From Nitrososphaeraceae archaeon (lineage in GTDB: Archaea; Thermoproteota; Nitrososphaeria; Nitrososphaerales; Nitrososphaeraceae): DNA of 64,000 bases. Each line of letters opens with the position of its first letter. Positions within the stretch are counted from its first letter, which is position 1. This document shows, piece after piece, positions 1 through 64,000 of this stretch. The notes beneath the pieces were generated by a model, which was not told the origin of the DNA, ran no database searches, and worked only from the letters and a program-made list of their open reading frames with translations. The stretch is from positions 32,001 to 96,000 of the forward strand of contig DATGZA010000014.1 of the NCBI GenBank assembly GCA_035297365.1, read 5' to 3'. A program made the translations under genes and the position numbers.

Positions 1-43
1 ACTAGATGGAAATTAAACTAGAGTTATACAGATCGAATGTAAT

Positions 44-61
44 GAGGAAAAAAAGAAAAAA
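44..61 (-). terminator. T-tract archaeal terminator after radical SAM gene
   Basis: A-run (gaggaaaaaaagaaaaaa) on + equals an oligo-T tract on - immediately after the stop at 62. Confidence 0.45.
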
Positions 62-1786
62 CTACCAGTAATTCGCTTTTATTTTTTCTATTGCTCTTTC
101 GTGTTCTGGACCTTGTTTTCTTGCAAACTTTTCCATAGATGACAAAGGAATACCTCCTAATGATTTAGCTAATCCCGAGAAGAAGGTGTTTTTAATTGGA
201 TTCTCACGTCCTACCTTTGACATGAACTTTTGAATTCCATGACTGAAATTATGTTGCCATGTTTTGTACATAACTCCAAGTTTCCCGGCATCCATTGTAT
301 TTCCAATATCAAAAAAATCTGATTTTTCAAGTAACCCAATAGGAACAAAAGTTAATGGCGTAACAGTAAACTTTGAGTCGGGTTGCTCTTGCTCTAGTTC
401 GTGAATTAATCGAATGGTCTCCCAACTGTCATCCATAGTTTCATTATTATCTAGTCCCATTATGAGTGTAAAAGCAGGAATCCAATAATGCTCATTCAGA
501 GTTTTTACCCCTTCTTTAACTACCCAATGCCATTCTGATGGTTTGAAAGGAGCTAATTTTCTATCGGCATATTTTCCAATTAACCTAATACTGCCAGTTT
601 CAAATCCACATTGAATTCCGATAAAGTTATCTGGACCTGACTTTATTATTCTGGAAATATTCGGGATCAGTCTCTCATCTGCAATCGCACCTGCCAAAGT
701 TCCATGAGTTGGATTCGTGTGTTCAATTCCTGTATCCATAATCCCTTTGAATAATTCCTCTATAGCTTCTCTATTTGGTTGCATGTTCTTTGTGGTTCTT
801 GGATTTAATCCATAGACGAAAATATCATCGCTTTGTATCCAAGCATTCTTCAAACCTCCATATTTCATATTAATTTCGATTTCTTGTTGTACTTTTTCCA
901 CAGGATAATATCGAAGAGGACGTAAAGTAACATCACAAAATTTGCATCCCCTACCACAGCCTCTCATCACTTCAATCATCCCATGCATACTAGGATGAAC
1001 AATGTTAGGAATTTCATCAACAGAAGGTTCATCAGAATAATGAATAAATCTACCATGATATTTTCTATCATTTTTTGAAAATTCTTTTATTTCAACCTTA
1101 AACTTGTTCTTTTTAAATGGGTTTGCTGTTTCTAGGTCTCCATTTATCAAAGCATCAAAAAAACTGCCACCTGCCCCATCTATTTCGGGTCCAATACCAC
1201 CCAAATCGCCCTCTACTATTCCATATATCCCATATTCTTCGATCTTCGCTGGATCATAATTATATTGCCAGGTTCCAGAAGCACCAACAACCACCTTGGC
1301 TTTACTGCCGTTCTTAGCCTTGGCAGAATTTATTTTCATATGTAAATCTCTATTATATAATTCGTCATAAGACATTGTTTTTCGACCAAATGTAAATGTC
1401 ATCGTTACAGGCCCCATTCCAAGAGGATCCATTTCATAAGTACCTACTACTTCTGTTTCTGGTCCAATAAATTTATCAATATGATCAGGATGTGCAACTA
1501 CCACATCTTCAGGTTTGTATCCATCTCGAAGAAGAGACGCTTCAACTTTACGTAACCCATAAGGAGCATAGTTTGCGATTCCATTATTATGTCCTATTGG
1601 ATTGCAGATGAAATCAAATAATACTCTTGGAGTCACCTGATTTTTAAGAATATAATACCAGAAAGAATCCTTCGTTCTACTATTATCTATAGCTGGGGCA
1701 CAACCAAAAAATGAAGCTAAAGAGATTCCTCTATAAGGGGACATTAGCGTACGGTCCGCAGATAAAACTACTTTCGGATATTTCAT
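62..1786 (-). CDS. B12-binding-domain radical SAM protein, GDGT ring synthase (Grs)-like family
   Basis: CxxxCxxC motif GCGRGCKFC; N-terminal VVLSADRTLMS...APYGLRKVEASL...MDPLGMGP pattern resembles archaeal Grs-family class B radical SAM enzymes. Confidence 0.75.
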   Translation of the reverse strand: MKYPKVVLSADRTLMSPYRGISLASFFGCAPAIDNSRTKDSFWYYILKNQVTPRVLFDFICNPIGHNNGIANYAPYGLRKVEASLLRDGYKPEDVVVAHPDHIDKFIGPETEVVGTYEMDPLGMGPVTMTFTFGRKTMSYDELYNRDLHMKINSAKAKNGSKAKVVVGASGTWQYNYDPAKIEEYGIYGIVEGDLGGIGPEIDGAGGSFFDALINGDLETANPFKKNKFKVEIKEFSKNDRKYHGRFIHYSDEPSVDEIPNIVHPSMHGMIEVMRGCGRGCKFCDVTLRPLRYYPVEKVQQEIEINMKYGGLKNAWIQSDDIFVYGLNPRTTKNMQPNREAIEELFKGIMDTGIEHTNPTHGTLAGAIADERLIPNISRIIKSGPDNFIGIQCGFETGSIRLIGKYADRKLAPFKPSEWHWVVKEGVKTLNEHYWIPAFTLIMGLDNNETMDDSWETIRLIHELEQEQPDSKFTVTPLTFVPIGLLEKSDFFDIGNTMDAGKLGVMYKTWQHNFSHGIQKFMSKVGRENPIKNTFFSGLAKSLGGIPLSSMEKFARKQGPEHERAIEKIKANYW

Positions 1787-1942
1787 TCTAAATCTTGATC
1801 CTAATTATAAAAGGTGAAAATTGCGTAGATTTTAACTTTTCCCAACGTTACCGGTGATTTCTTAATGGAATTTTTATTTTGAGCAATTAATAATGTAAAA
1901 AGTTGAAGCAGGTATTAAATAGGATTAAAATAAGTCTAGTTT

Positions 1943-2119
1943 ATGGAAAATAAAGTTGATTGTAATATTTGCAATAAATTAATTGTAGAAAACAATTTAG
2001 AAGAACATGTTTCTTCTGAAGAACACATTAATAATAAAAATACTCTAATAAAAGAACTAAATTTTAACAAAGATAATCAAGATTTTTTAGAATCAGTAGT
2101 ATCTAAATGGCAAAATTAA
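1943..2119 (+). CDS. small C2H2 (U1/matrin-like spacing) zinc-finger protein, 58 aa
   Basis: Manual translation MENKVDCNICNKLIVENNLEEHVSSEEHINN...SKWQN*; C-x2-C-x11-H-x5-H; below the ORF-track cutoff; fills the gap between two genes. Confidence 0.7.
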   Translation: MENKVDCNICNKLIVENNLEEHVSSEEHINNKNTLIKELNFNKDNQDFLESVVSKWQN

Positions 2120-2129
2120 GTATGTATGT

Positions 2130-2894
2130 TCATACAAGCGATAACACTAAACTACTAGCAACAACTATCAATGCTATTGAGAAAATTTTTCTCAGCAAGT
2201 CTTCTTTGAAGGAATGAAGGTACTTTGACCCAATCTGCGCCCCCAAAAAAGATCCCGATGCCAATGCAATCCCCAAAAAATATTCGGGGTGCTCCAAGAT
2301 AATATGAGTTCCAAGTCCGGTAGCTGAGCTTAACAATAATGTAAATTGAGAAGTAGGACTAGCATTTATCATTTTCATCTCAAAAATAATTACCAAAATT
2401 GGTACAAAAATTATACCACCTCCTACACCAAAAAAACTTGAAATAATGCCAGCGGTAAATGTTCCGATTACAAATAGTGGGTAAAACATGTATTTAGGAA
2501 TATGAAAATTAGCAGTATTGATCATTCTATCTTTAAATAGTAAATAGATTCCAACTATTATCAGTAGAACCGCAAAATAGATCTTGAATGAATCTAATGA
2601 CGCATCTTTTGATAAGAAGCTGCCTATTATTGATCCAGGGATCGCCGGCAGAGCTAATTTCAATCCCAAAGAATAGTTAATATATTTTTTTTTAATGTAG
2701 GTTAGGGTTGATGATAAACTGGTTGCTGTCACCGCTAAGAGACTGGAACTAGCAATAATATAAGGAGGAAATCCTAGAAACGCAAGAGCAGGGGTCATAA
2801 TGATACCTCCTCCTACACCTATTAGCGCTCCTAAAAGACCAGCCCCAAATCCAATGGTAATTAATATAATAAAAATAAACTCCACCAAATTCAT
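2130..2894 (-). CDS. TauE/SafE family sulfite exporter / TSUP membrane protein
   Basis: Duplicated G(L/F)xGVGGG(I)xxP motifs, about 8 hydrophobic helices. Confidence 0.9.
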   Translation of the reverse strand: MNLVEFIFIILITIGFGAGLLGALIGVGGGIIMTPALAFLGFPPYIIASSSLLAVTATSLSSTLTYIKKKYINYSLGLKLALPAIPGSIIGSFLSKDASLDSFKIYFAVLLIIVGIYLLFKDRMINTANFHIPKYMFYPLFVIGTFTAGIISSFFGVGGGIIFVPILVIIFEMKMINASPTSQFTLLLSSATGLGTHIILEHPEYFLGIALASGSFLGAQIGSKYLHSFKEDLLRKIFSIALIVVASSLVLSLV

Positions 2895-3125
2895 ACACTA
2901 ATCCATAATATTTTTCAGTTTAGAAAGCATTGATAATAAAATATTAGTCAATTCCAAAATATTAAAATCATGTATGTTATTTAATTTTGTTGAAGGAAAA
3001 AATAAAGCTTTCATTAACTAAACTCATGAAATAAATTTATGGTTAATATCATTTAGAATATTGTTAGATGATCGCATTATTATAAAATATAAGTATATTA
3101 TAATTTAGGATAATACTATTCAGCA

Positions 3126-4139
3126 ATGAGAATTATATTAATCGGATATGGACTTATAGGTCAAAGTTTTACAAAGCTCCTTCTTTCTAAATCAGTCGAT
3201 TTATACAATCTATACGGAATGAAACCAAGGATAGTTGCTTGCGTGGATAGTAAAGGATCCGCAGTAGACCAATCTGGACTCGATCTTCAGAGATTGTTAG
3301 AAGTTAAGAAAAATACCGGAACTGTAGGGGGATTTGATAACAAGTTAAAGGCCGTCGATCCTTTACAAATTATAGAATCTGTTGATGCAGAAGTAATCTT
3401 AGAATTGACTCCTACAAATCTAAACAATGGAGAACCAGGCTTATCTCACATAATATCTGCGATGAAATGTGGAAAAAATGTAATAACAGTAAATAAAGGT
3501 CCATTATCAGTGGCTTTCCCTTCTTTGATAGAATTGGCAAATTTTAATGGAATATTGTTTAGATTTAGCGGAACCGTCGGAGGAGGCACACCAATACTAG
3601 AATTTGCAAAAAGGTGTCTAAAAGGAGATAGAATTGTATCTTTTAAGGGGATATTAAATGGAACAACAAATTATATTTTAACCAAAATGGAAGAAAGGTT
3701 GACATTTACTGAAGCATTAAATGACGCACAAATAAAAGGATATGCAGAAACTGTGCCCTCGTTAGATGTCGATGGTTTTGATGCTGCTGCAAAATTGGTA
3801 ATTATGTCGAATTGGTTGATGGATATGAAAGTAACCTTAGATAATGTAGAGAGAACTGGTATTACTAAAGTGCTAACAGATCAAGTAATAGAAGCAGAAA
3901 AAAGGGGGAATTCCATAAAATTGATAGCTAGTTGTGAGAAAAAAAAATTATCCGTAAAACCATTGGAGGTATCAAAATTGGATCCCATATGTGTAAGTGG
4001 AACATTAAATGCTGTTACGTTTACACTAGAATATGCTGGCGATCAAACAATAATTGGCAGAGGGGCTGGAGGAATAGAAACAGCCAGTGCAGTATTAAGG
4101 GACATTATAGAAATACGGGATAACATAATAAATGTATAA
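3126..4139 (+). CDS. hom: homoserine dehydrogenase
   Basis: GYGLIG Rossmann motif, NKGP, GTVGGGTP, GILNGTTNYIL, DVDGFDAAAK. Confidence 0.95.
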   Translation: MRIILIGYGLIGQSFTKLLLSKSVDLYNLYGMKPRIVACVDSKGSAVDQSGLDLQRLLEVKKNTGTVGGFDNKLKAVDPLQIIESVDAEVILELTPTNLNNGEPGLSHIISAMKCGKNVITVNKGPLSVAFPSLIELANFNGILFRFSGTVGGGTPILEFAKRCLKGDRIVSFKGILNGTTNYILTKMEERLTFTEALNDAQIKGYAETVPSLDVDGFDAAAKLVIMSNWLMDMKVTLDNVERTGITKVLTDQVIEAEKRGNSIKLIASCEKKKLSVKPLEVSKLDPICVSGTLNAVTFTLEYAGDQTIIGRGAGGIETASAVLRDIIEIRDNIINV

Positions 4140-4231
4140 AACTTTAAATTAAATACATTAAAGGTATACAAAATTGTTTTTTGGTGTGAATGTCAAAAGG
4201 ATTATTAGCCAGAATTAGACTCCTTAAATAA

Positions 4232-4882
4232 ATGTACAGCGTAGAAATGGAAATTCAAGCCAAGAGAAAAGTACTGGTAGTTTTACATGATGAAATTAAC
4301 AAAATATTAAATTCTGTCAGGGAGTTATCGAATTTGACTGCATCATTGATTAACGAAGAAAATGATGATATCAAAACAAGTTTAGAGAGAATTAGAGCTA
4401 CAGAGGATGAAGTAGAAAATATGAGAAAAAAAATTATCCAAGTAGCTGAAATTGATAGCTTGATGGGGAACAGAGAGGATGTTCTTAGTCCAGCCTACAT
4501 AATAAATGATATTGCGGGCTATATTAGTGGAATTGCTTTTAGATTGTCTAATATGAACATATCTGTTCTTAAAAAATCAAACTTTGATAAAGACATTAAA
4601 ACATTAATAGATAAAGTAGTTGAGTCTATTTTTAAACTGAATGAAATGGCGCGTGCATTGAGCATCAATCCTGTAAATACCATTGAATTAGCTCAAGAAG
4701 TACAAAAACTAGAGAGAGAAGTAAATGCAAAATATAGAAATACAATCATAAAAGCATTTAACGAAACAGAACATACAAAAGAATTATTACTTTTGAAAGA
4801 CACCGTAGAGGACATAGAAGGAATGGCTGATAAATGTCAGGAAGCGTCTGATTCCTTTACAATATTAGCATTAAGCCTATAA
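4232..4882 (+). CDS. DUF47 / PhoU-like phosphate transport regulator family protein
   Basis: Helical repeat with E-x-E-x-E/D motifs and C-terminal EGMADKCQEASD typical of DUF47. Confidence 0.8.
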   Translation: MYSVEMEIQAKRKVLVVLHDEINKILNSVRELSNLTASLINEENDDIKTSLERIRATEDEVENMRKKIIQVAEIDSLMGNREDVLSPAYIINDIAGYISGIAFRLSNMNISVLKKSNFDKDIKTLIDKVVESIFKLNEMARALSINPVNTIELAQEVQKLEREVNAKYRNTIIKAFNETEHTKELLLLKDTVEDIEGMADKCQEASDSFTILALSL

Positions 4883-4886
4883 GGTA

Positions 4887-5441
4887 ATGAAAGATAAAAA
4901 AATTATAGGAGAATTAATCGAAAACAGAGTTATAGTTTGGAACATTTTAGAATCAAGGCATCTGTTTGGTAATGGGTATTTTGGAAAACCTCTGGGAGTT
5001 CCCAAACCAAAAGGAATTAATTTTGACTCTCCATTGATACTTGATTTAGTAGAAAGTTACTATCTGATCCAGAAAGGAAAACTTAAAGTTATTTCAAAAG
5101 ACAAGTTATTATCTTTACGAGATATGAAGGAAATATGTAGAAAGCAATACGATAAATTCGATTTAAAATATACAGTATTTCAGAATTTGAGAGACAGAGG
5201 ATATGTGGTATCACCTGGAATAAAGTTCGGATGTGATTTTGCAGTATATGAACATGGTCCGGGAATAGATCATGCACCATTTTTAGTACAGGTATTAAAT
5301 GCGGAGGAAGTAATTACGGCTACAAATATTATTTTATCAGGAAGACTTGCTACTACAGTTAAAAAACAATTCATAATTGCAATTCCTAAAATGAAGGATA
5401 AGAGTGTACAGTTTATAGCGTTTGATTGGTGGAGGGCCTGA
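4887..5441 (+). CDS. endA: tRNA-splicing endonuclease, catalytic subunit
   Basis: LRDRGYVVSPGIKFGCDFAVYEHGPGIDHAPF with catalytic Tyr/His, GRLATTVKK. Confidence 0.95.
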   Translation: MKDKKIIGELIENRVIVWNILESRHLFGNGYFGKPLGVPKPKGINFDSPLILDLVESYYLIQKGKLKVISKDKLLSLRDMKEICRKQYDKFDLKYTVFQNLRDRGYVVSPGIKFGCDFAVYEHGPGIDHAPFLVQVLNAEEVITATNIILSGRLATTVKKQFIIAIPKMKDKSVQFIAFDWWRA

Positions 5442-5943
5442 TATAGCGGTATACTAACATCACGATGTTAGTTTATTCTTTAAAAAAATTTTCTTCCAAT
5501 AAAATTTAATAAATTTCTGACCATTTCTTTGAAATAATTTTCACCAAAGAATGAGATTGGAATTCTGTCATGTCAAATAAAGAATAACGAAACTAATTGA
5601 TAAATAACAATTATTATTTTTATGTTATTTTAACTGTATCATTATTCAAGTTTAAACCAGTCATTTACGGTTGTAGCATTATTGTGCGAGTATTAATAAA
5701 TAGAAATAGCTTCGAACTTAATTAGATTCATCTACGAAAATGTTTTTTCTAGACATCTAGATTCTTTACTAATCATCTCGGATAGTTTTTTATAAATATT
5801 ATTAACAACAAAATTTATAACACAATTAAAAAGAGGAAAATATCAGAGTAATAAGATCGTATAGAGTCTAATTTTGACTGAAGAAACCTTATCGTCTTAA
5901 TCACAAAGATAAAATAAGTCAAATTTCGCATAATACTAAATAC

Positions 5944-6162
5944 ATGAACCGGATAAAGAGATTATCTAATGAACTTTTACAGAGGTATCATGACAAATTT
6001 ACTATTAACTTTGATGAAAATAAAAAAAGTATTTCTAATTTAGCTACAATTCGATCCAAGATTTTGAGGAACCAGATAGCTGGATACATTACGTCAAAAT
6101 TAAAAAGGGATGCGGATCAGGAAAAGACTGAATATACTGAAGATGAAACAGAAGGGAACTAA
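5944..6162 (+). CDS. rps17e: 30S ribosomal protein S17e
   Basis: FxxNFDENK...SKILRNQIAGYIT signature. Confidence 0.95.
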   Translation: MNRIKRLSNELLQRYHDKFTINFDENKKSISNLATIRSKILRNQIAGYITSKLKRDADQEKTEYTEDETEGN

Positions 6163-6170
6163 ATCATAGC

Positions 6171-6422
6171 TTGATTACCTTGAATCTTATGGGAGGATTG
6201 ATATATGCTATTGGTCAGAATACATTAACTATAGATAAATCACAATCTTCTATAAAAGAGATTTTAGACATTTTAAAAAACAAATCAAAAGATAAAAAAA
6301 TCGTCGATAATAATATCATGATATCTATTAATGGTATAGATTCTAATGTATTGGGTGGTAGCAATGCCTCAGTTACTGAGCAAGATAAGATTGTGGCAGT
6401 AACAATTGTACATGGGGGTTAA
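6171..6422 (+). CDS. ubiquitin-like MoaD/ThiS/SAMP (Urm1-like) protein
   Basis: 83 aa, INGxD motif, C-terminal VHGG. Confidence 0.88.
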   Translation: MITLNLMGGLIYAIGQNTLTIDKSQSSIKEILDILKNKSKDKKIVDNNIMISINGIDSNVLGGSNASVTEQDKIVAVTIVHGG

Positions 6423-6969
6423 AAACAGCCTTCACACGAGTTTGATCCTAAAAAAAATTAATGAAAAATATATTTATTGTCATACTTCTTTCGTAAAAAA
6501 AGATAGCGATTATCTAAAAATAATAGAAGGATTAAAAGAGGAATTTCCTAAATCAAATATCCAAATCATTAACACAAACTTGATTTATAATTTCGAACAC
6601 ATTTCCGAGGTTTTAAAAATCTCTCTTTCTGCCAAAGAGAGAGACATTTTGGTTGCTAGGAAAATTGAAGTGGATTTTTTAATGCGGATTATAGGAACCA
6701 GTCAAATTTCTTATGCAATAAAAATTGGAGGAATAAAATATGATCAATACAATACCCTTGTTGCTCTAAGTGATGATAATTTGGAAGCAAAAAAAATAAG
6801 AGAAAAATTATATTTATTGTTTGGTCATTCATATGATAAATTATTATTAGACAGCAAAGAACAGGCAATAAAATTAAATTATTTTAAAAAAGAATTTCAG
6901 AATCATCTTCTTAATGAAAAAATAATAATAGATGTCTTAAGAGAAAAAGCTATTTTGGTTACCTTATAA
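6406..6969 (+). CDS. cgi121: KEOPS complex subunit Cgi121
   Basis: ARKIEVDFLMRIIGTSQISYAIKIGG matches the Cgi121 core motif. Confidence 0.85.
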   Translation: MYMGVKNSLHTSLILKKINEKYIYCHTSFVKKDSDYLKIIEGLKEEFPKSNIQIINTNLIYNFEHISEVLKISLSAKERDILVARKIEVDFLMRIIGTSQISYAIKIGGIKYDQYNTLVALSDDNLEAKKIREKLYLLFGHSYDKLLLDSKEQAIKLNYFKKEFQNHLLNEKIIIDVLREKAILVTL

Positions 6970-6981
6970 TAATTGCAATAT

Positions 6982-7509
6982 TTATTTTTGGATGAATAAA
7001 TTCATCACTGCTCTTTCGGATTCTCCATTTATTTTATCAATAATAATTGAAGCATTTTTAGAAAGAGATTTATTAAAAGTATATACTTATATGCAAAACC
7101 CCCAAATAGAGATTTTAGTTTTTCTGTATGAATGATTTTATTTTCATCAGTTATTACAAAATCAAAACTAGAATGCCTTAACAGATCTCCATTAGTAGGA
7201 TCTTGTAGATTCATTACGAAGTTAATTGGAGTCAGAGGAGCGATTATGGGAGGATTCCAAGAAATTTGAAACAAATATTTTTCATTAGTGGTCAAAATCT
7301 CCAAAGGAAATTTTGGCTTTTCCATAGCAAAAATTTTGAATGGTATCAGTGTTTGATTATTATCCTTATTAATTATATCCTTTAAGTATATTTGCCTTGA
7401 TAATTGATCTAATTGGTCTATTGAGAACCATATGAAAAAGATGTGAATTTAGATCAGTGAAATCATCCACAACTATCGACCTTGTTGGAAGATTCTTATC
7501 GAATTCCAT
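6982..7509 (-). pseudogene. frameshifted C-terminal remnant of a thaumarchaeal exported protein
   Basis: Three consecutive frames join into one protein-like text: LPTRSIVVDDFTDLNSHLFHMVLN / DQLDQLSRQ...EKPKFPLEIL...GGFAYKY / NASIIIDKINGESERAVMNLFIQK*; 5' end abuts the IS5 relic. Confidence 0.6.
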
Positions 7510-7574
7510 TTTTATCCGTTAAAATATGTTTTTGTTCCTAAGTGGTATCTATCGGTACTATTTTGACATGTATT

Positions 7575-7915
7575 CGTCTTCCCAAAGAATATTTTATAGA
7601 TATACTGACAAGTGACTGCCATTTCCATTTAAGTCCTCTCTCGTCATCGTATATTTCTAGTAATCTTGTTCATAATTTGACAAATGTACCTAATTGTATA
7701 TACTCTTGAAATCTTCTATGCCATGTAGAACATAAACCACATTTTCTTGGTAACATTTTCCACTGACATCAAGTTCTCAAGACAAACATTATTCAATATA
7801 GTACTTTTCTATAGGGAACAATGGAACGACTGATTTTGTTCTCTAGCTTTTCATCTGGTAAAATATTTTTAATTCCATTTCACAGATAATCTAGATTACG
7901 TACAATTGTTCTAAC
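7575..7915 (-). mobile_element. degenerate IS5-family transposase N-terminal fragment
   Basis: Translation with stops: IKNILPDEK...VPYRKVLY*IMFVLRT*CQWKMLPRKCGLCSTWHRRFQEYIQLGTFVKL*TRLLEIYDDERGLKWKWQSL, matching the IS5 'VLRTGCQWRxLP...STxHRRF' signature. Confidence 0.85.
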
Positions 7916-8052
7916 ATAGCATTTTGTCTTATTGATGTTATTCAATTATTGCTATTATGATAATGAAACCAAATTAGCTGGATTCCTATCTATTTATTGG
8001 GTTACTCGAGTTTGAAGCTTTAAGAATATAACGGGGAGAATATAGAGGAATA

Positions 8053-8718
8053 GTGACAATGAAAAGCTTACTTATTATTTTAATAATCCTATGTTTTTGT
8101 TATTTTAATTTAGAATCTGTTTTTGCTCATGAAGAAATTAAATTGGGAAATATTACTGTGGGAGCAGGATGGACGAAGGAACCTCCGTTGTTAAACACCT
8201 TGAATCAAATTGTAATATCAATTTCTGAGAACGATAATCCGGTGAGAAATGCTTTGAAGGACATGATGATATCTATTCAATATGGAGGAATTTCGAAGCA
8301 ACTGAGTTTCCTGCCTTCTGAAGAATCCCCAGGAATTTACGTGGCAGAAATAATCCCTTCAAAAACAGGTACTTATTATATTTATATGGACGGTCAATTA
8401 AAAGATCAAAAAATTAAAACAGAATTACAAATTGAGGATGTGGAAGATACAAAACAAATTTCTTTTCCTCCAGCTATCCAAGATACTGCTGAATCTACAG
8501 CAATCATTGGCAAGCAAATCAAACCAATAATAAGTGATGTGATTAATCAAATAGATAATTCAAAGAAGGAATTAAATTTTACAAATTCATTGTTGCAGGA
8601 AGCTTTGAATAAATACGAATCAATTCAGCAAAACATGGATAAAATTAATTTCATTAGCTATATAGCAGTTGGTTTAGGAACAGTTGGAATTTTGCTCTTT
8701 ATTTTAAGGAAGAAATAA
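8053..8718 (+). CDS. exported, C-terminally membrane-anchored hypothetical protein
   Basis: Signal peptide ending VFA-HEE, beta-rich domain (GWTKEPP), coiled-coil stalk, C-terminal TM helix followed by RKK. Confidence 0.8.
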   Translation: MTMKSLLIILIILCFCYFNLESVFAHEEIKLGNITVGAGWTKEPPLLNTLNQIVISISENDNPVRNALKDMMISIQYGGISKQLSFLPSEESPGIYVAEIIPSKTGTYYIYMDGQLKDQKIKTELQIEDVEDTKQISFPPAIQDTAESTAIIGKQIKPIISDVINQIDNSKKELNFTNSLLQEALNKYESIQQNMDKINFISYIAVGLGTVGILLFILRKK

Positions 8719-8738
8719 TTTATACCGTATAGTTAATA

Positions 8739-9611
8739 TCATTTTTTGTTGTTTAATATATTCATAAATTTATACATTTTCTCATATGAATCTTTGAGAT
8801 CATGACATTTTTGGAGAGAAGATTTAATATTTGTTATATTTCGAAATAACTTGAATTCATTTTTGTCATTGATTAATTCGTTATATTTTTGGTTAATTTT
8901 GAAATAATTCAATAATTCTTTTTTAAAGAAATGATTATCAAAAAAAAGTGAATTAATTAAGTCAGGTTCATCATTCAAAATGCTCTCAGAAAGAATACAC
9001 TGAATTTTAAAGGTAGTTCCTCCAAAAGTCAATAAATCATAATAATTCTTCTCGTGTAAAACATCAGCAAATAAAATATTTACATAATGAGTAAGGCCCA
9101 ATACAACTGCCATCATCTGATCATGCAGACTTACATTTTTAACCTCTAAAATATTTGATTTAGGAAACATATTCTTAACTACTTTAATTTCATTTTCCCG
9201 ATTTCTTATTGGAATAAATAAAACCTTTAAAGCCTTCTCTCTAGACGCTCCTGGACCAAACATTGGATGTATACAAATAGGAACAATAAAATCTGAGATA
9301 ATTCTTAACTCTCTAAAGGATTTATTTTTTAAAGATGAAATCTCGACAAGCTTAGATGAAGGTTTCATTAATTTAGAACATGTTTTTATCATTTTGGGGA
9401 TGACTCTCAAAGGAACGCAAAGAATCACAACATCAGAAGTTTCAACACATTGTTGAAGACTATTTTCAATTATAATGTTCGGAAAATTTCCTAACGAATT
9501 AGTTCTTATATCATATGCTTTTAGTATTACATCTTTTCTATGAAGAAAATATTTTATGAACCAAGATCCCATCTTTCCGCTAGCGCCGATTATGGATATC
9601 TCTGTTTTCAT
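8739..9611 (-). CDS. tyrA: prephenate dehydrogenase
   Basis: GASGKMG, IHPMFGP, HDQMMAVVLGLTH. Confidence 0.92.
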   Translation of the reverse strand: MKTEISIIGASGKMGSWFIKYFLHRKDVILKAYDIRTNSLGNFPNIIIENSLQQCVETSDVVILCVPLRVIPKMIKTCSKLMKPSSKLVEISSLKNKSFRELRIISDFIVPICIHPMFGPGASREKALKVLFIPIRNRENEIKVVKNMFPKSNILEVKNVSLHDQMMAVVLGLTHYVNILFADVLHEKNYYDLLTFGGTTFKIQCILSESILNDEPDLINSLFFDNHFFKKELLNYFKINQKYNELINDKNEFKLFRNITNIKSSLQKCHDLKDSYEKMYKFMNILNNKK

Positions 9612-9617
9612 TAAATG

Positions 9618-11003
9618 TTAACCTTGAGTAAGAATTCTTTCCATTATATCTAATCCCTCATTTAATACAGTTTCTGGTTGACATGCGGATATTCGTATAA
9701 AGTGCTTATAAAAGCTACCAAATCCACTTCCGGGAGCAATAGCAACTCCGTTTTCTAATAATTTTTCTACCAAAGCCATATCGGATTTATAGACATCTGA
9801 GAGAATTTTGGGATATACGTACATTGCACCATCAGGATATACAAATTCCGTCCTCATTTTTCTTATTCGTTTGGTGATCAAATCGATACGGGATTTAACT
9901 AAATCTACATTATCTTGGATACTGCTTTCTAAAGCGCTCAACGCACAATATTGCATTGGTTCTGCCACCGAAGTAATAGAAGTAGCTTGTACTCCACTCA
10001 TCTTTCTAATTATTTCTTTATCAGATATCGCGTATCCCACTCTGAATCCAGTCATACCAAAAGTTTTGGAAAAAGATGAGATTGTTATTTTTTTGCTACA
10101 TTCATACTCTAACAGACTAGTAAAATCTATGAAAGAATAAGCCGAATAGACTTCGTCACTAAGTAAAAATAAGTTATAATCTTTTGAAATAGATACAATC
10201 TTGTCAAGAATGTGTTTTGGAAGTATTTTTCCCGTTGGATTGTTCGGATAATTTAATATTATCATTTTTGTGTTAGCATTAAGCAGATTTTCAAGTTTTG
10301 AAACATTTGGAATCCATTTATCTTCTAATGATGTTTTTAATGATCTTATTTTTACCCCAATAAAGTCTGCACATTCTTTATACGCAGGCCAAGATGGTTC
10401 AATATTTATCAATTCGTCGCCTGGTTTTAAAAGAGAAGTAATAGCGCAAAATACTGCAAATCTACCACCAGGAGTAACCAATACTTGTTCAGAATTCGTA
10501 CCAAATCCTATTCTTTCTGCTATCGCATTTCGAAGTCTTGGTATTCCAGAAATTTCTGTATAATGATATTTTTTATCATCATATATTTTTAATAGTTCGT
10601 TTCTCACGGATAACGGAGGAGCATAATCAGGTTCGCCTACTTCCAAATGGAAAATATTCTGACCAAGATTTTCCATTTCCTTAGCTTTCATGAAAACTGC
10701 CATATGTGGAGATATTTTGTGACTATCAGATTTGCGATTTTGAACTTTCACTGACTCTAGTAATAGAATATTCAATAACTTACCGGAAAATTCTAAATCC
10801 ATCCCAAGTTCTTTAGCAAGTTTAATTATTGATTCCTTTATATCATTCTCTACTTGTTCATCTTCCACATCAATAGAGAGCTCTTGTTTTACATTACCAA
10901 TTCTTTTTGCAATCTCCATTCTATTATGAACTAATCTAATTATTTCGTTAGTAACTTCCTTAATTTGATTCCGCAAATCACTTAGTTCTTCTGAATTACT
11001 CAT
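9618..11003 (-). CDS. chorismate mutase (AroQ) - class I/II aminotransferase fusion
   Basis: N-terminal LRNQI...RMEIAKRIGNVK AroQ domain; VGEPDY, NYPNNPTG, SDEVY, SFSKTFGMTGFRVG PLP motifs. Confidence 0.9.
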   Translation of the reverse strand: MSNSEELSDLRNQIKEVTNEIIRLVHNRMEIAKRIGNVKQELSIDVEDEQVENDIKESIIKLAKELGMDLEFSGKLLNILLLESVKVQNRKSDSHKISPHMAVFMKAKEMENLGQNIFHLEVGEPDYAPPLSVRNELLKIYDDKKYHYTEISGIPRLRNAIAERIGFGTNSEQVLVTPGGRFAVFCAITSLLKPGDELINIEPSWPAYKECADFIGVKIRSLKTSLEDKWIPNVSKLENLLNANTKMIILNYPNNPTGKILPKHILDKIVSISKDYNLFLLSDEVYSAYSFIDFTSLLEYECSKKITISSFSKTFGMTGFRVGYAISDKEIIRKMSGVQATSITSVAEPMQYCALSALESSIQDNVDLVKSRIDLITKRIRKMRTEFVYPDGAMYVYPKILSDVYKSDMALVEKLLENGVAIAPGSGFGSFYKHFIRISACQPETVLNEGLDIMERILTQG

Positions 11004-12107
11004 TTAAACACCTCGTAACACGTTTGGAATAAATCCACATTTAATACCATGATCTCCCAATGTAAGTGATACTATACTCTCAACAACAGGTGGAGCTCTC
11101 GGAACAACACAAGGATCGTGTCTTCCCGGTACCTGCAAATCCACAAGAGATTTTGTAGCAAAATCAAATGTTTTCTGTATCTTTGCTATAGAAGCTGCAG
11201 GCTTAAATCCTATCCTTATAATTAATGGCATTCCAGTAGATAAACCTCCCAAAATACCTCCAGAATTGTTAGTGAGGGTGATTATTTTACCTTTCTCGCT
11301 AACGAATAAATCATTATTTTCTGAACCTAATTTTCTAGTCGCTCCGAAACCAGAGCCAAATTCGACTGCCTTAACAGCAGGTATACTGAATAACGCTTTG
11401 CTTAAATCAGATTCCAACGACGAAAAGACTGGTTCTCCCAGACCCACAGGGATACTCGTGCTAACACATTCTATAATCCCCCCAATTGAATTTCCTGATT
11501 GTCTTGAAGTAAGAATAGCTTGTTTCATTTTTTCGGCTGTTTTCTGATCTGGACAACGAACTTCATTCGTATATCTATTCTTTTTAGCCAATTCAAAAGA
11601 AACGTCAGGAGATTTTATACCACCTATTTCAATAGTATAAGCTATGGTTTCTATTCCTAAAGTTTTTTTTAGCAATTTTTTAGCTATAGCCCCTGCCATA
11701 ACATAACTGGCGGTAAGTCTTCCTGAAAATCTTCCACTCCCCCTATAGTCACCATACCCCCCGTATTTTACCATAGCAGGAAAATCCGAATGACCTGGTC
11801 TCGGTATATTTTTTATTATATCATAAGGACGAGAATCGGAATCCTTATTCCAAATAATCATACATACAGGAGCACCGGTAGTATACCCATTAAAAGTTCC
11901 TGAAAGAATCTCTACTTTGTCATCTTCTTTTCTCTGAGTTGTGATTGCTGATTGTCCAGGCTTTCTTAGATCTAGATCTGGCTGGATATCAGATTCAGAT
12001 AATTCTAGTCCTGCAGGACATCCATCGAGTATCGCTCCGACACATTTTCCATGACTCTCACCAAAACTAGTAACAACAAGTCTTTCTCCTAGACTATTTC
12101 CTACCAT
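11004..12107 (-). CDS. aroC: chorismate synthase
   Basis: FGESHG, PRPGHSD, GRFSGRLT, NNSGGILGG, GRHDPC. Confidence 0.97.
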   Translation of the reverse strand: MVGNSLGERLVVTSFGESHGKCVGAILDGCPAGLELSESDIQPDLDLRKPGQSAITTQRKEDDKVEILSGTFNGYTTGAPVCMIIWNKDSDSRPYDIIKNIPRPGHSDFPAMVKYGGYGDYRGSGRFSGRLTASYVMAGAIAKKLLKKTLGIETIAYTIEIGGIKSPDVSFELAKKNRYTNEVRCPDQKTAEKMKQAILTSRQSGNSIGGIIECVSTSIPVGLGEPVFSSLESDLSKALFSIPAVKAVEFGSGFGATRKLGSENNDLFVSEKGKIITLTNNSGGILGGLSTGMPLIIRIGFKPAASIAKIQKTFDFATKSLVDLQVPGRHDPCVVPRAPPVVESIVSLTLGDHGIKCGFIPNVLRGV

Positions 12108-12199
12108 GATATCAAATCATAAATTACTAAACACCTTATATAATGACTTTTAATAGATTGAAATCCGGATTTGAATCGTGACTGGATAATTATGAATAA

Positions 12200-13498
12200 T
12201 CAATCAAGGGTATTCACATTGGCTCCTAACTTTTTTAACTCGCTAATGAAAGAAGGATAGGACACATCAACAGATTCAGCGTCTGTTACGATAGATTTTT
12301 CGGTAAGAAGAGAGGCAATGGTAAACGCCATGAATAACCTATGATCATTATGAGAATCGAGTTTAGCATTTTTTATTTTTTTTGTGGGTTGAATTGTTAT
12401 TTCAGTCTGTTTTTCAGAGACATTTACTCCCAACTTTCTTAATTCAGAAACAATGTTAGATACTCTATCTGTCTCTTTTAATCTAGCGTGAGATATACCA
12501 TATATCCTCATACGTGATTTTGCTTTTAGAGAAAGGATAGAAACAACCGGCAAGAGATCCGGTGTGTTTGTTAAATCATATTCGATTCCATCCAATTCAT
12601 TTGAACCACAGACCACCAAGTTTCCCTTTTCTTTATCTACTATAATATTTCCACCCATTTTATCAACTACATCAATAATTTTTTCATCGCCCTGAGTCAA
12701 TCCAAAATTTAAACCCTGAATGATAATTTTTTTTCCACACAATATTCCTGCCGCGATTAGAAGGGATGCTGAAGAAAAATCTCCAGGTACTGTAAAACTA
12801 GTACTTCTGTAATTACTTTTGGGTATTATATATTTTGAATAGCTAGAGTCATATTCTATTTTAACTCCAAATTTTCTCATTGTTTCTATAGTTGAGTCAA
12901 TATAAGGGGCAGAGACCTGTTTGCCCTCAATTTTTAACGTTACTTCGGATTTAGCATAAATACATGAAATTAATAATGAGGAGATAAATTGACTAGAAAT
13001 TTTACCATTGACAATTACAGTCCCTCCCTGTATGCCTCCACCTTTGATGACTAGAGGCGGAGTTCCGAGATTATTAGTTGCAAAACATTCAACTCCAAGT
13101 TGATTCAAGGCAGAAATTAATGGTCTCATAGGTCTTTTTCTTAGGCTCTCATCTCCCGTTAATACTGTATAGCCATTTTTTACTAGCGCACACATAGAAG
13201 CTAATATTCTAATAGTTGTTCCTGAATTTTCTGTATTGATTACATCCTTTGGTACTTCGAATTCATGTCGTCCACGAATAGATATTGAATCAATTTTGTC
13301 GGACTGTTCAATTTCCACTCCAAGCATTTTGCAACCATGAATAGTTGCTAGTGTATCTCTACTTACTAAAGGATTTTTTATAACAGATTTGTTATCTGTT
13401 AATGAAGCTATCGCAATGGCTCTATGAGTATAACTTTTACTAGATGGGCATTTTATTTTACCATTAAGAATTGATCTTTCTATTTTAATATTAACCAA
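12200..13498 (-). CDS. aroA: 3-phosphoshikimate 1-carboxyvinyltransferase (EPSP synthase)
   Basis: SKSYTHR, NSGTTIR, SSQFISSL, RLKETDR, DHRL. Confidence 0.97.
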   Translation of the reverse strand: MVNIKIERSILNGKIKCPSSKSYTHRAIAIASLTDNKSVIKNPLVSRDTLATIHGCKMLGVEIEQSDKIDSISIRGRHEFEVPKDVINTENSGTTIRILASMCALVKNGYTVLTGDESLRKRPMRPLISALNQLGVECFATNNLGTPPLVIKGGGIQGGTVIVNGKISSQFISSLLISCIYAKSEVTLKIEGKQVSAPYIDSTIETMRKFGVKIEYDSSYSKYIIPKSNYRSTSFTVPGDFSSASLLIAAGILCGKKIIIQGLNFGLTQGDEKIIDVVDKMGGNIIVDKEKGNLVVCGSNELDGIEYDLTNTPDLLPVVSILSLKAKSRMRIYGISHARLKETDRVSNIVSELRKLGVNVSEKQTEITIQPTKKIKNAKLDSHNDHRLFMAFTIASLLTEKSIVTDAESVDVSYPSFISELKKLGANVNTLD

Positions 13499-14345
13499 AT
13501 ATTTTTTCTACCGTTGCTTTTCTATTATTAACTTTACAAATGAAAGTTCTTCCATATCTTTCTAGATTGACTTTCACATTATCAATATTTTTTTCTTTAA
13601 CAATGACGGCGACAGAGGGACCATTCCCTGAAATAGAAGCAGATAAAGCCCCACTTTCAATAGATGTAATTATCGGTTCATAATCATATGACATGATTGA
13701 GGATACTAATGCTCCATTTAACTTCATTGCTGTCCAATAGTCAAGTTGCTCTGCTAACTCAAATGCTTTGTTGAAAAGATCTGGGAAAGATTTTAATTTT
13801 AAAATATTTTTTCTGTAAGTGTTATTTGGAATCAATATAATAACTGAAAGTTCCTCCGGACCATTTTCCCTACGTATTAAAGTATTAGAATAATTATCAG
13901 TCAAAACAATCCCTCCAAAGTAACAAGCAGTAGAATCATCGAAAGCCCCGGTCATTGTTACCTTCGCCAAACGACATGACTCAATAGCGGTATTTAGTAT
14001 ATTAAGATCATTTAACTCATCATTTAAAAGTCCATAACACGCTAAGGATACTGCGGAAGAAACAGCACTAGAACTTTTAAGACCGAATCCTATAGGTATT
14101 TCAGAATAAATTGACAAGTGTATATCATTGTCTTTTCTAATTTGTTTTGGTATTACTTTATCAATAATGTAAGTAAAAAGGTCGTTATTTCTTCTCTGGA
14201 ATATTATTTTTCCTTCTCCTTTCATCAAACTAATTTTTGCAGTAGTTTTGAGGGAAATTCCTAAAGCCGAACCTTTTCCCGTTGCGACCGCATTTACGAT
14301 GGAAACTGCGCCGTGAACTGTGGCCTGACAAGATAAAGGAATCAA
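13491..14345 (-). CDS. aroK: archaeal GHMP-family shikimate kinase
   Basis: GAVSIVNA, PIGFGLKSSSA, TGAFDD, SGNGPS; start moved to TTG at 14345 (TTGA overlap with aroE stop) from the ORF-track 14414. Confidence 0.92.
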   Translation of the reverse strand: MIPLSCQATVHGAVSIVNAVATGKGSALGISLKTTAKISLMKGEGKIIFQRRNNDLFTYIIDKVIPKQIRKDNDIHLSIYSEIPIGFGLKSSSAVSSAVSLACYGLLNDELNDLNILNTAIESCRLAKVTMTGAFDDSTACYFGGIVLTDNYSNTLIRRENGPEELSVIILIPNNTYRKNILKLKSFPDLFNKAFELAEQLDYWTAMKLNGALVSSIMSYDYEPIITSIESGALSASISGNGPSVAVIVKEKNIDNVKVNLERYGRTFICKVNNRKATVEKIFG

Positions 14346-15187
14346 AGTGGTTCTCCAAAAACTCCTAGTAAGGATTTTTTCATGACATCCAGGGGAGCAT
14401 CTAAACCAGTCCATATCTTAAATGCTTGGGCGCCTTGTTCCAAGAGCATTTCATAGCCATATATTACAGTCGCACCGGCTTTTCTTGCATTTTTTATTAA
14501 ACTAGTGTAAATAGGGCTGTAAACGATGTCATAAACAATGGTATTTTTACCAATATATTTTGAAGAGACAGGACTTTCCTCATAATTTAATCCCAAGGAC
14601 GTAGCATTAATTATAAGATTAGAACCAGATGTTACATTTTGTAAGCTATTAAGTTCCTGAAAATTACAATTCAACCCCAATTTAGAAGCATGTTTTAAAA
14701 GTTTTAAGGCATTTATTTTTGAGCGGTTAATAACAGTCACCTTCAATATACCACTTTCTCGTGACAAAGCTGTAATGATGGCATAGGCTGCTCCCCCTGC
14801 TCCCAAGATTAACACTTTCATACCATTAAATTTGATATTACGGTTATGAAGAGGTCTTACAAAACCGTATACATCTGTGTTGTATCCTATGAATTTACCA
14901 TGAGTATTTTTAACTGTGTTTACAGCACCAGATTGAGAGGAGGATTCATCCAGCTCATCCATGTATTTTATTATATCAATTTTATGTGGAATTGTGACAT
15001 TAAATCCAGATATATCAATTGATCTTAAAGATTCGACAGCGCTTTTTAATTCAAATTTGGGAACTCGATAAGAGATATAGGAACTATTGATCCCAAGCGC
15101 TTTAAAGGCTGAATTATGCATAATAGGAGATAGAGAGTGATCAATTGGATCACCTATTACACAATACATTTTAAATTTAGAGGACAT
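14342..15187 (-). CDS. aroE: shikimate dehydrogenase
   Basis: GDPIDHSLSPIMHN, NVTIPHK, NTD, GAGGAA; ATG at 15187 preferred over 15217. Confidence 0.95.
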   Translation of the reverse strand: MSSKFKMYCVIGDPIDHSLSPIMHNSAFKALGINSSYISYRVPKFELKSAVESLRSIDISGFNVTIPHKIDIIKYMDELDESSSQSGAVNTVKNTHGKFIGYNTDVYGFVRPLHNRNIKFNGMKVLILGAGGAAYAIITALSRESGILKVTVINRSKINALKLLKHASKLGLNCNFQELNSLQNVTSGSNLIINATSLGLNYEESPVSSKYIGKNTIVYDIVYSPIYTSLIKNARKAGATVIYGYEMLLEQGAQAFKIWTGLDAPLDVMKKSLLGVFGEPL

Positions 15188-15872
15188 GACATGAGAAATG
15201 TCTTTCGATCCTTTCATAAATTTGTCGCATCTCTTTTACTGAAAGTTGACCAGGGGCTATGGGTTTTTGCAATGAAGCATAAGAAAAAGGAGAATTTCCT
15301 ACCAATGTGCATAAAATTCGAGATATTATTCCCAAATCACCCATTGCAAAGGAAATTAATTTGATATCAGGATATTTATTATAAAGATCCAATAAACGAA
15401 GTGCATCACGTGCGCTCTTGGCCATTGTTACAAGCTTGAGAATGTTACTATACGATTTCATTTTTTCAATTTTTGCTTCAAGTTCAGAGTCAGGAGGTGT
15501 GCATTCAAAATTGTGCCATGACACCAACAAACTACTTGAATTATTATGTAAATAATCGTAAAGAGATGGATTGCTATCCAATGTAGAAATCTCAACATCT
15601 ATAAATAAAGGATGAGAATCAGAAAGAAACTTCAATAGATCAATTCTTTCCTTTTCGTTACCAGAAAATTTTCCTTGTTCTGCATTTGAACGAATGGTAA
15701 ATACCGATTTGGATTTAAAAGGATAAACTATTTTTATAGCTTTCGCAATTTCTGATTTATCTAAAAAATCAAAACGGATTTCAAAAAAATCAGCCAAGTA
15801 TAATGCTTTTTCAAGAAGATGTTTTAATTGCTGTAACGAAGTTGCTGCTATAGAAACACATATTTTTGTCAA
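15177..15872 (-). CDS. aroD: type I 3-dehydroquinate dehydratase
   Basis: EIRFD, SWHNF, FAMGxxGxISR, APGQ. Confidence 0.93.
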   Translation of the reverse strand: MTKICVSIAATSLQQLKHLLEKALYLADFFEIRFDFLDKSEIAKAIKIVYPFKSKSVFTIRSNAEQGKFSGNEKERIDLLKFLSDSHPLFIDVEISTLDSNPSLYDYLHNNSSSLLVSWHNFECTPPDSELEAKIEKMKSYSNILKLVTMAKSARDALRLLDLYNKYPDIKLISFAMGDLGIISRILCTLVGNSPFSYASLQKPIAPGQLSVKEMRQIYERIERHFSCHVL

Positions 15873-16055
15873 CGATGATTTTCAATCATATTTCTTATTT
15901 AGAGATTTACAAGTTTTTGAAAATATTTCACTTTATCCAAGAAAGAATATTGCTAGAGACAGTAAAACCAATGATTTCGTTCAAATATGTTGGATTATTA
16001 GAATCGGAAAACTAAAAAAATTGGCTTTTGGGATTCACAAATAATATAAATAAAA

Positions 16056-16946
16056 TTATATGCTATGGTGTGAACGAACCTTTTTCCAGTTGGCTATCAA
16101 TGCTTCTGATCTAATATGTATAGGTTCACTCAAGCGTGAGCGAGCTAACTTTACGTAGTCATTTATAATATCTACTCCAATAAAGTGACGTTGTAGATGA
16201 AAGGCTATTTTTGTGGTCTGACCGCTTCCGTTAAATGGATCCAAAATTAGATCCCCTTCATAAGAATATAATTTCATGAGCCTATAGGGAATTTCTTCTG
16301 GAAAAGGACATGGGTGGTCTATATATCCTGGGGGGATAGGTGCGATATGCCATACAGAATTAGCTATCTCCTTTGTCCATTCTTCATGAGTTGCAGGTAG
16401 AGTTTCCTTCCTTTCTGTTCTTCCACTATTCACGTTACCCTTACGAAGGACTAAAATAAATTCATGCATTATGTTTGCCCTATAATATTTTGGATAAGGA
16501 TTGATTACAAACGATCCATAACGGTTAGTACCTCCAGTAACTTTATGCCAAATAATTTCTTCATGGAGATTCCACTTACCAAATGGCTCAACTAGCTGGG
16601 ACAAAACCATATGAGGAAGGGCTAACAGAGTACCATTTACTACTTCATTAGCTATTACTATACAACAATAACCACCTTCTTTAGTGGCATTGAAAATTTT
16701 ATCATTAAAAAGAGATATCATTTCATTTAGATATTCTTGAGTATCTATGTTGCTTTTTCCTCTATAGTATGAACCATTTTTTGAAACATGGGCGTTATAA
16801 TCTATGGCATTCCTATACGGTGGCGAAGTAATAGTTAATTGTACTGAATTACAAGGAAGTTTAGATATAATTTCCTTACAATCTCCTGATAAAATTTTAT
16901 CGACATAATTCTTAATGCGCATAATAAAAAATGTAATTACCCTCAA
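16056..16946 (-). CDS. beta-class N4-cytosine/N6-adenine DNA methyltransferase (solitary)
   Basis: Motif IV TSPPY near the N-terminus, HPCPFP, motif I DPFNGSGQT near the C-terminus. Confidence 0.92.
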   Translation of the reverse strand: MRVITFFIMRIKNYVDKILSGDCKEIISKLPCNSVQLTITSPPYRNAIDYNAHVSKNGSYYRGKSNIDTQEYLNEMISLFNDKIFNATKEGGYCCIVIANEVVNGTLLALPHMVLSQLVEPFGKWNLHEEIIWHKVTGGTNRYGSFVINPYPKYYRANIMHEFILVLRKGNVNSGRTERKETLPATHEEWTKEIANSVWHIAPIPPGYIDHPCPFPEEIPYRLMKLYSYEGDLILDPFNGSGQTTKIAFHLQRHFIGVDIINDYVKLARSRLSEPIHIRSEALIANWKKVRSHHSI

Positions 16947-17087
16947 TATTCAGAATACTTTAAAATTATCGACCAGAAGATTAATAATTTTTATCTTTAA
17001 ATCCAGTTGTACTTATATTATAAATGAAATGATTAGTATTATCATCACTATTCAATAAAAAGATAATTTTGTTAAACAATAAATAAA

Positions 17088-18158
17088 CTACTTTTCTAAA
17101 ATGAATTCACCCACTTCCATGCCGAAATGCCTACCAGTTGCTTGTTTTAAGATACCCAATACTTTGTCACCTTTCTTAATAGAAGTAACTGGAAGCAGAT
17201 CTCCATTTTCACGTATAAATTGAATAGTTTCTGCATTTTGTACAATAACATTACCTTCTATACCATCAGCAATAGCTTTAATTAATTTTAATGGTCTTGT
17301 TTCTATTTTACATCTACCCACAGATACTACCCTCGAATTACCTTCTCTATTAACTATAAGAATTTCCGTGCCCGATTCTAATTCAGAGAGATATTTAGTT
17401 GTGCCGTTTGGAAGAGCCGTATAACAATAGACTGCGCCGGCATTTACTCTGAAAGGTCGTGGTGATGTAAATGATGATCCCGAGGATTCATTATGTAATA
17501 GGAACATAAAGTTTGACTTACTACCAACTAACATTCCTTCTCCCTTTTCTAGTATAGAAACAGTATCGACACAAACCCTCTCTCCAACTCCAACATCCTT
17601 AACTTCAATGATTTCACATGACTTCATAATGACGTTCTTCTTTTCCAGGTATCTTTTAGATTCCTTTATTTCCTCCAAATTTCCAGTTGAGAGTATAACC
17701 CCATCTACCCCCAATTCCAATACAGAAAACATTGTCCTTACTTCATCAGAATTTTTTGCCATAGTGATTATCTTGGTGTTTGTATTTTGAAGATTTGCTA
17801 TAATATTTTCTAATGGAATTATCTTCCAATCAGCTGTGTCAATAATAACATAATTCGCACCCAATGATTCTGCAGTCTGAATATCTACAATATCATTATT
17901 GGAAAGAACTTTCTTATAGTATGCTAGAAATTTACCTGACTCTTTATTCTTTTGCAAGAGAGCATGCGTTTGACATATTATAACATCAGCAGCATTGGAT
18001 TCATAAATCGTCTTAAAATTTTGACTTCGATTTAATAATGGATCGATATAGAATAAGTTTATACCATTCATACTAATTATAGCATCTAGGAACTTCTTAA
18101 GATCTGAATCATTTACTGTAGGTTTGATAATCAGTTCTTTACCTTTTGTTTTTTCCAA
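17088..18158 (-). CDS. 3-dehydroquinate synthase II (archaeal AroB')
   Basis: WKIIPLEN, GERVCVDT, PFRVNAG, QNAETI, RHFG. Confidence 0.95.
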   Translation of the reverse strand: MEKTKGKELIIKPTVNDSDLKKFLDAIISMNGINLFYIDPLLNRSQNFKTIYESNAADVIICQTHALLQKNKESGKFLAYYKKVLSNNDIVDIQTAESLGANYVIIDTADWKIIPLENIIANLQNTNTKIITMAKNSDEVRTMFSVLELGVDGVILSTGNLEEIKESKRYLEKKNVIMKSCEIIEVKDVGVGERVCVDTVSILEKGEGMLVGSKSNFMFLLHNESSGSSFTSPRPFRVNAGAVYCYTALPNGTTKYLSELESGTEILIVNREGNSRVVSVGRCKIETRPLKLIKAIADGIEGNVIVQNAETIQFIRENGDLLPVTSIKKGDKVLGILKQATGRHFGMEVGEFILEK

Positions 18159-18948
18159 GATTTCTTAATACCTCTGTAGGATTTTTCTCTTTAATAATAA
18201 TTTCATATAATGCTCTAACTATTGATGGGGGATCTCTGTGCTGAAAAATATTTCTGCCAAAAGTTACACCCATTGCACCTGCTTTAATTGCACTTGAACA
18301 CATTTCAAGAATGTCTAAATCAGTTTTTGCTTTTGGACCACCAGCAATCACCACAGGTACTGGACAACTTTTTATGACAGATTTAAATGAATCGAGGTCT
18401 CCTGTGTATACGGACTTGACTATATCAGCGCCTGCTTCTGCTCCTATTCTAGTAACGTGAGCAACGACGTTTGGATCATAAGGGTTTTTTACGTTTTCAC
18501 CTCTTGGGTACATCATAGCTAACAATGGAACACTCCACAATTGGCACTCATCTGAAATCATTCCAAGGATTTCCAGCATTTCTGGTTCCTCCTTTGCACC
18601 TATGTTTATATGAATAGAGACCGCATCAGAACCTAAACGTATCGCCTCTTCAACACTTCCCATCAAAACTTTCTTATTTGGATAGGGACCTAAAGAAGTA
18701 CTAGCTGAAAGATGGGTAATTAAACCGATATTTACAGGTCTTGCCATGGATTTGAGGATTCCTTTATTAATAATTACTGAAGTCAATCCAGAATTCTCAC
18801 ATTGGTAAATCATACGATGAGCATCTTCCAAACCCTTTATGGGGCCATCAGTTATTCCATGATCCATAGGAATACATAACATTTTTCCATCTTTTGTAAT
18901 TCGGTTTATGCGAATGTCTCTTCCAGAGACCATAGGATTGAAGGACAT
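18139..18948 (-). CDS. 2-amino-3,7-dideoxy-D-threo-hept-6-ulosonate synthase (AroA', DhnA-type aldolase)
   Basis: PMDHG, MMYPRG, GADIVK, AGGPK, GRNIFQ; adjacent to DHQ synthase II. Confidence 0.92.
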   Translation of the reverse strand: MSFNPMVSGRDIRINRITKDGKMLCIPMDHGITDGPIKGLEDAHRMIYQCENSGLTSVIINKGILKSMARPVNIGLITHLSASTSLGPYPNKKVLMGSVEEAIRLGSDAVSIHINIGAKEEPEMLEILGMISDECQLWSVPLLAMMYPRGENVKNPYDPNVVAHVTRIGAEAGADIVKSVYTGDLDSFKSVIKSCPVPVVIAGGPKAKTDLDILEMCSSAIKAGAMGVTFGRNIFQHRDPPSIVRALYEIIIKEKNPTEVLRNLGKNKR

Positions 18949-19044
18949 AATTGAGCTACTTAAAGTAATCTACTAATTTCTTAAATTAGAAAATCTTCAA
19001 CATTAAGTATCTTTTAATATATTATAAAATAATTTAATGAACCT

Positions 19045-19827
19045 TTATTTTAAGAAACAGATTTTTGGTAGATTTCTCTTATGATGTGTTTTTGAAATTA
19101 AATTCTGAATAAATAACAAATCCTCAATATTGAATCCTATTCCTGGTGGAAGATCATGATTATACTTGTTTCTAGATATGTCCATCATGTTTTCTTTTTC
19201 AAGGAATTTCAAAATCTTATCCATTTTAGAATATTTCATTCCAATCTCTTCCTCTGCTAACTGACCTTGCCACAAAGAGGGACTACTTTTTTTATTTAGA
19301 ATAGAAGAAGGGATATTTAAATATCTTCCCAATTCACGCACTTCAGTTTTATAAAGATCGCCTAATGGAAATATATCAGCTGCACCGTCACCAAACTTAG
19401 TAAAATATCCTATCCCTAGCTCACTTTTATCAGCGGGACCGATTACTAGTAAGTTATTCAGATTTGCATAATAATAAATTATATTCATACGAATTCGTGC
19501 GGTTAGATTTCCAATCGATAGTTGATTTTCTGGTAAAAGTTTAATATAATTTTGTTTGAGATCATTTATATCTATTAAATGGTAACGTATATTTAGTATT
19601 CTTGATATAGATAAAGCATCCTCAATATCTTTTTGAGATGTAACATCTGTATCCGGAATAATTAAGCCTAGAATATCTTTAGTGTCTATTGATCTAGCCG
19701 CTAAATAAACAGCAACACTGGAATCAATTCCGCCACTTAATCCTAAAACAATGCCCTTAGTATCGGAGCTTTTTACTTCTTCTTTTATAAATTGAGAAAT
19801 TCTAATAACAATATCTTCAAAGTCCAA
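19045..19827 (-). CDS. nadE: NH3-dependent NAD+ synthetase
   Basis: GLSGGIDS, NLTARIRM, GYFTKFGDG, LYKTEV. Confidence 0.95.
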   Translation of the reverse strand: MDFEDIVIRISQFIKEEVKSSDTKGIVLGLSGGIDSSVAVYLAARSIDTKDILGLIIPDTDVTSQKDIEDALSISRILNIRYHLIDINDLKQNYIKLLPENQLSIGNLTARIRMNIIYYYANLNNLLVIGPADKSELGIGYFTKFGDGAADIFPLGDLYKTEVRELGRYLNIPSSILNKKSSPSLWQGQLAEEEIGMKYSKMDKILKFLEKENMMDISRNKYNHDLPPGIGFNIEDLLFIQNLISKTHHKRNLPKICFLK

Positions 19828-20030
19828 CGTATTGAAATAGGAATAATGACGTGATTATTAAATAGATCTAATTTTACATAAATCTGTTTAAATGTAATAA
19901 AAAGAATTCTCTAACCAGAAATAAAGTATAATCAAACTCTCAGTAAGGTGAAATTAATAATTGAACTTCTTATCAATCGAAGGTAAAGATAAAAAATTTT
20001 AATTAGTGATAGAAAATAAGTATAATACCA

Positions 20031-21095
20031 TTGGCCAAAGCATTTATTAATTCGTATACTAAGGCAGGTGTGAACGTAAAAAAAATACGTTCGGCACAAG
20101 AAAACATAGGAAAAATGATTACAGAATCAAATTCTTACCAAAATATTGGGAAAATATTAAGTGGATTTGGTCATTATTCTGGATTAATTAAACTTGGAAA
20201 TAATGTAATAGCGCTCCATACTGATGGAGTGGGTACCAAAGTACTCATATGCCAAAAAATGAATTGTTTTGACACAATAGGAATAGATTGTATTGCAATG
20301 AATGTTAATGATATTATTTGTACAGGAGCTGAACCATTTGCATTTGTTGACTACATTGCACTAAAATCTGCAAACGAAAAATTACTCAAAAAACTACTAA
20401 AAGGATTAGTTAGTGGAGCTAAGGTTTCAAGAGTTGCGATCGTGGGGGGTGAAACTGCAGTAGTTCCAGAGTTATTATCTGGAGAATCAAATGATGCATT
20501 TGACCTTGCTGGAACTGCCATAGGATTAACTGCTCCAGATAGATTAATTTTAGGCAATAAGATACGAACTGGAGATGTGATATTAGGGATAGAAAGCAAT
20601 GGATTACATTCAAATGGTTTTACACTGGCAAGGAAAGTATTATCAAAATATTCGATAGATGACATTCCAAGATTCTTAACAAAACCAATTGGAGAAGAAT
20701 TACTGTCTCCAACTAGAATTTATGTTAGACCTATAATGGAATTGATAAAAGATAAAAAGATATCTGTCCATGGTCTTGCACACATAACAGGAGGATCCTT
20801 TACAAAATTAAAAAGATTAAATAACAAAGTAAGATTTAACCTTTCAAAACTTCCCAAGATTGAGGGAATTTTTAAACAGATTCAAAGTGATGGAAAAATT
20901 GATGTGAAAGAAATGTATAGAACTTTCAATATGGGGATAGGATTCTGTTTGATTATGTCCAAGAATTCTGTAGATAAGACTACAAGCATAGTTGAAAAAC
21001 ACAAGATGAGGATATTTGATATTGGAGAAATCGATTCTAGTGTAATAGGTAATGTAGTTGGAAAGATAAATGGAAAGAAATATATCTTTGCATAG
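20031..21095 (+). CDS. purM: phosphoribosylformylglycinamidine cyclo-ligase
   Basis: DGVGTK, GGETA, SNGLHSNG, AHITGG, TFNMGIG. Confidence 0.97.
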   Translation: MAKAFINSYTKAGVNVKKIRSAQENIGKMITESNSYQNIGKILSGFGHYSGLIKLGNNVIALHTDGVGTKVLICQKMNCFDTIGIDCIAMNVNDIICTGAEPFAFVDYIALKSANEKLLKKLLKGLVSGAKVSRVAIVGGETAVVPELLSGESNDAFDLAGTAIGLTAPDRLILGNKIRTGDVILGIESNGLHSNGFTLARKVLSKYSIDDIPRFLTKPIGEELLSPTRIYVRPIMELIKDKKISVHGLAHITGGSFTKLKRLNNKVRFNLSKLPKIEGIFKQIQSDGKIDVKEMYRTFNMGIGFCLIMSKNSVDKTTSIVEKHKMRIFDIGEIDSSVIGNVVGKINGKKYIFA

Positions 21096-21212
21096 CTTTA
21101 CGTTCCTAATGATTCGACACATTACATTAATCAACCACACCAATTTATTCTTAAAAATCATTAAGATATAACTAAAAATATATAGATATATTATAACGGG
21201 TATTTGACAATA

Positions 21213-22820
21213 TCAAATATATTTTTCTATAATTTCACACGTCCTATCCAATCCCAAATCAACAAGATAATTTCCTAGTTTGGGACCTCGATCGGAATTT
21301 ATCAACATCCGATAGAGTAACTTGAAGAAAACACGTGGTTCAATCTCATGCTTTTTTGATATCTCAAAAATGATGGTTTGTATGTCGTTTGACAGATTTT
21401 CGCTTTCTTTTCCGATTAGATTCTTAAATCTGTTAACTAATTCCATCACAGCATTCTTTTCTTTTTGTTCGATGGAAATTTCGAAAGCATTTTCTGAAAT
21501 CAAGTCATCAGCCCAATTTGAGGCAAGACTTATTTTATTTATTAAATCATCTGTTTTTTCTTCTACTAGTCCATATTTTTTAAGCCTTGAAAAGATATTA
21601 TCAGATCGTCCTTCATCGGTAAAAAGAGATGCCTGCTGCACTAATATCCTGTACGGAATATGTTTAAGACTATTATAAGGAGGATTAAGCTTATTAACAT
21701 ATTCATAAATTCCTTTTAATTTAATCTTTTTAGAATTATTATTTTCCTTAATTTTGTCAAAATAAATATCCTCATAATAATCATATTCGTCCATAAGTGT
21801 TGGAATGTCATCTAATCCGATATGTCTAGTTCCTGAAATCCTCTTAAATAATAATAATAGAATAGACGCCGGCGTACCATATTTCAACCACATTTGAGGA
21901 GTTAAAACATTACCAGTTGATTTACTAATTTTTTTACCTCCCTTATCCAAAAACATCTCATATTTTACGTGCAGTGGATGTGGAAAATTCAATAGCGAAG
22001 TAGATACCCAGTCATTTACCCGTACCGAATCCATAATATCCTTACCGTACGCCTCAAACCGTATATCCAATGCTTTCCATCTTGCTGCAAATTCAACTTT
22101 CCAAGCTAGTTTTCCTTCGCCTTTGGAAATATCAGATTCTCCTTTATGCCCACATCCCAATATTTCTTTTGTTCCAATTTTACTACCAGAACAAGAATAA
22201 AGTACTCTGTGTTCATTGGACAAATATTTTTCAGCACGTGCAACATACAATCTCCCACAATTATTACATACTGGAAAATAAGGTAACACGTCAATATATT
22301 TATCTTGACCTACAAGATCGGATATTTTTTTTCCCAGTAGTTCATTGTTACTGAGAATACAATCAATTTCTCTCGAAAGAATACCACTTTTATACACATC
22401 TGAGGCGCTTTTATAATTAAATTTGATACCTACTTTATCTAGACTGTCTAAAAGAAGACTACTCATGTGTTCACCATATGACTTGTGGCAATTCCCAAAC
22501 GGATCAGGAATTGTTGAAACAGGCTTTGCAATATAATCATCAAGCCAAAGTGGGAAACCGGTTGGAATCTTTCTTAATCCATCCATATCATCTGAATATG
22601 TTATTAATTCAGATTTAAAACCAAGATTGTTTAATGCCAAACCGATCCCGTAGGCACGTACTGCGTCACCCATACTTCCAATATGGGGGGTTCCGGATGC
22701 CCCAAGTCCACTTTCTACTTTTATTAGATCTAAACTCCTTCCCAATTTTTTTTCTCTAATAATTAGCGATTTAGCTACCTTGTCTAACCACGTTCCTTTT
22801 CCTATAACTTTATCTTTCAT
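21213..22820 (-). CDS. lysS: class I lysyl-tRNA synthetase
   Basis: GASGTPHIGS (HIGH-like), KLAWKVEF, KISKS. Confidence 0.96.
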   Translation of the reverse strand: MKDKVIGKGTWLDKVAKSLIIREKKLGRSLDLIKVESGLGASGTPHIGSMGDAVRAYGIGLALNNLGFKSELITYSDDMDGLRKIPTGFPLWLDDYIAKPVSTIPDPFGNCHKSYGEHMSSLLLDSLDKVGIKFNYKSASDVYKSGILSREIDCILSNNELLGKKISDLVGQDKYIDVLPYFPVCNNCGRLYVARAEKYLSNEHRVLYSCSGSKIGTKEILGCGHKGESDISKGEGKLAWKVEFAARWKALDIRFEAYGKDIMDSVRVNDWVSTSLLNFPHPLHVKYEMFLDKGGKKISKSTGNVLTPQMWLKYGTPASILLLLFKRISGTRHIGLDDIPTLMDEYDYYEDIYFDKIKENNNSKKIKLKGIYEYVNKLNPPYNSLKHIPYRILVQQASLFTDEGRSDNIFSRLKKYGLVEEKTDDLINKISLASNWADDLISENAFEISIEQKEKNAVMELVNRFKNLIGKESENLSNDIQTIIFEISKKHEIEPRVFFKLLYRMLINSDRGPKLGNYLVDLGLDRTCEIIEKYI

Positions 22821-23202
22821 TTATAACGCCTCCATAAAGTCTATACGATATAGAACCTGCAAATAATTTTTATATTAACACTATAGTAATTATTTGATTT
22901 CTTCATTAATTTCATAGTGTAGTAGAGAGTATAAAGTTGTTATTCAAACGGATAGCAGATTGTTAAGTTATATTAAGAAAGATCTATTGCTATGTATGTT
23001 CTATTCTAATTTATGGTAATAATTACTTTTAAAAGAACCAGAAGCTTCACCATCGTCTAAATGAATCCTACGTGTTTATATTTTATCATATTTATACCAA
23101 AAATTCGATGAGTATATAAGAATACATCGTTTAATTAACAAGTACTATAAAAAATGTGATTAGAATCTGTTTATTAACTCTAGTATAACAAATAGAAATA
23201 GT

Positions 23203-24801
23203 TTACATTAAAATTTTAGTAACATATGGACCATTTTGAATATAGCCTATTTTTTTATAATATTCTCTTGTTCCTACTGCACTTATAACTGAGATTTTAT
23301 TTACGCAAAATTCTTCTTTTGATATTTTTTCAGCTTCTTGCATTAATCTCAAACCTAAACCTTTGTGTTGATAATATCCATTTTCATTTCTCTGACCAAT
23401 ATCTATTAACTTCCCATAAACATGTAATTCTCTTACTACAGCAGTGGCTTTCAATGGAAGAGAATTATCCTGCAATTCTTTCCTTCTAGGATTAAGTATA
23501 TTTCTTAGTCGCAAAAAACCAAAAATTATTTTATTATCTTTACTTTCCATAGATAAGAATACTTCTTTTCCTCCTGAAGCAAAAAAGTCTATTCTACTCA
23601 ATTTAATATCTTGACAAGATTCGAACATATTTCTTGTCATCATTGGTTCTCTACATCTTATACATTTACAAAACATACCCTCGTCTTTTAATTTTTTAAG
23701 AACAATTTGACGAATATTTCCCCTTCTATTATCATTTACAATATCTGCAGGTTCTATTTCTCTTTGAATTCTCATAATTCGAACCCATGGAGGAATATTC
23801 TTCTTGACTTCCATCAAGATATTTACAATATCATTTTCAGAATAAGGAGAATATTTTCCGCTTTTATATAACTTATATAATCCGGTTCCTTGAAGAACAA
23901 GAGTGGGATAAATTTTTAACATGTCGGGTTTAAAATCAGGATTCTCAAATAGCATCTTAATATTATCTATATCTTTTTCAGGCGTTGAACCAGGTAATCC
24001 TGGCATCATATGACCTACGATTTTATATCCAGCGTCTCTCGATAATTTAAAAGATTCTCTGACATCTAAAAGAGTATGGCCTCTATTTACTAATCGATAG
24101 ACATTATCATCTAAAGCCTGAATTCCTATTTCAACTCTAGTTACTCCCAGTTCTAACATTAAATCTATTTGTTTCTCTTTGCAATAATCAGGTTTAGTTT
24201 CAACAGTAAAGCCTACACATCGATTTTTGGCATGTTCATTAGTTTTTAATGCATTTTCTAATGTAGATGATGGGCAATCGTTTAGAGCATCGTAACATGA
24301 TTTAACAAAATCCTTTTGATATATTTCTGGCATAAATGGAAATGTTCCACCAACTATAACCAATTCAATTTTGCTAATATTGTGACCACGTCTATAAAGT
24401 TGTTCTAATTTTGATTTGACCTGCAAATAGGGATCAAAATCTACGGATTGTGCTATTCGTGTTGCTGGTTCTGTCCCAACATAACTCATGGGAGTATTAT
24501 AATCTACTCCACCAGGACAATATATACATCTGCCATGTGGACAATCATACGGTTTAGGCATCACTGTAATTACTGCGATACCTGATGCAGTTTTAGTAGG
24601 TTTAACAAGTAGAATATCCCTATAACGGTCGTTTGTAGGTAAATAAGATAGTATATCTTCATTCTTCGGAATGATAGAAAGCTTAAATTTAGACGATGCT
24701 GATTTTATTATTTTAAAAATATCTTTTGTAGATAGATCTTTTCTAAGTTGCAATTCTCGTGCTATATACTCACAAGCTTCAAAATAATTATCATATTTCA
24801 A
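23203..24801 (-). CDS. elp3: Elp3 tRNA uridine(34) carboxymethyltransferase (radical SAM + GNAT)
   Basis: CPHGRCIYCPGG, LKIYPT, RELHVYG, QHKGLG, ISAVGTREYY. Confidence 0.95.
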   Translation of the reverse strand: MKYDNYFEACEYIARELQLRKDLSTKDIFKIIKSASSKFKLSIIPKNEDILSYLPTNDRYRDILLVKPTKTASGIAVITVMPKPYDCPHGRCIYCPGGVDYNTPMSYVGTEPATRIAQSVDFDPYLQVKSKLEQLYRRGHNISKIELVIVGGTFPFMPEIYQKDFVKSCYDALNDCPSSTLENALKTNEHAKNRCVGFTVETKPDYCKEKQIDLMLELGVTRVEIGIQALDDNVYRLVNRGHTLLDVRESFKLSRDAGYKIVGHMMPGLPGSTPEKDIDNIKMLFENPDFKPDMLKIYPTLVLQGTGLYKLYKSGKYSPYSENDIVNILMEVKKNIPPWVRIMRIQREIEPADIVNDNRRGNIRQIVLKKLKDEGMFCKCIRCREPMMTRNMFESCQDIKLSRIDFFASGGKEVFLSMESKDNKIIFGFLRLRNILNPRRKELQDNSLPLKATAVVRELHVYGKLIDIGQRNENGYYQHKGLGLRLMQEAEKISKEEFCVNKISVISAVGTREYYKKIGYIQNGPYVTKILM

Positions 24802-25027
24802 TATTCATCACATACTCCAAATCGATAATAAGCTGCTTATATTGCCCGCATAAAATAAACATTAGAAAACAAGTAATATAAAGAGGAAACAACAGTTATT
24901 ATATTATTCATATCATAATAAAAATAGTAATAACATATATTTTAAACGTAATAAAGTGTGTTTAGAGTTTTATTAAAAAGATTCTTTGAAATGAATACTT
25001 ATAAGAAATACGATAGCAGAAGGTATT

Positions 25028-25978
25028 ATGAAGGTTACCATATTTTCTCATGAATCCGATCTGGATGGAATAATCTCCGCATCAATTGGAATGATCCGCT
25101 ATCCACAGGCAAAAATCGTCTTTATGGATTATACCAGAGAAAGTTTCATGAAAATGATCAAGGTAATCGATTTTTCAAATAACTCAAGTGAAAACAATTT
25201 ATATATTATTTCGGATCTTGGTCTTAATGATAATTTAATCAATTCATTAAGGGATATTTTTGACCGGGTTAGAACTAGAGAAAATAAAATAATATGGGTT
25301 GATCATCATCCTTGGTCAGCAAATGCCATAAATGAACTGAAAGAAATAATTGAACTGGTTTTGAACAGTTCGGGTAACAGATGTGCTGCTGAATTAATGT
25401 ATGAACGATTTTTACAAGGAAATGAGAATGCAGAGAAATTGGCAAGTATAGCACATACCATGGATTTCTTTACGAAAGACCAATATCTTACTCCAATATC
25501 AGAACTAATTAAATATTATCTAAGTTTTAATGACTCACACACAAGATTAGGTGAATTGAGTATTAAAATCTCGAAGGGAATATTGTGGGATCTAGATATG
25601 GATAAAGATTACAAAAAATACGTACCTCTATATGAGAAGGAAAAAGAATATGCATTAACAGAACTAATAAGAAAAGATATTATGGATTTAGATGTAGTAT
25701 TTGTAAAATCATCACCTTATTTACAAACCAGCCTATTTGCTCAAGAAATTTTTGATATTACTAGAGCTGATCTAGCTATATTTTACGATAAAAATGGAAA
25801 AATAAGTATTAGACGAAGTAATGAAAAAATTGCATGTAATGAAATAGCAGAAAATCTAATTGATGGTGGTGGACATAAATTTGCTGCAGGTGGAAATATT
25901 AAATCCGGACTATCAAATACGGAAGATCTGATTTCTGAGGTAGAAAAATCTATAATAAAAACATTGGTTAAACAGTAA
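25028..25978 (+). CDS. DHH/DHHA1 phosphoesterase (NrnA-like)
   Basis: HESDLDG, SDLG, DHH, GGGHKFAAG. Confidence 0.9.
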   Translation: MKVTIFSHESDLDGIISASIGMIRYPQAKIVFMDYTRESFMKMIKVIDFSNNSSENNLYIISDLGLNDNLINSLRDIFDRVRTRENKIIWVDHHPWSANAINELKEIIELVLNSSGNRCAAELMYERFLQGNENAEKLASIAHTMDFFTKDQYLTPISELIKYYLSFNDSHTRLGELSIKISKGILWDLDMDKDYKKYVPLYEKEKEYALTELIRKDIMDLDVVFVKSSPYLQTSLFAQEIFDITRADLAIFYDKNGKISIRRSNEKIACNEIAENLIDGGGHKFAAGGNIKSGLSNTEDLISEVEKSIIKTLVKQ

Positions 25979-26013
25979 TAGCAATAACCGAAAAATGGTG
26001 TAAATTTTAAAAT

Positions 26014-26646
26014 TTGTTGATATTAGAGTGTAATAATAAAAAAGATATAACTACATGTATTTCAATCATCAAACAAGGCGCGGTAGTGGTTTTTCCCACC
26101 GATACAGTTTATGGAATTGGATGTGATCCATATAACGAAGAGGCAATTGAAAGGATATTTAGGATTAAGAGAAGAAGTAAAACCAAACCCCTTCCTATAT
26201 TGACTCATAATATAAAATCAGTAAAAAAAATAATCAAACTGGATAAAATTGGGAGTAAGTTGGCTAAAGCATTCTGGCCAGGACAATTAACCATTATAGG
26301 ACATTTAATAGATGATAATATTCCAAAAACTGTTACTGGTGGAAAGAAATCTTTGGGAGTAAGAATTCCAAACAATTCATGTACTCTGGAACTTCTCAAA
26401 GGTTGTAATTTTCTTTTAGGAACTAGTGCAAATATGTCTAACAAAGTTTCGAACGTTTCTGCTCAACAAATCTTGGAATCTGACCTGAAAGGATATGATG
26501 CGATTCTAATTGGAGACAATAATATATTGAAAAGGAATGTTTTAAGCTCTACAATAGTCGATATTACTGAAAATTCCCTTCAAATCATAAGAGAAGGACC
26601 AGTTAAATCGGAAGATATTTACGAAATCATATCTAGTCCAAAGTAG
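26014..26646 (+). CDS. tsaC: threonylcarbamoyl-AMP synthase (single-domain YrdC/TsaC type)
   Basis: FPTDTVYG, KRR...KP, FWPGQLT, GVRIP, TSANMS, SSTIVD. Confidence 0.92.
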   Translation: MLILECNNKKDITTCISIIKQGAVVVFPTDTVYGIGCDPYNEEAIERIFRIKRRSKTKPLPILTHNIKSVKKIIKLDKIGSKLAKAFWPGQLTIIGHLIDDNIPKTVTGGKKSLGVRIPNNSCTLELLKGCNFLLGTSANMSNKVSNVSAQQILESDLKGYDAILIGDNNILKRNVLSSTIVDITENSLQIIREGPVKSEDIYEIISSPK

Positions 26647-27185
26647 TGGATTTCAACCTAATCATCACAACATATAGACATAAAGAAGAAGAAGCTATTG
26701 AAGAAGCGATAACATTATTTGAAATGGCTGGTGATAGGAATGTTGATTTTGTTATAAGTAAAATCTCTGGGATTGTTTTAGGGTATACAAATCTTGATCA
26801 ATTTGAAATTATGTCTAAATTTAGGAAGATATTGATAGATGAGCCCTGGCAATTCAGATATATTCTAAGAATTATACCAATAGAAAGATCTATTAAAACA
26901 GATCTAAAAACAATTCAAAGAGAAATTGAAAATTTAGTCCAGAAAAAAATATCGTTTAATGATACGTACAGAATTACAGTGGAAAAAAGACACACGGAGT
27001 TAAGTACGAATCAAATAATAAATTATATTGCGAAGGAATTGCAGTTTAAGGTTTCCCTGGATAATCCTGATTGGATTATTTTAATACAAGTGATTGGTAA
27101 TTTAACAGGTATTTCAATAATCAAAAAAAATCAAATTTTTAATTCAGTGATAGAAAAAAGGAATATAGGATTGGAATTTGAATAA
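26646..27185 (+). CDS. THUMP domain RNA-binding protein
   Basis: RYILRIIPI, TYRITVEKR, KVSLDNPD; archaeal stand-alone THUMP pattern. Confidence 0.85.
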   Translation: MDFNLIITTYRHKEEEAIEEAITLFEMAGDRNVDFVISKISGIVLGYTNLDQFEIMSKFRKILIDEPWQFRYILRIIPIERSIKTDLKTIQREIENLVQKKISFNDTYRITVEKRHTELSTNQIINYIAKELQFKVSLDNPDWIILIQVIGNLTGISIIKKNQIFNSVIEKRNIGLEFE

Positions 27186-27497
27186 TACAATTTTTCTTGT
27201 GTTTTTTAAACGTTGATGAATATTTTTAACAAATTGCGAGTAAAAACATAATTATAGATCTTTGATAATTTGTTTATCAATTCATTTATAATTTTATTTC
27301 ATCATTTTTATTCTTTATTATCTGGAAAGATATGCGAGTTGATTTTGCCAATCATGCAGATTTAAAAGTATATCGAATCTATTCCATTTGAATTATTGTA
27401 TTTTTAAAATGCTGCGGACAGCATATATAAAAATCTGTTAATAAAGTAATGAAATACATATTTATTGAATTGTCTATTTATTTTGTATTATCAATTT

Positions 27498-28436
27498 ATG
27501 ACTAGGAAAAATCATTTTTTTGCAAAAGATATTGTATCAATCAAAGATTTTTCTAGGGAAGATCTGGAATTTATTTTTCAAGCGACTGACGTAATTAATA
27601 AATCAGGTCCTGATGAAAAAAGCGAATTAGGTAAAGGTAGAACTTTAGGTTATATTTTTTATGAACCTAGTACTAGAACAAGGATGAGTTTTGAAGCAGC
27701 GATGGCATCCCTTGGCGGTAGCTCGATTGGGATTTTTGATTCTAAATTTTCATCGATTGAAAAAGGTGAAAGTCTTGCTGATACTGTAAGAATAATGGAT
27801 TTATATTCAGATATAATAGTTTTAAGACATCCTAGAGACGGTTCAAGCAGATATGCAGCAGAGCTTTCTAATAATCCCATAATCAATGCGGGAAGTGGAA
27901 GCGAAGAACATCCAACACAGGCAATGCTTGATTTATACACCATAAAAAAAGAAAAAGGAAAGATAGATGGTCTAACTATTGGAATAGTAGGTGACTTGAA
28001 ATACGGAAGAACAGTATACTCGTTGTTATATGGATTACAAAATTATAGAGTTAATATTTACCTGATCTCTCCTCCAACACTGAACATAAGAAATGAATCA
28101 ATTTATGAAATTCAGAACAAGATAAAAATAAAACAAGAAAATAATTTAAATGACGTGATTAATAATCTGGATGTTTTATATGTTACCAGAATACAGAAAG
28201 AAAGGTTTCCAGATGTTCAAGAATATGAAAAAGTTAAGGGGACTTATAGAATCGATGAAAAAATCTTGAATAACACAAAGGCAGATTTGTCCATAATGCA
28301 TCCATTGCCAAGATTCGATGAAATATCTCATTCGATTGATGTGTCTCCAAAAGCAATCTATTTCAAACAGGCTGCATATGGTAAAGAGTTGAGAGCGGCG
28401 TTGTTAGCAGTCATATTAAATGAAAATCCGTTTTAG
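27498..28436 (+). CDS. pyrB: aspartate carbamoyltransferase catalytic subunit
   Basis: FYEPSTRT, HPTQ, GDLKYGRT, RIQKER, MHPLPR; ATG at 27498 preferred. Confidence 0.97.
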   Translation: MTRKNHFFAKDIVSIKDFSREDLEFIFQATDVINKSGPDEKSELGKGRTLGYIFYEPSTRTRMSFEAAMASLGGSSIGIFDSKFSSIEKGESLADTVRIMDLYSDIIVLRHPRDGSSRYAAELSNNPIINAGSGSEEHPTQAMLDLYTIKKEKGKIDGLTIGIVGDLKYGRTVYSLLYGLQNYRVNIYLISPPTLNIRNESIYEIQNKIKIKQENNLNDVINNLDVLYVTRIQKERFPDVQEYEKVKGTYRIDEKILNNTKADLSIMHPLPRFDEISHSIDVSPKAIYFKQAAYGKELRAALLAVILNENPF

Positions 28437-28543
28437 ATTTAGATTATACCAATTACTGTAAGTAATCTGACAATATTTTACTGTCAGGTAATACATTTAG
28501 TCACAATAGCTATTAGATGATATAATTAACATGATGCATCACA

Positions 28544-29610
28544 TTGGCTACTATTTGCACAATATCAAAAACACAATTTGAAAAAATATACAGATTTGAA
28601 CACTATACTAATGTATCTGAAAGAACTCCACTTGTTGTAGGATATGATAAACAGGTTCCTGCAGAGGGGGTAAGAGGTCTTCACAGAAATATAACATGGT
28701 TCTTATTGTTTGAAAAGATACCATGAAGAAGGTATAGAAGAAGCAATTCAGGTACAAGTCGGGCAATCTAGCAGAATTACGTGAAATGATTACCAGAGTA
28801 AAAATTGAAAATCCTCTAGTCAACATCTTACAGATCTAATTGTCAAAACGAGTGAAATTAGATATCCTCGCATATACCGTTTGTTTCACGATTTGGGATT
28901 CGAACAGAAGTACGAAAAAAAGTACTTTAATCACTGCATCTAAAAAAGAGAATGAATGTTTTATAAAATAACATAAAGATATACAACAATAATAACCAAA
29001 ACTGAATCACATTAGTATATACTGATAAATCGATAATCCTCATAGACTTTCTTGTAAGAAGAAAATGATAAAATAAGATAAACGACTAATTGTAAGAGTT
29101 AATCGGTCCCATCAAGATTCAGTCTTATCGTCTACCAGCAGTTTGAAAGGAGACCAGCTGTTTAGACAGTACAACTAATCTGATGCCAACACTTTTTCAG
29201 ATTATCTAAAACAGATTCAGGGGAAATTTCCAAAATGTTATCCCTTCTTGCATATGACAAAAGAACTTCCTTACAGATCAAAAAAGTACTGAAATATTTT
29301 GATAAAGATTCAAAGATTTTGATTCATGTAAGTCAGGCGTCATGATGAATATCAATACACCATCTTTCCAAACTTCATGTCTAGATATTCAAACATTTAG
29401 TTATTTTAGTTGAATGGTCCGACATCAACAAGAGATCTGACTTATATGCCAACAACATCTCTTGAATTCATGATAGTTGAGGTAACGCGAAAACCATACA
29501 AAATGATCTTCCCGTTTTAAATTATTACTAATTCTTTACAGATTTTAGAAGTAAAATATCCAAACATATTAGAACAAAATATTTAACCTGAATATGAGAA
29601 ACTACCCGTT
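28544..29610 (+). mobile_element. heavily degraded IS630-family transposase relic (HTH and DDE parts)
   Basis: Fragments across frames: DLIVKTSEIRYPRIYRLFHDLGFEQK, TASKKE, KRLIVRVNRSHQ...QLFRQY...YLKQIQGKFPKCY, LIHV/YMPTTSLEF, FRSKISKHIRTK, LNMRNY. Confidence 0.8.
29331..29442. mobile_element. 112-bp MITE-like insertion with terminal inverted repeats inside the IS630 relic
   Basis: TA-AGTCAG...CTGACT-TA; 15/20 identity over the terminal 20 nt; removing it rejoins LIHV to YMPTTSLEF in frame. Confidence 0.65.
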
Positions 29611-29716
29611 TCAAGGTCCAGAAAACACATACTAAGCGGCAAAGTTTATAGAATGAAACAATTTTATGATTTTTTAAATATAATACATAAAAATTTGGAA
29701 AATGATTAATTGTGTG

Positions 29717-32443
29717 TTATCCAGATACACAACTGCTAAATCCACATTCTATGCACACATTACATCCCTCAGTGATAATGAGTTTTGATTTACAAGATGG
29801 ACAGAGATCACTTTCGTCTATTTCCATCATTGTTTTTTGAATTAATTCAACATTCTTGTTAAAATTTGAAGTTATCAAAACATCGCGTTCTTCTTTTTTC
29901 ACGTTATCAAATATTTTACTTAGATATTGAACTATATATGGCTCTTTTATATGGGTATGAATATAATTAGTAACATAATCACTTGGTTTTACAATGAAAG
30001 ATTTTTCAAATGTATTTGTTCCTGGAATATGTAAAACCTGTTCATTTCGTGAGCCATCTCTATATACAGTAACACCCTTTAATCCCAATTCATGAGAAAG
30101 TAGATATGAAGATTTTACATCTTCTACTGTGACGTCTCCAGGCATATTTATTGTCTTTGCAATAGCATTACTTATCCATTTTTGCCATATTGACTGTGCC
30201 ATGACATGATCTGTCCAATGAATATCTATTGCTGTTGTAAATATGGATTGTATCCATTTAGGAATTTCATCAAGACCTCTAACAGAGCCATAATTATTTG
30301 CTATTTTTGTTAATATTTCATCATTATAAAGACCATTTTCTTTTAATATATTTTCAAATATTTTATTAGTATAGAAAAATCTCCCAACAGTGACACGTTT
30401 TTCAAAAACCAATGCAAAAACAGGTTCAACACCGTTAGAACAATCTGCTATCATGGATAATGTACCGGTTGGAGCGATTGTAGTAGTCCAAGAATTACGT
30501 ATTCCAAATTTTCGGATTTTCTCGGTTAAAGATTCCCAATCATAAGCGTGCTGGTCTTTCGGTATTTCATAACACCCAGATACAGGTATTTTTCCATTCA
30601 CATAATCAGTTTCTTTAAACAATGGAAAAGGTCCTCTAGATTTAGCAACAGCAACACTTTCTTCCATGCTATAATAGGTTAATGTTTCAGATAGTTTATT
30701 CATAAATTCATAACCTTCTGTCGATGTGTAGGGAATACGTAACAAAAACAATAGATCTGCTATTCCCATTATTCCCAATCCTATTCTTCTAGTAAGTTTA
30801 GTATTATAATCGATTTCTTCTATTGGATATTTGTTCACATCTATAACATTATCAAGAAATCTCGATGACAAACGTATGGCTTGCTCATATCTATGCCAAT
30901 CAAATTCATACATACCATCTGCCTTTCTTTTAACAAAATTTGCGAGATTTATAGATCCTAAATTACAGGATTCATAAGGATATAACGATTGTTCGCCACA
31001 CGGATTGGTAGCCCTCAATGGACCATTTTTAGCTTTGAGGCATGGATTGTATTTATTAATATTGTCAAAAAATATTACACCGGGTTCGGCACTTTTCCAT
31101 GCACTTAAAGATATAAGGTCTATCAATTGATGCGAATCTATCTGTTTTACGGGTTCGTGAGTCCTTGGATTTTTGAGTGTAAATTTATTGTTGTTTTTAT
31201 TTATCAAAGAATTCCAGAAATCATCCCATAGTCCTACACTTACATTAAAGTTTTCAAATACACCTGATTTCGTCTTTGCAGTAATGAATTTTTCAATATC
31301 AGGATGCCAAGCTTCCAATATCCCCATGTTTGCACCCCGTCTTTTACCTCCCTGCTTTACAACATCAGTAATGGTATCAATGATTCTCATAAATGATGCA
31401 GGTCCTGAAGCAACTCCCGATGTAGATGCAACAATGTCACCTTCAGGCCTAAGATCCGAATAATTTATTCCCACTCCACCTCCAGATTTAAAAATCATGG
31501 CTGCATCAGAAGATGTTTTCATGATCAGACCCATATCATCAGGTATATCCAGGACAAAGCATGCTGAAAGTTGACCTAATCTTGCCCCAGCATTCATTAA
31601 TGTAGGTGTGTTTGGAAGAAAATCTTTTGACACCATTAATTCAAAATATTCTTTGATTTTGTCTTCAAAACATGTAAATTTCCCCTGTACAATTAATTTT
31701 AATATTTCCTTAAATGATAATTTCATTTGCCCTCTGGAGGATAATTGAACAAACAATCGTATCAGAGATTCAAAATGATATTTATTAAGATAATATTCAC
31801 CTATTTTCAATTTCAGATCGAACTCGTTTATTTTATCATAGTAATTAGTTGCTTCTTCAATATCCTGATTGTATCCTCCAGCCAAATTGAAAATAAGAGG
31901 ATCATGTAATATATCAGCAATAGAGACAAGAATCGCAACTCTTTCGAACATCTCCTTGGGTCCTTCAATAATCTCATTATTATCATCACGCAAGAGATAA
32001 CGAGATGATAAAACACGTAAAGAATTGATATCAAAAGACTTGTCAACTTCATCCAAATCTTTTTTATTAAGAATTTTCATTTTATCTTCTCTTAGTTTTC
32101 TTCGTTCATGTCTATAGAGAATATAAGACTTCGCAGTATCTGCAAGACCATCTTCTATTAGAATTGATTCAACTATATCCTGAACATCTTCAACACTGGG
32201 AATTAAGCCCTTTTCAAATGAATTCCTAGTGATCTTTTCTAATACCTTATGACTCAACGTTTCAGCTAGTTTAAAATCTGGTTTACCAGTTGCAACCAAT
32301 GCCTTGTAAATAGCATGTGATATTTTTGCTTCATCAAAATTAACAACTCTACCATCTCTTTTTTTTATTTGAAAAATAGAATTATTTTTTGGTTTGTCTA
32401 CTTCAGATACTCCCATACAGCTCGCCTTCCAATTTTTTAACAA
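29717..32443 (-). CDS. nrdJ: adenosylcobalamin-dependent class II ribonucleotide reductase with N-terminal ATP cone
   Basis: KKRDGRVVNFD ATP cone, PNTPTLMNAG, LSACF, TNPCGEQ, TIAPTGT, C-terminal CPSC/EGCNVC; true start may be ATG at 32416. Confidence 0.95.
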   Translation of the reverse strand: MLKNWKASCMGVSEVDKPKNNSIFQIKKRDGRVVNFDEAKISHAIYKALVATGKPDFKLAETLSHKVLEKITRNSFEKGLIPSVEDVQDIVESILIEDGLADTAKSYILYRHERRKLREDKMKILNKKDLDEVDKSFDINSLRVLSSRYLLRDDNNEIIEGPKEMFERVAILVSIADILHDPLIFNLAGGYNQDIEEATNYYDKINEFDLKLKIGEYYLNKYHFESLIRLFVQLSSRGQMKLSFKEILKLIVQGKFTCFEDKIKEYFELMVSKDFLPNTPTLMNAGARLGQLSACFVLDIPDDMGLIMKTSSDAAMIFKSGGGVGINYSDLRPEGDIVASTSGVASGPASFMRIIDTITDVVKQGGKRRGANMGILEAWHPDIEKFITAKTKSGVFENFNVSVGLWDDFWNSLINKNNNKFTLKNPRTHEPVKQIDSHQLIDLISLSAWKSAEPGVIFFDNINKYNPCLKAKNGPLRATNPCGEQSLYPYESCNLGSINLANFVKRKADGMYEFDWHRYEQAIRLSSRFLDNVIDVNKYPIEEIDYNTKLTRRIGLGIMGIADLLFLLRIPYTSTEGYEFMNKLSETLTYYSMEESVAVAKSRGPFPLFKETDYVNGKIPVSGCYEIPKDQHAYDWESLTEKIRKFGIRNSWTTTIAPTGTLSMIADCSNGVEPVFALVFEKRVTVGRFFYTNKIFENILKENGLYNDEILTKIANNYGSVRGLDEIPKWIQSIFTTAIDIHWTDHVMAQSIWQKWISNAIAKTINMPGDVTVEDVKSSYLLSHELGLKGVTVYRDGSRNEQVLHIPGTNTFEKSFIVKPSDYVTNYIHTHIKEPYIVQYLSKIFDNVKKEERDVLITSNFNKNVELIQKTMMEIDESDLCPSCKSKLIITEGCNVCIECGFSSCVSG

Positions 32444-32519
32444 TCATCATTATTTATAAGAATTGTGAATTGAAAATACCAATAAAAATATTATATCAGG
32501 GAGGTTAGATACAATTTTA

Positions 32520-32537
32520 AACCCTAGATTTTGGGTT
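32520..32537. promoter_or_regulatory. imperfect palindrome resembling an NrdR box upstream of nrdJ
   Basis: AACCCTAGATTTTGGGTT; core CTAGATTTTG fits CwAnATnTwG. Confidence 0.35.
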
Positions 32538-32591
32538 ATTGATCCATCTAAATCATATATGTCAATAGATAGATTCTACAGTTATTTGTTA

Positions 32592-34754
32592 TTATATAGA
32601 TATTAATGAAATCTTATGAGAACCACAATATTCACAAATTCTATTATTAGTACATTGGGATCGTTTTCCACAAATATTGCATATTGCCAACCCAAAGGTC
32701 ATCCGAACAAAAGGGAGATCCAGTGATGATTCAATTAATGTTCTAACCTCTTCATCGGTAGAAATATTTTCAATATCAAGATCAATAGAAAGATTTCCTT
32801 TCAGAATTTTTTCTACAGCACAGTAATGATCACATACTGATTTCAAAGAAAGATTATTTGAAAGGACATCTGTGCCTTTAATTTGAAAACCTTGTGAATA
32901 GAGCTCTTGTTTATCGTTAGATGAATTGTCAGAAATTGCAATAGATTTACCGTATTTCTCATTGTCTAAACTCTTGAATCGATTTGAACTTTCATCTTTT
33001 AATATGGCTATCCCTATACTTGAATTTGATGATTCTTTAGTTTGTTCACCTATTATATCTACAGCCGTCTGTAAAACTTTACAAACAATATTTTCAGATT
33101 CGTTTCCAAATTTGTAACCTAAAATATTATAAATTGATTCATTAATTCCAACTAAATTTATCATAGCATCTATCTTACCAAGTTGTAGATTAGAAGTAAT
33201 TTTTGTTAGGAGTGGTGTAGTTCCCTTTTGTATATGCTCGGATATATTACTCACACGCTGGTAGATGACAGATATTAACGGTTTAAGCAATAACGCAAGT
33301 CTTGCTCTAAAATATGTCTCATCCCTATTTGATTGATATGCTATTCGTGGAAGATTTATTGACAAAGATTGAAGTGTTACTACCGTAGTTTTTACGGAAG
33401 GATGAACTGGTTTGCAAAGCCCGTACCTTCCCCGTATTTTTTGTTGAGAAAATGACATAATTCCACCAAGTCTAGAAATCTTTACAATTTTATCAGTGTA
33501 TTTGTAAATGGTGTTTCGGTCTTCATAGACGAGAGACAAACCAATATTAGGAATAGGTGTATTTACTATGTACCTGTAGTATCCATCAATTACGATATCT
33601 ATCAGGGACGAATTAGAGTCATCCAGATTGATAGGCAATGTGATGTAAGGGGAAAATGAGGAAACAGATGATATTGAAGATGAAAGAAAAAGGATTTTAG
33701 AAACTTTATTAACAAGATTTTCGCCTGTCTGAGCATATTTCCCAAGAAACTCGATGAGTCCTTCTAAAACCACTTCACGAGAAACCTCTCTAGTTAAAAG
33801 AGAAAGTAACAAAGGAATAATTGAATCATAATCATGTGCATTACACAATGACGTTATCCTTGAAATCCCTAGATACTTCCCTTTAATATGAGAAAGACTA
33901 TCTACTACAGAATTTAGATTGATAAAAATTGTATCAGGAAGTAAATTCCAGAAACCGCTCTTTCCAATATTAATTTCACCCATCAAATGCATGTCTACAA
34001 TATCTTTTGGGAGAGAATTATTAAGCAGATATTCAGTAAAAATTGAAGATGACGTTTTTATGAAAAGATCAGGAATTTCTACATTCGAACTTGTATCATT
34101 AATAATATTTATCAAATCTATGGGGGGTATTCCTAATCTTGCAAGTTTATTTCTATATTCATCATATCCATGATCTACTAGCACTGAATTGGTAGTTTCC
34201 CTTATTAGTGATGATGTAAGATAAGATGTTTGAATTTTGTAGATCTTATTCTCCACTTCCTCCGTAATCTTATTTGCAAGTTCCAAAGGCATATTCGCTT
34301 CACGTACTAAAGACTGAATGATTTTATTAGAATCAAATTCTTCTATCGAAGGTTTGGTAGTCCTAACATACAACTTACCGCTTTCTATTATCGATCTTTC
34401 CTCTATTTGACGAGCGAGACTTAAAACTAATTTACCTAGATTAGTTATAGTATATCTCCTTTCTGCCTTGTTAAGAGACACTAAAGATTGTCTGAGTAAT
34501 TTTCTTAGATGATAAGCAAATTTCCCAGATTCTTTCTTTGATTTAAATCCTGCTAATGATTTTAATTCGGAATAAGTTAATGGTCCCTTAGAATTTAAAA
34601 TTCTGAGAATATCAATACGATTAGGACTAGCCATGACTGAAAAAATCATTCTTACACGTCTTGAAGCTGATTCTAAAATTCCACCACGTTTCAAACTAGT
34701 CCTATTTGTGGTTTGGTATTGCACTCGCTCCATTGCACCCGTTATAATTAACAA
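32592..34754 (-). CDS. winged-HTH + ATP-cone + NrdD-like (class III RNR-derived) protein lacking the glycyl-radical loop
   Basis: ArsR-like wHTH (RIDILRIL...LTYSEL...YHLRKL), ATP cone (VRTTKPSIEEFDSNKI), NrdD-like motifs (MHLMGEI, SINLPR, LVGINE, RFKSLDNEKYG), terminal CxxC..CxxC, no R(V/I)xGY; ATG at 34733 is an alternative start. Confidence 0.85.
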   Translation of the reverse strand: MLIITGAMERVQYQTTNRTSLKRGGILESASRRVRMIFSVMASPNRIDILRILNSKGPLTYSELKSLAGFKSKKESGKFAYHLRKLLRQSLVSLNKAERRYTITNLGKLVLSLARQIEERSIIESGKLYVRTTKPSIEEFDSNKIIQSLVREANMPLELANKITEEVENKIYKIQTSYLTSSLIRETTNSVLVDHGYDEYRNKLARLGIPPIDLINIINDTSSNVEIPDLFIKTSSSIFTEYLLNNSLPKDIVDMHLMGEINIGKSGFWNLLPDTIFINLNSVVDSLSHIKGKYLGISRITSLCNAHDYDSIIPLLLSLLTREVSREVVLEGLIEFLGKYAQTGENLVNKVSKILFLSSSISSVSSFSPYITLPINLDDSNSSLIDIVIDGYYRYIVNTPIPNIGLSLVYEDRNTIYKYTDKIVKISRLGGIMSFSQQKIRGRYGLCKPVHPSVKTTVVTLQSLSINLPRIAYQSNRDETYFRARLALLLKPLISVIYQRVSNISEHIQKGTTPLLTKITSNLQLGKIDAMINLVGINESIYNILGYKFGNESENIVCKVLQTAVDIIGEQTKESSNSSIGIAILKDESSNRFKSLDNEKYGKSIAISDNSSNDKQELYSQGFQIKGTDVLSNNLSLKSVCDHYCAVEKILKGNLSIDLDIENISTDEEVRTLIESSLDLPFVRMTFGLAICNICGKRSQCTNNRICEYCGSHKISLISI

Positions 34755-34768
34755 GTAATTAAAACTAC

Positions 34769-34790
34769 TTTGTAAAGTTTTTTTTACAAA
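34769..34790. promoter_or_regulatory. perfect 8-6-8 inverted repeat, candidate operator
   Basis: TTTGTAAA-gttttt-TTTACAAA just upstream of a TATA-like TTTTAATT (34757-34764, - strand). Confidence 0.45.
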
Positions 34791-34840
34791 TAATATAATG
34801 TATTGTAATTAACCAATTGAACAAATAAAATTAATAACTG

Positions 34841-35449
34841 TTATATCAAAACTGGTTGACCTTCATGAAACTCGTTATCTTGTTCCTTGTAAATTCGTTT
34901 TTTATGTATACGAGTCGGTACTTCCGGAAGCTTGTTTTTAGTATCCTCTTCCATTGCAGATTGTACTTCATTAAGAATCTCCAATGCCTCAGCGTTTACA
35001 GGATATTGAATAGTGTCTGACTGTAAGTTTAGGTTAGTATTAATCAAAACATCTTCAGTTAAAGATGACATTTCTGAGAAAAGTAGTTTTGCTTGTGGAA
35101 CTGTATCAACTATATCTATCTGAACTTCTTTTATTGTATTAATCATTGGATTTATTGTATCTAAAATTCCAGCAAATTCGGAAATCGTAGAAAATCTAAT
35201 AACTATTACCTCCAGTGCCATTGACAATTTTTGTGTTATATTCTTTATTTTCCTAATATTTACCAATTCGCGAGCAATGACTTTAGCGTTACTAGTATCA
35301 CCGTTCTTTACGTTAATTGCAACTTTAACACATAAATCCCTATCAAGTGAGGCGAATCTTTTGTCAAGTATCCTCAGTTTAGCAAGTTGTGTATTAACAA
35401 CGACGGTTGCATGAGCAAGTCTGTTTTGAAGCTGGGGATACTTTTCCAC
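34841..35449 (-). CDS. Snf7 / CdvB (ESCRT-III) family paralog
   Basis: Helical hairpin AKVIARELVNIRKIK...SMALEVIVIRFST, acidic tail EALEILNE...KLPEVP. Confidence 0.82.
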   Translation of the reverse strand: MEKYPQLQNRLAHATVVVNTQLAKLRILDKRFASLDRDLCVKVAINVKNGDTSNAKVIARELVNIRKIKNITQKLSMALEVIVIRFSTISEFAGILDTINPMINTIKEVQIDIVDTVPQAKLLFSEMSSLTEDVLINTNLNLQSDTIQYPVNAEALEILNEVQSAMEEDTKNKLPEVPTRIHKKRIYKEQDNEFHEGQPVLI

Positions 35450-35546
35450 AATATCGTATTAATTTTCAGGATGTTAACTTTGATGTTAACCAATGTAGAC
35501 AATTTGATAAAGCATTATAAATTAACAAAACAGAAAATAGTTAAAT

Positions 35547-35933
35547 TCAGATTTTTTTAATTACTAGACCGTGTTTTTCATCGAATCCAGCTACCTTTAC
35601 TTTTGAACCTATAGGTAAATCTGATGGTGATTTAATCCCAGGAAGAAAACCAGACACTCTAATAAGAGCGCCTTCAAGGGAAAATACTACCCAAGCATAA
35701 CTTTCGACGTCATCAAATCCTTCGGGAGGGACGGCATGGATCGTGAAAGTAATTACTTTACCAATACCATCCAACTCTATTACATCAAACTTATTATTTT
35801 GACATTTAGTACAATAGACCATCGTTTCTAAAATAATTGTTTTACAATTTGTACATCTCCTAACTAAAATCTTCGAATTCTTTGCAGAAGATATGAATTT
35901 CTCTCTTAATCCAGAATTCAGTACGTCTTTCAC
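35547..35933 (-). CDS. DUF35 zinc-ribbon/OB-fold protein (thiolase partner)
   Basis: CTNC...CTKC followed by an OB fold (GKVITFTI...PPEGF). Confidence 0.9.
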   Translation of the reverse strand: MKDVLNSGLREKFISSAKNSKILVRRCTNCKTIILETMVYCTKCQNNKFDVIELDGIGKVITFTIHAVPPEGFDDVESYAWVVFSLEGALIRVSGFLPGIKSPSDLPIGSKVKVAGFDEKHGLVIKKI

Positions 35934-35942
35934 TTTACGCGG

Positions 35943-37097
35943 TTACACCTTTTTGAAAATATGAACTGCCGCACTAGCACCTGTAGCTCCAAAATTATGA
36001 GTAAGAGCTATTTTGGCATTCCTAATCGTTCTCTCTCCTGCTTTACCACTAAATTGTTCATATACCTCAACTATTTGTCCTATACCCGTTGCTCCAATTG
36101 GATGACCTTTGGACTTCAAACCCCCAGATGGGTTAATGGGAATTCTTCCTTGTCTTGATGTAGCACCATCCCTGATTTCTTTTACAGCTTTTCCCTTTTG
36201 AAAGAATCCTAAATCTTCAACATCAATTATTTCCGCTATAGTAAAACAGTCATGAACTTCTGCAAAATCTACATCCTTGGGCGAAATATTTGCCATCTTG
36301 TATGCCTGATTTGCAGCAGCAACGGTACTTGGAATAGTGTCTATTTCTTCTCGCCCTTGAACTGCTGCTGGTGAACCTCCGCGACCAGATCCTATCACTT
36401 CTATATATTCTCTGCCACTTCTTTTTGCGAATTCTTCACTACAAACAATAACTGCAGATGCACCGTCAGAAAAAGGACAGCAATCATAAAGTTTCAAGGG
36501 AGAAGCTACAACTGGAGAATTTAATACATCATCTACTGTTATTCGCTTACGCATATGTGCCTTTGGATTCAATAATCCATTTTCATGATTTTTAACCGCC
36601 ACAAGTGCTAGATCCTCTTCATTTGCTTTAAATTTAGTCATATAGGCTCTAGCAATGGACGCAAAAAGGCCAGGAAAGGAAGCACCATTACCACCTTCAT
36701 AAAAGAAATCAGAACAGTAAGAAAAGAGTGTCGTACTCTCTGTCGTTCCGGTGTGAGTAACTTTTTCCACTCCCAGAGCTAAAACACAATCATAAAAGCC
36801 AGCGGCAACATTGGCATACGCTTCTCTAAACATCACAGACCCAGAACCACATGCAGATTCTATTGTAAGACCAGGAACATGAGATATACCAAGATTACTC
36901 ATTATGACAGGAGCCATATGTACTTGTTTATCAACAACACCAAAAACGTTGGAGATATACCCAGCCTCGATATCTTTTGGTGTAATTCCTGCGGACTCTA
37001 TTGCATCTACTGAAGCATTTAATGCTATTTCAATAATACTTTCATTTAATTTACCATATTTTGTACTACCTGCTCCTAAAATGCAGACCTTATTCAC
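35943..37097 (-). CDS. archaeal thiolase (acetyl-CoA C-acetyltransferase)
   Basis: ESACGSG, DGASA, EVHDCF, NPSGGLKSKGHPIGATG. Confidence 0.93.
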   Translation of the reverse strand: MNKVCILGAGSTKYGKLNESIIEIALNASVDAIESAGITPKDIEAGYISNVFGVVDKQVHMAPVIMSNLGISHVPGLTIESACGSGSVMFREAYANVAAGFYDCVLALGVEKVTHTGTTESTTLFSYCSDFFYEGGNGASFPGLFASIARAYMTKFKANEEDLALVAVKNHENGLLNPKAHMRKRITVDDVLNSPVVASPLKLYDCCPFSDGASAVIVCSEEFAKRSGREYIEVIGSGRGGSPAAVQGREEIDTIPSTVAAANQAYKMANISPKDVDFAEVHDCFTIAEIIDVEDLGFFQKGKAVKEIRDGATSRQGRIPINPSGGLKSKGHPIGATGIGQIVEVYEQFSGKAGERTIRNAKIALTHNFGATGASAAVHIFKKV

Positions 37098-37250
37098 TTC
37101 AGTGATTTATTGTGTGTATTATAAAAATGTTAGACACTATGTATATTGAAAAATAATATTTGTATATAATTTTATCAATCAATGATAAAAGCAAAAAAAT
37201 AACTTTTTTTATTTTCTACATTTTTATGGATCTATTATTCTACTAAAAGT

Positions 37251-37355
37251 ATGTCAAAAGATAACCGTAAAACACATGCATACAGTGAGAAGAGATCTAG
37301 AAGTAAAAAGATTGGAAAATTAGAACGCAGAATCAGAAAAAAACCAAAAGCATGA
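37251..37355 (+). CDS. 34-aa highly basic micro-protein
   Basis: MSKDNRKTHAYSEKRSRSKKIGKLERRIRKKPKA*; ATG start, AT-rich promoter-like upstream region. Confidence 0.55.
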   Translation: MSKDNRKTHAYSEKRSRSKKIGKLERRIRKKPKA

Positions 37356-37416
37356 TTTCTGATAAAAATATATTTCCAACCTAAAATTTATAACTATTTT
37401 TTTCTATTGAAAATTA

Positions 37417-37530
37417 TTGAAAAATAGTAATTCAAATACAAAGAAAACCACGAAAAAGGGGATAGTAATAACAGCAATAATAGTTGTTACGATAATAGCT
37501 GCTAGTTTTTTAGTTTATTTCATTCCTTAA
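37417..37530 (+). CDS. 37-aa single-pass membrane micro-protein (or truncated membrane-anchored gene)
   Basis: TTG start; KKTTKKG then a hydrophobic run IVITAIIVVTIIAASFLVYFIP*. Confidence 0.5.
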   Translation: MKNSNSNTKKTTKKGIVITAIIVVTIIAASFLVYFIP

Positions 37531-37534
37531 ATCA

Positions 37535-37700
37535 AAATGACAGGATAGGTAGTGATATAATCGCAGATCAATCCAGCATTCTCAGGGTTGCCTCCCGCAA
37601 GTTTGGTAAGGGTTTTTCTGATATAGGATCTATGGAGTGTGGTCAAGAATCAATTCTTTATTTCATTATCTATATCATGTTCTTGTTTTATTGCAACTAC
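37535..37700 (-). pseudogene. probable N-terminal remnant of a tRNA-associated tyrosine integrase
   Basis: ...IKN*FLTTLHRSYIRKTLTKLAGGNPENAGLICDYITT; recalls N-termini of Nitrososphaera-type integrases (NPENAxxICDYI); about 50 nt from the tRNA 3' end. Confidence 0.5.
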
Positions 37701-37750
37701 TCTTGAAAAATCCCTTTATCTTATTAAACTTGCGTTTGGACCCCGAAGAA

Positions 37751-37849
37751 TGGCGCCGGGAGAGGGATTTGAACCCTCGGGACCATGCGGTCACAGGCTT
37801 TCTTGATGACTTTCCAGGCTTGCGCCCTTCCAGGCTAGGCGACCCCGGC
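37751..37849 (-). tRNA. tRNA-Ser(GGA) with 12-nt canonical-position intron (37800-37811) and encoded CCA
   Basis: GCCGGGG/CCCGGC acceptor stem, long variable arm, GGTTCAAATCC T-loop, anticodon GGA at 37813-37815, G discriminator plus CCA. Confidence 0.93.
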
Positions 37850-38030
37850 ACTAAAATATGCAATAACCTTGAACCAATTTATTTAACCTTCGAAAATATA
37901 ATCTATTGGATGATTCCCTGATTTTATTTTTTCGAAAAGCAAAATTTTGGACTAAAGTCAATAAAGTATTTGTATAGATTTTCTCGAGAGATAAAATAAA
38001 AATATGGCATAAGATGAAAAATAACGGAGA

Positions 38031-38189
38031 ATGACAGGTTTAGAAATATCAGAAAACTGTAAGAAGAATAAACATGTTGATTGTAATGAATGTATGTGTA
38101 ATTGTCACATACCAGGAACAATGGAAAATTTAGCAAAAAAAATTGCTAAATTAGATAAAACTATCCCTGGTATAGGCGAGACCATATAA
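38031..38189 (+). CDS. 52-aa Cys/His-rich metal-binding micro-protein
   Basis: MTGLEISENCKKNKHVDCNECMCNCHIPG...; C-x4-H-x2-C-x2-C-x-C-x-C-H; preceded by GGAG. Confidence 0.6.
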   Translation: MTGLEISENCKKNKHVDCNECMCNCHIPGTMENLAKKIAKLDKTIPGIGETI

Positions 38190-38266
38190 AATCAACTTGT
38201 TTTTACTGGATAGAAAATCGGTATCTTATAGATCACTATTAATGGCAATGATTCAAATAACAACGA

Positions 38267-39265
38267 TTACGAATTCCAACCTTTAGGATATGTATTGGGT
38301 TTCATTATTATCCTTTTCATCTTAAATGCAATTCCATTTTTACTTACGGCTATCTGGGGGACCGACATCAGAGATTCAGCCAAACCTACTATTTCCCCTT
38401 TCAAAGTGTACACACCCACCAACTCTCCAGTATCAAGTTTTTTTGATATTTGTGATATTCCCGGAATTGCCAGTTGTGCACCATGACATAATGCATCTAC
38501 TGCGGTATCTCTAATAACCACACAAGGAATTTCAGTTAGACATACCTCTATAGGACTTATCATAATTCGTAATTTTTCTTCGTCATTCTTCTCCTTGTAA
38601 GACAAATACGCGGAATTCAAATCATGTAGTTTGACCAATCCATTTTTCTCAAAAAAATTACTTACTCTGGTGCGTCGAAGCTCCACCATTGTGGCTCCTG
38701 AACCTAATACCTCACCGATATCATAAATCAGTTTTCTTATATAAGTACCAGCTTGACACAAGATTCTCAAGAGGATAATTCTGTCACCAGATTCCACAAA
38801 TTCCAGTTCATATATTTTTCTTATTCTAGTCATTCTCTTAACGGAGGAACGTTGTGGAGGTCGTTGGTAAATATCGTCATGAAATTCTTTTAGAACAGAC
38901 TCTATCCTTTCTTTTTGTAAGTCAGAATGAATTCTTGCTATTGAATAATATTCTTTCGGACCCAGTAATAACACAGATAATGCTTTTGTACCTTCTCCTA
39001 GCCCCATTGGTAACAATCCAGTTGCAGCTGGATCTAGCGTCCCGCTATGTCCAGTTTTTTGAATATTTAACATTCTTTTTACCCATGAAGCTACCTCATG
39101 ACTGGTTGGTCCAGAAGGTTTATCAATTAATATAATACCATAATCTAGTAATTTATCAAGTGGTCTTTCGAAAGGACTATTACCATATCTGTCATCGGTA
39201 ACGTTATCACTTAACGTAATCAAATCTTGAAATTGATATAGATTTCTAAATTTCTTTTCAGTCAT
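38267..39265 (-). CDS. cbf5: H/ACA pseudouridine synthase Cbf5
   Basis: DKPSGPTSHE, GHSGTLDP, QRPP, GTYIRKL, C-terminal PUA domain. Confidence 0.96.
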   Translation of the reverse strand: MTEKKFRNLYQFQDLITLSDNVTDDRYGNSPFERPLDKLLDYGIILIDKPSGPTSHEVASWVKRMLNIQKTGHSGTLDPAATGLLPMGLGEGTKALSVLLLGPKEYYSIARIHSDLQKERIESVLKEFHDDIYQRPPQRSSVKRMTRIRKIYELEFVESGDRIILLRILCQAGTYIRKLIYDIGEVLGSGATMVELRRTRVSNFFEKNGLVKLHDLNSAYLSYKEKNDEEKLRIMISPIEVCLTEIPCVVIRDTAVDALCHGAQLAIPGISQISKKLDTGELVGVYTLKGEIVGLAESLMSVPQIAVSKNGIAFKMKRIIMKPNTYPKGWNS

Positions 39266-39340
39266 TTTCAGTAGTATTTTAAACCTCCCATAATTAATTA
39301 TTTATTGAGTATTCAGATTATTCAAAATAATAAATGAAAA

Positions 39341-39934
39341 TTAAATTTTCAGATTTTTGACGATATGTTTTGATATAGAAATTAGAGAATTGAGATCTAA
39401 AAGGTCCGTATCCAATACAAAATCAAAAACTGTCAAATCTTTCCCGAATTCATAACCATAGAGATTATGATATATTCTTACATTATTTTCATCACGCTGT
39501 AATATTATTTCTTTTGCTTGTTTAACATTGAGATTATCTCTTTTAGCCATTCTTTTAATTCTATTACTTCGAGATCCCTTTAACCATATTTTTATCGATT
39601 CCGGCACAAGCCATGGAAGTGTATAACTTGTAACTATTACATCTCCATGTCTAACTATTTCAACGAGTTTTCTATCAACCTCTATATCAAAATATGAATT
39701 TGACTCTCTTTCTTCCATGAAGTTTTTTGCTTCATCAGTATCCCACCAATCATTACCAGATACGCAATATCCTTTTTCTGATGCAAGCAACTTGAGAACA
39801 TCTCCTCCATTATATTGTCTATATCCCAGTTCTTTTGCCAAAGCAGTAGCAAGGGTTGTTTTCCCTACAGCGGGCCAACCCGAAATTACTATACTATTTA
39901 GTTTTTTGTTTTCATAGGAGATATAATCATGCAT
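39341..39934 (-). CDS. cmk: archaeal cytidylate kinase
   Basis: SGWPAVGKTT P-loop; conserved position between DUF106 and cbf5. Confidence 0.88.
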   Translation of the reverse strand: MHDYISYENKKLNSIVISGWPAVGKTTLATALAKELGYRQYNGGDVLKLLASEKGYCVSGNDWWDTDEAKNFMEERESNSYFDIEVDRKLVEIVRHGDVIVTSYTLPWLVPESIKIWLKGSRSNRIKRMAKRDNLNVKQAKEIILQRDENNVRIYHNLYGYEFGKDLTVFDFVLDTDLLDLNSLISISKHIVKNLKI

Positions 39935-39935
39935 T

Positions 39936-40547
39936 TCACGTCATACTTGGAAGAGAAGTTTTAGTAAGTTTGGCCACAATACCACTAGTTCCCAGGGAAG
40001 TAATCAGAAACCATCCCCATAAAAAAACTTCTCCTGGAATAGTACAAGCACCTTTTGGTTGTCCTTTATCATCTAGGACAGTATCTTTAGCAACATTGTC
40101 AGATGTGCACATTATCCATGGAACATGAAGTGGCGAAAGAGCAACAGTAGAGCCAAAAACTGTAGGAAATACCAAGATCCATAACATGAATGAAGGAATC
40201 ATGTATAATAGCATAGGACGCATCTGTTGTTGTTGCATTTCCATTCCCATTTTTGTCATATATGCTTGCTTTTTCTTCAGTTCACTGATCCTTTGTTTAT
40301 CTTGTTTTTTAATTGCATCTCTATACTCCTTATTGAAGTTTTTTTGTTCCTGCATGACTTTTGTCAATCTATCAATATCTGTTGTTTTTTTTCGCAATAG
40401 AGCAAATGCAAAATTCAAACCTATAGAAATAACAGTAGCAACAATCATAGAAGATACCAAATCTGGAAAAATTGGATGCTTTGTATAGGTTGGTGCCAAC
40501 CCAGGCATTTGTAAAATTAGATCGCTAATATCCATATCAACAATCAC
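39936..40547 (-). CDS. EMC3/TMCO1 (DUF106) Oxa1-superfamily membrane insertase
   Basis: TM - coiled coil - MRPML TM - GWFLI TM topology; follows adk. Confidence 0.88.
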   Translation of the reverse strand: MIVDMDISDLILQMPGLAPTYTKHPIFPDLVSSMIVATVISIGLNFAFALLRKKTTDIDRLTKVMQEQKNFNKEYRDAIKKQDKQRISELKKKQAYMTKMGMEMQQQQMRPMLLYMIPSFMLWILVFPTVFGSTVALSPLHVPWIMCTSDNVAKDTVLDDKGQPKGACTIPGEVFLWGWFLITSLGTSGIVAKLTKTSLPSMT

Positions 40548-41137
40548 TCTGACGAATTACTAATTATTAAATTAACTAATTTCTTAGTACAATGTTCCAA
40601 GTGATTCTCATTATTTTGAACAATTTTAAAAGGAGCACCAGATATTACTGAACAACTTGAAATAAGCATCTTTGACACATCTATTTCGTTTTGAATTGAC
40701 TCGATTGATATTATATCCCTATCTCTTGAAGAATCATTTTGCCGCCTGTGATATATTTCTTCAGGCTTAGCGATAATCAAAACCAAGTTTGAAGGTTTAA
40801 GTAGATTTAGAAGATCCAATGGTAAACCAGGGTAATATCCTTCAAATGTGGTGATAAACAAATGCGTATCGATTATTACAATCTCAGATATTATTTCAGA
40901 GATTCTAGTTGCAGCTAACCTTTGAAGATTTTTTTGATCCTCAATCTGAAGTCTTCGAATTTCGTCTCTATTTTTTATATTAACTCTTTTGGCTTCCTCA
41001 AGCATTATCTTTCCGAATTCTGCCAAAGATGTTTTTATCCCGAGTTGTTCTAAAGACTTTTTTACTTCAGATACAATAGTAGTTTTTCCCACACCGGGGA
41101 TTCCAACTACAATAATTCGTTTATTCTTTTCTACCAA
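40544..41137 (-). CDS. adkA: archaeal adenylate kinase
   Basis: GIPGVGKTT, RDEIRR, IDTH, GYYPGLP, RRxNDxxRxRD. Confidence 0.95.
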   Translation of the reverse strand: MVEKNKRIIVVGIPGVGKTTIVSEVKKSLEQLGIKTSLAEFGKIMLEEAKRVNIKNRDEIRRLQIEDQKNLQRLAATRISEIISEIVIIDTHLFITTFEGYYPGLPLDLLNLLKPSNLVLIIAKPEEIYHRRQNDSSRDRDIISIESIQNEIDVSKMLISSCSVISGAPFKIVQNNENHLEHCTKKLVNLIISNSSE

Positions 41138-42554
41138 TTAAAGCCGCCAGTTTGGGCATATTAGTATCTACTTTTTCTCTTATGAGGAGATTATAGTAAT
41201 TCACAAGAATATCTACCATCAACAGCAATCCAATACCCCCACCAAATAAACCCAAAACGTCTGACACGGATGCTAATAAACCTATAGCTACTCCACCGAT
41301 AATAGTTACTGAGGGGATATACTTATCTAAAACATTCTGAACAGAATTTTGAGATCTTCTAAACCCTGGTATTTGTACATCAGCATCAAGGAGGTTTTTT
41401 GCAGCAGATTTAGCAGAGAGTCCCCCTAATTCAACCCATAATCTACCAAAAACAGTAACGATGGCCGTAATAAATATGATATTAACTACAGCTCTAATTG
41501 GGTCCTGAGCAGCGACATCGAGGCCTCTAGGGGTGGTGATATAATACAATAAACCACCAATAGGAGATTGTTGCTGTGCAGGATCAAACTGCGCTATCCA
41601 ATTAAAAAAAGGATTATCGTTTTCTGGATTGTAATTTGCCCAAAGCATTTGGCCCATAAATATTGCATTAGCTACCAAGGCAGTGGACAAAATTACAGGT
41701 ATATTAGATACGTATAGCATTTTTATTGGATAAACCGCAGTAAATCCCCTATACTTAGTTGACACTATAGGAATATCAATGTGAATGCCCTGAGTATACA
41801 CCAGAAGAGCAAGTACCCCCCCAGTTAGGATGAATGTGAACACACTTGGTAATTGACCACTCCTAAAGAAAACATCAGAAAGATCACCATGTGCTGCAGA
41901 GTCAATAATGAATGGGATTATGCCAACAGGTCCATCTGGACCCGCAACAGGGGTAAATACACTCCATAAGATGGTTTGCGCGACTCCAGCCGCGATAAAA
42001 AGACTAATACCAGAACCCAATCCCCAGCCTTTTTGTATTAATTCATCCAACAACATTACAATTAGACTAGTAAATATCAACTGAGCAATGAGAACATAGG
42101 TATATGCAGGAGAAGCTACCAGGGGACCGTAAACACTAGCGCCATATAGACCTCCCTCAGCGCAAATAACCATAATAGTAACTAACTTAGTTGCAGAAGT
42201 GAAAAGTGCTCTATCATCAGGATTTTTGAAATTTAATTTTAGAATATCTGAGCCTTTAAGTAATTGCATTAGAAGCCCTGCAGTAACAATTGGTCCAATA
42301 CCAAGTTCCAGAATAGTTCCTTGTTGTGCAGCAAATATAACACGAGCAAATGCTAGGAAGTCAAATTGAGGTTCATCAGTAACACCATAAAGGGGTACTT
42401 GACCCATAACAAGATATGCAAATACTGCTATACCACACCAAACAAATTTCTCTGTAAGAGTTATTTTCTTCTTTGGCTTTTCTACCTGAGGAATATAACG
42501 GGATATAGTTTTAATAGACTTACGTATAAATCCCTCATTCTGAACTGTACTCAT
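41121..42554 (-). CDS. secY: preprotein translocase SecY
   Basis: ELGIGPIVTA, KGWGLGSGISLFI, YVSNIP, IPGFR. Confidence 0.97.
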   Translation of the reverse strand: MSTVQNEGFIRKSIKTISRYIPQVEKPKKKITLTEKFVWCGIAVFAYLVMGQVPLYGVTDEPQFDFLAFARVIFAAQQGTILELGIGPIVTAGLLMQLLKGSDILKLNFKNPDDRALFTSATKLVTIMVICAEGGLYGASVYGPLVASPAYTYVLIAQLIFTSLIVMLLDELIQKGWGLGSGISLFIAAGVAQTILWSVFTPVAGPDGPVGIIPFIIDSAAHGDLSDVFFRSGQLPSVFTFILTGGVLALLVYTQGIHIDIPIVSTKYRGFTAVYPIKMLYVSNIPVILSTALVANAIFMGQMLWANYNPENDNPFFNWIAQFDPAQQQSPIGGLLYYITTPRGLDVAAQDPIRAVVNIIFITAIVTVFGRLWVELGGLSAKSAAKNLLDADVQIPGFRRSQNSVQNVLDKYIPSVTIIGGVAIGLLASVSDVLGLFGGGIGLLLMVDILVNYYNLLIREKVDTNMPKLAALIGRKE

Positions 42555-42969
42555 TGTAAATTACGTTCCCCCCAACTGCCTGAATTTTTTCCAAGGCTTT
42601 TTTTGAAATTCTGCCGATTTTGATAGTTAATTTTGATTTTATTTTACCTGAGCCTAATAACTTGTCATAACCAAGTGAAGTTAAATCAAAAAAATTCTGA
42701 TGCTTGGCATTATCTTTATATTTATTATATAAAGAATCAAGATCCCTTAAATTTATCCATTTTTTCACATAATTTTTATGATGAGAATTACTTTGACTGT
42801 GACCAAAGTGATCTGGTTCCTCGATAACAGTTCTTATCCAGAAATGTTTATGCTTTCCAGCTTGTCCAACACCACCTCTAGATCCCGATTGACGGTGTTG
42901 TCCTATCTGACCCCACCCGCAATACCTAGTTCCTCTTTGTCTCCTACTTTTTCTTAATCTAGTGGCCAT
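42535..42969 (-). CDS. rpl15: 50S ribosomal protein uL15
   Basis: RGTRYCGWG...HRQSGSRGG, YDKLLGSG, KIQAVGG. Confidence 0.96.
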   Translation of the reverse strand: MATRLRKSRRQRGTRYCGWGQIGQHRQSGSRGGVGQAGKHKHFWIRTVIEEPDHFGHSQSNSHHKNYVKKWINLRDLDSLYNKYKDNAKHQNFFDLTSLGYDKLLGSGKIKSKLTIKIGRISKKALEKIQAVGGNVIYNEYSSE

Positions 42970-43053
42970 AACCTATATCCTCAAACATATTGAATTATTA
43001 AAAACAGTTAGCATAATCATTCTTATTCTTTGATAAATAAAATTTTGCAGTAT

Positions 43054-43524
43054 TTATATCATTCTCCTAATAAGATCAATAAGTTCATCATTTTCGCCAA
43101 GTATGCCCTTTTGTGAGTACTGAGTTTTTGTTTTTCTTTTAAAACCACCTTTTGGAGAATTTAGGGAGAACCAAGGTTTAATTTCTTTAATATCGGATAA
43201 ACTAAGATTATTTTCGTATATAGATTTTGCCAATTCATCTAATGACTTGAATGTTGAAGGAAGATTACCAATATTGTGGTTTCTTAATCCACTAACTTTC
43301 CCTCTTCGCTCTAATAATTCTTGGATTATAGAACCATCTACAGATTTCCAAGCCACCATGTCTTTAACCTTCCTTAACATCCCCAAGGTCTGAGAATCCT
43401 CTTTAATAATAGTAGCGTTGAATCTTCTCCTTAGATTAAGATTCTCTAATGTTTTTTCAGCCCAAATTGGAGCATTTACCAATCCACGTATTCTTATTAC
43501 TAAATAAACCATCTTACCCATCAC
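43054..43524 (-). CDS. rpl30: 50S ribosomal protein uL30
   Basis: VIRIRG, GMLRKVKD, FSLNSPKGGF. Confidence 0.95.
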   Translation of the reverse strand: MMGKMVYLVIRIRGLVNAPIWAEKTLENLNLRRRFNATIIKEDSQTLGMLRKVKDMVAWKSVDGSIIQELLERRGKVSGLRNHNIGNLPSTFKSLDELAKSIYENNLSLSDIKEIKPWFSLNSPKGGFKRKTKTQYSQKGILGENDELIDLIRRMI

Positions 43525-44165
43525 CCCGCTGCATACGTGCTTCTTAAAGCATCAAAAATAGCCTTTGTAGTAGACGCCATTGTATTTGTAGCTCCGAAGG
43601 ATTTTGTCCATGCATCATTTAACCCAGCTAACTTGAGTAATGATCTAATGTTTTCACCAGCAACCAGACCCAGACCTCGAGGCCCGGGTAATATTTCAAT
43701 TGTGACACTGCCACCTCTGCCTGATACCTTAAAAGGTATTGAATGAAGTTGATTACATCTACACTCCCAACTTCCACATCCAAGTTTAATTGGAATAACA
43801 TTTAGATATGCAGAATTAATTGCCTTATCAATCGCATTTCGCATTTGTGCTGCTTTCCCCTTCCCTATTCCAAACCATCCATTTTCATTACCCACAGCCA
43901 CTAATGCATTGAACCTTGTCATTTCACCTGCGTCAGTTTGTTTTTGTACTATTCCTACATGCACTACCTGGCTTTTAATATCGGGAAGAAGATGTTTAAC
44001 TATTTCTGATTCTTGAATCCTCATTCCATTTTCAAACACTTGTTCCATTGAACTGATCTTCCCTCCAGCAACCATTATCCCTAAGGTTGTCCTTGGTTTC
44101 CATTCTACTTGTTTTTCGTCCCTACCTCTTGTATATTGTGAATTTTTTGTAAATTGGTGACTCAT
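43521..44165 (-). CDS. rps5: 30S ribosomal protein uS5
   Basis: WKPRTTLG, QKQTDAG, GCGSWEC, PRGLGL. Confidence 0.97.
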   Translation of the reverse strand: MSHQFTKNSQYTRGRDEKQVEWKPRTTLGIMVAGGKISSMEQVFENGMRIQESEIVKHLLPDIKSQVVHVGIVQKQTDAGEMTRFNALVAVGNENGWFGIGKGKAAQMRNAIDKAINSAYLNVIPIKLGCGSWECRCNQLHSIPFKVSGRGGSVTIEILPGPRGLGLVAGENIRSLLKLAGLNDAWTKSFGATNTMASTTKAIFDALRSTYAAG

Positions 44166-44210
44166 TTAATAAATATCTCCTTTATTAATACAAGTTTCAT
44201 CTTCTTTTCA

Positions 44211-44834
44211 TTACGAATTGTTATCTGCTATTTTATCTTTATTGTTAGAGGTCATTTCAAAATCTGTCGTACTTAAATTAGATATTTTCTTTTTAATTTC
44301 TTCAAAATGTGTTTTATAATGTTCAGGTTCTAATCCTTTTTTTATTATATTGGAAAACCTCATCATGTACTGATCATTATTTCCCTTCAATGAAAAAGCG
44401 TAAGTTGATATATGTTCCCCGCTAAGTCTATCTTCTGCCGGAATTGACTTTTCGGATGAAGGTACCTTGATACCACCATCTATAATTCCTTTGAGACAGG
44501 CAGCAGTTCTTTGAGTAAATGTATCTCTTCCAGTATACAGTACTGCATTTTTAACTCCTTTAAAGGAGCCTTTTTTCCCTAATAACAAGCCAGTAAGATA
44601 GCAAGCTGGAAGAGAATTATTGGAACCCTTCCATCCAAAACCTTCCAAGTTTGTAGAATGAGCAAAGGCAATTACCTTATCCCCGACGATATTAGGTTCA
44701 AGCAACTGCGTTAGAATATTTTGATTACTTAATTTTACTGTTATAAATTGTTGGTTACTTTGCAATAACGAAGAACGCTTATGATAATTAGTTTTTTTCT
44801 CTCTTATTCGCTTTAAAGTGTGAACATACGTCAA
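44211..44834 (-). CDS. rpl18: 50S ribosomal protein uL18
   Basis: RIREKKTNY, PACYLTG, RLSGEHI. Confidence 0.95.
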   Translation of the reverse strand: MTYVHTLKRIREKKTNYHKRSSLLQSNQQFITVKLSNQNILTQLLEPNIVGDKVIAFAHSTNLEGFGWKGSNNSLPACYLTGLLLGKKGSFKGVKNAVLYTGRDTFTQRTAACLKGIIDGGIKVPSSEKSIPAEDRLSGEHISTYAFSLKGNNDQYMMRFSNIIKKGLEPEHYKTHFEEIKKKISNLSTTDFEMTSNNKDKIADNNS

Positions 44835-44912
44835 TACATATCATCTCCAATTTGTTGAATATTTGATGCAGAGTATCAAAATCACTTATAAACGTTTTAT
44901 TAAAACAATTAA

Positions 44913-45698
44913 CTAAACAGTCTTAGAACTTATTCTATTGGCGATTAAAGATGCAAATGCTCCTGCACCAATTCCATTATCTATATTTACCACAGTGAGT
45001 CCCAATGCACAACTTTGAAGCATCGTGGAAAGGGCTGCAATACCATTGGAGCCAAAACCATATCCTATAGAAGTAGGTACTCCTATAACGGGTATGTCTA
45101 CACATGATGATACTATTGAAGCTAAAGCTCCTTCCATTCCTGCGACTACAACAATTGCATGCACGTTATCAGATATCATTTTTTTGAGAGACGGAAAAAT
45201 TCGATGAATACCCGCTATACCTACATCATATGAAACAATTGCATCACATCCCATTGCTTTAGATACTAATCGAGCTTCTTCTGCAATGCCCACATCTGAT
45301 GTACCAGCAGAAAAAATACCGATTTTGGAATTCGGATTAGTTTTCATTGCTCGATCTTTTGATATCAGAATAGTAGAACTATTTTTACCAATCTCAAAAA
45401 ATAGATTATTTTTTCTAGAAAATTCTTGTATCTTCTTGATGTATGCCTTTGGTGTTCTACTGATAATTACCTTTTCATTTTTTTTTATGATCCGCTTAAG
45501 AATAACAAGAATGTCTAAATATGATTTTCTTTCTCCATAAATAATCTCTGGAATACCTCTTCTTATTTCTCTATGTATATCCAAGTTTGCGATGTTATTT
45601 CCAATATTTTCTACATAGTTATATGAAATTATTTTTTTGAAGTCCTCCAGGGAAATCTTTCCAGTATTGTATTCTTTTAGAAGAATATCTAAATCCAT
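44913..45698 (-). CDS. larB: nickel-pincer cofactor biosynthesis carboxylase/hydrolase LarB
   Basis: DxHRExRRGIPE, AGTSD, DVGIAGIHR, AGMEGAL, PTSIGYG, VVNIDNG. Confidence 0.93.
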   Translation of the reverse strand: MDLDILLKEYNTGKISLEDFKKIISYNYVENIGNNIANLDIHREIRRGIPEIIYGERKSYLDILVILKRIIKKNEKVIISRTPKAYIKKIQEFSRKNNLFFEIGKNSSTILISKDRAMKTNPNSKIGIFSAGTSDVGIAEEARLVSKAMGCDAIVSYDVGIAGIHRIFPSLKKMISDNVHAIVVVAGMEGALASIVSSCVDIPVIGVPTSIGYGFGSNGIAALSTMLQSCALGLTVVNIDNGIGAGAFASLIANRISSKTV

Positions 45699-45706
45699 TG
45701 TTATAT

Positions 45707-46621
45707 TTACAATCCTAATGATTTTATCGCTTCTTTAACACTTTTTACTCCTAGGTCAAATATGGACCTTTCAGATTTGTCTAGATCAAGTTCGATTATT
45801 TTTTCTATTCCTTGAGATCCTAATACCACTGGAACTCCAATACACAATTCTGATATACCATATTCTCCTTCCACATATGCCGAGACTGGAATAACCATCT
45901 TTTTGTCCTTTACAATACTTTCAATCATGGTTGCAACAGCATTCCCGGGAGCATATACAGTTGCACCCTTTAGAGAAATTACTTCAGCTGCCACACTCTT
46001 AGTTTTTTCAAATATTTTGCTTGATTCTTCACCAGATAATAGGTCTTTTAGCGGTATTCCACCGATAGAAGAAAATCTTATCAAAGGTAACATATTTTCT
46101 CCGTGCTCCCCTATTACCATAGCCTGAATCGATTCCCTGGAATAGCCTTTAACGTCATGAATAAAACTTTTGAATCTCGATAAATCAAGCATACCGCCCA
46201 TCCCCATTACTTTGCTTTTCGGAAAATTGGTAGTTTTTAAAGCTAAATAGGTCATGGGATCCAATGGATTTGTTACTACGATCAAATTACTATTTTTCGC
46301 ATATAATGAAATTTTATTAGAAACATCTTTCACAACAGTAGCATTTCTATTCAAAAGATCCATTCGAGTCATTCCTGGTTTTCTTCCTATGCCAGCAACC
46401 AAGACGACAAAATTTGAATTCCGCATATCTTCATAATCATTCGAACCTTTGATTCTTGGATCAAATCCTCTTTCAGATAATTGATGATTAATATCCATAG
46501 CTTCTCCTTGGGGAAGTCCTTCGATTACATCTAACAATAAAACATCATCTAATTCTCTTAATGCACAATTTAATGCCACAGAAGCACCAACTCTTCCGGA
46601 TCCTATTATTGTAATTGTCAT
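45707..46621 (-). CDS. mdh: LDH-like malate dehydrogenase
   Basis: [16 protein letters not shown] (Arg specificity residue), TNPLD, GEHGE. Confidence 0.95.
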
Positions 46622-46777
46622 TTTGATCGATTGTTCATTTAGACAAATTATAATCTTACTAAAATAGTTTCTAATTAAAATGGTCCGTTTGAGATAATAA
46701 CTTCTTTATAGTATCTTAATAACTATATATAAGTAGGATAGTGTACTTCCCAAAAATAATATTAAAAGGAGTACAGA

Positions 46778-48019
46778 ATGTCAAATATTACAATAATTGA
46801 CCCTCAGATCTCAGGGATTTCAGGCGACATGTTAATGTCTGCACTAGTGGATGCAGGCGCTGATAAAAAGAAAATTATTGATTCTATATATAAATGTGAA
46901 AAATATATTACTGGAAGTAAAATAGTTGACGCTAAATTTGAAAAGATAACTGTTCATGGTTTTAAGGCAACGAGATTTTTTTTTAAATATCAGGATAAAA
47001 CTTTGAAAAGAAAAGCAATTGAGATGTACAAGATTCTATCGAAGTGCGCTGAAAATTTAAATCTAGACCCACGAGCGAATAGTTTTTTACTGAACTCGTT
47101 AAAAACTTTAATAAATGCTGAAAGTAGAATTCATGGCAAACCTGTTGAAAAGATTCATTTGCATGAAGCTTCTAGTATAGACACATTTGTGGATTTAATT
47201 GGATGTTCTATTGCACTGGAAAACTTGAAAATTTTTGACTCAAGAATAGTTACGACTCATATTTCAGTTGGTAGCGGACTAACAGATTTTTCTCATGGAA
47301 CGGTTGCTAATCCTACTAACGCAATTTTAGAAATATTCCGAGGGAGATCATTTGTTTTATCTGGCAACAATCTTGGAGAGATTACCACACCAACTGGGGC
47401 ATCCATGCTAGTAAATCTTACATCAGAATGTGTAGATTATTACCCTAAATTTGTTCCGATTAAGATTGGACTAGGTAATGGTCAGAAGGAATTTCTTACC
47501 TGTCCGAACATTCTCAGAGTAATAATAGCAAAGGATCCTATTAATTCTAAAACAAATTACGAGGATGTAGTACTATTAGAAACCAATATTGATGATTTAT
47601 CTGGAGAAATATTAGGCAATTTGATTGAGGTAATTATGAAGGAAGGAGCAAAAGATGTCACAGTAATTCCTGGGATAACAAAGAAAAATAGACCTGTTCA
47701 CATATTAAGAATAATTACTGATAGATTGAAAATAAATGACATTGCTGAGAAAATATATATTGAATCTGGCACTTCAGGCATTAGAATTCAAGACTTGAAT
47801 AGAATAGCATTGTTTAGAAATATTATAACTATGCCGATATCCGTAAAAAACAAAACTTACAATGTGAGAGTAAAAATTGTAAAAGATCCACGTAATAAAA
47901 TAATAAACGTAAAACCCGAATATGACGATCTGAAAAAGATAGCGGAGGCTAGTGGTATGTCATTAAGAAAAGTTATGAATTACGCTATATGTCAAACAAT
48001 GTCAAAATTTGATGAGTGA
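46778..48019 (+). CDS. larC: nickel-pincer cofactor nickel insertase LarC
   Basis: SGISGDM, AESRIHG...IHLHE, TPTGA, LETNIDD, KKNRP, KPEYDD; AGGAG RBS upstream. Confidence 0.93.
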   Translation: MSNITIIDPQISGISGDMLMSALVDAGADKKKIIDSIYKCEKYITGSKIVDAKFEKITVHGFKATRFFFKYQDKTLKRKAIEMYKILSKCAENLNLDPRANSFLLNSLKTLINAESRIHGKPVEKIHLHEASSIDTFVDLIGCSIALENLKIFDSRIVTTHISVGSGLTDFSHGTVANPTNAILEIFRGRSFVLSGNNLGEITTPTGASMLVNLTSECVDYYPKFVPIKIGLGNGQKEFLTCPNILRVIIAKDPINSKTNYEDVVLLETNIDDLSGEILGNLIEVIMKEGAKDVTVIPGITKKNRPVHILRIITDRLKINDIAEKIYIESGTSGIRIQDLNRIALFRNIITMPISVKNKTYNVRVKIVKDPRNKIINVKPEYDDLKKIAEASGMSLRKVMNYAICQTMSKFDE

Positions 48020-48840
48020 TTGTTGACATGCACGATTATGAAATGAGTTTCATTAGATTAAAAGAATGGTTTAGTGAAAATACAGATGGCAGGGTTGTGG
48101 TAGCGTTATCTGGAGGGGTAGATAGTGCAGTCGTTGCTCTGGCTGCAAAACATACACTACAAGATAATGCATTAGCTATCACAGCAAATTATAAGACCTT
48201 AGCTGAATCAGAAATGAATACTGCAATAAATATAGCTAAGGAAATAGGTATTAGACACATAATAATAGAATATAGTGAACTAGATGATCCGAAATTCACA
48301 AGAAACGATAATTTGAGATGTTACTATTGTAGAAAATCTCTTTCAGAATATCTTTTATCTTATTCAAAATTATTCAATATTTCGTGTATTGTTGACGGTA
48401 CTAATGTGGATGACCTGGTGGATTATAGACCAGGAATAAAAGCCCTAAGAGAATACGGAATAAAAAGTCCGCTATTAGACATCAAAATAGAGAAGCATAT
48501 GATAAGAAAAATTGCTAAAAATTTTGGTCTATCCATTTCCAATAAGCCATCAAATTCATGTCTTGCATCAAGGATACCATATGGCAAAAAGATCACACAA
48601 GAAAAGTTAACAAAAATAGAGAACGCAGAGAAGATAGTAAAAGAATTATTCAAAGTTGAACAAGTACGGGTAAGAGATCATGAGAAGATTGCACGAATTG
48701 AGATAGGAACTGATGAATTTGGAAAAATGTTTGATTCCAATAAATTAAAAATATTGAATTCCAAATTAAGAGAGATTGGATTCCAATATGTTACTTTAGA
48801 TTTAGCAGGGTATAAATCTGGCAATTTGGTTGTGATATAA
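48016..48840 (+). CDS. larE: ATP-dependent sulfur transferase LarE
   Basis: SGGVDS PP-loop, RCYYCR, DYRPG, SCLASR, VRVRDH, GYKSG. Confidence 0.93.
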   Translation: MIVDMHDYEMSFIRLKEWFSENTDGRVVVALSGGVDSAVVALAAKHTLQDNALAITANYKTLAESEMNTAINIAKEIGIRHIIIEYSELDDPKFTRNDNLRCYYCRKSLSEYLLSYSKLFNISCIVDGTNVDDLVDYRPGIKALREYGIKSPLLDIKIEKHMIRKIAKNFGLSISNKPSNSCLASRIPYGKKITQEKLTKIENAEKIVKELFKVEQVRVRDHEKIARIEIGTDEFGKMFDSNKLKILNSKLREIGFQYVTLDLAGYKSGNLVVI

Positions 48841-48846
48841 TAATTT

Positions 48847-50052
48847 TTGAACGAGGGAATGACCGATAAGCAAATTATTTATTTGGATAATGCAGCTTCT
48901 ACACCTGTTATCGAAGAAGTAATTGACGAAATGATTCCATACCTGGGTAATTTATTTGGAAATCCTTCTTCAGTTCATCAATTTGGTAGGAAATCAAAAC
49001 TGGCTATCCAAAGGTCTAGAAAAAAAGTTGCCGATTTAATAGGAGCAAAACCCAATGAGATTTTTTTTACATCTGGAGGAACGGAATCTGACAATCTTGC
49101 GCTTAAGGGTTTGAGCAAATTTTACAGAGATAAAGATAAAGATAAAAATCATATCATCACCAGCGTCATGGAACACGATGCAATTTTAGAAACATGCAGA
49201 GAGCTAGAAAATGATGGTTTTGATGTTACGTATTTAGAAGTTGGTAGAGAGGGTATAGTCAATCCCAAAACTATTAAAAAATTCCTGAGTAAAAGAACAA
49301 TTTTAGTGAGCATAATGTTGGTAAATAATGAAGTTGGAACTATCCAACCAGTTGGAAAATTAGCTGAAATAACTCATGAATATAACAAAAACATTATTTT
49401 TCATACTGACGCGGTTCAGGGTGTAGGTAAAATTCCAATAGATATTAACAATCTAAATGTTGATTCTTTGTCAATATCTTCACACAAGATAAATGGACCT
49501 AAAGGAGTAGGTGCACTTTATGTCAGAAATGAAATAGGGTTTAAACCTTTGATACACGGAGGTGGACAAGAATATGGATTACGATCTGGAACCGAAAATG
49601 TACATGGAATAATAGGGTTTGGAAAAGCCTGTGAAATTAGTTTAAAAAATTTAAAGAAAAATTGTGATTTTCTAACAAATTTGAGAAACTATCTGATTGA
49701 GAAGACCCTCAGTGAGGTGTCAGGTTCCCGTTTAAATGGATCCGTTGACAAGAGAATCCCAACCAATACGAATTTTACATTTTTTGGGATAAACGGAGAA
49801 GATCTAATAATAAAGTTAGATGAATATGGAATTTTAGCTTCAACTGGTTCTGCGTGTTCTATAAATAAAAAGAAAGCATCTCATGTTCTGAAAGCAATGG
49901 GGCTAGATCATGAGGAGATTTCAGGTTCTGTAAGATTTTCAATTGGAATACAGAATACGAAAGAAGAATTAGATAAAACGATCGACATTTTAGTAAAAAG
50001 AATAGAAGAATTGAGGGAGATATCTCCGTTTAAATTAAAATATTCTTTATAG
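48847..50052 (+). CDS. iscS: cysteine desulfurase (IscS/NifS type)
   Basis: YLDNAAST, FTSGGTES, HTDAVQ, SSHKINGPKG, RSGTEN, STGSACS. Confidence 0.95.
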   Translation: MNEGMTDKQIIYLDNAASTPVIEEVIDEMIPYLGNLFGNPSSVHQFGRKSKLAIQRSRKKVADLIGAKPNEIFFTSGGTESDNLALKGLSKFYRDKDKDKNHIITSVMEHDAILETCRELENDGFDVTYLEVGREGIVNPKTIKKFLSKRTILVSIMLVNNEVGTIQPVGKLAEITHEYNKNIIFHTDAVQGVGKIPIDINNLNVDSLSISSHKINGPKGVGALYVRNEIGFKPLIHGGGQEYGLRSGTENVHGIIGFGKACEISLKNLKKNCDFLTNLRNYLIEKTLSEVSGSRLNGSVDKRIPTNTNFTFFGINGEDLIIKLDEYGILASTGSACSINKKKASHVLKAMGLDHEEISGSVRFSIGIQNTKEELDKTIDILVKRIEELREISPFKLKYSL

Positions 50053-50093
50053 AAAAAATTTATTATTGGGATTGTTAAAATATTTATAACAAT

Positions 50094-50567
50094 ATGGAAC
50101 ATCAGATAAGTTTGAAATTAGGGGATATCGCTCCAGATTTTGAGATACCAGATATAAATTTGAAAAATATGAGATTGAGTGATATTAAAGACAAGAAAGT
50201 AATACTTGCATTCTTTCCAGCCGCTGAATCCCCAGTGTGTACTGCAGAGATGTGTAATTTCAGAGACTCTCTGAGTGAATTCAATAATAAAAATGTTCAA
50301 GTAATTGGAATCTCTGTAGATGGACCATTTGCAAATAAATCCTTTACTGAAAATCGTCATTTGAATTTTCCTGTATTAAGTGACTATAAAAGAGAAGTAA
50401 TAAAGAATTATGGCATAGTTATGAAGGATTTGGCTGTATTAAAAGACTACAATGCTGCAAAAAGGGCAATCTTTATTTTAGATAAAGATAAAAAAATATC
50501 ATATAAATGGATTTCTGATAATCCTTTGATAGAACCAAACTATGATGAGATAATGCAAAATTTATAA
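50094..50567 (+). CDS. peroxiredoxin (AhpC/TSA, BCP/PrxQ-like)
   Basis: APDF, FFPAAESPVCTAEMC (PxxxSxxC with a second Cys), GISVD, RAIF. Confidence 0.92.
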   Translation: MEHQISLKLGDIAPDFEIPDINLKNMRLSDIKDKKVILAFFPAAESPVCTAEMCNFRDSLSEFNNKNVQVIGISVDGPFANKSFTENRHLNFPVLSDYKREVIKNYGIVMKDLAVLKDYNAAKRAIFILDKDKKISYKWISDNPLIEPNYDEIMQNL

Positions 50568-50992
50568 AAATTTTTATATTATTTTTGCTGATTCTTTGAG
50601 GTTCTGAGAAATTTTTAATAGTCGAACATAAAATCGATAACTATTTTGTTTAGATAATATCAAGGTTTTTAAAATTTCATTGAAATTACAAAAATTTTGT
50701 ATTATGCTGAGTTTTGAATGTTGTTGTAAATATATAGTATAAGAAAACCAAATAAGTTAAAAATGCACTAGATTTTTGGACACATGTTATATACTTGTTA
50801 ACGAACTTTTAATATTGAAAAGTTATAATTTTCCACTACATGAATTTTTTCTTTTATAATTGTATTTGATCAAATGCAAATACTATGTAATTTCTTTCTG
50901 CAAATATTCTATTTTTATTGATTGTTTTGAATTAGTCATAGTTGTAAATAGAGGTTTTAAAAATAATATGATGATAATATCATATTTGTCTA

Positions 50993-51508
50993 TTATTCTA
51001 TTATTGCAACAACTTCATACCTTGATACTGTTGATCCTTCACTAACTTTGATTTCCTTTAAAACACCGTCTTTATGGGCTTTTATAGCAACTTGCATTTT
51101 CATTGATTCTAGAATCACTATTGGATCTCCCTCCTTTATTGGTTCTCCCTTAGTACCGGAAATTTTGACCACACGACCAGGAATCTGACTTTTAACAATA
51201 TTTGCTTGACTTATGGAACCTTTTGATTTAAGAGATTTTTCAATGATTTCTGTTAATAATTTTGAATGTTTCTTGATTTCTATGTTGACCCCATCCACAT
51301 AAACCTTATATTTTGGTCCATCAGAATGTAAAATTTTTACATCATGAAAGGTATTGCCTAAAATAAATTCAAAACCAGATGTACTTGATTTCAAGAGTTT
51401 TAGTTCATAATCTTTATCATTTATTCTAAATACCATCTCTCCAGAACCTTTATTACGTATTACTTCTGCCTTAATAAGATCAGACTCACCCTCAAGTTGG
51501 AATTCCAC
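50993..51508 (-). CDS. accB: biotin carboxyl carrier subunit of acetyl-CoA/propionyl-CoA carboxylase
   Basis: ESMKM biotinylation motif. Confidence 0.93.
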   Translation of the reverse strand: MEFQLEGESDLIKAEVIRNKGSGEMVFRINDKDYELKLLKSSTSGFEFILGNTFHDVKILHSDGPKYKVYVDGVNIEIKKHSKLLTEIIEKSLKSKGSISQANIVKSQIPGRVVKISGTKGEPIKEGDPIVILESMKMQVAIKAHKDGVLKEIKVSEGSTVSRYEVVAIIE

Positions 51509-53007
51509 TAGACATTACCTCTACTAGAATTATGTATGATTTTGTCTTGATTTTGATCTGAATAATACTTTTTAACGTATTCTGATTGTAGTAATAAAGC
51601 TGACACAGCTGCGTGCGATTTACTTTCGTATTCTCGACTCCTTCTCTGTAGCATTTTTTGCATTATGTCATATTTTTCAATATAATTTGTAGACATATTT
51701 CCATTAATGAAATTTTGTTCTTCAATAATTGTCTTATGTATTGGAATAGTGGTATTAATTCCTTCAATATTAAATTCTGATAATGCATTTCTCATACAAA
51801 GTCGGGCTTCTTCAAAATCACTTCCGTATGTTATCAATTTCGCTACTAGCGAATCATAATATCCAGACACGTTACATCCTGGGTATAGATAAGTATCAAC
51901 TCGTACTCCTGGACCATTTGGAATATTACAAGTTGGTACATATCCTACGGAGGGGCTAAAATCATCAAATGGGTCTTCTGAATTTATACGGCATTCAATG
52001 GCACATCCTCTTAGTTCAAGATCTTCCTGCTTGAATTCTATATCTTCTCCTTCAGCAACTCGAATTTGTAATTTGACAAGATCTTTGCCTGTTACTAGTT
52101 CCGTTACAGGATGTTCTACCTGCAACCTAGCATTAATTTCAATAAAATAGAAATTTCCTGATGAATCGGATAAGAATTCTGCTGTCCCTGCATTTAAATA
52201 ATCCAATGCGGATGCTGCACGTACTGCAATCTCTCCAACTTTAGCACGGGTGTGTTTATCGACAACAGGAGATGGAGACATTTCTATTAATTTTTGGTGA
52301 CGGCGTTGTATAGAACACTCTCTTTCAAACAAATGTCGACCGTTTCCACTAGAATCTCTTATTAGCTGATATTCGATGTGTCGAATGTTTTCAAGGTATT
52401 TCTCAACAAACAAAGCAGATTTCCCAAAAGCAGATTTAGATTCATTTGATGCCAATTCAAATTCTTGTCTTAACTCTTTTTCATTTGTAACTAATCGAAT
52501 ACCTCTCCCTCCGCCTCCAAAAGCAGATTTTAACATTACAGGATAACCAGCATCTTTTGCAATTTCCGCAGCTTTATCAACATCCTCTACTACTCCTTCA
52601 CTTCCAGGGATCGTAGGTACTTCAGCTTTCTTCATTAGTTCTTTACATTTCATTTTATCCCCAGCCAATTGCATCGCTTTTGCAGTAGGTCCAATGAAAA
52701 TGATTCCATGCTTTTTACATTCTTCTGAAAAACCATCGTTTTCAGAAAGAAAGCCGTATCCAGGGTGAATAGCGTCAGCACCAGCAGCATTTGCAATTTC
52801 TATTATTTTATCAATACGAAGATAACTTTCTGAAGCGGGGGCTGGACCCAAGCGATATGATTCATCTGCCCTCTTAACATGAATTGAACGATTATCTTCA
52901 TCAGAATAAACAGAAATCGATTTTATTCCCAATTGTTTACACGCTCTAATCACTCTTAGAGCAATCTCTCCCCTGTTTGCGATTAGTATAGAAGATATCT
53001 TTGACAT
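51508..53007 (-). CDS. accC: biotin carboxylase subunit
   Basis: IANRGEIA, HPGYGFLSEN, GGGGRG, ERECSIQRRHQK, RLQVEH; ATG at 53007 preferred. Confidence 0.96.
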   Translation of the reverse strand: MSKISSILIANRGEIALRVIRACKQLGIKSISVYSDEDNRSIHVKRADESYRLGPAPASESYLRIDKIIEIANAAGADAIHPGYGFLSENDGFSEECKKHGIIFIGPTAKAMQLAGDKMKCKELMKKAEVPTIPGSEGVVEDVDKAAEIAKDAGYPVMLKSAFGGGGRGIRLVTNEKELRQEFELASNESKSAFGKSALFVEKYLENIRHIEYQLIRDSSGNGRHLFERECSIQRRHQKLIEMSPSPVVDKHTRAKVGEIAVRAASALDYLNAGTAEFLSDSSGNFYFIEINARLQVEHPVTELVTGKDLVKLQIRVAEGEDIEFKQEDLELRGCAIECRINSEDPFDDFSPSVGYVPTCNIPNGPGVRVDTYLYPGCNVSGYYDSLVAKLITYGSDFEEARLCMRNALSEFNIEGINTTIPIHKTIIEEQNFINGNMSTNYIEKYDIMQKMLQRRSREYESKSHAAVSALLLQSEYVKKYYSDQNQDKIIHNSSRGNV

Positions 53008-53018
53008 AATCCAATCTC

Positions 53019-54560
53019 CTACAAATTTATGTTCCCATGTTTTTTCCATGGCCCGGTTTCTTTCTTACCGGAAAGGCATTCGAGTGCCTGTATAATCATT
53101 GCCCTTGTTTCCATTGGATCAATAACAAGATCTATTATACCTTTTTCAGCGGCTATATATGGATTGGCAAATTTTTTTCTATATTCATCGGCTAATTTCT
53201 TTTTTGTTATTTTGAGATCTTTTGAGCTCTTCAAATCTCTCCGGTGAATGATTGTTATTGCCGCTTCCGGTCCCAATACCGCTATCTCGGCTGTTGGCCA
53301 AGCATAATTGATGTCTGCCTTCAAATTTTTACTTCCCATGGCAATGTAGGCACCGCCATAAGCTTTACCTATAATACAAGTAATTTTTGGAATTGTTGCT
53401 TCACAATACGCATATAATAATTTGCTTCCATGTCGTATTATGCCATTATGTTCTTGATCAGCACCAGGCAAATATCCGGGAGTATCCACAAGAGTAACAA
53501 TTGGAATATTAAAAGAGTCGCAAAATCGAATAAATCTAGCAGATTTATTTGATGAATCAATGTCCATGGCCCCTGCTAGAATCATTGGTTGGTTTGCTAT
53601 TATACCTATAGATCTTCCACCCAACCTAGCAAAACCCACAACTATGTTACTGGCAAATGTTTCGTGTATTTCAAAGAAATCATGATTATCAACGATGTTA
53701 AGAATGATTTCCTTAATATCATAAGGATGATATGGATTCTCCGGGAGAATGTTAATAAGATTTGAATCAAGTCTATTAGGATCATCGTTTGATTCTAATG
53801 TTGGTGGATCCTGACGATTATTTTGGGGAAGATAAGTCAATAATTTTTTGATTTTTTCCATACAATCATATTCGTTACTTGCAACAAGATGGGCAACCCC
53901 AGATTTCGTAGAATGAGTTATTGCTCCTCCAAGTTCCTCGAATGAGACATCTTGACTCAATACCTCTTTTACCACCTCAGGACCGGTTACAAACATTTGG
54001 CCAACATTTTCCACCATAATTACAAAGTCTGTCATTGCTGGAGAATATACTGCACCACCAGCACATGGCCCTATACTTGCAGTTATTTGAGGAATAATAC
54101 CAGAAGCAGTAGTATTTCTATAAAATATATCACCATAGCCATCAAGGCTCATAACCCCCTCTTGAATTCTCGCACCACCAGAATCCAATATACCTATCAA
54201 GGGGGCACCTACCTTAATTGCCTTATCCATTATTTTTACAATCTTTTTGGATGCCATTTCGCCAAGTGATCCACCTAAAATCGTAAAGTCATATGCGTAC
54301 ACAAAGGTCTTTCTTCCATTAATTTTGCCAAATCCAGTAATTACTCCATCTCCATAGAATTTTTTTGTTTCCGATTCATCATTTCTATGAGTTACATATT
54401 TATCCAGTTCAACAAAACTTCCCTCGTCGAGCAGAAGATCTATTCTTTCCCTAGCTGTTAGCTTGCCTTTTGAATGTTGTACGTCAACCTTTTCTTGGCC
54501 TCCTCCAGCCTCTGCTAGTTTTTTCATTTCATACAACTTCTCAGATTTATCTTCGTGCAT
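53019..54560 (-). CDS. pccB: acetyl-CoA/propionyl-CoA carboxylase carboxyltransferase subunit
   Basis: GKLTARERI, DSGGARIQEG, GGAVYSPA, AYGGAY, KKHGNINL; ATG at 54560 preferred. Confidence 0.95.
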   Translation of the reverse strand: MHEDKSEKLYEMKKLAEAGGGQEKVDVQHSKGKLTARERIDLLLDEGSFVELDKYVTHRNDESETKKFYGDGVITGFGKINGRKTFVYAYDFTILGGSLGEMASKKIVKIMDKAIKVGAPLIGILDSGGARIQEGVMSLDGYGDIFYRNTTASGIIPQITASIGPCAGGAVYSPAMTDFVIMVENVGQMFVTGPEVVKEVLSQDVSFEELGGAITHSTKSGVAHLVASNEYDCMEKIKKLLTYLPQNNRQDPPTLESNDDPNRLDSNLINILPENPYHPYDIKEIILNIVDNHDFFEIHETFASNIVVGFARLGGRSIGIIANQPMILAGAMDIDSSNKSARFIRFCDSFNIPIVTLVDTPGYLPGADQEHNGIIRHGSKLLYAYCEATIPKITCIIGKAYGGAYIAMGSKNLKADINYAWPTAEIAVLGPEAAITIIHRRDLKSSKDLKITKKKLADEYRKKFANPYIAAEKGIIDLVIDPMETRAMIIQALECLSGKKETGPWKKHGNINL

Positions 54561-54690
54561 TAGTTTATCATTATGGCACAATCCATATATATATAATTAT
54601 AACAAGAATTTCAAAGTACAAATTTACATAATAAAAAATTAAATATAAAATGAGCTAAAATCTATAAAGTATTGTATTAGATTAAAAATA

Positions 54691-54903
54691 TTATTCACGA
54701 AGACTAGATCTTCCGCCCTTGGCACGTCTAAACACGTTCATTCCAAGATTGTAATTTTCAAACAACGATTCTAAAGCCTCGATTTCAGAGACTAATGATT
54801 GTATTTCATATTTGTTTTGGTCTTCATTTTTCTTTAGGGTATCGAGGCGAGCTCTTTTTTCTGAAAGCAATTTACCAACATTATGTTCATATTCACTTGA
54901 CAT
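54691..54903 (-). CDS. small coiled-coil hypothetical protein
   Basis: 70 aa, ATG start, amphipathic helix, co-oriented with neighbours. Confidence 0.7.
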   Translation of the reverse strand: MSSEYEHNVGKLLSEKRARLDTLKKNEDQNKYEIQSLVSEIEALESLFENYNLGMNVFRRAKGGRSSLRE

Positions 54904-54923
54904 TCACATACTATTGATAAACC

Positions 54924-55298
54924 TCACGATTTTAATTTTACGATCTTATTCATTTTTTCAAGAAGTAGATATTGATATCTACCATAGCAACCAGGATCAT
55001 CAACACAATCATTACAGATAAAAAATAATTTTGGGTCAGTCTTTTCTCCTATGTTCTGATTATCATTTATGAATAAAGAACTTAACGCTTTACAAAATAA
55101 ACATTCAGCTTGGGGAGATGACTTTTTTACTTCATGCTCTTCTATTGGACGATTATTCTGGGAGTAACAATTGAGATGTTTAATAGATTTCGAGATCTTT
55201 GACCAAAAAGCATAGTCGCCAGATTTAAGTAATTTCCCACATACAGAACACTTACCATTAAATTTTACTACCAATTTAATCCAGTCAGATTGACTCAA
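54924..55298 (-). CDS. hypothetical zinc-binding protein
   Basis: CSVC...HLNC and CLFC...CNDC pairs; overlaps the RFC stop. Confidence 0.72.
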   Translation of the reverse strand: MSQSDWIKLVVKFNGKCSVCGKLLKSGDYAFWSKISKSIKHLNCYSQNNRPIEEHEVKKSSPQAECLFCKALSSLFINDNQNIGEKTDPKLFFICNDCVDDPGCYGRYQYLLLEKMNKIVKLKS

Positions 55299-56532
55299 CT
55301 TTTTTCATCCTCTCTATTTCTTTTGAAAAAATTTCAAGATATTTAGAATCTAAAGAATAAGTAAAAATAAACTCGTTGATATCAATTTTATTATTGGACA
55401 TAATTTTCAATAAAAAGGGAAAATATAGGCTTCCAAATGTACTTGATGACACATGGAAATACTTGGAAAGAATAAGAATAATATTTCTTATCGATTGTCC
55501 TCTAGAAAAAATCGTTCCGATATGATACCAATTCAAAGCATATTGATTGTATGCAATGCCTTTGTTTTGGCATTCGTCAGAGAGTTGTTTTGTGATCAAG
55601 CTATTCATATATCTTAACAAATTCCATAACCTTTTTCCATGGATACGAGAAACAAAAATATCTATACTAGATAATCTATCCAGCAAAGTTGATAGATCTC
55701 CTATGTTCAATTTGGAGGTAACAAAACTTGTAAATAACGAGTTAATTATGTCTTTTCTCCGCTCTTCACTGGATAACCCATACCTAGGATCAGAAAAATT
55801 CCCATCGAGATTAGACAGTATCTTCATAAATTCATTCTTATTCTCAGAAGAGAACAACCCATTGATACCGACCGATATTTCGATTTGAAATCCAGTGTTT
55901 GATAATTGATTATCATAACCAGAACATCTAGATTGTAAAAGATTTATCATTGTTCTAACATCACCCTTACTGAGCTTCACAATCGCTAACTTCTCCCCTA
56001 AAGAAATACGCTGTTGATGATAACCTAGTATATAATTTAAAAACATCAACAACAAATAAGGAGAGATCAATTGAAATTTTATAATTTTACATAATTTAGA
56101 CAAATTTTTCATTTTTTGATTTGTAGAATTAGCGGCTAGTATTATAGGAAAGTGTGAGGATGATTTAATAACTTCTATAATAAAATCTAATCCTCCCGTG
56201 TCTTCTCTTCCAGAAATACCATCTACTTCATCTAAGAATAACAATATTTTTTTCCCAAGTAAACTATAATTATTAAGGAGAGGGTTTACCATTTTTTCTA
56301 ATTGGATTTTGTTCCTTGTATCGCTAGCATTAAGTTCAATTAGATCATAATTCAATAAAGTAGATAATATTTTTACTAGAGTAGTCTTCCCTACGCCAGG
56401 TGGACCTAAAAGTAATAATGGTTTTGTTCCAGGAAACCATTTTAAGAGCCATTTTAAAACAGATAACCTAACCTCCTCGTTTCCAATCATCTGCTCGAAT
56501 TTAGTAGGTCTGTGAATTTCTGTCCAATACAT
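55285..56532 (-). CDS. rfcL: replication factor C large subunit
   Basis: WTEIHRP, GPPGVGKT, ELNASD, LDEVD, GDVR. Confidence 0.92.
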   Translation of the reverse strand: MYWTEIHRPTKFEQMIGNEEVRLSVLKWLLKWFPGTKPLLLLGPPGVGKTTLVKILSTLLNYDLIELNASDTRNKIQLEKMVNPLLNNYSLLGKKILLFLDEVDGISGREDTGGLDFIIEVIKSSSHFPIILAANSTNQKMKNLSKLCKIIKFQLISPYLLLMFLNYILGYHQQRISLGEKLAIVKLSKGDVRTMINLLQSRCSGYDNQLSNTGFQIEISVGINGLFSSENKNEFMKILSNLDGNFSDPRYGLSSEERRKDIINSLFTSFVTSKLNIGDLSTLLDRLSSIDIFVSRIHGKRLWNLLRYMNSLITKQLSDECQNKGIAYNQYALNWYHIGTIFSRGQSIRNIILILSKYFHVSSSTFGSLYFPFLLKIMSNNKIDINEFIFTYSLDSKYLEIFSKEIERMKKVESI

Positions 56533-56542
56533 GGAATATCTA

Positions 56543-57679
56543 CTATGATAATTTTCTGGTTAATGGACTGATCGTCCTTTCAAAATATTTGAACAGATCC
56601 CTTTTAATTATATCATTATACCAAAACTGATTATAATGATTAACAGTAAGAAAGAGAAATTCTAAAAATGGTTTTAATTCAAATTCATTGGGAAGGAATT
56701 CCAATGCTAATTTGGCTTCATCAAGATATATTTCGCTTTTCTTTAAAGTTAGTTCAAAACCTTTCTTGACATTATTTGCAATCAGAGAATAATATAATGG
56801 CCATGAAGGGATCTTGATTGCACCCTCGTTAATAGAATCTTGCATTTCATTACCACATCCTACTGCTTCACTGGCCTTTGCCATCCCAATATGATATATT
56901 TCATTCAATGGTGTTTGATTTAATGCCATATTTCGGCCAGCTGTACCCATAATGGAGCGATATTTTTTATAACATCCAATCATATGTTCGTCTGTGATAG
57001 ATTCTGGCTTGATCTTTAATTTATGGTCTATAAATTGACCTATACGTGCATCTTTAAAACCATCTTCGAAAGCTTTGAGAACATGATCACCACCTTGAGT
57101 GATTTTTTCTCTAGCAATATCCAAAATATAAGGGTTCATAAGTCGATAATCATCAAGATATTCTATATCTTCATCTTTATCGAGAATTCTGTCCATAGGT
57201 TCACTAAGGTCGATGGCTATTATATGACCATCAATTACAGATGTCCTCAGTTCATTAGATAAATCCTCTTTAAAATAAGATACAGAACCATCAAATAAAG
57301 CATTTAAAACTGGAAATGTCATTTTCACAAAATTAGAATTTAAAAGTCTCTGTACACGATCTGCTAAAATTTCTGGCCTGGATAATCTTGTTTTCACATT
57401 CTCGATCATAGATGAATCTAATCCCATCTCTTGTGAACCGACTTCTTCCACAAATTGAGAGACAGTGTTGCTAGGAGTTGAATCTGAAATTATCTTTCGA
57501 TGTAAGGAGAGAAGAAAGCGTTTAGTAAAATCTTCAAATTCTATTTCATATTTTAATTTGTATTTGTTATATTGTTTGTATCCACGTTCCCTAAGTAATA
57601 CTTGTTTAAGAATATCCTTACCTGCCTTAGTGCTCATGAGGGCACTTTTTGAGAAAACAAAATCATCCTTGCTGCTCAT
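56543..57679 (-). CDS. hypothetical protein with a class I isoprenoid-synthase-like motif pattern
   Basis: Long clean ORF; DRILDKDED, GQFID, NEMQDSINE motifs; functional call is inference. Confidence 0.75.
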   Translation of the reverse strand: MSSKDDFVFSKSALMSTKAGKDILKQVLLRERGYKQYNKYKLKYEIEFEDFTKRFLLSLHRKIISDSTPSNTVSQFVEEVGSQEMGLDSSMIENVKTRLSRPEILADRVQRLLNSNFVKMTFPVLNALFDGSVSYFKEDLSNELRTSVIDGHIIAIDLSEPMDRILDKDEDIEYLDDYRLMNPYILDIAREKITQGGDHVLKAFEDGFKDARIGQFIDHKLKIKPESITDEHMIGCYKKYRSIMGTAGRNMALNQTPLNEIYHIGMAKASEAVGCGNEMQDSINEGAIKIPSWPLYYSLIANNVKKGFELTLKKSEIYLDEAKLALEFLPNEFELKPFLEFLFLTVNHYNQFWYNDIIKRDLFKYFERTISPLTRKLS

Positions 57680-57789
57680 GTATGGTTAGTTCAATAGTAA
57701 TTATCAGTATTTATTAACTTTCACATAATAATAAAAAAAATTAATTGTAATTATATTAGAAATTAACAAAAAATAATGATTTTAAATTT

Positions 57790-58398
57790 CTATCTAGAAG
57801 ACATAGCAATTCTTTCTTGTTCATTCTTTTTCTTTATTGCATGACTAGTCATATCGTTATTTGAGGCTAGGATAATTTCCTTCGCAAGTGCTTCCTCAAT
57901 CATTTGAGGATTTGAATAAGTTGATTCTCTAACTCCTTCTGCAATAAACCTCAGTGCTAAATCAAGTCTTCTGAGGGGAGATACATCTACTGAAACATGA
58001 TAAACTACACCACCGTATACAATTCTAGTTGTATCTTCATTAGGTGATGAATTTTCCACTGCGCGTACAAGCAATTCTACAGGATTTTTCCCAGTTTCGA
58101 GAAATATTATGTCGAAGGCAGTTTTTACTATATTAAGTGATTTTACTTTCTTTCCACCCATCCTTCCTGTATTTTTTGCATATTTTTTACCAAAATGCAT
58201 CAATTTATTAGCTAATCTTTCGATAACATGTACCTCAGCCTTCTTCAATCTTTGATGCTCGTGTCTACCAAAGGACACAGGAACAACCATGGATGGATTA
58301 AGAGAAATTACCCTTTTTAGACCAAGATCATTTACTTCTATATCAGACACATCCCATTTATTAAATAACATTATTTTTGAATATTCTTTTCCACTCAT
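57790..58398 (-). CDS. rps7: 30S ribosomal protein uS7
   Basis: LFNKW, ERLANKLM, SVDVSPLRR, ERIAMSSR. Confidence 0.97.
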   Translation of the reverse strand: MSGKEYSKIMLFNKWDVSDIEVNDLGLKRVISLNPSMVVPVSFGRHEHQRLKKAEVHVIERLANKLMHFGKKYAKNTGRMGGKKVKSLNIVKTAFDIIFLETGKNPVELLVRAVENSSPNEDTTRIVYGGVVYHVSVDVSPLRRLDLALRFIAEGVRESTYSNPQMIEEALAKEIILASNNDMTSHAIKKKNEQERIAMSSR

Positions 58399-58400
58399 CT

Positions 58401-58847
58401 TTATCGCCTTGGTTTTTCTTTCCTTCCATAAACTAACTCTTTTAATGACACACCGTTAACTTTGAAAACCTGCCACCTTACACCGGGAATATCACCCATT
58501 GCTCCCCCCATAGAGCCACCAATTCCCTCAACCTCGACTTCATCATGTTCATCAACAAAATTTAAAGCCCCATCCCGTGGAAGAAAAGCAGTTATTGATT
58601 TTCCATTTTTTATTAATTGTATACGCACACATTTTCTGACCGCAGAGTTAGGTTGTTTTGATTCAATCCCAACTTTTTCCAATACTATTCCTCTCGCTTG
58701 AGGTGCCCCTTCCATTGGATTAGTTTTTTTATCCAACATAAGTACCCTTCTTTTATAATATTTATTAGCCCATCTGGAGCGTTTCCTTTTTGATTTTAAA
58801 ACACGTCCAGCAAACAAGCCTAAAGGAGATTTTGCCATTTTATACAA
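58401..58847 (-). CDS. rps12: 30S ribosomal protein uS12
   Basis: [17 protein letters not shown]. Confidence 0.98.
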
Positions 58848-59322
58848 TCACACCGGTATTATTATTATTTGTTGTTTGTTCTGGGCTTAATATTAGAACA
58901 TTAGAAATTTGAAAGTAACGCCTTGCAAGCAACCTAGCTTTTTCCGCATTTCTACCTTCTTTTCCAACTACTACACCTTTTTTTTTGGAATCAACAACAA
59001 CAATAGCTTGTTTAGTACCGTCTATCCTCTTATTAATCTTTATTTCATTTATCATGTCAGAATTAAGTATATTCTTTAAAAATTCATCAACATTATCAGA
59101 ATATTCTACTAGTTCAATTCTTTTTGGAACCACATTTTGGAGCTGTTTGATAGTAGAGCCGCCCTTGCCTATAGCTAAACCCATTTGTCCTTTATTTACT
59201 ACAAAAATAACACGATCCATTTTTTCATCCAATATGCAATCTCTAGCTGTTGCACTTGTGATGCTTTGAAAAAGAGAAATAAGACGGAGTTCATCTGAGG
59301 TTAATTTTATTTTTTCAGTCAA
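58840..59322 (-). CDS. nusA: archaeal NusA (KH-domain) transcription factor
   Basis: GLAIGKGG and [10 protein letters not shown] motifs; position before rps12. Confidence 0.95.
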
Positions 59323-59574
59323 TCTTATACATACCTCTATTTGTAATTTTTCCTAATAGATTATTCGTCAAATGATTAACATGCTGTGTAATAAAGTATA
59401 ATTTAAATTTTAATGAAATAATCTTCATTTGGATAAATTTTTATGATTTCAAGAATTAGGTGATACACTTTCTTATTAATTACTGTAGTTTCAGAAATGA
59501 GAGGTGAAGTTTAAAAACTGTTAAAAATCTTCTTATGGAATTTTACCACATATAGAATTGTAGCAGACAAGACC

Positions 59575-59598
59575 AAATAAAATAAAAAAATAAAAAAA
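59575..59598 (-). terminator. T-rich terminator-like tract after rpl30e
   Basis: aaataaaataaaaaaataaaaaa on + directly after the stop codon. Confidence 0.4.
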
Positions 59599-59907
59599 TT
59601 ATTGATTTTGCATTAGTTCTTTTATATCTTCGTCCTGAATATTTTTTAAAGAGACAGAAGAAATTCTATAGGATTTATTAAAGAGTCTTCCTAATTTAAC
59701 CGAATTTTCTTGCAGATAATAAATCGGGACATTGTATTCGGAAGCCTGTGTCTCTATAAACCTTTTATCTTTACTATTTACAGTATTTGACAATATTAAC
59801 AATTTTGATCCCTTTATATTCGATTTTACTTCTTTAATTCCCCTTTTGTATTTGTTATTGGATATTGATTCTTTAATTATTTTCTCCAAAATCTTCATTT
59901 TGTTCAT
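59599..59907 (-). CDS. rpl30e: 50S ribosomal protein eL30 (L7Ae family)
   Basis: GIKEV, SVKLGRL; conserved rpoA-L30e-nusA synteny. Confidence 0.85.
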   Translation of the reverse strand: MNKMKILEKIIKESISNNKYKRGIKEVKSNIKGSKLLILSNTVNSKDKRFIETQASEYNVPIYYLQENSVKLGRLFNKSYRISSVSLKNIQDEDIKELMQNQ

Positions 59908-62900
59908 TCACCTTCATATACAATTCAACCATTCCAGTTCCAACAGGAACAGTTGCGCCTACAATTACATTTTCTGTAACTCCTTTTAATGCTTCCGTTT
60001 GACCTTCCATTGCTGCTCTGGCAATAGTAGGAACAGTGATTTCAAATGCTGCTCTAGCTAAAACGGATGTTTTAGTTCCTGCAATGCCATGTCTACCTAT
60101 CTGTTGAAGATAGCCTTTAGACGTCATTAGATCTGCAACAAGCATAATATGCCTAATATCTACCTCTAGACCTTGTTCCTCCAGTGTATTTGTGATCTCT
60201 TTGACTAGAGCAGTCCTTGCAGCCTCAATTCCTAAAGTTTGCCATATTTCGTATACATTGTTAGTAGTTATTCTTGAAAGATCAATACCATCTACATAAA
60301 TAATTTTAGCCAAATTGGAGCCGGCAGTTTGTATAACCCATTCGTCAATTTGTTTAACTATAGTTACTCTTTCTATATCTGGTACTCCTTTTATCCTTGT
60401 GTTTAAAAGTTTATTCTTTAACAACAGAAGACTTTGTGCATCTAAATCTTCGTTCATTTTCATAACAATACTCAATTCGTTTTCATCAAGAATACTATCA
60501 TATTTCTTTTTAGAACCTTTTAGAATCTCGAATATATCTTTGATATTACAGCCTCTTTCAGTCAATTTGTCAGAAGATAAACTGAATTTGATTATACCTC
60601 CATAATCGATGTCAGTTTTTTCTACAACATCTATAACCTTTGTATGGATAATCTCTTTTGCAACATTTAATGCTTGTTCTCTGGAGAACCGATGTTGTTC
60701 GTCTAGATAAATATCCATTGTAGGAGTTATAGGTTTCTTTCGTGCGTCTACAAGTTCTATTAATCGTGGTAGTCCAAGAGTAACATTTCTTTCCTTTACT
60801 CCCGCATAATGGAATGTTCTGAGAGTCATCTGAGTCCCAGGTTCACCTATAGATTGTGCAGTGACAACCCCGACTGCTTCACCTGGTTCTACTAGTGCTC
60901 TTTCCACAAGATCAATAATCTTTTTAACTACCTTTTCGATACCTTGTTTACTAAGTTTATTATCCAGTAAGATAGTTTCAATATTTGATCTTAATTTGGG
61001 ATTAAAATGTGATATATATTGATTTAATATATGTCTAATTTCAGATTCGTCTGCTTTCGTACCTTCATCTACTACAGACTCACTTTCGATAATTCTTGAA
61101 ATATTAACCGCTTCACCATGATCACTTTTAGCTGGGTCAATCCCATCTTCTCCATAAAGATATTGAATAATGTTACCGTGGGGGTCCCTAACTGTTCCAT
61201 CATATTCCATTTTCAAGTGTTCGAGAGCATTAATCAATCTTCTTTGCATATAGCCAGATTGTTGTGTTCTTACGGCGGTATCAACCAGACCTTCTCTTCC
61301 GCCCATAGCATGAAAAAAGAACTCTAAAGGAGTTAGTCCATCACGGTAATTTGATTTTACAAATCCCTTAGCATCAGGATTGGTATCATTTATCCTAAAA
61401 TGTGGCAAAGAACGATTCCGATAGCCCTTGTGAATTCTTTTACCTCGTATTGATTGCTGACCTAAAACGGCAGTCATTTGACCTATATTAAGGGTTGACC
61501 CACGAGCACCGGTAGATGCCATTATTACACCCGCATTATCATTCGGAAAAGATCTGTCTGCAAGTCTACCTGCGCGATCTCTTGCGCGAGATAACTCATT
61601 TACTAGGTACAATTCTAGTGCCTCCTCAGGGGCGAGACCCCTAGTTAGTGGCAAAGTTCCATCCTTATATTGAAGAATTAGCTCACCAATTTTATCATAG
61701 GCTTTTTTAATTACTCCAGTAATTTCTTTTTCTGTCTCTTCTGTCAGCCATAAATCAGAATACCCGTACGTAAAACCACGATGAGTAATGAATGTTTTTA
61801 ACATAATAAGTATTGAATTCAGGAACTTTTGAGCAACATCGTTTCCATAATCCTTAGCGATTCTGTGCAAAACACTGTCAGGTTCTTCTGCTCCAATTGA
61901 TGCTTTGTCTATAACTCCACTTATTAGTTCCCCATTTTTGATTACTACATCTTTTCCCTCTCCTTTAATTGATTTGTTCCATTTTGATGTGATAATAAAA
62001 TTAAAGTCATTTGGAAGAAATAAGGAAAATAGTTGTTTTCCTGTATAAAACTTCTTCCCATCCTTTTCACCTTTATGCTCGGGGATAGGTCCTGAATATC
62101 CACCTAGTAATGCTAAATTAAAGAATTCCTCTTGTGATAATATAGTTTCATCTCTTGTTAAAAGATATGCGCCTGTAATAAAGTCACGTATTCCACCAAT
62201 AATTGGACCGCCGTATCTTGGAGAAATTAGTTGATCTTGAACACTCATAAGCAACGTTGCCTCAGACCGTGCTTCTTCACTCTGAGGTACATGAAGGTTC
62301 ATTTCATCACCATCAAAATCTGCATTATATGGAGGACAAACAGCAGGATGTAATCGAAATGTTCTATATGGCAAAACTTTAACATAATGAGCCATAATTG
62401 ACATCCTGTGTAAAGAAGGTTGTCTGTTGAAAATAACGATATCTCCTTCAGATAAATGTCTCTCTATAATGTAACCAGGAACTATCGAATCCGCAACCAT
62501 TTGTCTATCGTTTACATAATCGAGTCTTATTTTTACCCCATCGGATCTTATGATATAGTTAGCTCCAGGGTATGAGTAAGGGCCGTTAAAAACTAGTTTC
62601 TTTAATTTTTCTAGATTCCATGATGAGACGGTTTCTGGGATGGTAAGTTTCTTTGCAACTTCATATGGAATACCAACCTCTGAAATAGCAATATTTGGAT
62701 CCGGAGAGATTACTGTTCTACTTGAAAAATCCACACGTTTTCCTGATAATGAACCTCTAAATCTACCTTCCTTTCCCTTTAATCTTTGGGTAAGTGTCTT
62801 CAATGGCCTTCCTGATCTATGATGAGCCTGTGGAATTCCAGAAACTTCATTATCAAAATACGTCGTAACATGATATTGTAACAAGTCTACTAAATCTTGA

Positions 62901-63700
62901 ACAATTAGTGGAGGAGTTCCTGCTTCTTTACTTTCTTTGAGTCTTTGATTGACTCTTATTATATCAACGAGTTTATGAGTAAGATCATCCTCAGAGCGAA
63001 TGCCTGTTTCCAGTATTATAGATGGTCTTACAGTGACTGGAGGAACGGGAAGCACCTGTAAAACAAACCATTCTGGTCTGGCGGTAGTTGGGTCATATCC
63101 TAATAATCTTAAATCATCATCTTTGATATTAGAAAGACGTTCACGAATTGTAATGGGTAATAATCTATTTTCTCCCGCATCAGTTTTTTCAACGAAAATC
63201 GTAGGTTTAGTAAAGATAAGATCATATTGTTCCTTCTGACAATGGGGACAGATTTTTATTTTTTTGGATTTTTCTATAATCTCATCTTTTATGTTTTCTA
63301 AAGTAATTACAGCATATGAAGCTTTTCCAGTCCTTATATTTCTATAATGTTCTAACTCTTCAGTTTCTAGTTTTATTCTGTTACAAGATCTACATGTAGT
63401 TAGTAACAATTTATGCACATCGTCTACAAATGCGATATGTAATACAGGTTCGGCCAGCTCGATATGACCAAAATGACCTGGACATTTTGCAGAAGTATTA
63501 CCACAAGAAATACATTTTTGACCCGGTTCAAGAGTACCTAGACGGTTATCCATCAATCCACCTTGAACCGGCATTCCATCTTCATCATATGTTTCAGGCG
63601 CGGTGATTTCAGCTACACTAAATTTACGTACTTCAACTGGCGACCAAACACTGAATTTTATACTACCAAGATTTTTAATAGACTCTTCCATAATTATCAC
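59873..63700 (-). CDS. rpo1: DNA-directed RNA polymerase largest subunit, unsplit A'A'' (Rpo1)
   Basis: CPGHFGH, YNADFDGDEMN, TQMTLRTFH, RAAFE in a single ORF. Confidence 0.98.
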   Translation of the reverse strand: MIIMEESIKNLGSIKFSVWSPVEVRKFSVAEITAPETYDEDGMPVQGGLMDNRLGTLEPGQKCISCGNTSAKCPGHFGHIELAEPVLHIAFVDDVHKLLLTTCRSCNRIKLETEELEHYRNIRTGKASYAVITLENIKDEIIEKSKKIKICPHCQKEQYDLIFTKPTIFVEKTDAGENRLLPITIRERLSNIKDDDLRLLGYDPTTARPEWFVLQVLPVPPVTVRPSIILETGIRSEDDLTHKLVDIIRVNQRLKESKEAGTPPLIVQDLVDLLQYHVTTYFDNEVSGIPQAHHRSGRPLKTLTQRLKGKEGRFRGSLSGKRVDFSSRTVISPDPNIAISEVGIPYEVAKKLTIPETVSSWNLEKLKKLVFNGPYSYPGANYIIRSDGVKIRLDYVNDRQMVADSIVPGYIIERHLSEGDIVIFNRQPSLHRMSIMAHYVKVLPYRTFRLHPAVCPPYNADFDGDEMNLHVPQSEEARSEATLLMSVQDQLISPRYGGPIIGGIRDFITGAYLLTRDETILSQEEFFNLALLGGYSGPIPEHKGEKDGKKFYTGKQLFSLFLPNDFNFIITSKWNKSIKGEGKDVVIKNGELISGVIDKASIGAEEPDSVLHRIAKDYGNDVAQKFLNSILIMLKTFITHRGFTYGYSDLWLTEETEKEITGVIKKAYDKIGELILQYKDGTLPLTRGLAPEEALELYLVNELSRARDRAGRLADRSFPNDNAGVIMASTGARGSTLNIGQMTAVLGQQSIRGKRIHKGYRNRSLPHFRINDTNPDAKGFVKSNYRDGLTPLEFFFHAMGGREGLVDTAVRTQQSGYMQRRLINALEHLKMEYDGTVRDPHGNIIQYLYGEDGIDPAKSDHGEAVNISRIIESESVVDEGTKADESEIRHILNQYISHFNPKLRSNIETILLDNKLSKQGIEKVVKKIIDLVERALVEPGEAVGVVTAQSIGEPGTQMTLRTFHYAGVKERNVTLGLPRLIELVDARKKPITPTMDIYLDEQHRFSREQALNVAKEIIHTKVIDVVEKTDIDYGGIIKFSLSSDKLTERGCNIKDIFEILKGSKKKYDSILDENELSIVMKMNEDLDAQSLLLLKNKLLNTRIKGVPDIERVTIVKQIDEWVIQTAGSNLAKIIYVDGIDLSRITTNNVYEIWQTLGIEAARTALVKEITNTLEEQGLEVDIRHIMLVADLMTSKGYLQQIGRHGIAGTKTSVLARAAFEITVPTIARAAMEGQTEALKGVTENVIVGATVPVGTGMVELYMKVNEQNEDFGENN

Positions 63701-63705
63701 CTAAT

Positions 63706-64000
63706 TTATAATTTATCCTTAGGAATAAGTCGCGGAGCAATATTAAGACTCATCATTTCTTGCAATAGTAATTTAAATGCATATGCTATTACAATAGTTG
63801 AGATTTTAGCCTTATCACCACAAACTCTACAAACATGCCTTCTTTGTTTGATGTCGTAATAAGATAACAGACCACAACGTTCGCATACATTAACCTCTGC
63901 TTTGTCAGATTCTTCAAGTAATCTATCCTTTAACATCATTGAAGCTCCATAAGCAATCAGACAATCTCTTTCCATCTCTCCAAATCTTAAACCTCCTCCT
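63706..64000 (-). CDS. rpoB: RNA polymerase subunit B (Rpo2), C-terminal part; runs off the window
   Basis: GGLRFGEMERDC, CERCG/CRVC zinc site, YAFKLLLQE. Confidence 0.96.
   Translation of the reverse strand, partial: GGGLRFGEMERDCLIAYGASMMLKDRLLEESDKAEVNVCERCGLLSYYDIKQRRHVCRVCGDKAKISTIVIAYAFKLLLQEMMSLNIAPRLIPKDKL

Follow-up and report, generated by a model that had tools for sequence, protein, structure and literature searches.

A conserved archaeal homolog of anaerobic ribonucleotide reductase that lacks the radical residues and carries a winged helix-turn-helix is a candidate regulator of nucleotide genes

The locus lies in a 64,000-nucleotide stretch of a Nitrososphaeraceae archaeon genome (GCA_035297365.1, contig DATGZA010000014.1, positions 32,001 to 96,000), here termed the window. 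A 720-aa open reading frame occupies 32592..34754 on the minus strand and is followed on the same strand by nrdJ (29717..32443), which encodes a class II (B12-dependent) ribonucleotide reductase (RNR) with its own ATP-cone and a C-terminal zinc ribbon. The nrdJ gene is intact, as TIGR02504 scored 750.5 bits and the barrel model PF02867 was matched over positions 1-523 of 523. The gap between the two ORFs is 148 bp, or 175 bp if nrdJ starts at the ATG at 32416, which is its probable start. The likelier start of the upstream gene is the ATG at 34733, giving a protein of 713 aa, since the 713-aa database homologs start there (MERVQYQ) and the conserved upstream DNA runs up to this codon. Convergent with nrdJ lies pyrB (aspartate carbamoyltransferase; 27465..28436, plus strand; TIGR00670 361 bits, cut-off 237), and a CdvB-like gene (63 bits, below cut-off) lies directly upstream of the 720-aa ORF. 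A search of positions 26000-38500 against Rfam returned nothing except one tRNA.

The domain composition of the protein was examined by profile searches. Residues 37-111 (34422..34646, minus strand) matched DUF7347 (40.1 bits, cut-off 27.6) and HTH_20 (32 bits, cut-off 27) and form a winged helix-turn-helix (wHTH), whose putative recognition helix carries the motif GKFAYHLRKL. Within 73 representatives of the family H82 is invariant, while G77, F79, Y81 and L83 are conserved in at least 90%. Residues 129-200 (34155..34370, minus strand) matched the ATP-cone PF03477 (36.2 bits, cut-off 25.8), although this cone is of a variant type (VRTT...EEFD...KI) in which VRTT replaces the usual KRDG and the canonical K-R pair is lacking; no cone of this subtype has been studied. 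The cone is followed by the conserved linker YRNKLARLGIPP, and 16 columns are invariant in 111 relatives. The same variant cone and linker occur in the true archaeal NrdDs of loci L125 and L138, which belong to other lineages of the phylum.

The remainder of the protein, residues 216-716 (32607..34109, minus strand), is an NrdD-like barrel. The Pfam NRDD model (PF13597) matched residues 458-716 at 58.8 bits (cut-off 26.2), but covered only profile positions 276-534 of 562, leaving the glycyl-loop end of the model unmatched, and the NCBIfam NrdD equivalog TIGR02487 scored 54.5 bits against a cut-off of 326.35, as for a homolog and not an equivalog. A single-sequence search against solved structures gave nothing useful (best E 0.054, an unrelated protein). 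Next, a family profile was used, and in this case the solved NrdDs 8p23, 9d3x, 4coi, 4u3e and 1h78 were matched with E values of 4e-39 to 3e-30, while the N-terminal part matched the ArsR-type regulator HlyU (3jth; E 7.5e-4). The specificity-site and loop 2 residues of Prevotella copri NrdD (E290, N298 and 304-311; PMC11226230) fell in unmatched insert states of this profile. The ESM Atlas holds no model of the protein, but its feature search listed, as leads only, clusters of the same architecture in Nitrososphaerota, Bathyarchaeota, Promethearchaeota, Thermoproteota and Nanobdellota.

The radical residues were then located by alignment with Escherichia coli NrdD (C175, C384 and G681). The thiyl-radical cysteine of the finger loop (E. 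coli C384, P. copri C416; PMC11226230) is replaced by L446, and the second cysteine, on the first barrel strand (E. coli C175, P. copri C171), is replaced by T275. The cysteine of the RYGLCK motif (C447; codons of the motif at 33411-33428) is one column off and recurs only in close relatives, with a Cys within 2 columns in 16 of 80 Nitrososphaerales orthologs. A zinc ribbon of the form CxxC...CxxC (C692, C695, C707 and C710; 32625..32681, minus strand) is present, and its four cysteines are found in 111 of 111 relatives and 5 of 5 true NrdDs. The protein ends in CEYCGSHKISLISI, 10 residues after the fourth of these cysteines, and hence has no glycyl-radical loop of the R(V/I)xGY type.

It could have been that this was a local truncation, and the relatives were therefore examined for retention of the same residues. 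Homologs were detected in 351 of 401 sampled genomes of the phylum, including 59 of 59 genomes of the order in that sample. A Cys at the E. coli C175 column was present in 0 of 111 relatives and 0 of 73 representatives, against 5 of 5 true NrdDs, and a Cys at the C384 column in 2 of 111 relatives and 1 of 73 representatives. The glycine column was a gap in 81 of 81 Nitrososphaerales sequences, and among the rest Gly was kept in only 2 of 29, as read from the alignment by eye because the automatic count at the E. coli column was one column off. No sequence among the 111 keeps all three residues. By contrast, 19 of 19 full-length true NrdDs of the same phylum keep QCC[AR] and SR[IV]TGYYQ. The loss is not a local truncation, and catalysis is ruled out by sequence.

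The genome, which is 97.1% complete and AmoA-positive, was searched for the partners that a class III enzyme would require. No NrdG activase was found above cut-off in the window or the whole genome with TIGR02495 or TIGR02491, the best radical-SAM hit being QueE-like (77 bits against 46 for NrdG, both far below cut-off), and no Gly_radical match and no other PF13597 match were found. The nrdJ gene is the only PF02867 match and there is no PF00268 match, so that nrdJ is the only reductase in the genome. A search with the NrdR model TIGR00244 returned no match in the genome, and the scan of the protein itself showed no NrdR model. Across 61 genomes of the order, NrdG was over cut-off in 1 and NrdR in 0.

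The gene is under purifying selection, which is strongest on the wHTH and the cone. The dN/dS values were 0.14 and 0.12, with dN = 0 in the wHTH (against the loci L015 and L017) and in the cone and a dN/dS of 0.15-0.17 in the barrel, and values were 0.04-0.14 in all close pairs tested. Mean pairwise identity was 0.71 for the wHTH and 0.69 for the cone, against 0.35 for the barrel. Contigs from RNA libraries of four metatranscriptome runs (three studies) cover parts of both the gene, at 95% identity or more, and nrdJ. Note, however, that DNA may be present in such libraries, that contigs cannot show starts, ends or levels, and that this is only a weak sign of expression, no conclusion being drawn from uncovered bins.

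The genomic context was compared next. Of 66 Nitrososphaerales loci with at least 1500 bp of downstream sequence, nrdJ lies directly downstream on the same strand in 59; in the other seven the gene is not next to nrdJ, yet it is intact in the two examined (L027 and L036). Twenty loci from 20 genomes of other families were chosen before their neighbours were seen. The immediate downstream gene was a true nrdD in 3, nrdJ in 2, dcd in 2, pyrB in 7, pyrI in 3 and none of these in 3, giving linkage to an RNR or nucleotide gene in 17 of 20. In 10 of the 20 the neighbour (pyrB or pyrI) is convergent, which is linkage but not co-transcription. The layout seen in the window, namely the candidate regulator, then an RNR gene, then convergent pyrB, recurs in L125, L127 and L138 with a true nrdD in the place of nrdJ. 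A quick tree gave the family one origin, sister to archaeal NrdD of the same phylum.

Candidate control elements were sought in the upstream regions. The 69 bp at 34731..34799 (minus strand) form a nearly invariant block upstream of the gene, which holds the inverted repeat TTGTAAA-N6-TTTACAA (34770-34789) and an AT-rich TATA-like stretch, and which is a candidate promoter plus putative autoregulatory site. The block is almost identical in 8 orthologous loci, including L019, L021, L024 and L026, although the encoded proteins of this set are only 57-65% identical to that of the window and dS measured against L026 and against L018, a relative of that group, is over 1.8. The inverted repeat is the only perfect match to its pattern in the window. 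The spacer between the gene and nrdJ (32417..32591, minus strand) holds a TATA-like CTTATAAATA (32451-32460) and a conserved leader AAATTGGAAGGCGAGCTGT before the ATG at 32416, and is the presumed target promoter, although no operator could be defined there.

No operator shared across lineages was found. Enrichment of k-mers (k = 5-8) over 34-40 dereplicated regions upstream of nrdJ, nrdD and dcd returned only the start-codon/leader region, the TATA box and GCAGCTGC, despite the near-invariant recognition helix. The last of these lies 1-36 nt after the stop codon of the upstream gene in most of the Nitrososphaera-type loci that carry it, and in several it is part of a GC-rich hairpin followed by a T-run, so it is terminator-like rather than an operator. 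Motifs picked by eye were not enriched (ATCTA, z = 1.3; TCTACA, z = 0.9) and were rejected. The sequence TTGTWAAAAAA occurs only at the two promoters in the window, but it was derived from those two sites, and two matches against 0.93 expected (23 of 100 shuffles reach 2) is not significant. In Nitrosopumilaceae a palindrome, TATGAAnTTCATA, is conserved upstream of nrdJ (14 of 16 loci) but does not occur upstream of the regulator gene, and phased GATC boxes are 3-5 times denser at both promoters than elsewhere in those loci. However, note that the GATC count upstream of the regulator is partly inflated by GAT-C codons of an acidic N-terminal extension.

One interpretation of these data, held with moderate confidence, is that the gene encodes a transcription factor built from a duplicated class III reductase that has lost catalysis. 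In this view the wHTH would bind DNA, the ATP-cone and possibly the remaining barrel would bind adenine nucleotides (ATP/dATP), and the barrel and zinc ribbon would act as a dimerizing or transducing scaffold. Nucleotide-dependent changes in conformation or oligomer state would then alter binding at the promoter of the downstream reductase gene, which is nrdJ here and nrdD in some other lineages, and probably at the gene's own promoter, and further nucleotide-metabolism genes (dcd, pyrBI) may also be targets. The protein would thus do for these archaea what NrdR does for bacteria, using unrelated parts. The domain make-up, the loss of all radical residues, the purifying selection, the single origin and the conserved linkage to RNR and nucleotide genes rest on the analysis itself, while DNA binding, the ligand, the operator, the direction of control (repressor or activator) and the regulon are inferences.

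The observation in the earlier note, that a class III RNR homolog with an N-terminal winged HTH and an ATP cone ends right after its zinc ribbon, with the finger-loop motif replaced and no NrdG in the window, 148 bp upstream of an intact, co-oriented nrdJ, was confirmed. Its interpretation was borne out only in part. A dead class III homolog fused to a wHTH and an ATP-cone, syntenic with nrdJ and under purifying selection in a genome without NrdG or NrdR, is supported, as is the expectation of mis-annotation, since many public records call relatives 'anaerobic ribonucleoside-triphosphate reductase'. The proposal that the anaerobic enzyme was exapted in an aerobic archaeon is not supported as written. 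The same architecture, already lacking the radical cysteines, is present in other Thermoproteota families, where it sits directly upstream of a true, intact nrdD, and on the tree the Nitrososphaerales form is a derived branch that lost the remaining glycyl-radical remnant. The family therefore probably predates aerobic ammonia oxidizers, and oxygen lability is probably not the driver of the change. The further claim that the protein reads dNTP pools is an inference; the cone is a variant, and the specificity-site and loop 2 region of a solved NrdD falls in unmatched insert states of the family profile. DNA binding itself is inferred only.

A more far-reaching possibility, which is tentative and less likely than not, is that the protein is an ancient, archaea-wide master regulator of deoxynucleotide and pyrimidine supply, in which the allosteric machinery of a dead glycyl-radical reductase (ATP-cone, linker and barrel) has been kept to convert the ATP/dATP ratio into DNA binding by the fused wHTH. 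The regulator would have stayed in place while the reductase it controls was swapped in situ, as the layout with nrdD and convergent pyrB is seen in lineages that keep nrdD and the layout with nrdJ and convergent pyrB in ammonia oxidizers. The locus would then record the change from anaerobic to aerobic dNTP synthesis under one unchanged control circuit.

Of the alternatives, the one that survives best, although it is considered unlikely, is that the protein is a DNA-binding regulator but not an ATP/dATP-sensing regulator of RNR. The cone and barrel could be only a structural or oligomerization scaffold, or could sense another ligand, and the regulon may be broader or different, for example pyrimidine synthesis, replication or cell-cycle genes. 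The lack of the K-R pair, the predominance of pyrB and pyrI among neighbours outside Nitrososphaerales (10 of 20), the seven Nitrososphaerales loci unlinked from nrdJ and the CdvB-like gene upstream in the window are consistent with this. However, the cone plus linker is the most conserved part after the wHTH and is of the same type as in the sister true NrdDs, and the same-strand, directly downstream neighbours are RNR genes of two different classes, and dcd.

It is more doubtful that the protein does not act on DNA but works at the protein level, as a nucleotide-binding partner or buffer of the active reductase or of other nucleotide enzymes, with the wHTH serving protein contacts. wHTH domains can mediate protein contacts, and the barrel and zinc ribbon are retained under selection, which is more than a simple DNA-binding switch would seem to need. 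Against this, the wHTH is the most conserved domain and has an ArsR-like recognition-helix motif, the partner would have to be NrdJ in some lineages and NrdD in others, which have different quaternary structures, and some relatives (for example a 565-aa protein, P0232) have lost the zinc ribbon yet keep the wHTH and cone. That the protein is still a ribonucleotide reductase or another radical enzyme, using an unconventional radical source or a separately encoded glycyl-radical piece, is very unlikely; the NrdD homology, the retained zinc ribbon and the public annotations point that way, but it is contradicted by the missing radical residues, by the absence of a second PF13597 match, a Gly_radical match or NrdG over cut-off in a genome that carries AmoA and an intact nrdJ, and by the true NrdDs of the phylum, which keep every motif. 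A decaying relic without function, as the loss of the catalytic residues and, in this lineage, of the C-terminal domain might suggest, is contradicted by the open frames intact in 351 of 401 genomes, the low dN/dS and the weak sign of expression.

Literature searches, with look-ups in PMC9669993, PMC9110341, PMC4390871, PMC9531940 and PMC11226230, found no description of a wHTH, ATP-cone and NrdD-like protein or of DUF7347, although subscription journals and supplementary files were outside their reach and RNR sequence catalogues in supplements could list these proteins. [quoted passage not shown] It would also be a clear case of a radical enzyme turned into a sensor domain. The analysis corrects a widespread annotation error, 'anaerobic ribonucleotide reductase' in obligate aerobes, which could mislead metabolic reconstructions and inferences about anaerobic capacity from metagenomes, and it offers a variant ATP-cone and a ligand-free reductase scaffold for studying how the cone transmits its signal.

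In principle the proposed regulator resembles enzyme-derived transcription factors, the 'trigger enzymes' and pseudoenzyme regulators such as PutA, BirA and NadR, in which an enzyme fold is reused as the ligand-sensing part of a DNA-binding regulator of its own pathway. Most of those examples keep catalysis, whereas here it is lost and the donor fold is a radical enzyme, a case for which the literature searches found no precedent. The N-terminal 75 residues resemble the ArsR/SmtB-type regulators such as HlyU, and some pipelines name the protein 'ArsR family regulator', but ArsR proteins are metal or redox sensors of about 100 residues, the sensor part here would be a 600-residue ex-enzyme, and the NCBIfam metalloregulator model NF033788 scored 23.6 bits against a cut-off of 55. 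With class III NrdD the protein shares a homologous barrel, ATP-cone, linker and zinc ribbon, but it has none of the radical residues, no glycyl loop in this lineage and no NrdG in the genome, and it carries an extra wHTH. NrdR also pairs an ATP-cone with a DNA-binding module and lies next to RNR genes, and the proposed logic is the same, in that ATP/dATP status would set RNR transcription (PMC9110341 for the NrdR mechanism). The present protein occurs where NrdR is missing. It is not a homolog of NrdR, no operator resembling the NrdR box was found, its cone is a variant, DNA binding would be through an N-terminal wHTH rather than a zinc ribbon, and it carries a whole dead reductase barrel of about 500 residues.

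The open reading frame described in the earlier note, located at 32592..34754 on the minus strand and comprising 720 aa from a TTG, is real, and the observation made there is confirmed. The likelier start is the ATG at 34733, giving a product of 713 aa, since the closest database proteins start at this position and a block of nearly invariant upstream DNA runs right up to that ATG. Pfam places a winged HTH (DUF7347, 40.1 bits; HTH_20, 32 bits) at residues 37-111 and an ATP-cone (36.2 bits, cut-off 25.8) at residues 129-200, while the NRDD model matches residues 458-716 and covers only model positions 276-534 of 562. The NCBI equivalog model for NrdD gave a score of 54.5 bits against a cut-off of 326. 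The downstream gene (29717..32443, probable start 32416) is an intact class II nrdJ, which scores 750 bits on TIGR02504, matches the full barrel model, and has its own ATP-cone. The gene directly upstream of the regulator gene, on the same strand (34841-35449, minus), gave a weak CdvB/ESCRT-III-like match (63.6 bits, far below cut-off), and the presence of a cell-division gene beside a putative dNTP-supply regulator may or may not be meaningful. Further upstream, at 37754-37849 on the minus strand, Rfam detected a tRNA (36.9 bits) spanning 96 nt whereas ARAGORN reported none, and this is probably an intron-containing archaeal tRNA.

The loss of catalytic residues was explored by comparison with solved structures. 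A single-sequence search found nothing useful, but a profile built from 73 family representatives matched the solved NrdDs 8p23, 9d3x, 4coi, 4u3e and 1h78 at E values of 4e-39 to 3e-30, and its N terminus matched the ArsR-type regulator HlyU. E. coli NrdD (GCR with C384, RVCGY with G681) and an archaeal-virus NrdD were then taken as references, the roles of the radical Gly, the finger-loop Cys, the first-strand Cys and the zinc site being those described for P. copri NrdD (PMC11226230). In the protein studied here T275 stands at the E. coli C175 column and L446 at the C384 column, and the chain ends 10 residues after the fourth zinc-ribbon cysteine. The cysteine in 'RYGLCK' is one column off and is lineage-specific, with a Cys lying within 2 columns in 16 of 80 Nitrososphaerales orthologs.

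Next, the distribution of the protein was examined to establish whether it represents a local truncation, an outcome that the earlier note had named as a refutation, and it was found instead to belong to a family. A word-indexed search gave 4007 proteins with E of 1e-3 or better among 8000 candidates. All 120 of those listed were 710-719 aa in length and 119 of them had the same four Pfam domains, with names that included 'anaerobic ribonucleoside-triphosphate reductase', 'ArsR family regulator' and 'helix-turn-helix domain-containing protein'. An exhaustive search found 881 cluster representatives at E of 1e-3 or better, and 149 at 1e-30 or better, and a genome scan found at least 598 loci, of which the best 80 were all from Nitrososphaeraceae or Nitrosopumilaceae. 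In 401 sampled genomes of the phylum, 351 had a match at E of 1e-10 or better, including all 59 other genomes of the order in that sample. Named members elsewhere include Bathyarchaeota and Odinarchaeia records. Several Nitrosopumilaceae orthologs (at loci L081, L083, L085, L088, L090 and L091, about 100-250 nt before the part coding for the wHTH) carry an N-terminal acidic extension of variable length, made of D/E-L-D-type repeats, which is absent from the protein studied here.

To follow the radical residues across the family, the protein was aligned with 80 Nitrososphaerales relatives, 30 other Thermoproteota relatives, and five true NrdDs. A Cys at the C175 column was found in 0 of 111 relatives and in 5 of 5 true NrdDs, a Cys at the C384 column in 2 of 111, and the four zinc cysteines in 111 of 111. 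The Nitrososphaerales sequences (81 of 81) have no glycyl loop. The 29 non-Nitrososphaerales-type sequences keep a recognisable remnant (Y-x-R-x-x-x-x-Y...W) in which, from direct reading of the alignment, the radical glycine is replaced in 27 and kept in two (relatives L118 and L119), and those two lack both cysteines. Among the 73 representatives, none combines the three residues. By contrast, 19 of 19 full-length true NrdDs taken from genomes of the same phylum keep QCC[AR] and SR[IV]TGYYQ, a twentieth sequence truncated at 483 aa having been left out. Some true nrdD genes of the phylum (L166-L174, for example G041:C35:146542-148221, given as genome, contig and positions) lie in open frames of 1100-1680 aa and match the query in two separate halves, which looks like intein insertions.

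Selection was then measured against the two closest orthologs with unsaturated dS (0.11 and 0.18), giving dN/dS values of 0.14 and 0.12. The dN was zero in the wHTH and in the cone plus linker, while dN/dS was 0.15-0.17 in the barrel and about 0.4 in the short zinc ribbon, which has few sites. Over the 111 relatives, mean pairwise identity was 0.71 for the wHTH, 0.69 for the cone plus linker, 0.35 for the barrel, and 0.32 for the zinc ribbon, with its four invariant Cys. The putative DNA-binding and nucleotide-binding modules are therefore the most constrained parts, and the ex-catalytic barrel is still constrained.

The ATP-cone has VRTT...EEFD...KI in place of the usual KRDG start. The same variant, followed by the same linker (YR.KLTRLGLPVYDV), is found in true archaeal NrdDs encoded next to the regulator in other lineages (loci L125 and L138), and so the cone is the native one of the ancestral reductase and not a degraded copy, although binding of ATP or dATP by this subtype is an inference. 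The cone residues R131, E152 and R185 are invariant. The specificity-site and loop 2 residues of P. copri NrdD (PMC11226230) fall in insert states of the family profile, and no support was seen for sensing of dNTPs other than through the cone.

The genome background was also explored. The assembly (2.52 Mb, 97.1% complete) encodes archaeal AmoA at 392 bits, and the organism is therefore an ammonia oxidiser. It has one RNR barrel gene, nrdJ, and profile searches of the genome returned no class I small subunit, no other NRDD match, no Gly_radical match and no NrdR. No NrdG was found over cut-off, the best radical-SAM candidate being QueE-like. In 61 genomes sampled across the order, NrdG passed its cut-off in one and NrdR in none. 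A third ATP-cone is present in the genome, outside the window (genome G000, contig C14, positions 257576-257785; L177), in a 292-aa open frame that is neither an RNR nor the regulator.

The genomic context of the regulator gene was analysed in two steps. Of 66 Nitrososphaerales loci with at least 1500 bp downstream, 59 have nrdJ directly downstream on the same strand. Of the seven exceptions, two were examined and both regulator genes are intact. One of these, locus L036, has a DDE transposase (8235-9158, plus strand) inserted directly after the regulator gene, exactly where nrdJ lies in related loci, which is one way the conserved linkage was broken, and the other has unrelated genes. Next, 20 strong matches from 20 genomes of other families were chosen by family code before their neighbours were inspected. 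The gene directly downstream is a true nrdD on the same strand in three (Pfam NRDD scored 518 and 488 bits with a full-length match for the two scanned), nrdJ in two (one of these only a fragment at a contig end), dCTP deaminase on the same strand in two, a convergent pyrB in seven, a convergent pyrI in three, and none of these in three. In one of the loci with a true nrdD, L127, a 108-aa ORF (6533-6859, minus strand) lies between the regulator and nrdD, and from its translation alone it looks like a small CxxC redox protein (glutaredoxin/NrdH-like). In the three nrdD loci the order is regulator, nrdD, convergent pyrB, and in the window it is regulator, nrdJ, convergent pyrB (27465-28436; TIGR00670, 361 bits). 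The reductase class differs but the position is the same, which is what would be expected if the target of the regulator is whatever reductase sits downstream. The 1.28-kb stretch between the 3′ ends of pyrB and nrdJ (28437-29716) has no ORF of 80 aa or more, no Rfam match at E of 0.01 or better, and no tRNA. A pyrI-like gene, which follows pyrB in other lineages, was found in only 1 of 80 Nitrososphaerales loci.

A quick maximum-likelihood tree of 71 sequences placed all 47 regulators on one side of a branch (SH-aLRT 100), as sister to the 22 true archaeal NrdDs (99), with the viral and E. coli enzymes outside. The Nitrososphaerales clade, which lacks the glycyl domain, is nested among regulators that keep the remnant. 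Note, however, that this was a short search without bootstraps, that several branches are long, and that the rooting rests on a single outgroup row (E. coli NrdD). The simplest history has three steps, namely one duplication of an archaeal nrdD with a wHTH fusion, then early loss of the radical residues, then later loss of the glycyl domain. Because the family already lacks the radical residues in lineages that keep a true nrdD beside it, oxygen was probably not the cause. The interpretation offered in the earlier note, that the anaerobic RNR was exapted in an aerobic archaeon into an NrdR-analogous transcription factor reading dNTP pools, is supported only in part.

The regulatory DNA was examined next. 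Upstream of the regulator gene, positions 34731-34799 are nearly invariant in eight orthologous loci, the proteins of which are as little as 57-65% identical to that studied here, and measured synonymous divergence in this group is over 1.8 (orthologs L018 and L026). This block holds the inverted repeat TTGTAAA-N6-TTTACAA at 34770-34789, the only perfect match in the window, which is a candidate autoregulatory site. Upstream of nrdJ in the same lineage, where the regulator-nrdJ spacer of the window spans 32417-32591, only a TATA-like box and the leader are conserved. In Nitrosopumilaceae the spacer holds a conserved palindrome, TATGAAnTTCATA, in 14 of 16 loci and, in 7 of 16, GCGATnATCGC. In those loci GATC boxes reach 18.3 per kb upstream of the regulator and 12.5 per kb in the spacer, against 3.6 per kb elsewhere, although part of the upstream count comes from GAT-C codons of the acidic N-terminal extension. 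Two loci have about ten boxes spaced 10-11 nt apart. No motif common to all lineages emerged. A GC-rich palindrome in Nitrososphaera loci was found to lie just after the stop codon of the regulator in most of the loci that carry it and, in several, to be followed by a T-run, so that it looks like a terminator, which suggests separate transcripts. Contigs from four metatranscriptome runs (three studies) cover parts of both genes at 95% identity or more, but such libraries can hold DNA and this is only a weak sign of expression.

The best-supported reading of these data is that the protein is a transcription factor for reductase and nucleotide-metabolism genes, the sensor of which would be the ATP-cone, plus the scaffold, of a dead NrdD. 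In this reading DNA binding, the ligand, the sign of regulation and the regulon are all inferred, the expected regulon being nrdJ, the gene itself, and perhaps dcd and pyrBI. The main rival explanation keeps the DNA-binding role but doubts the ligand or the target set, and a role at the protein level is less likely. Residual catalysis and a functionless relic are close to excluded. Full-text literature searches, together with look-ups in papers on RNR and NrdR, found no description of this protein, although subscription journals and supplements were not covered. ATP-cone-based regulators of RNR genes are already known, and it is the build of this putative one that is, within that coverage, new. 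The protein would work like NrdR but is not a member of that family, and it is a homolog of NrdD but not a reductase.
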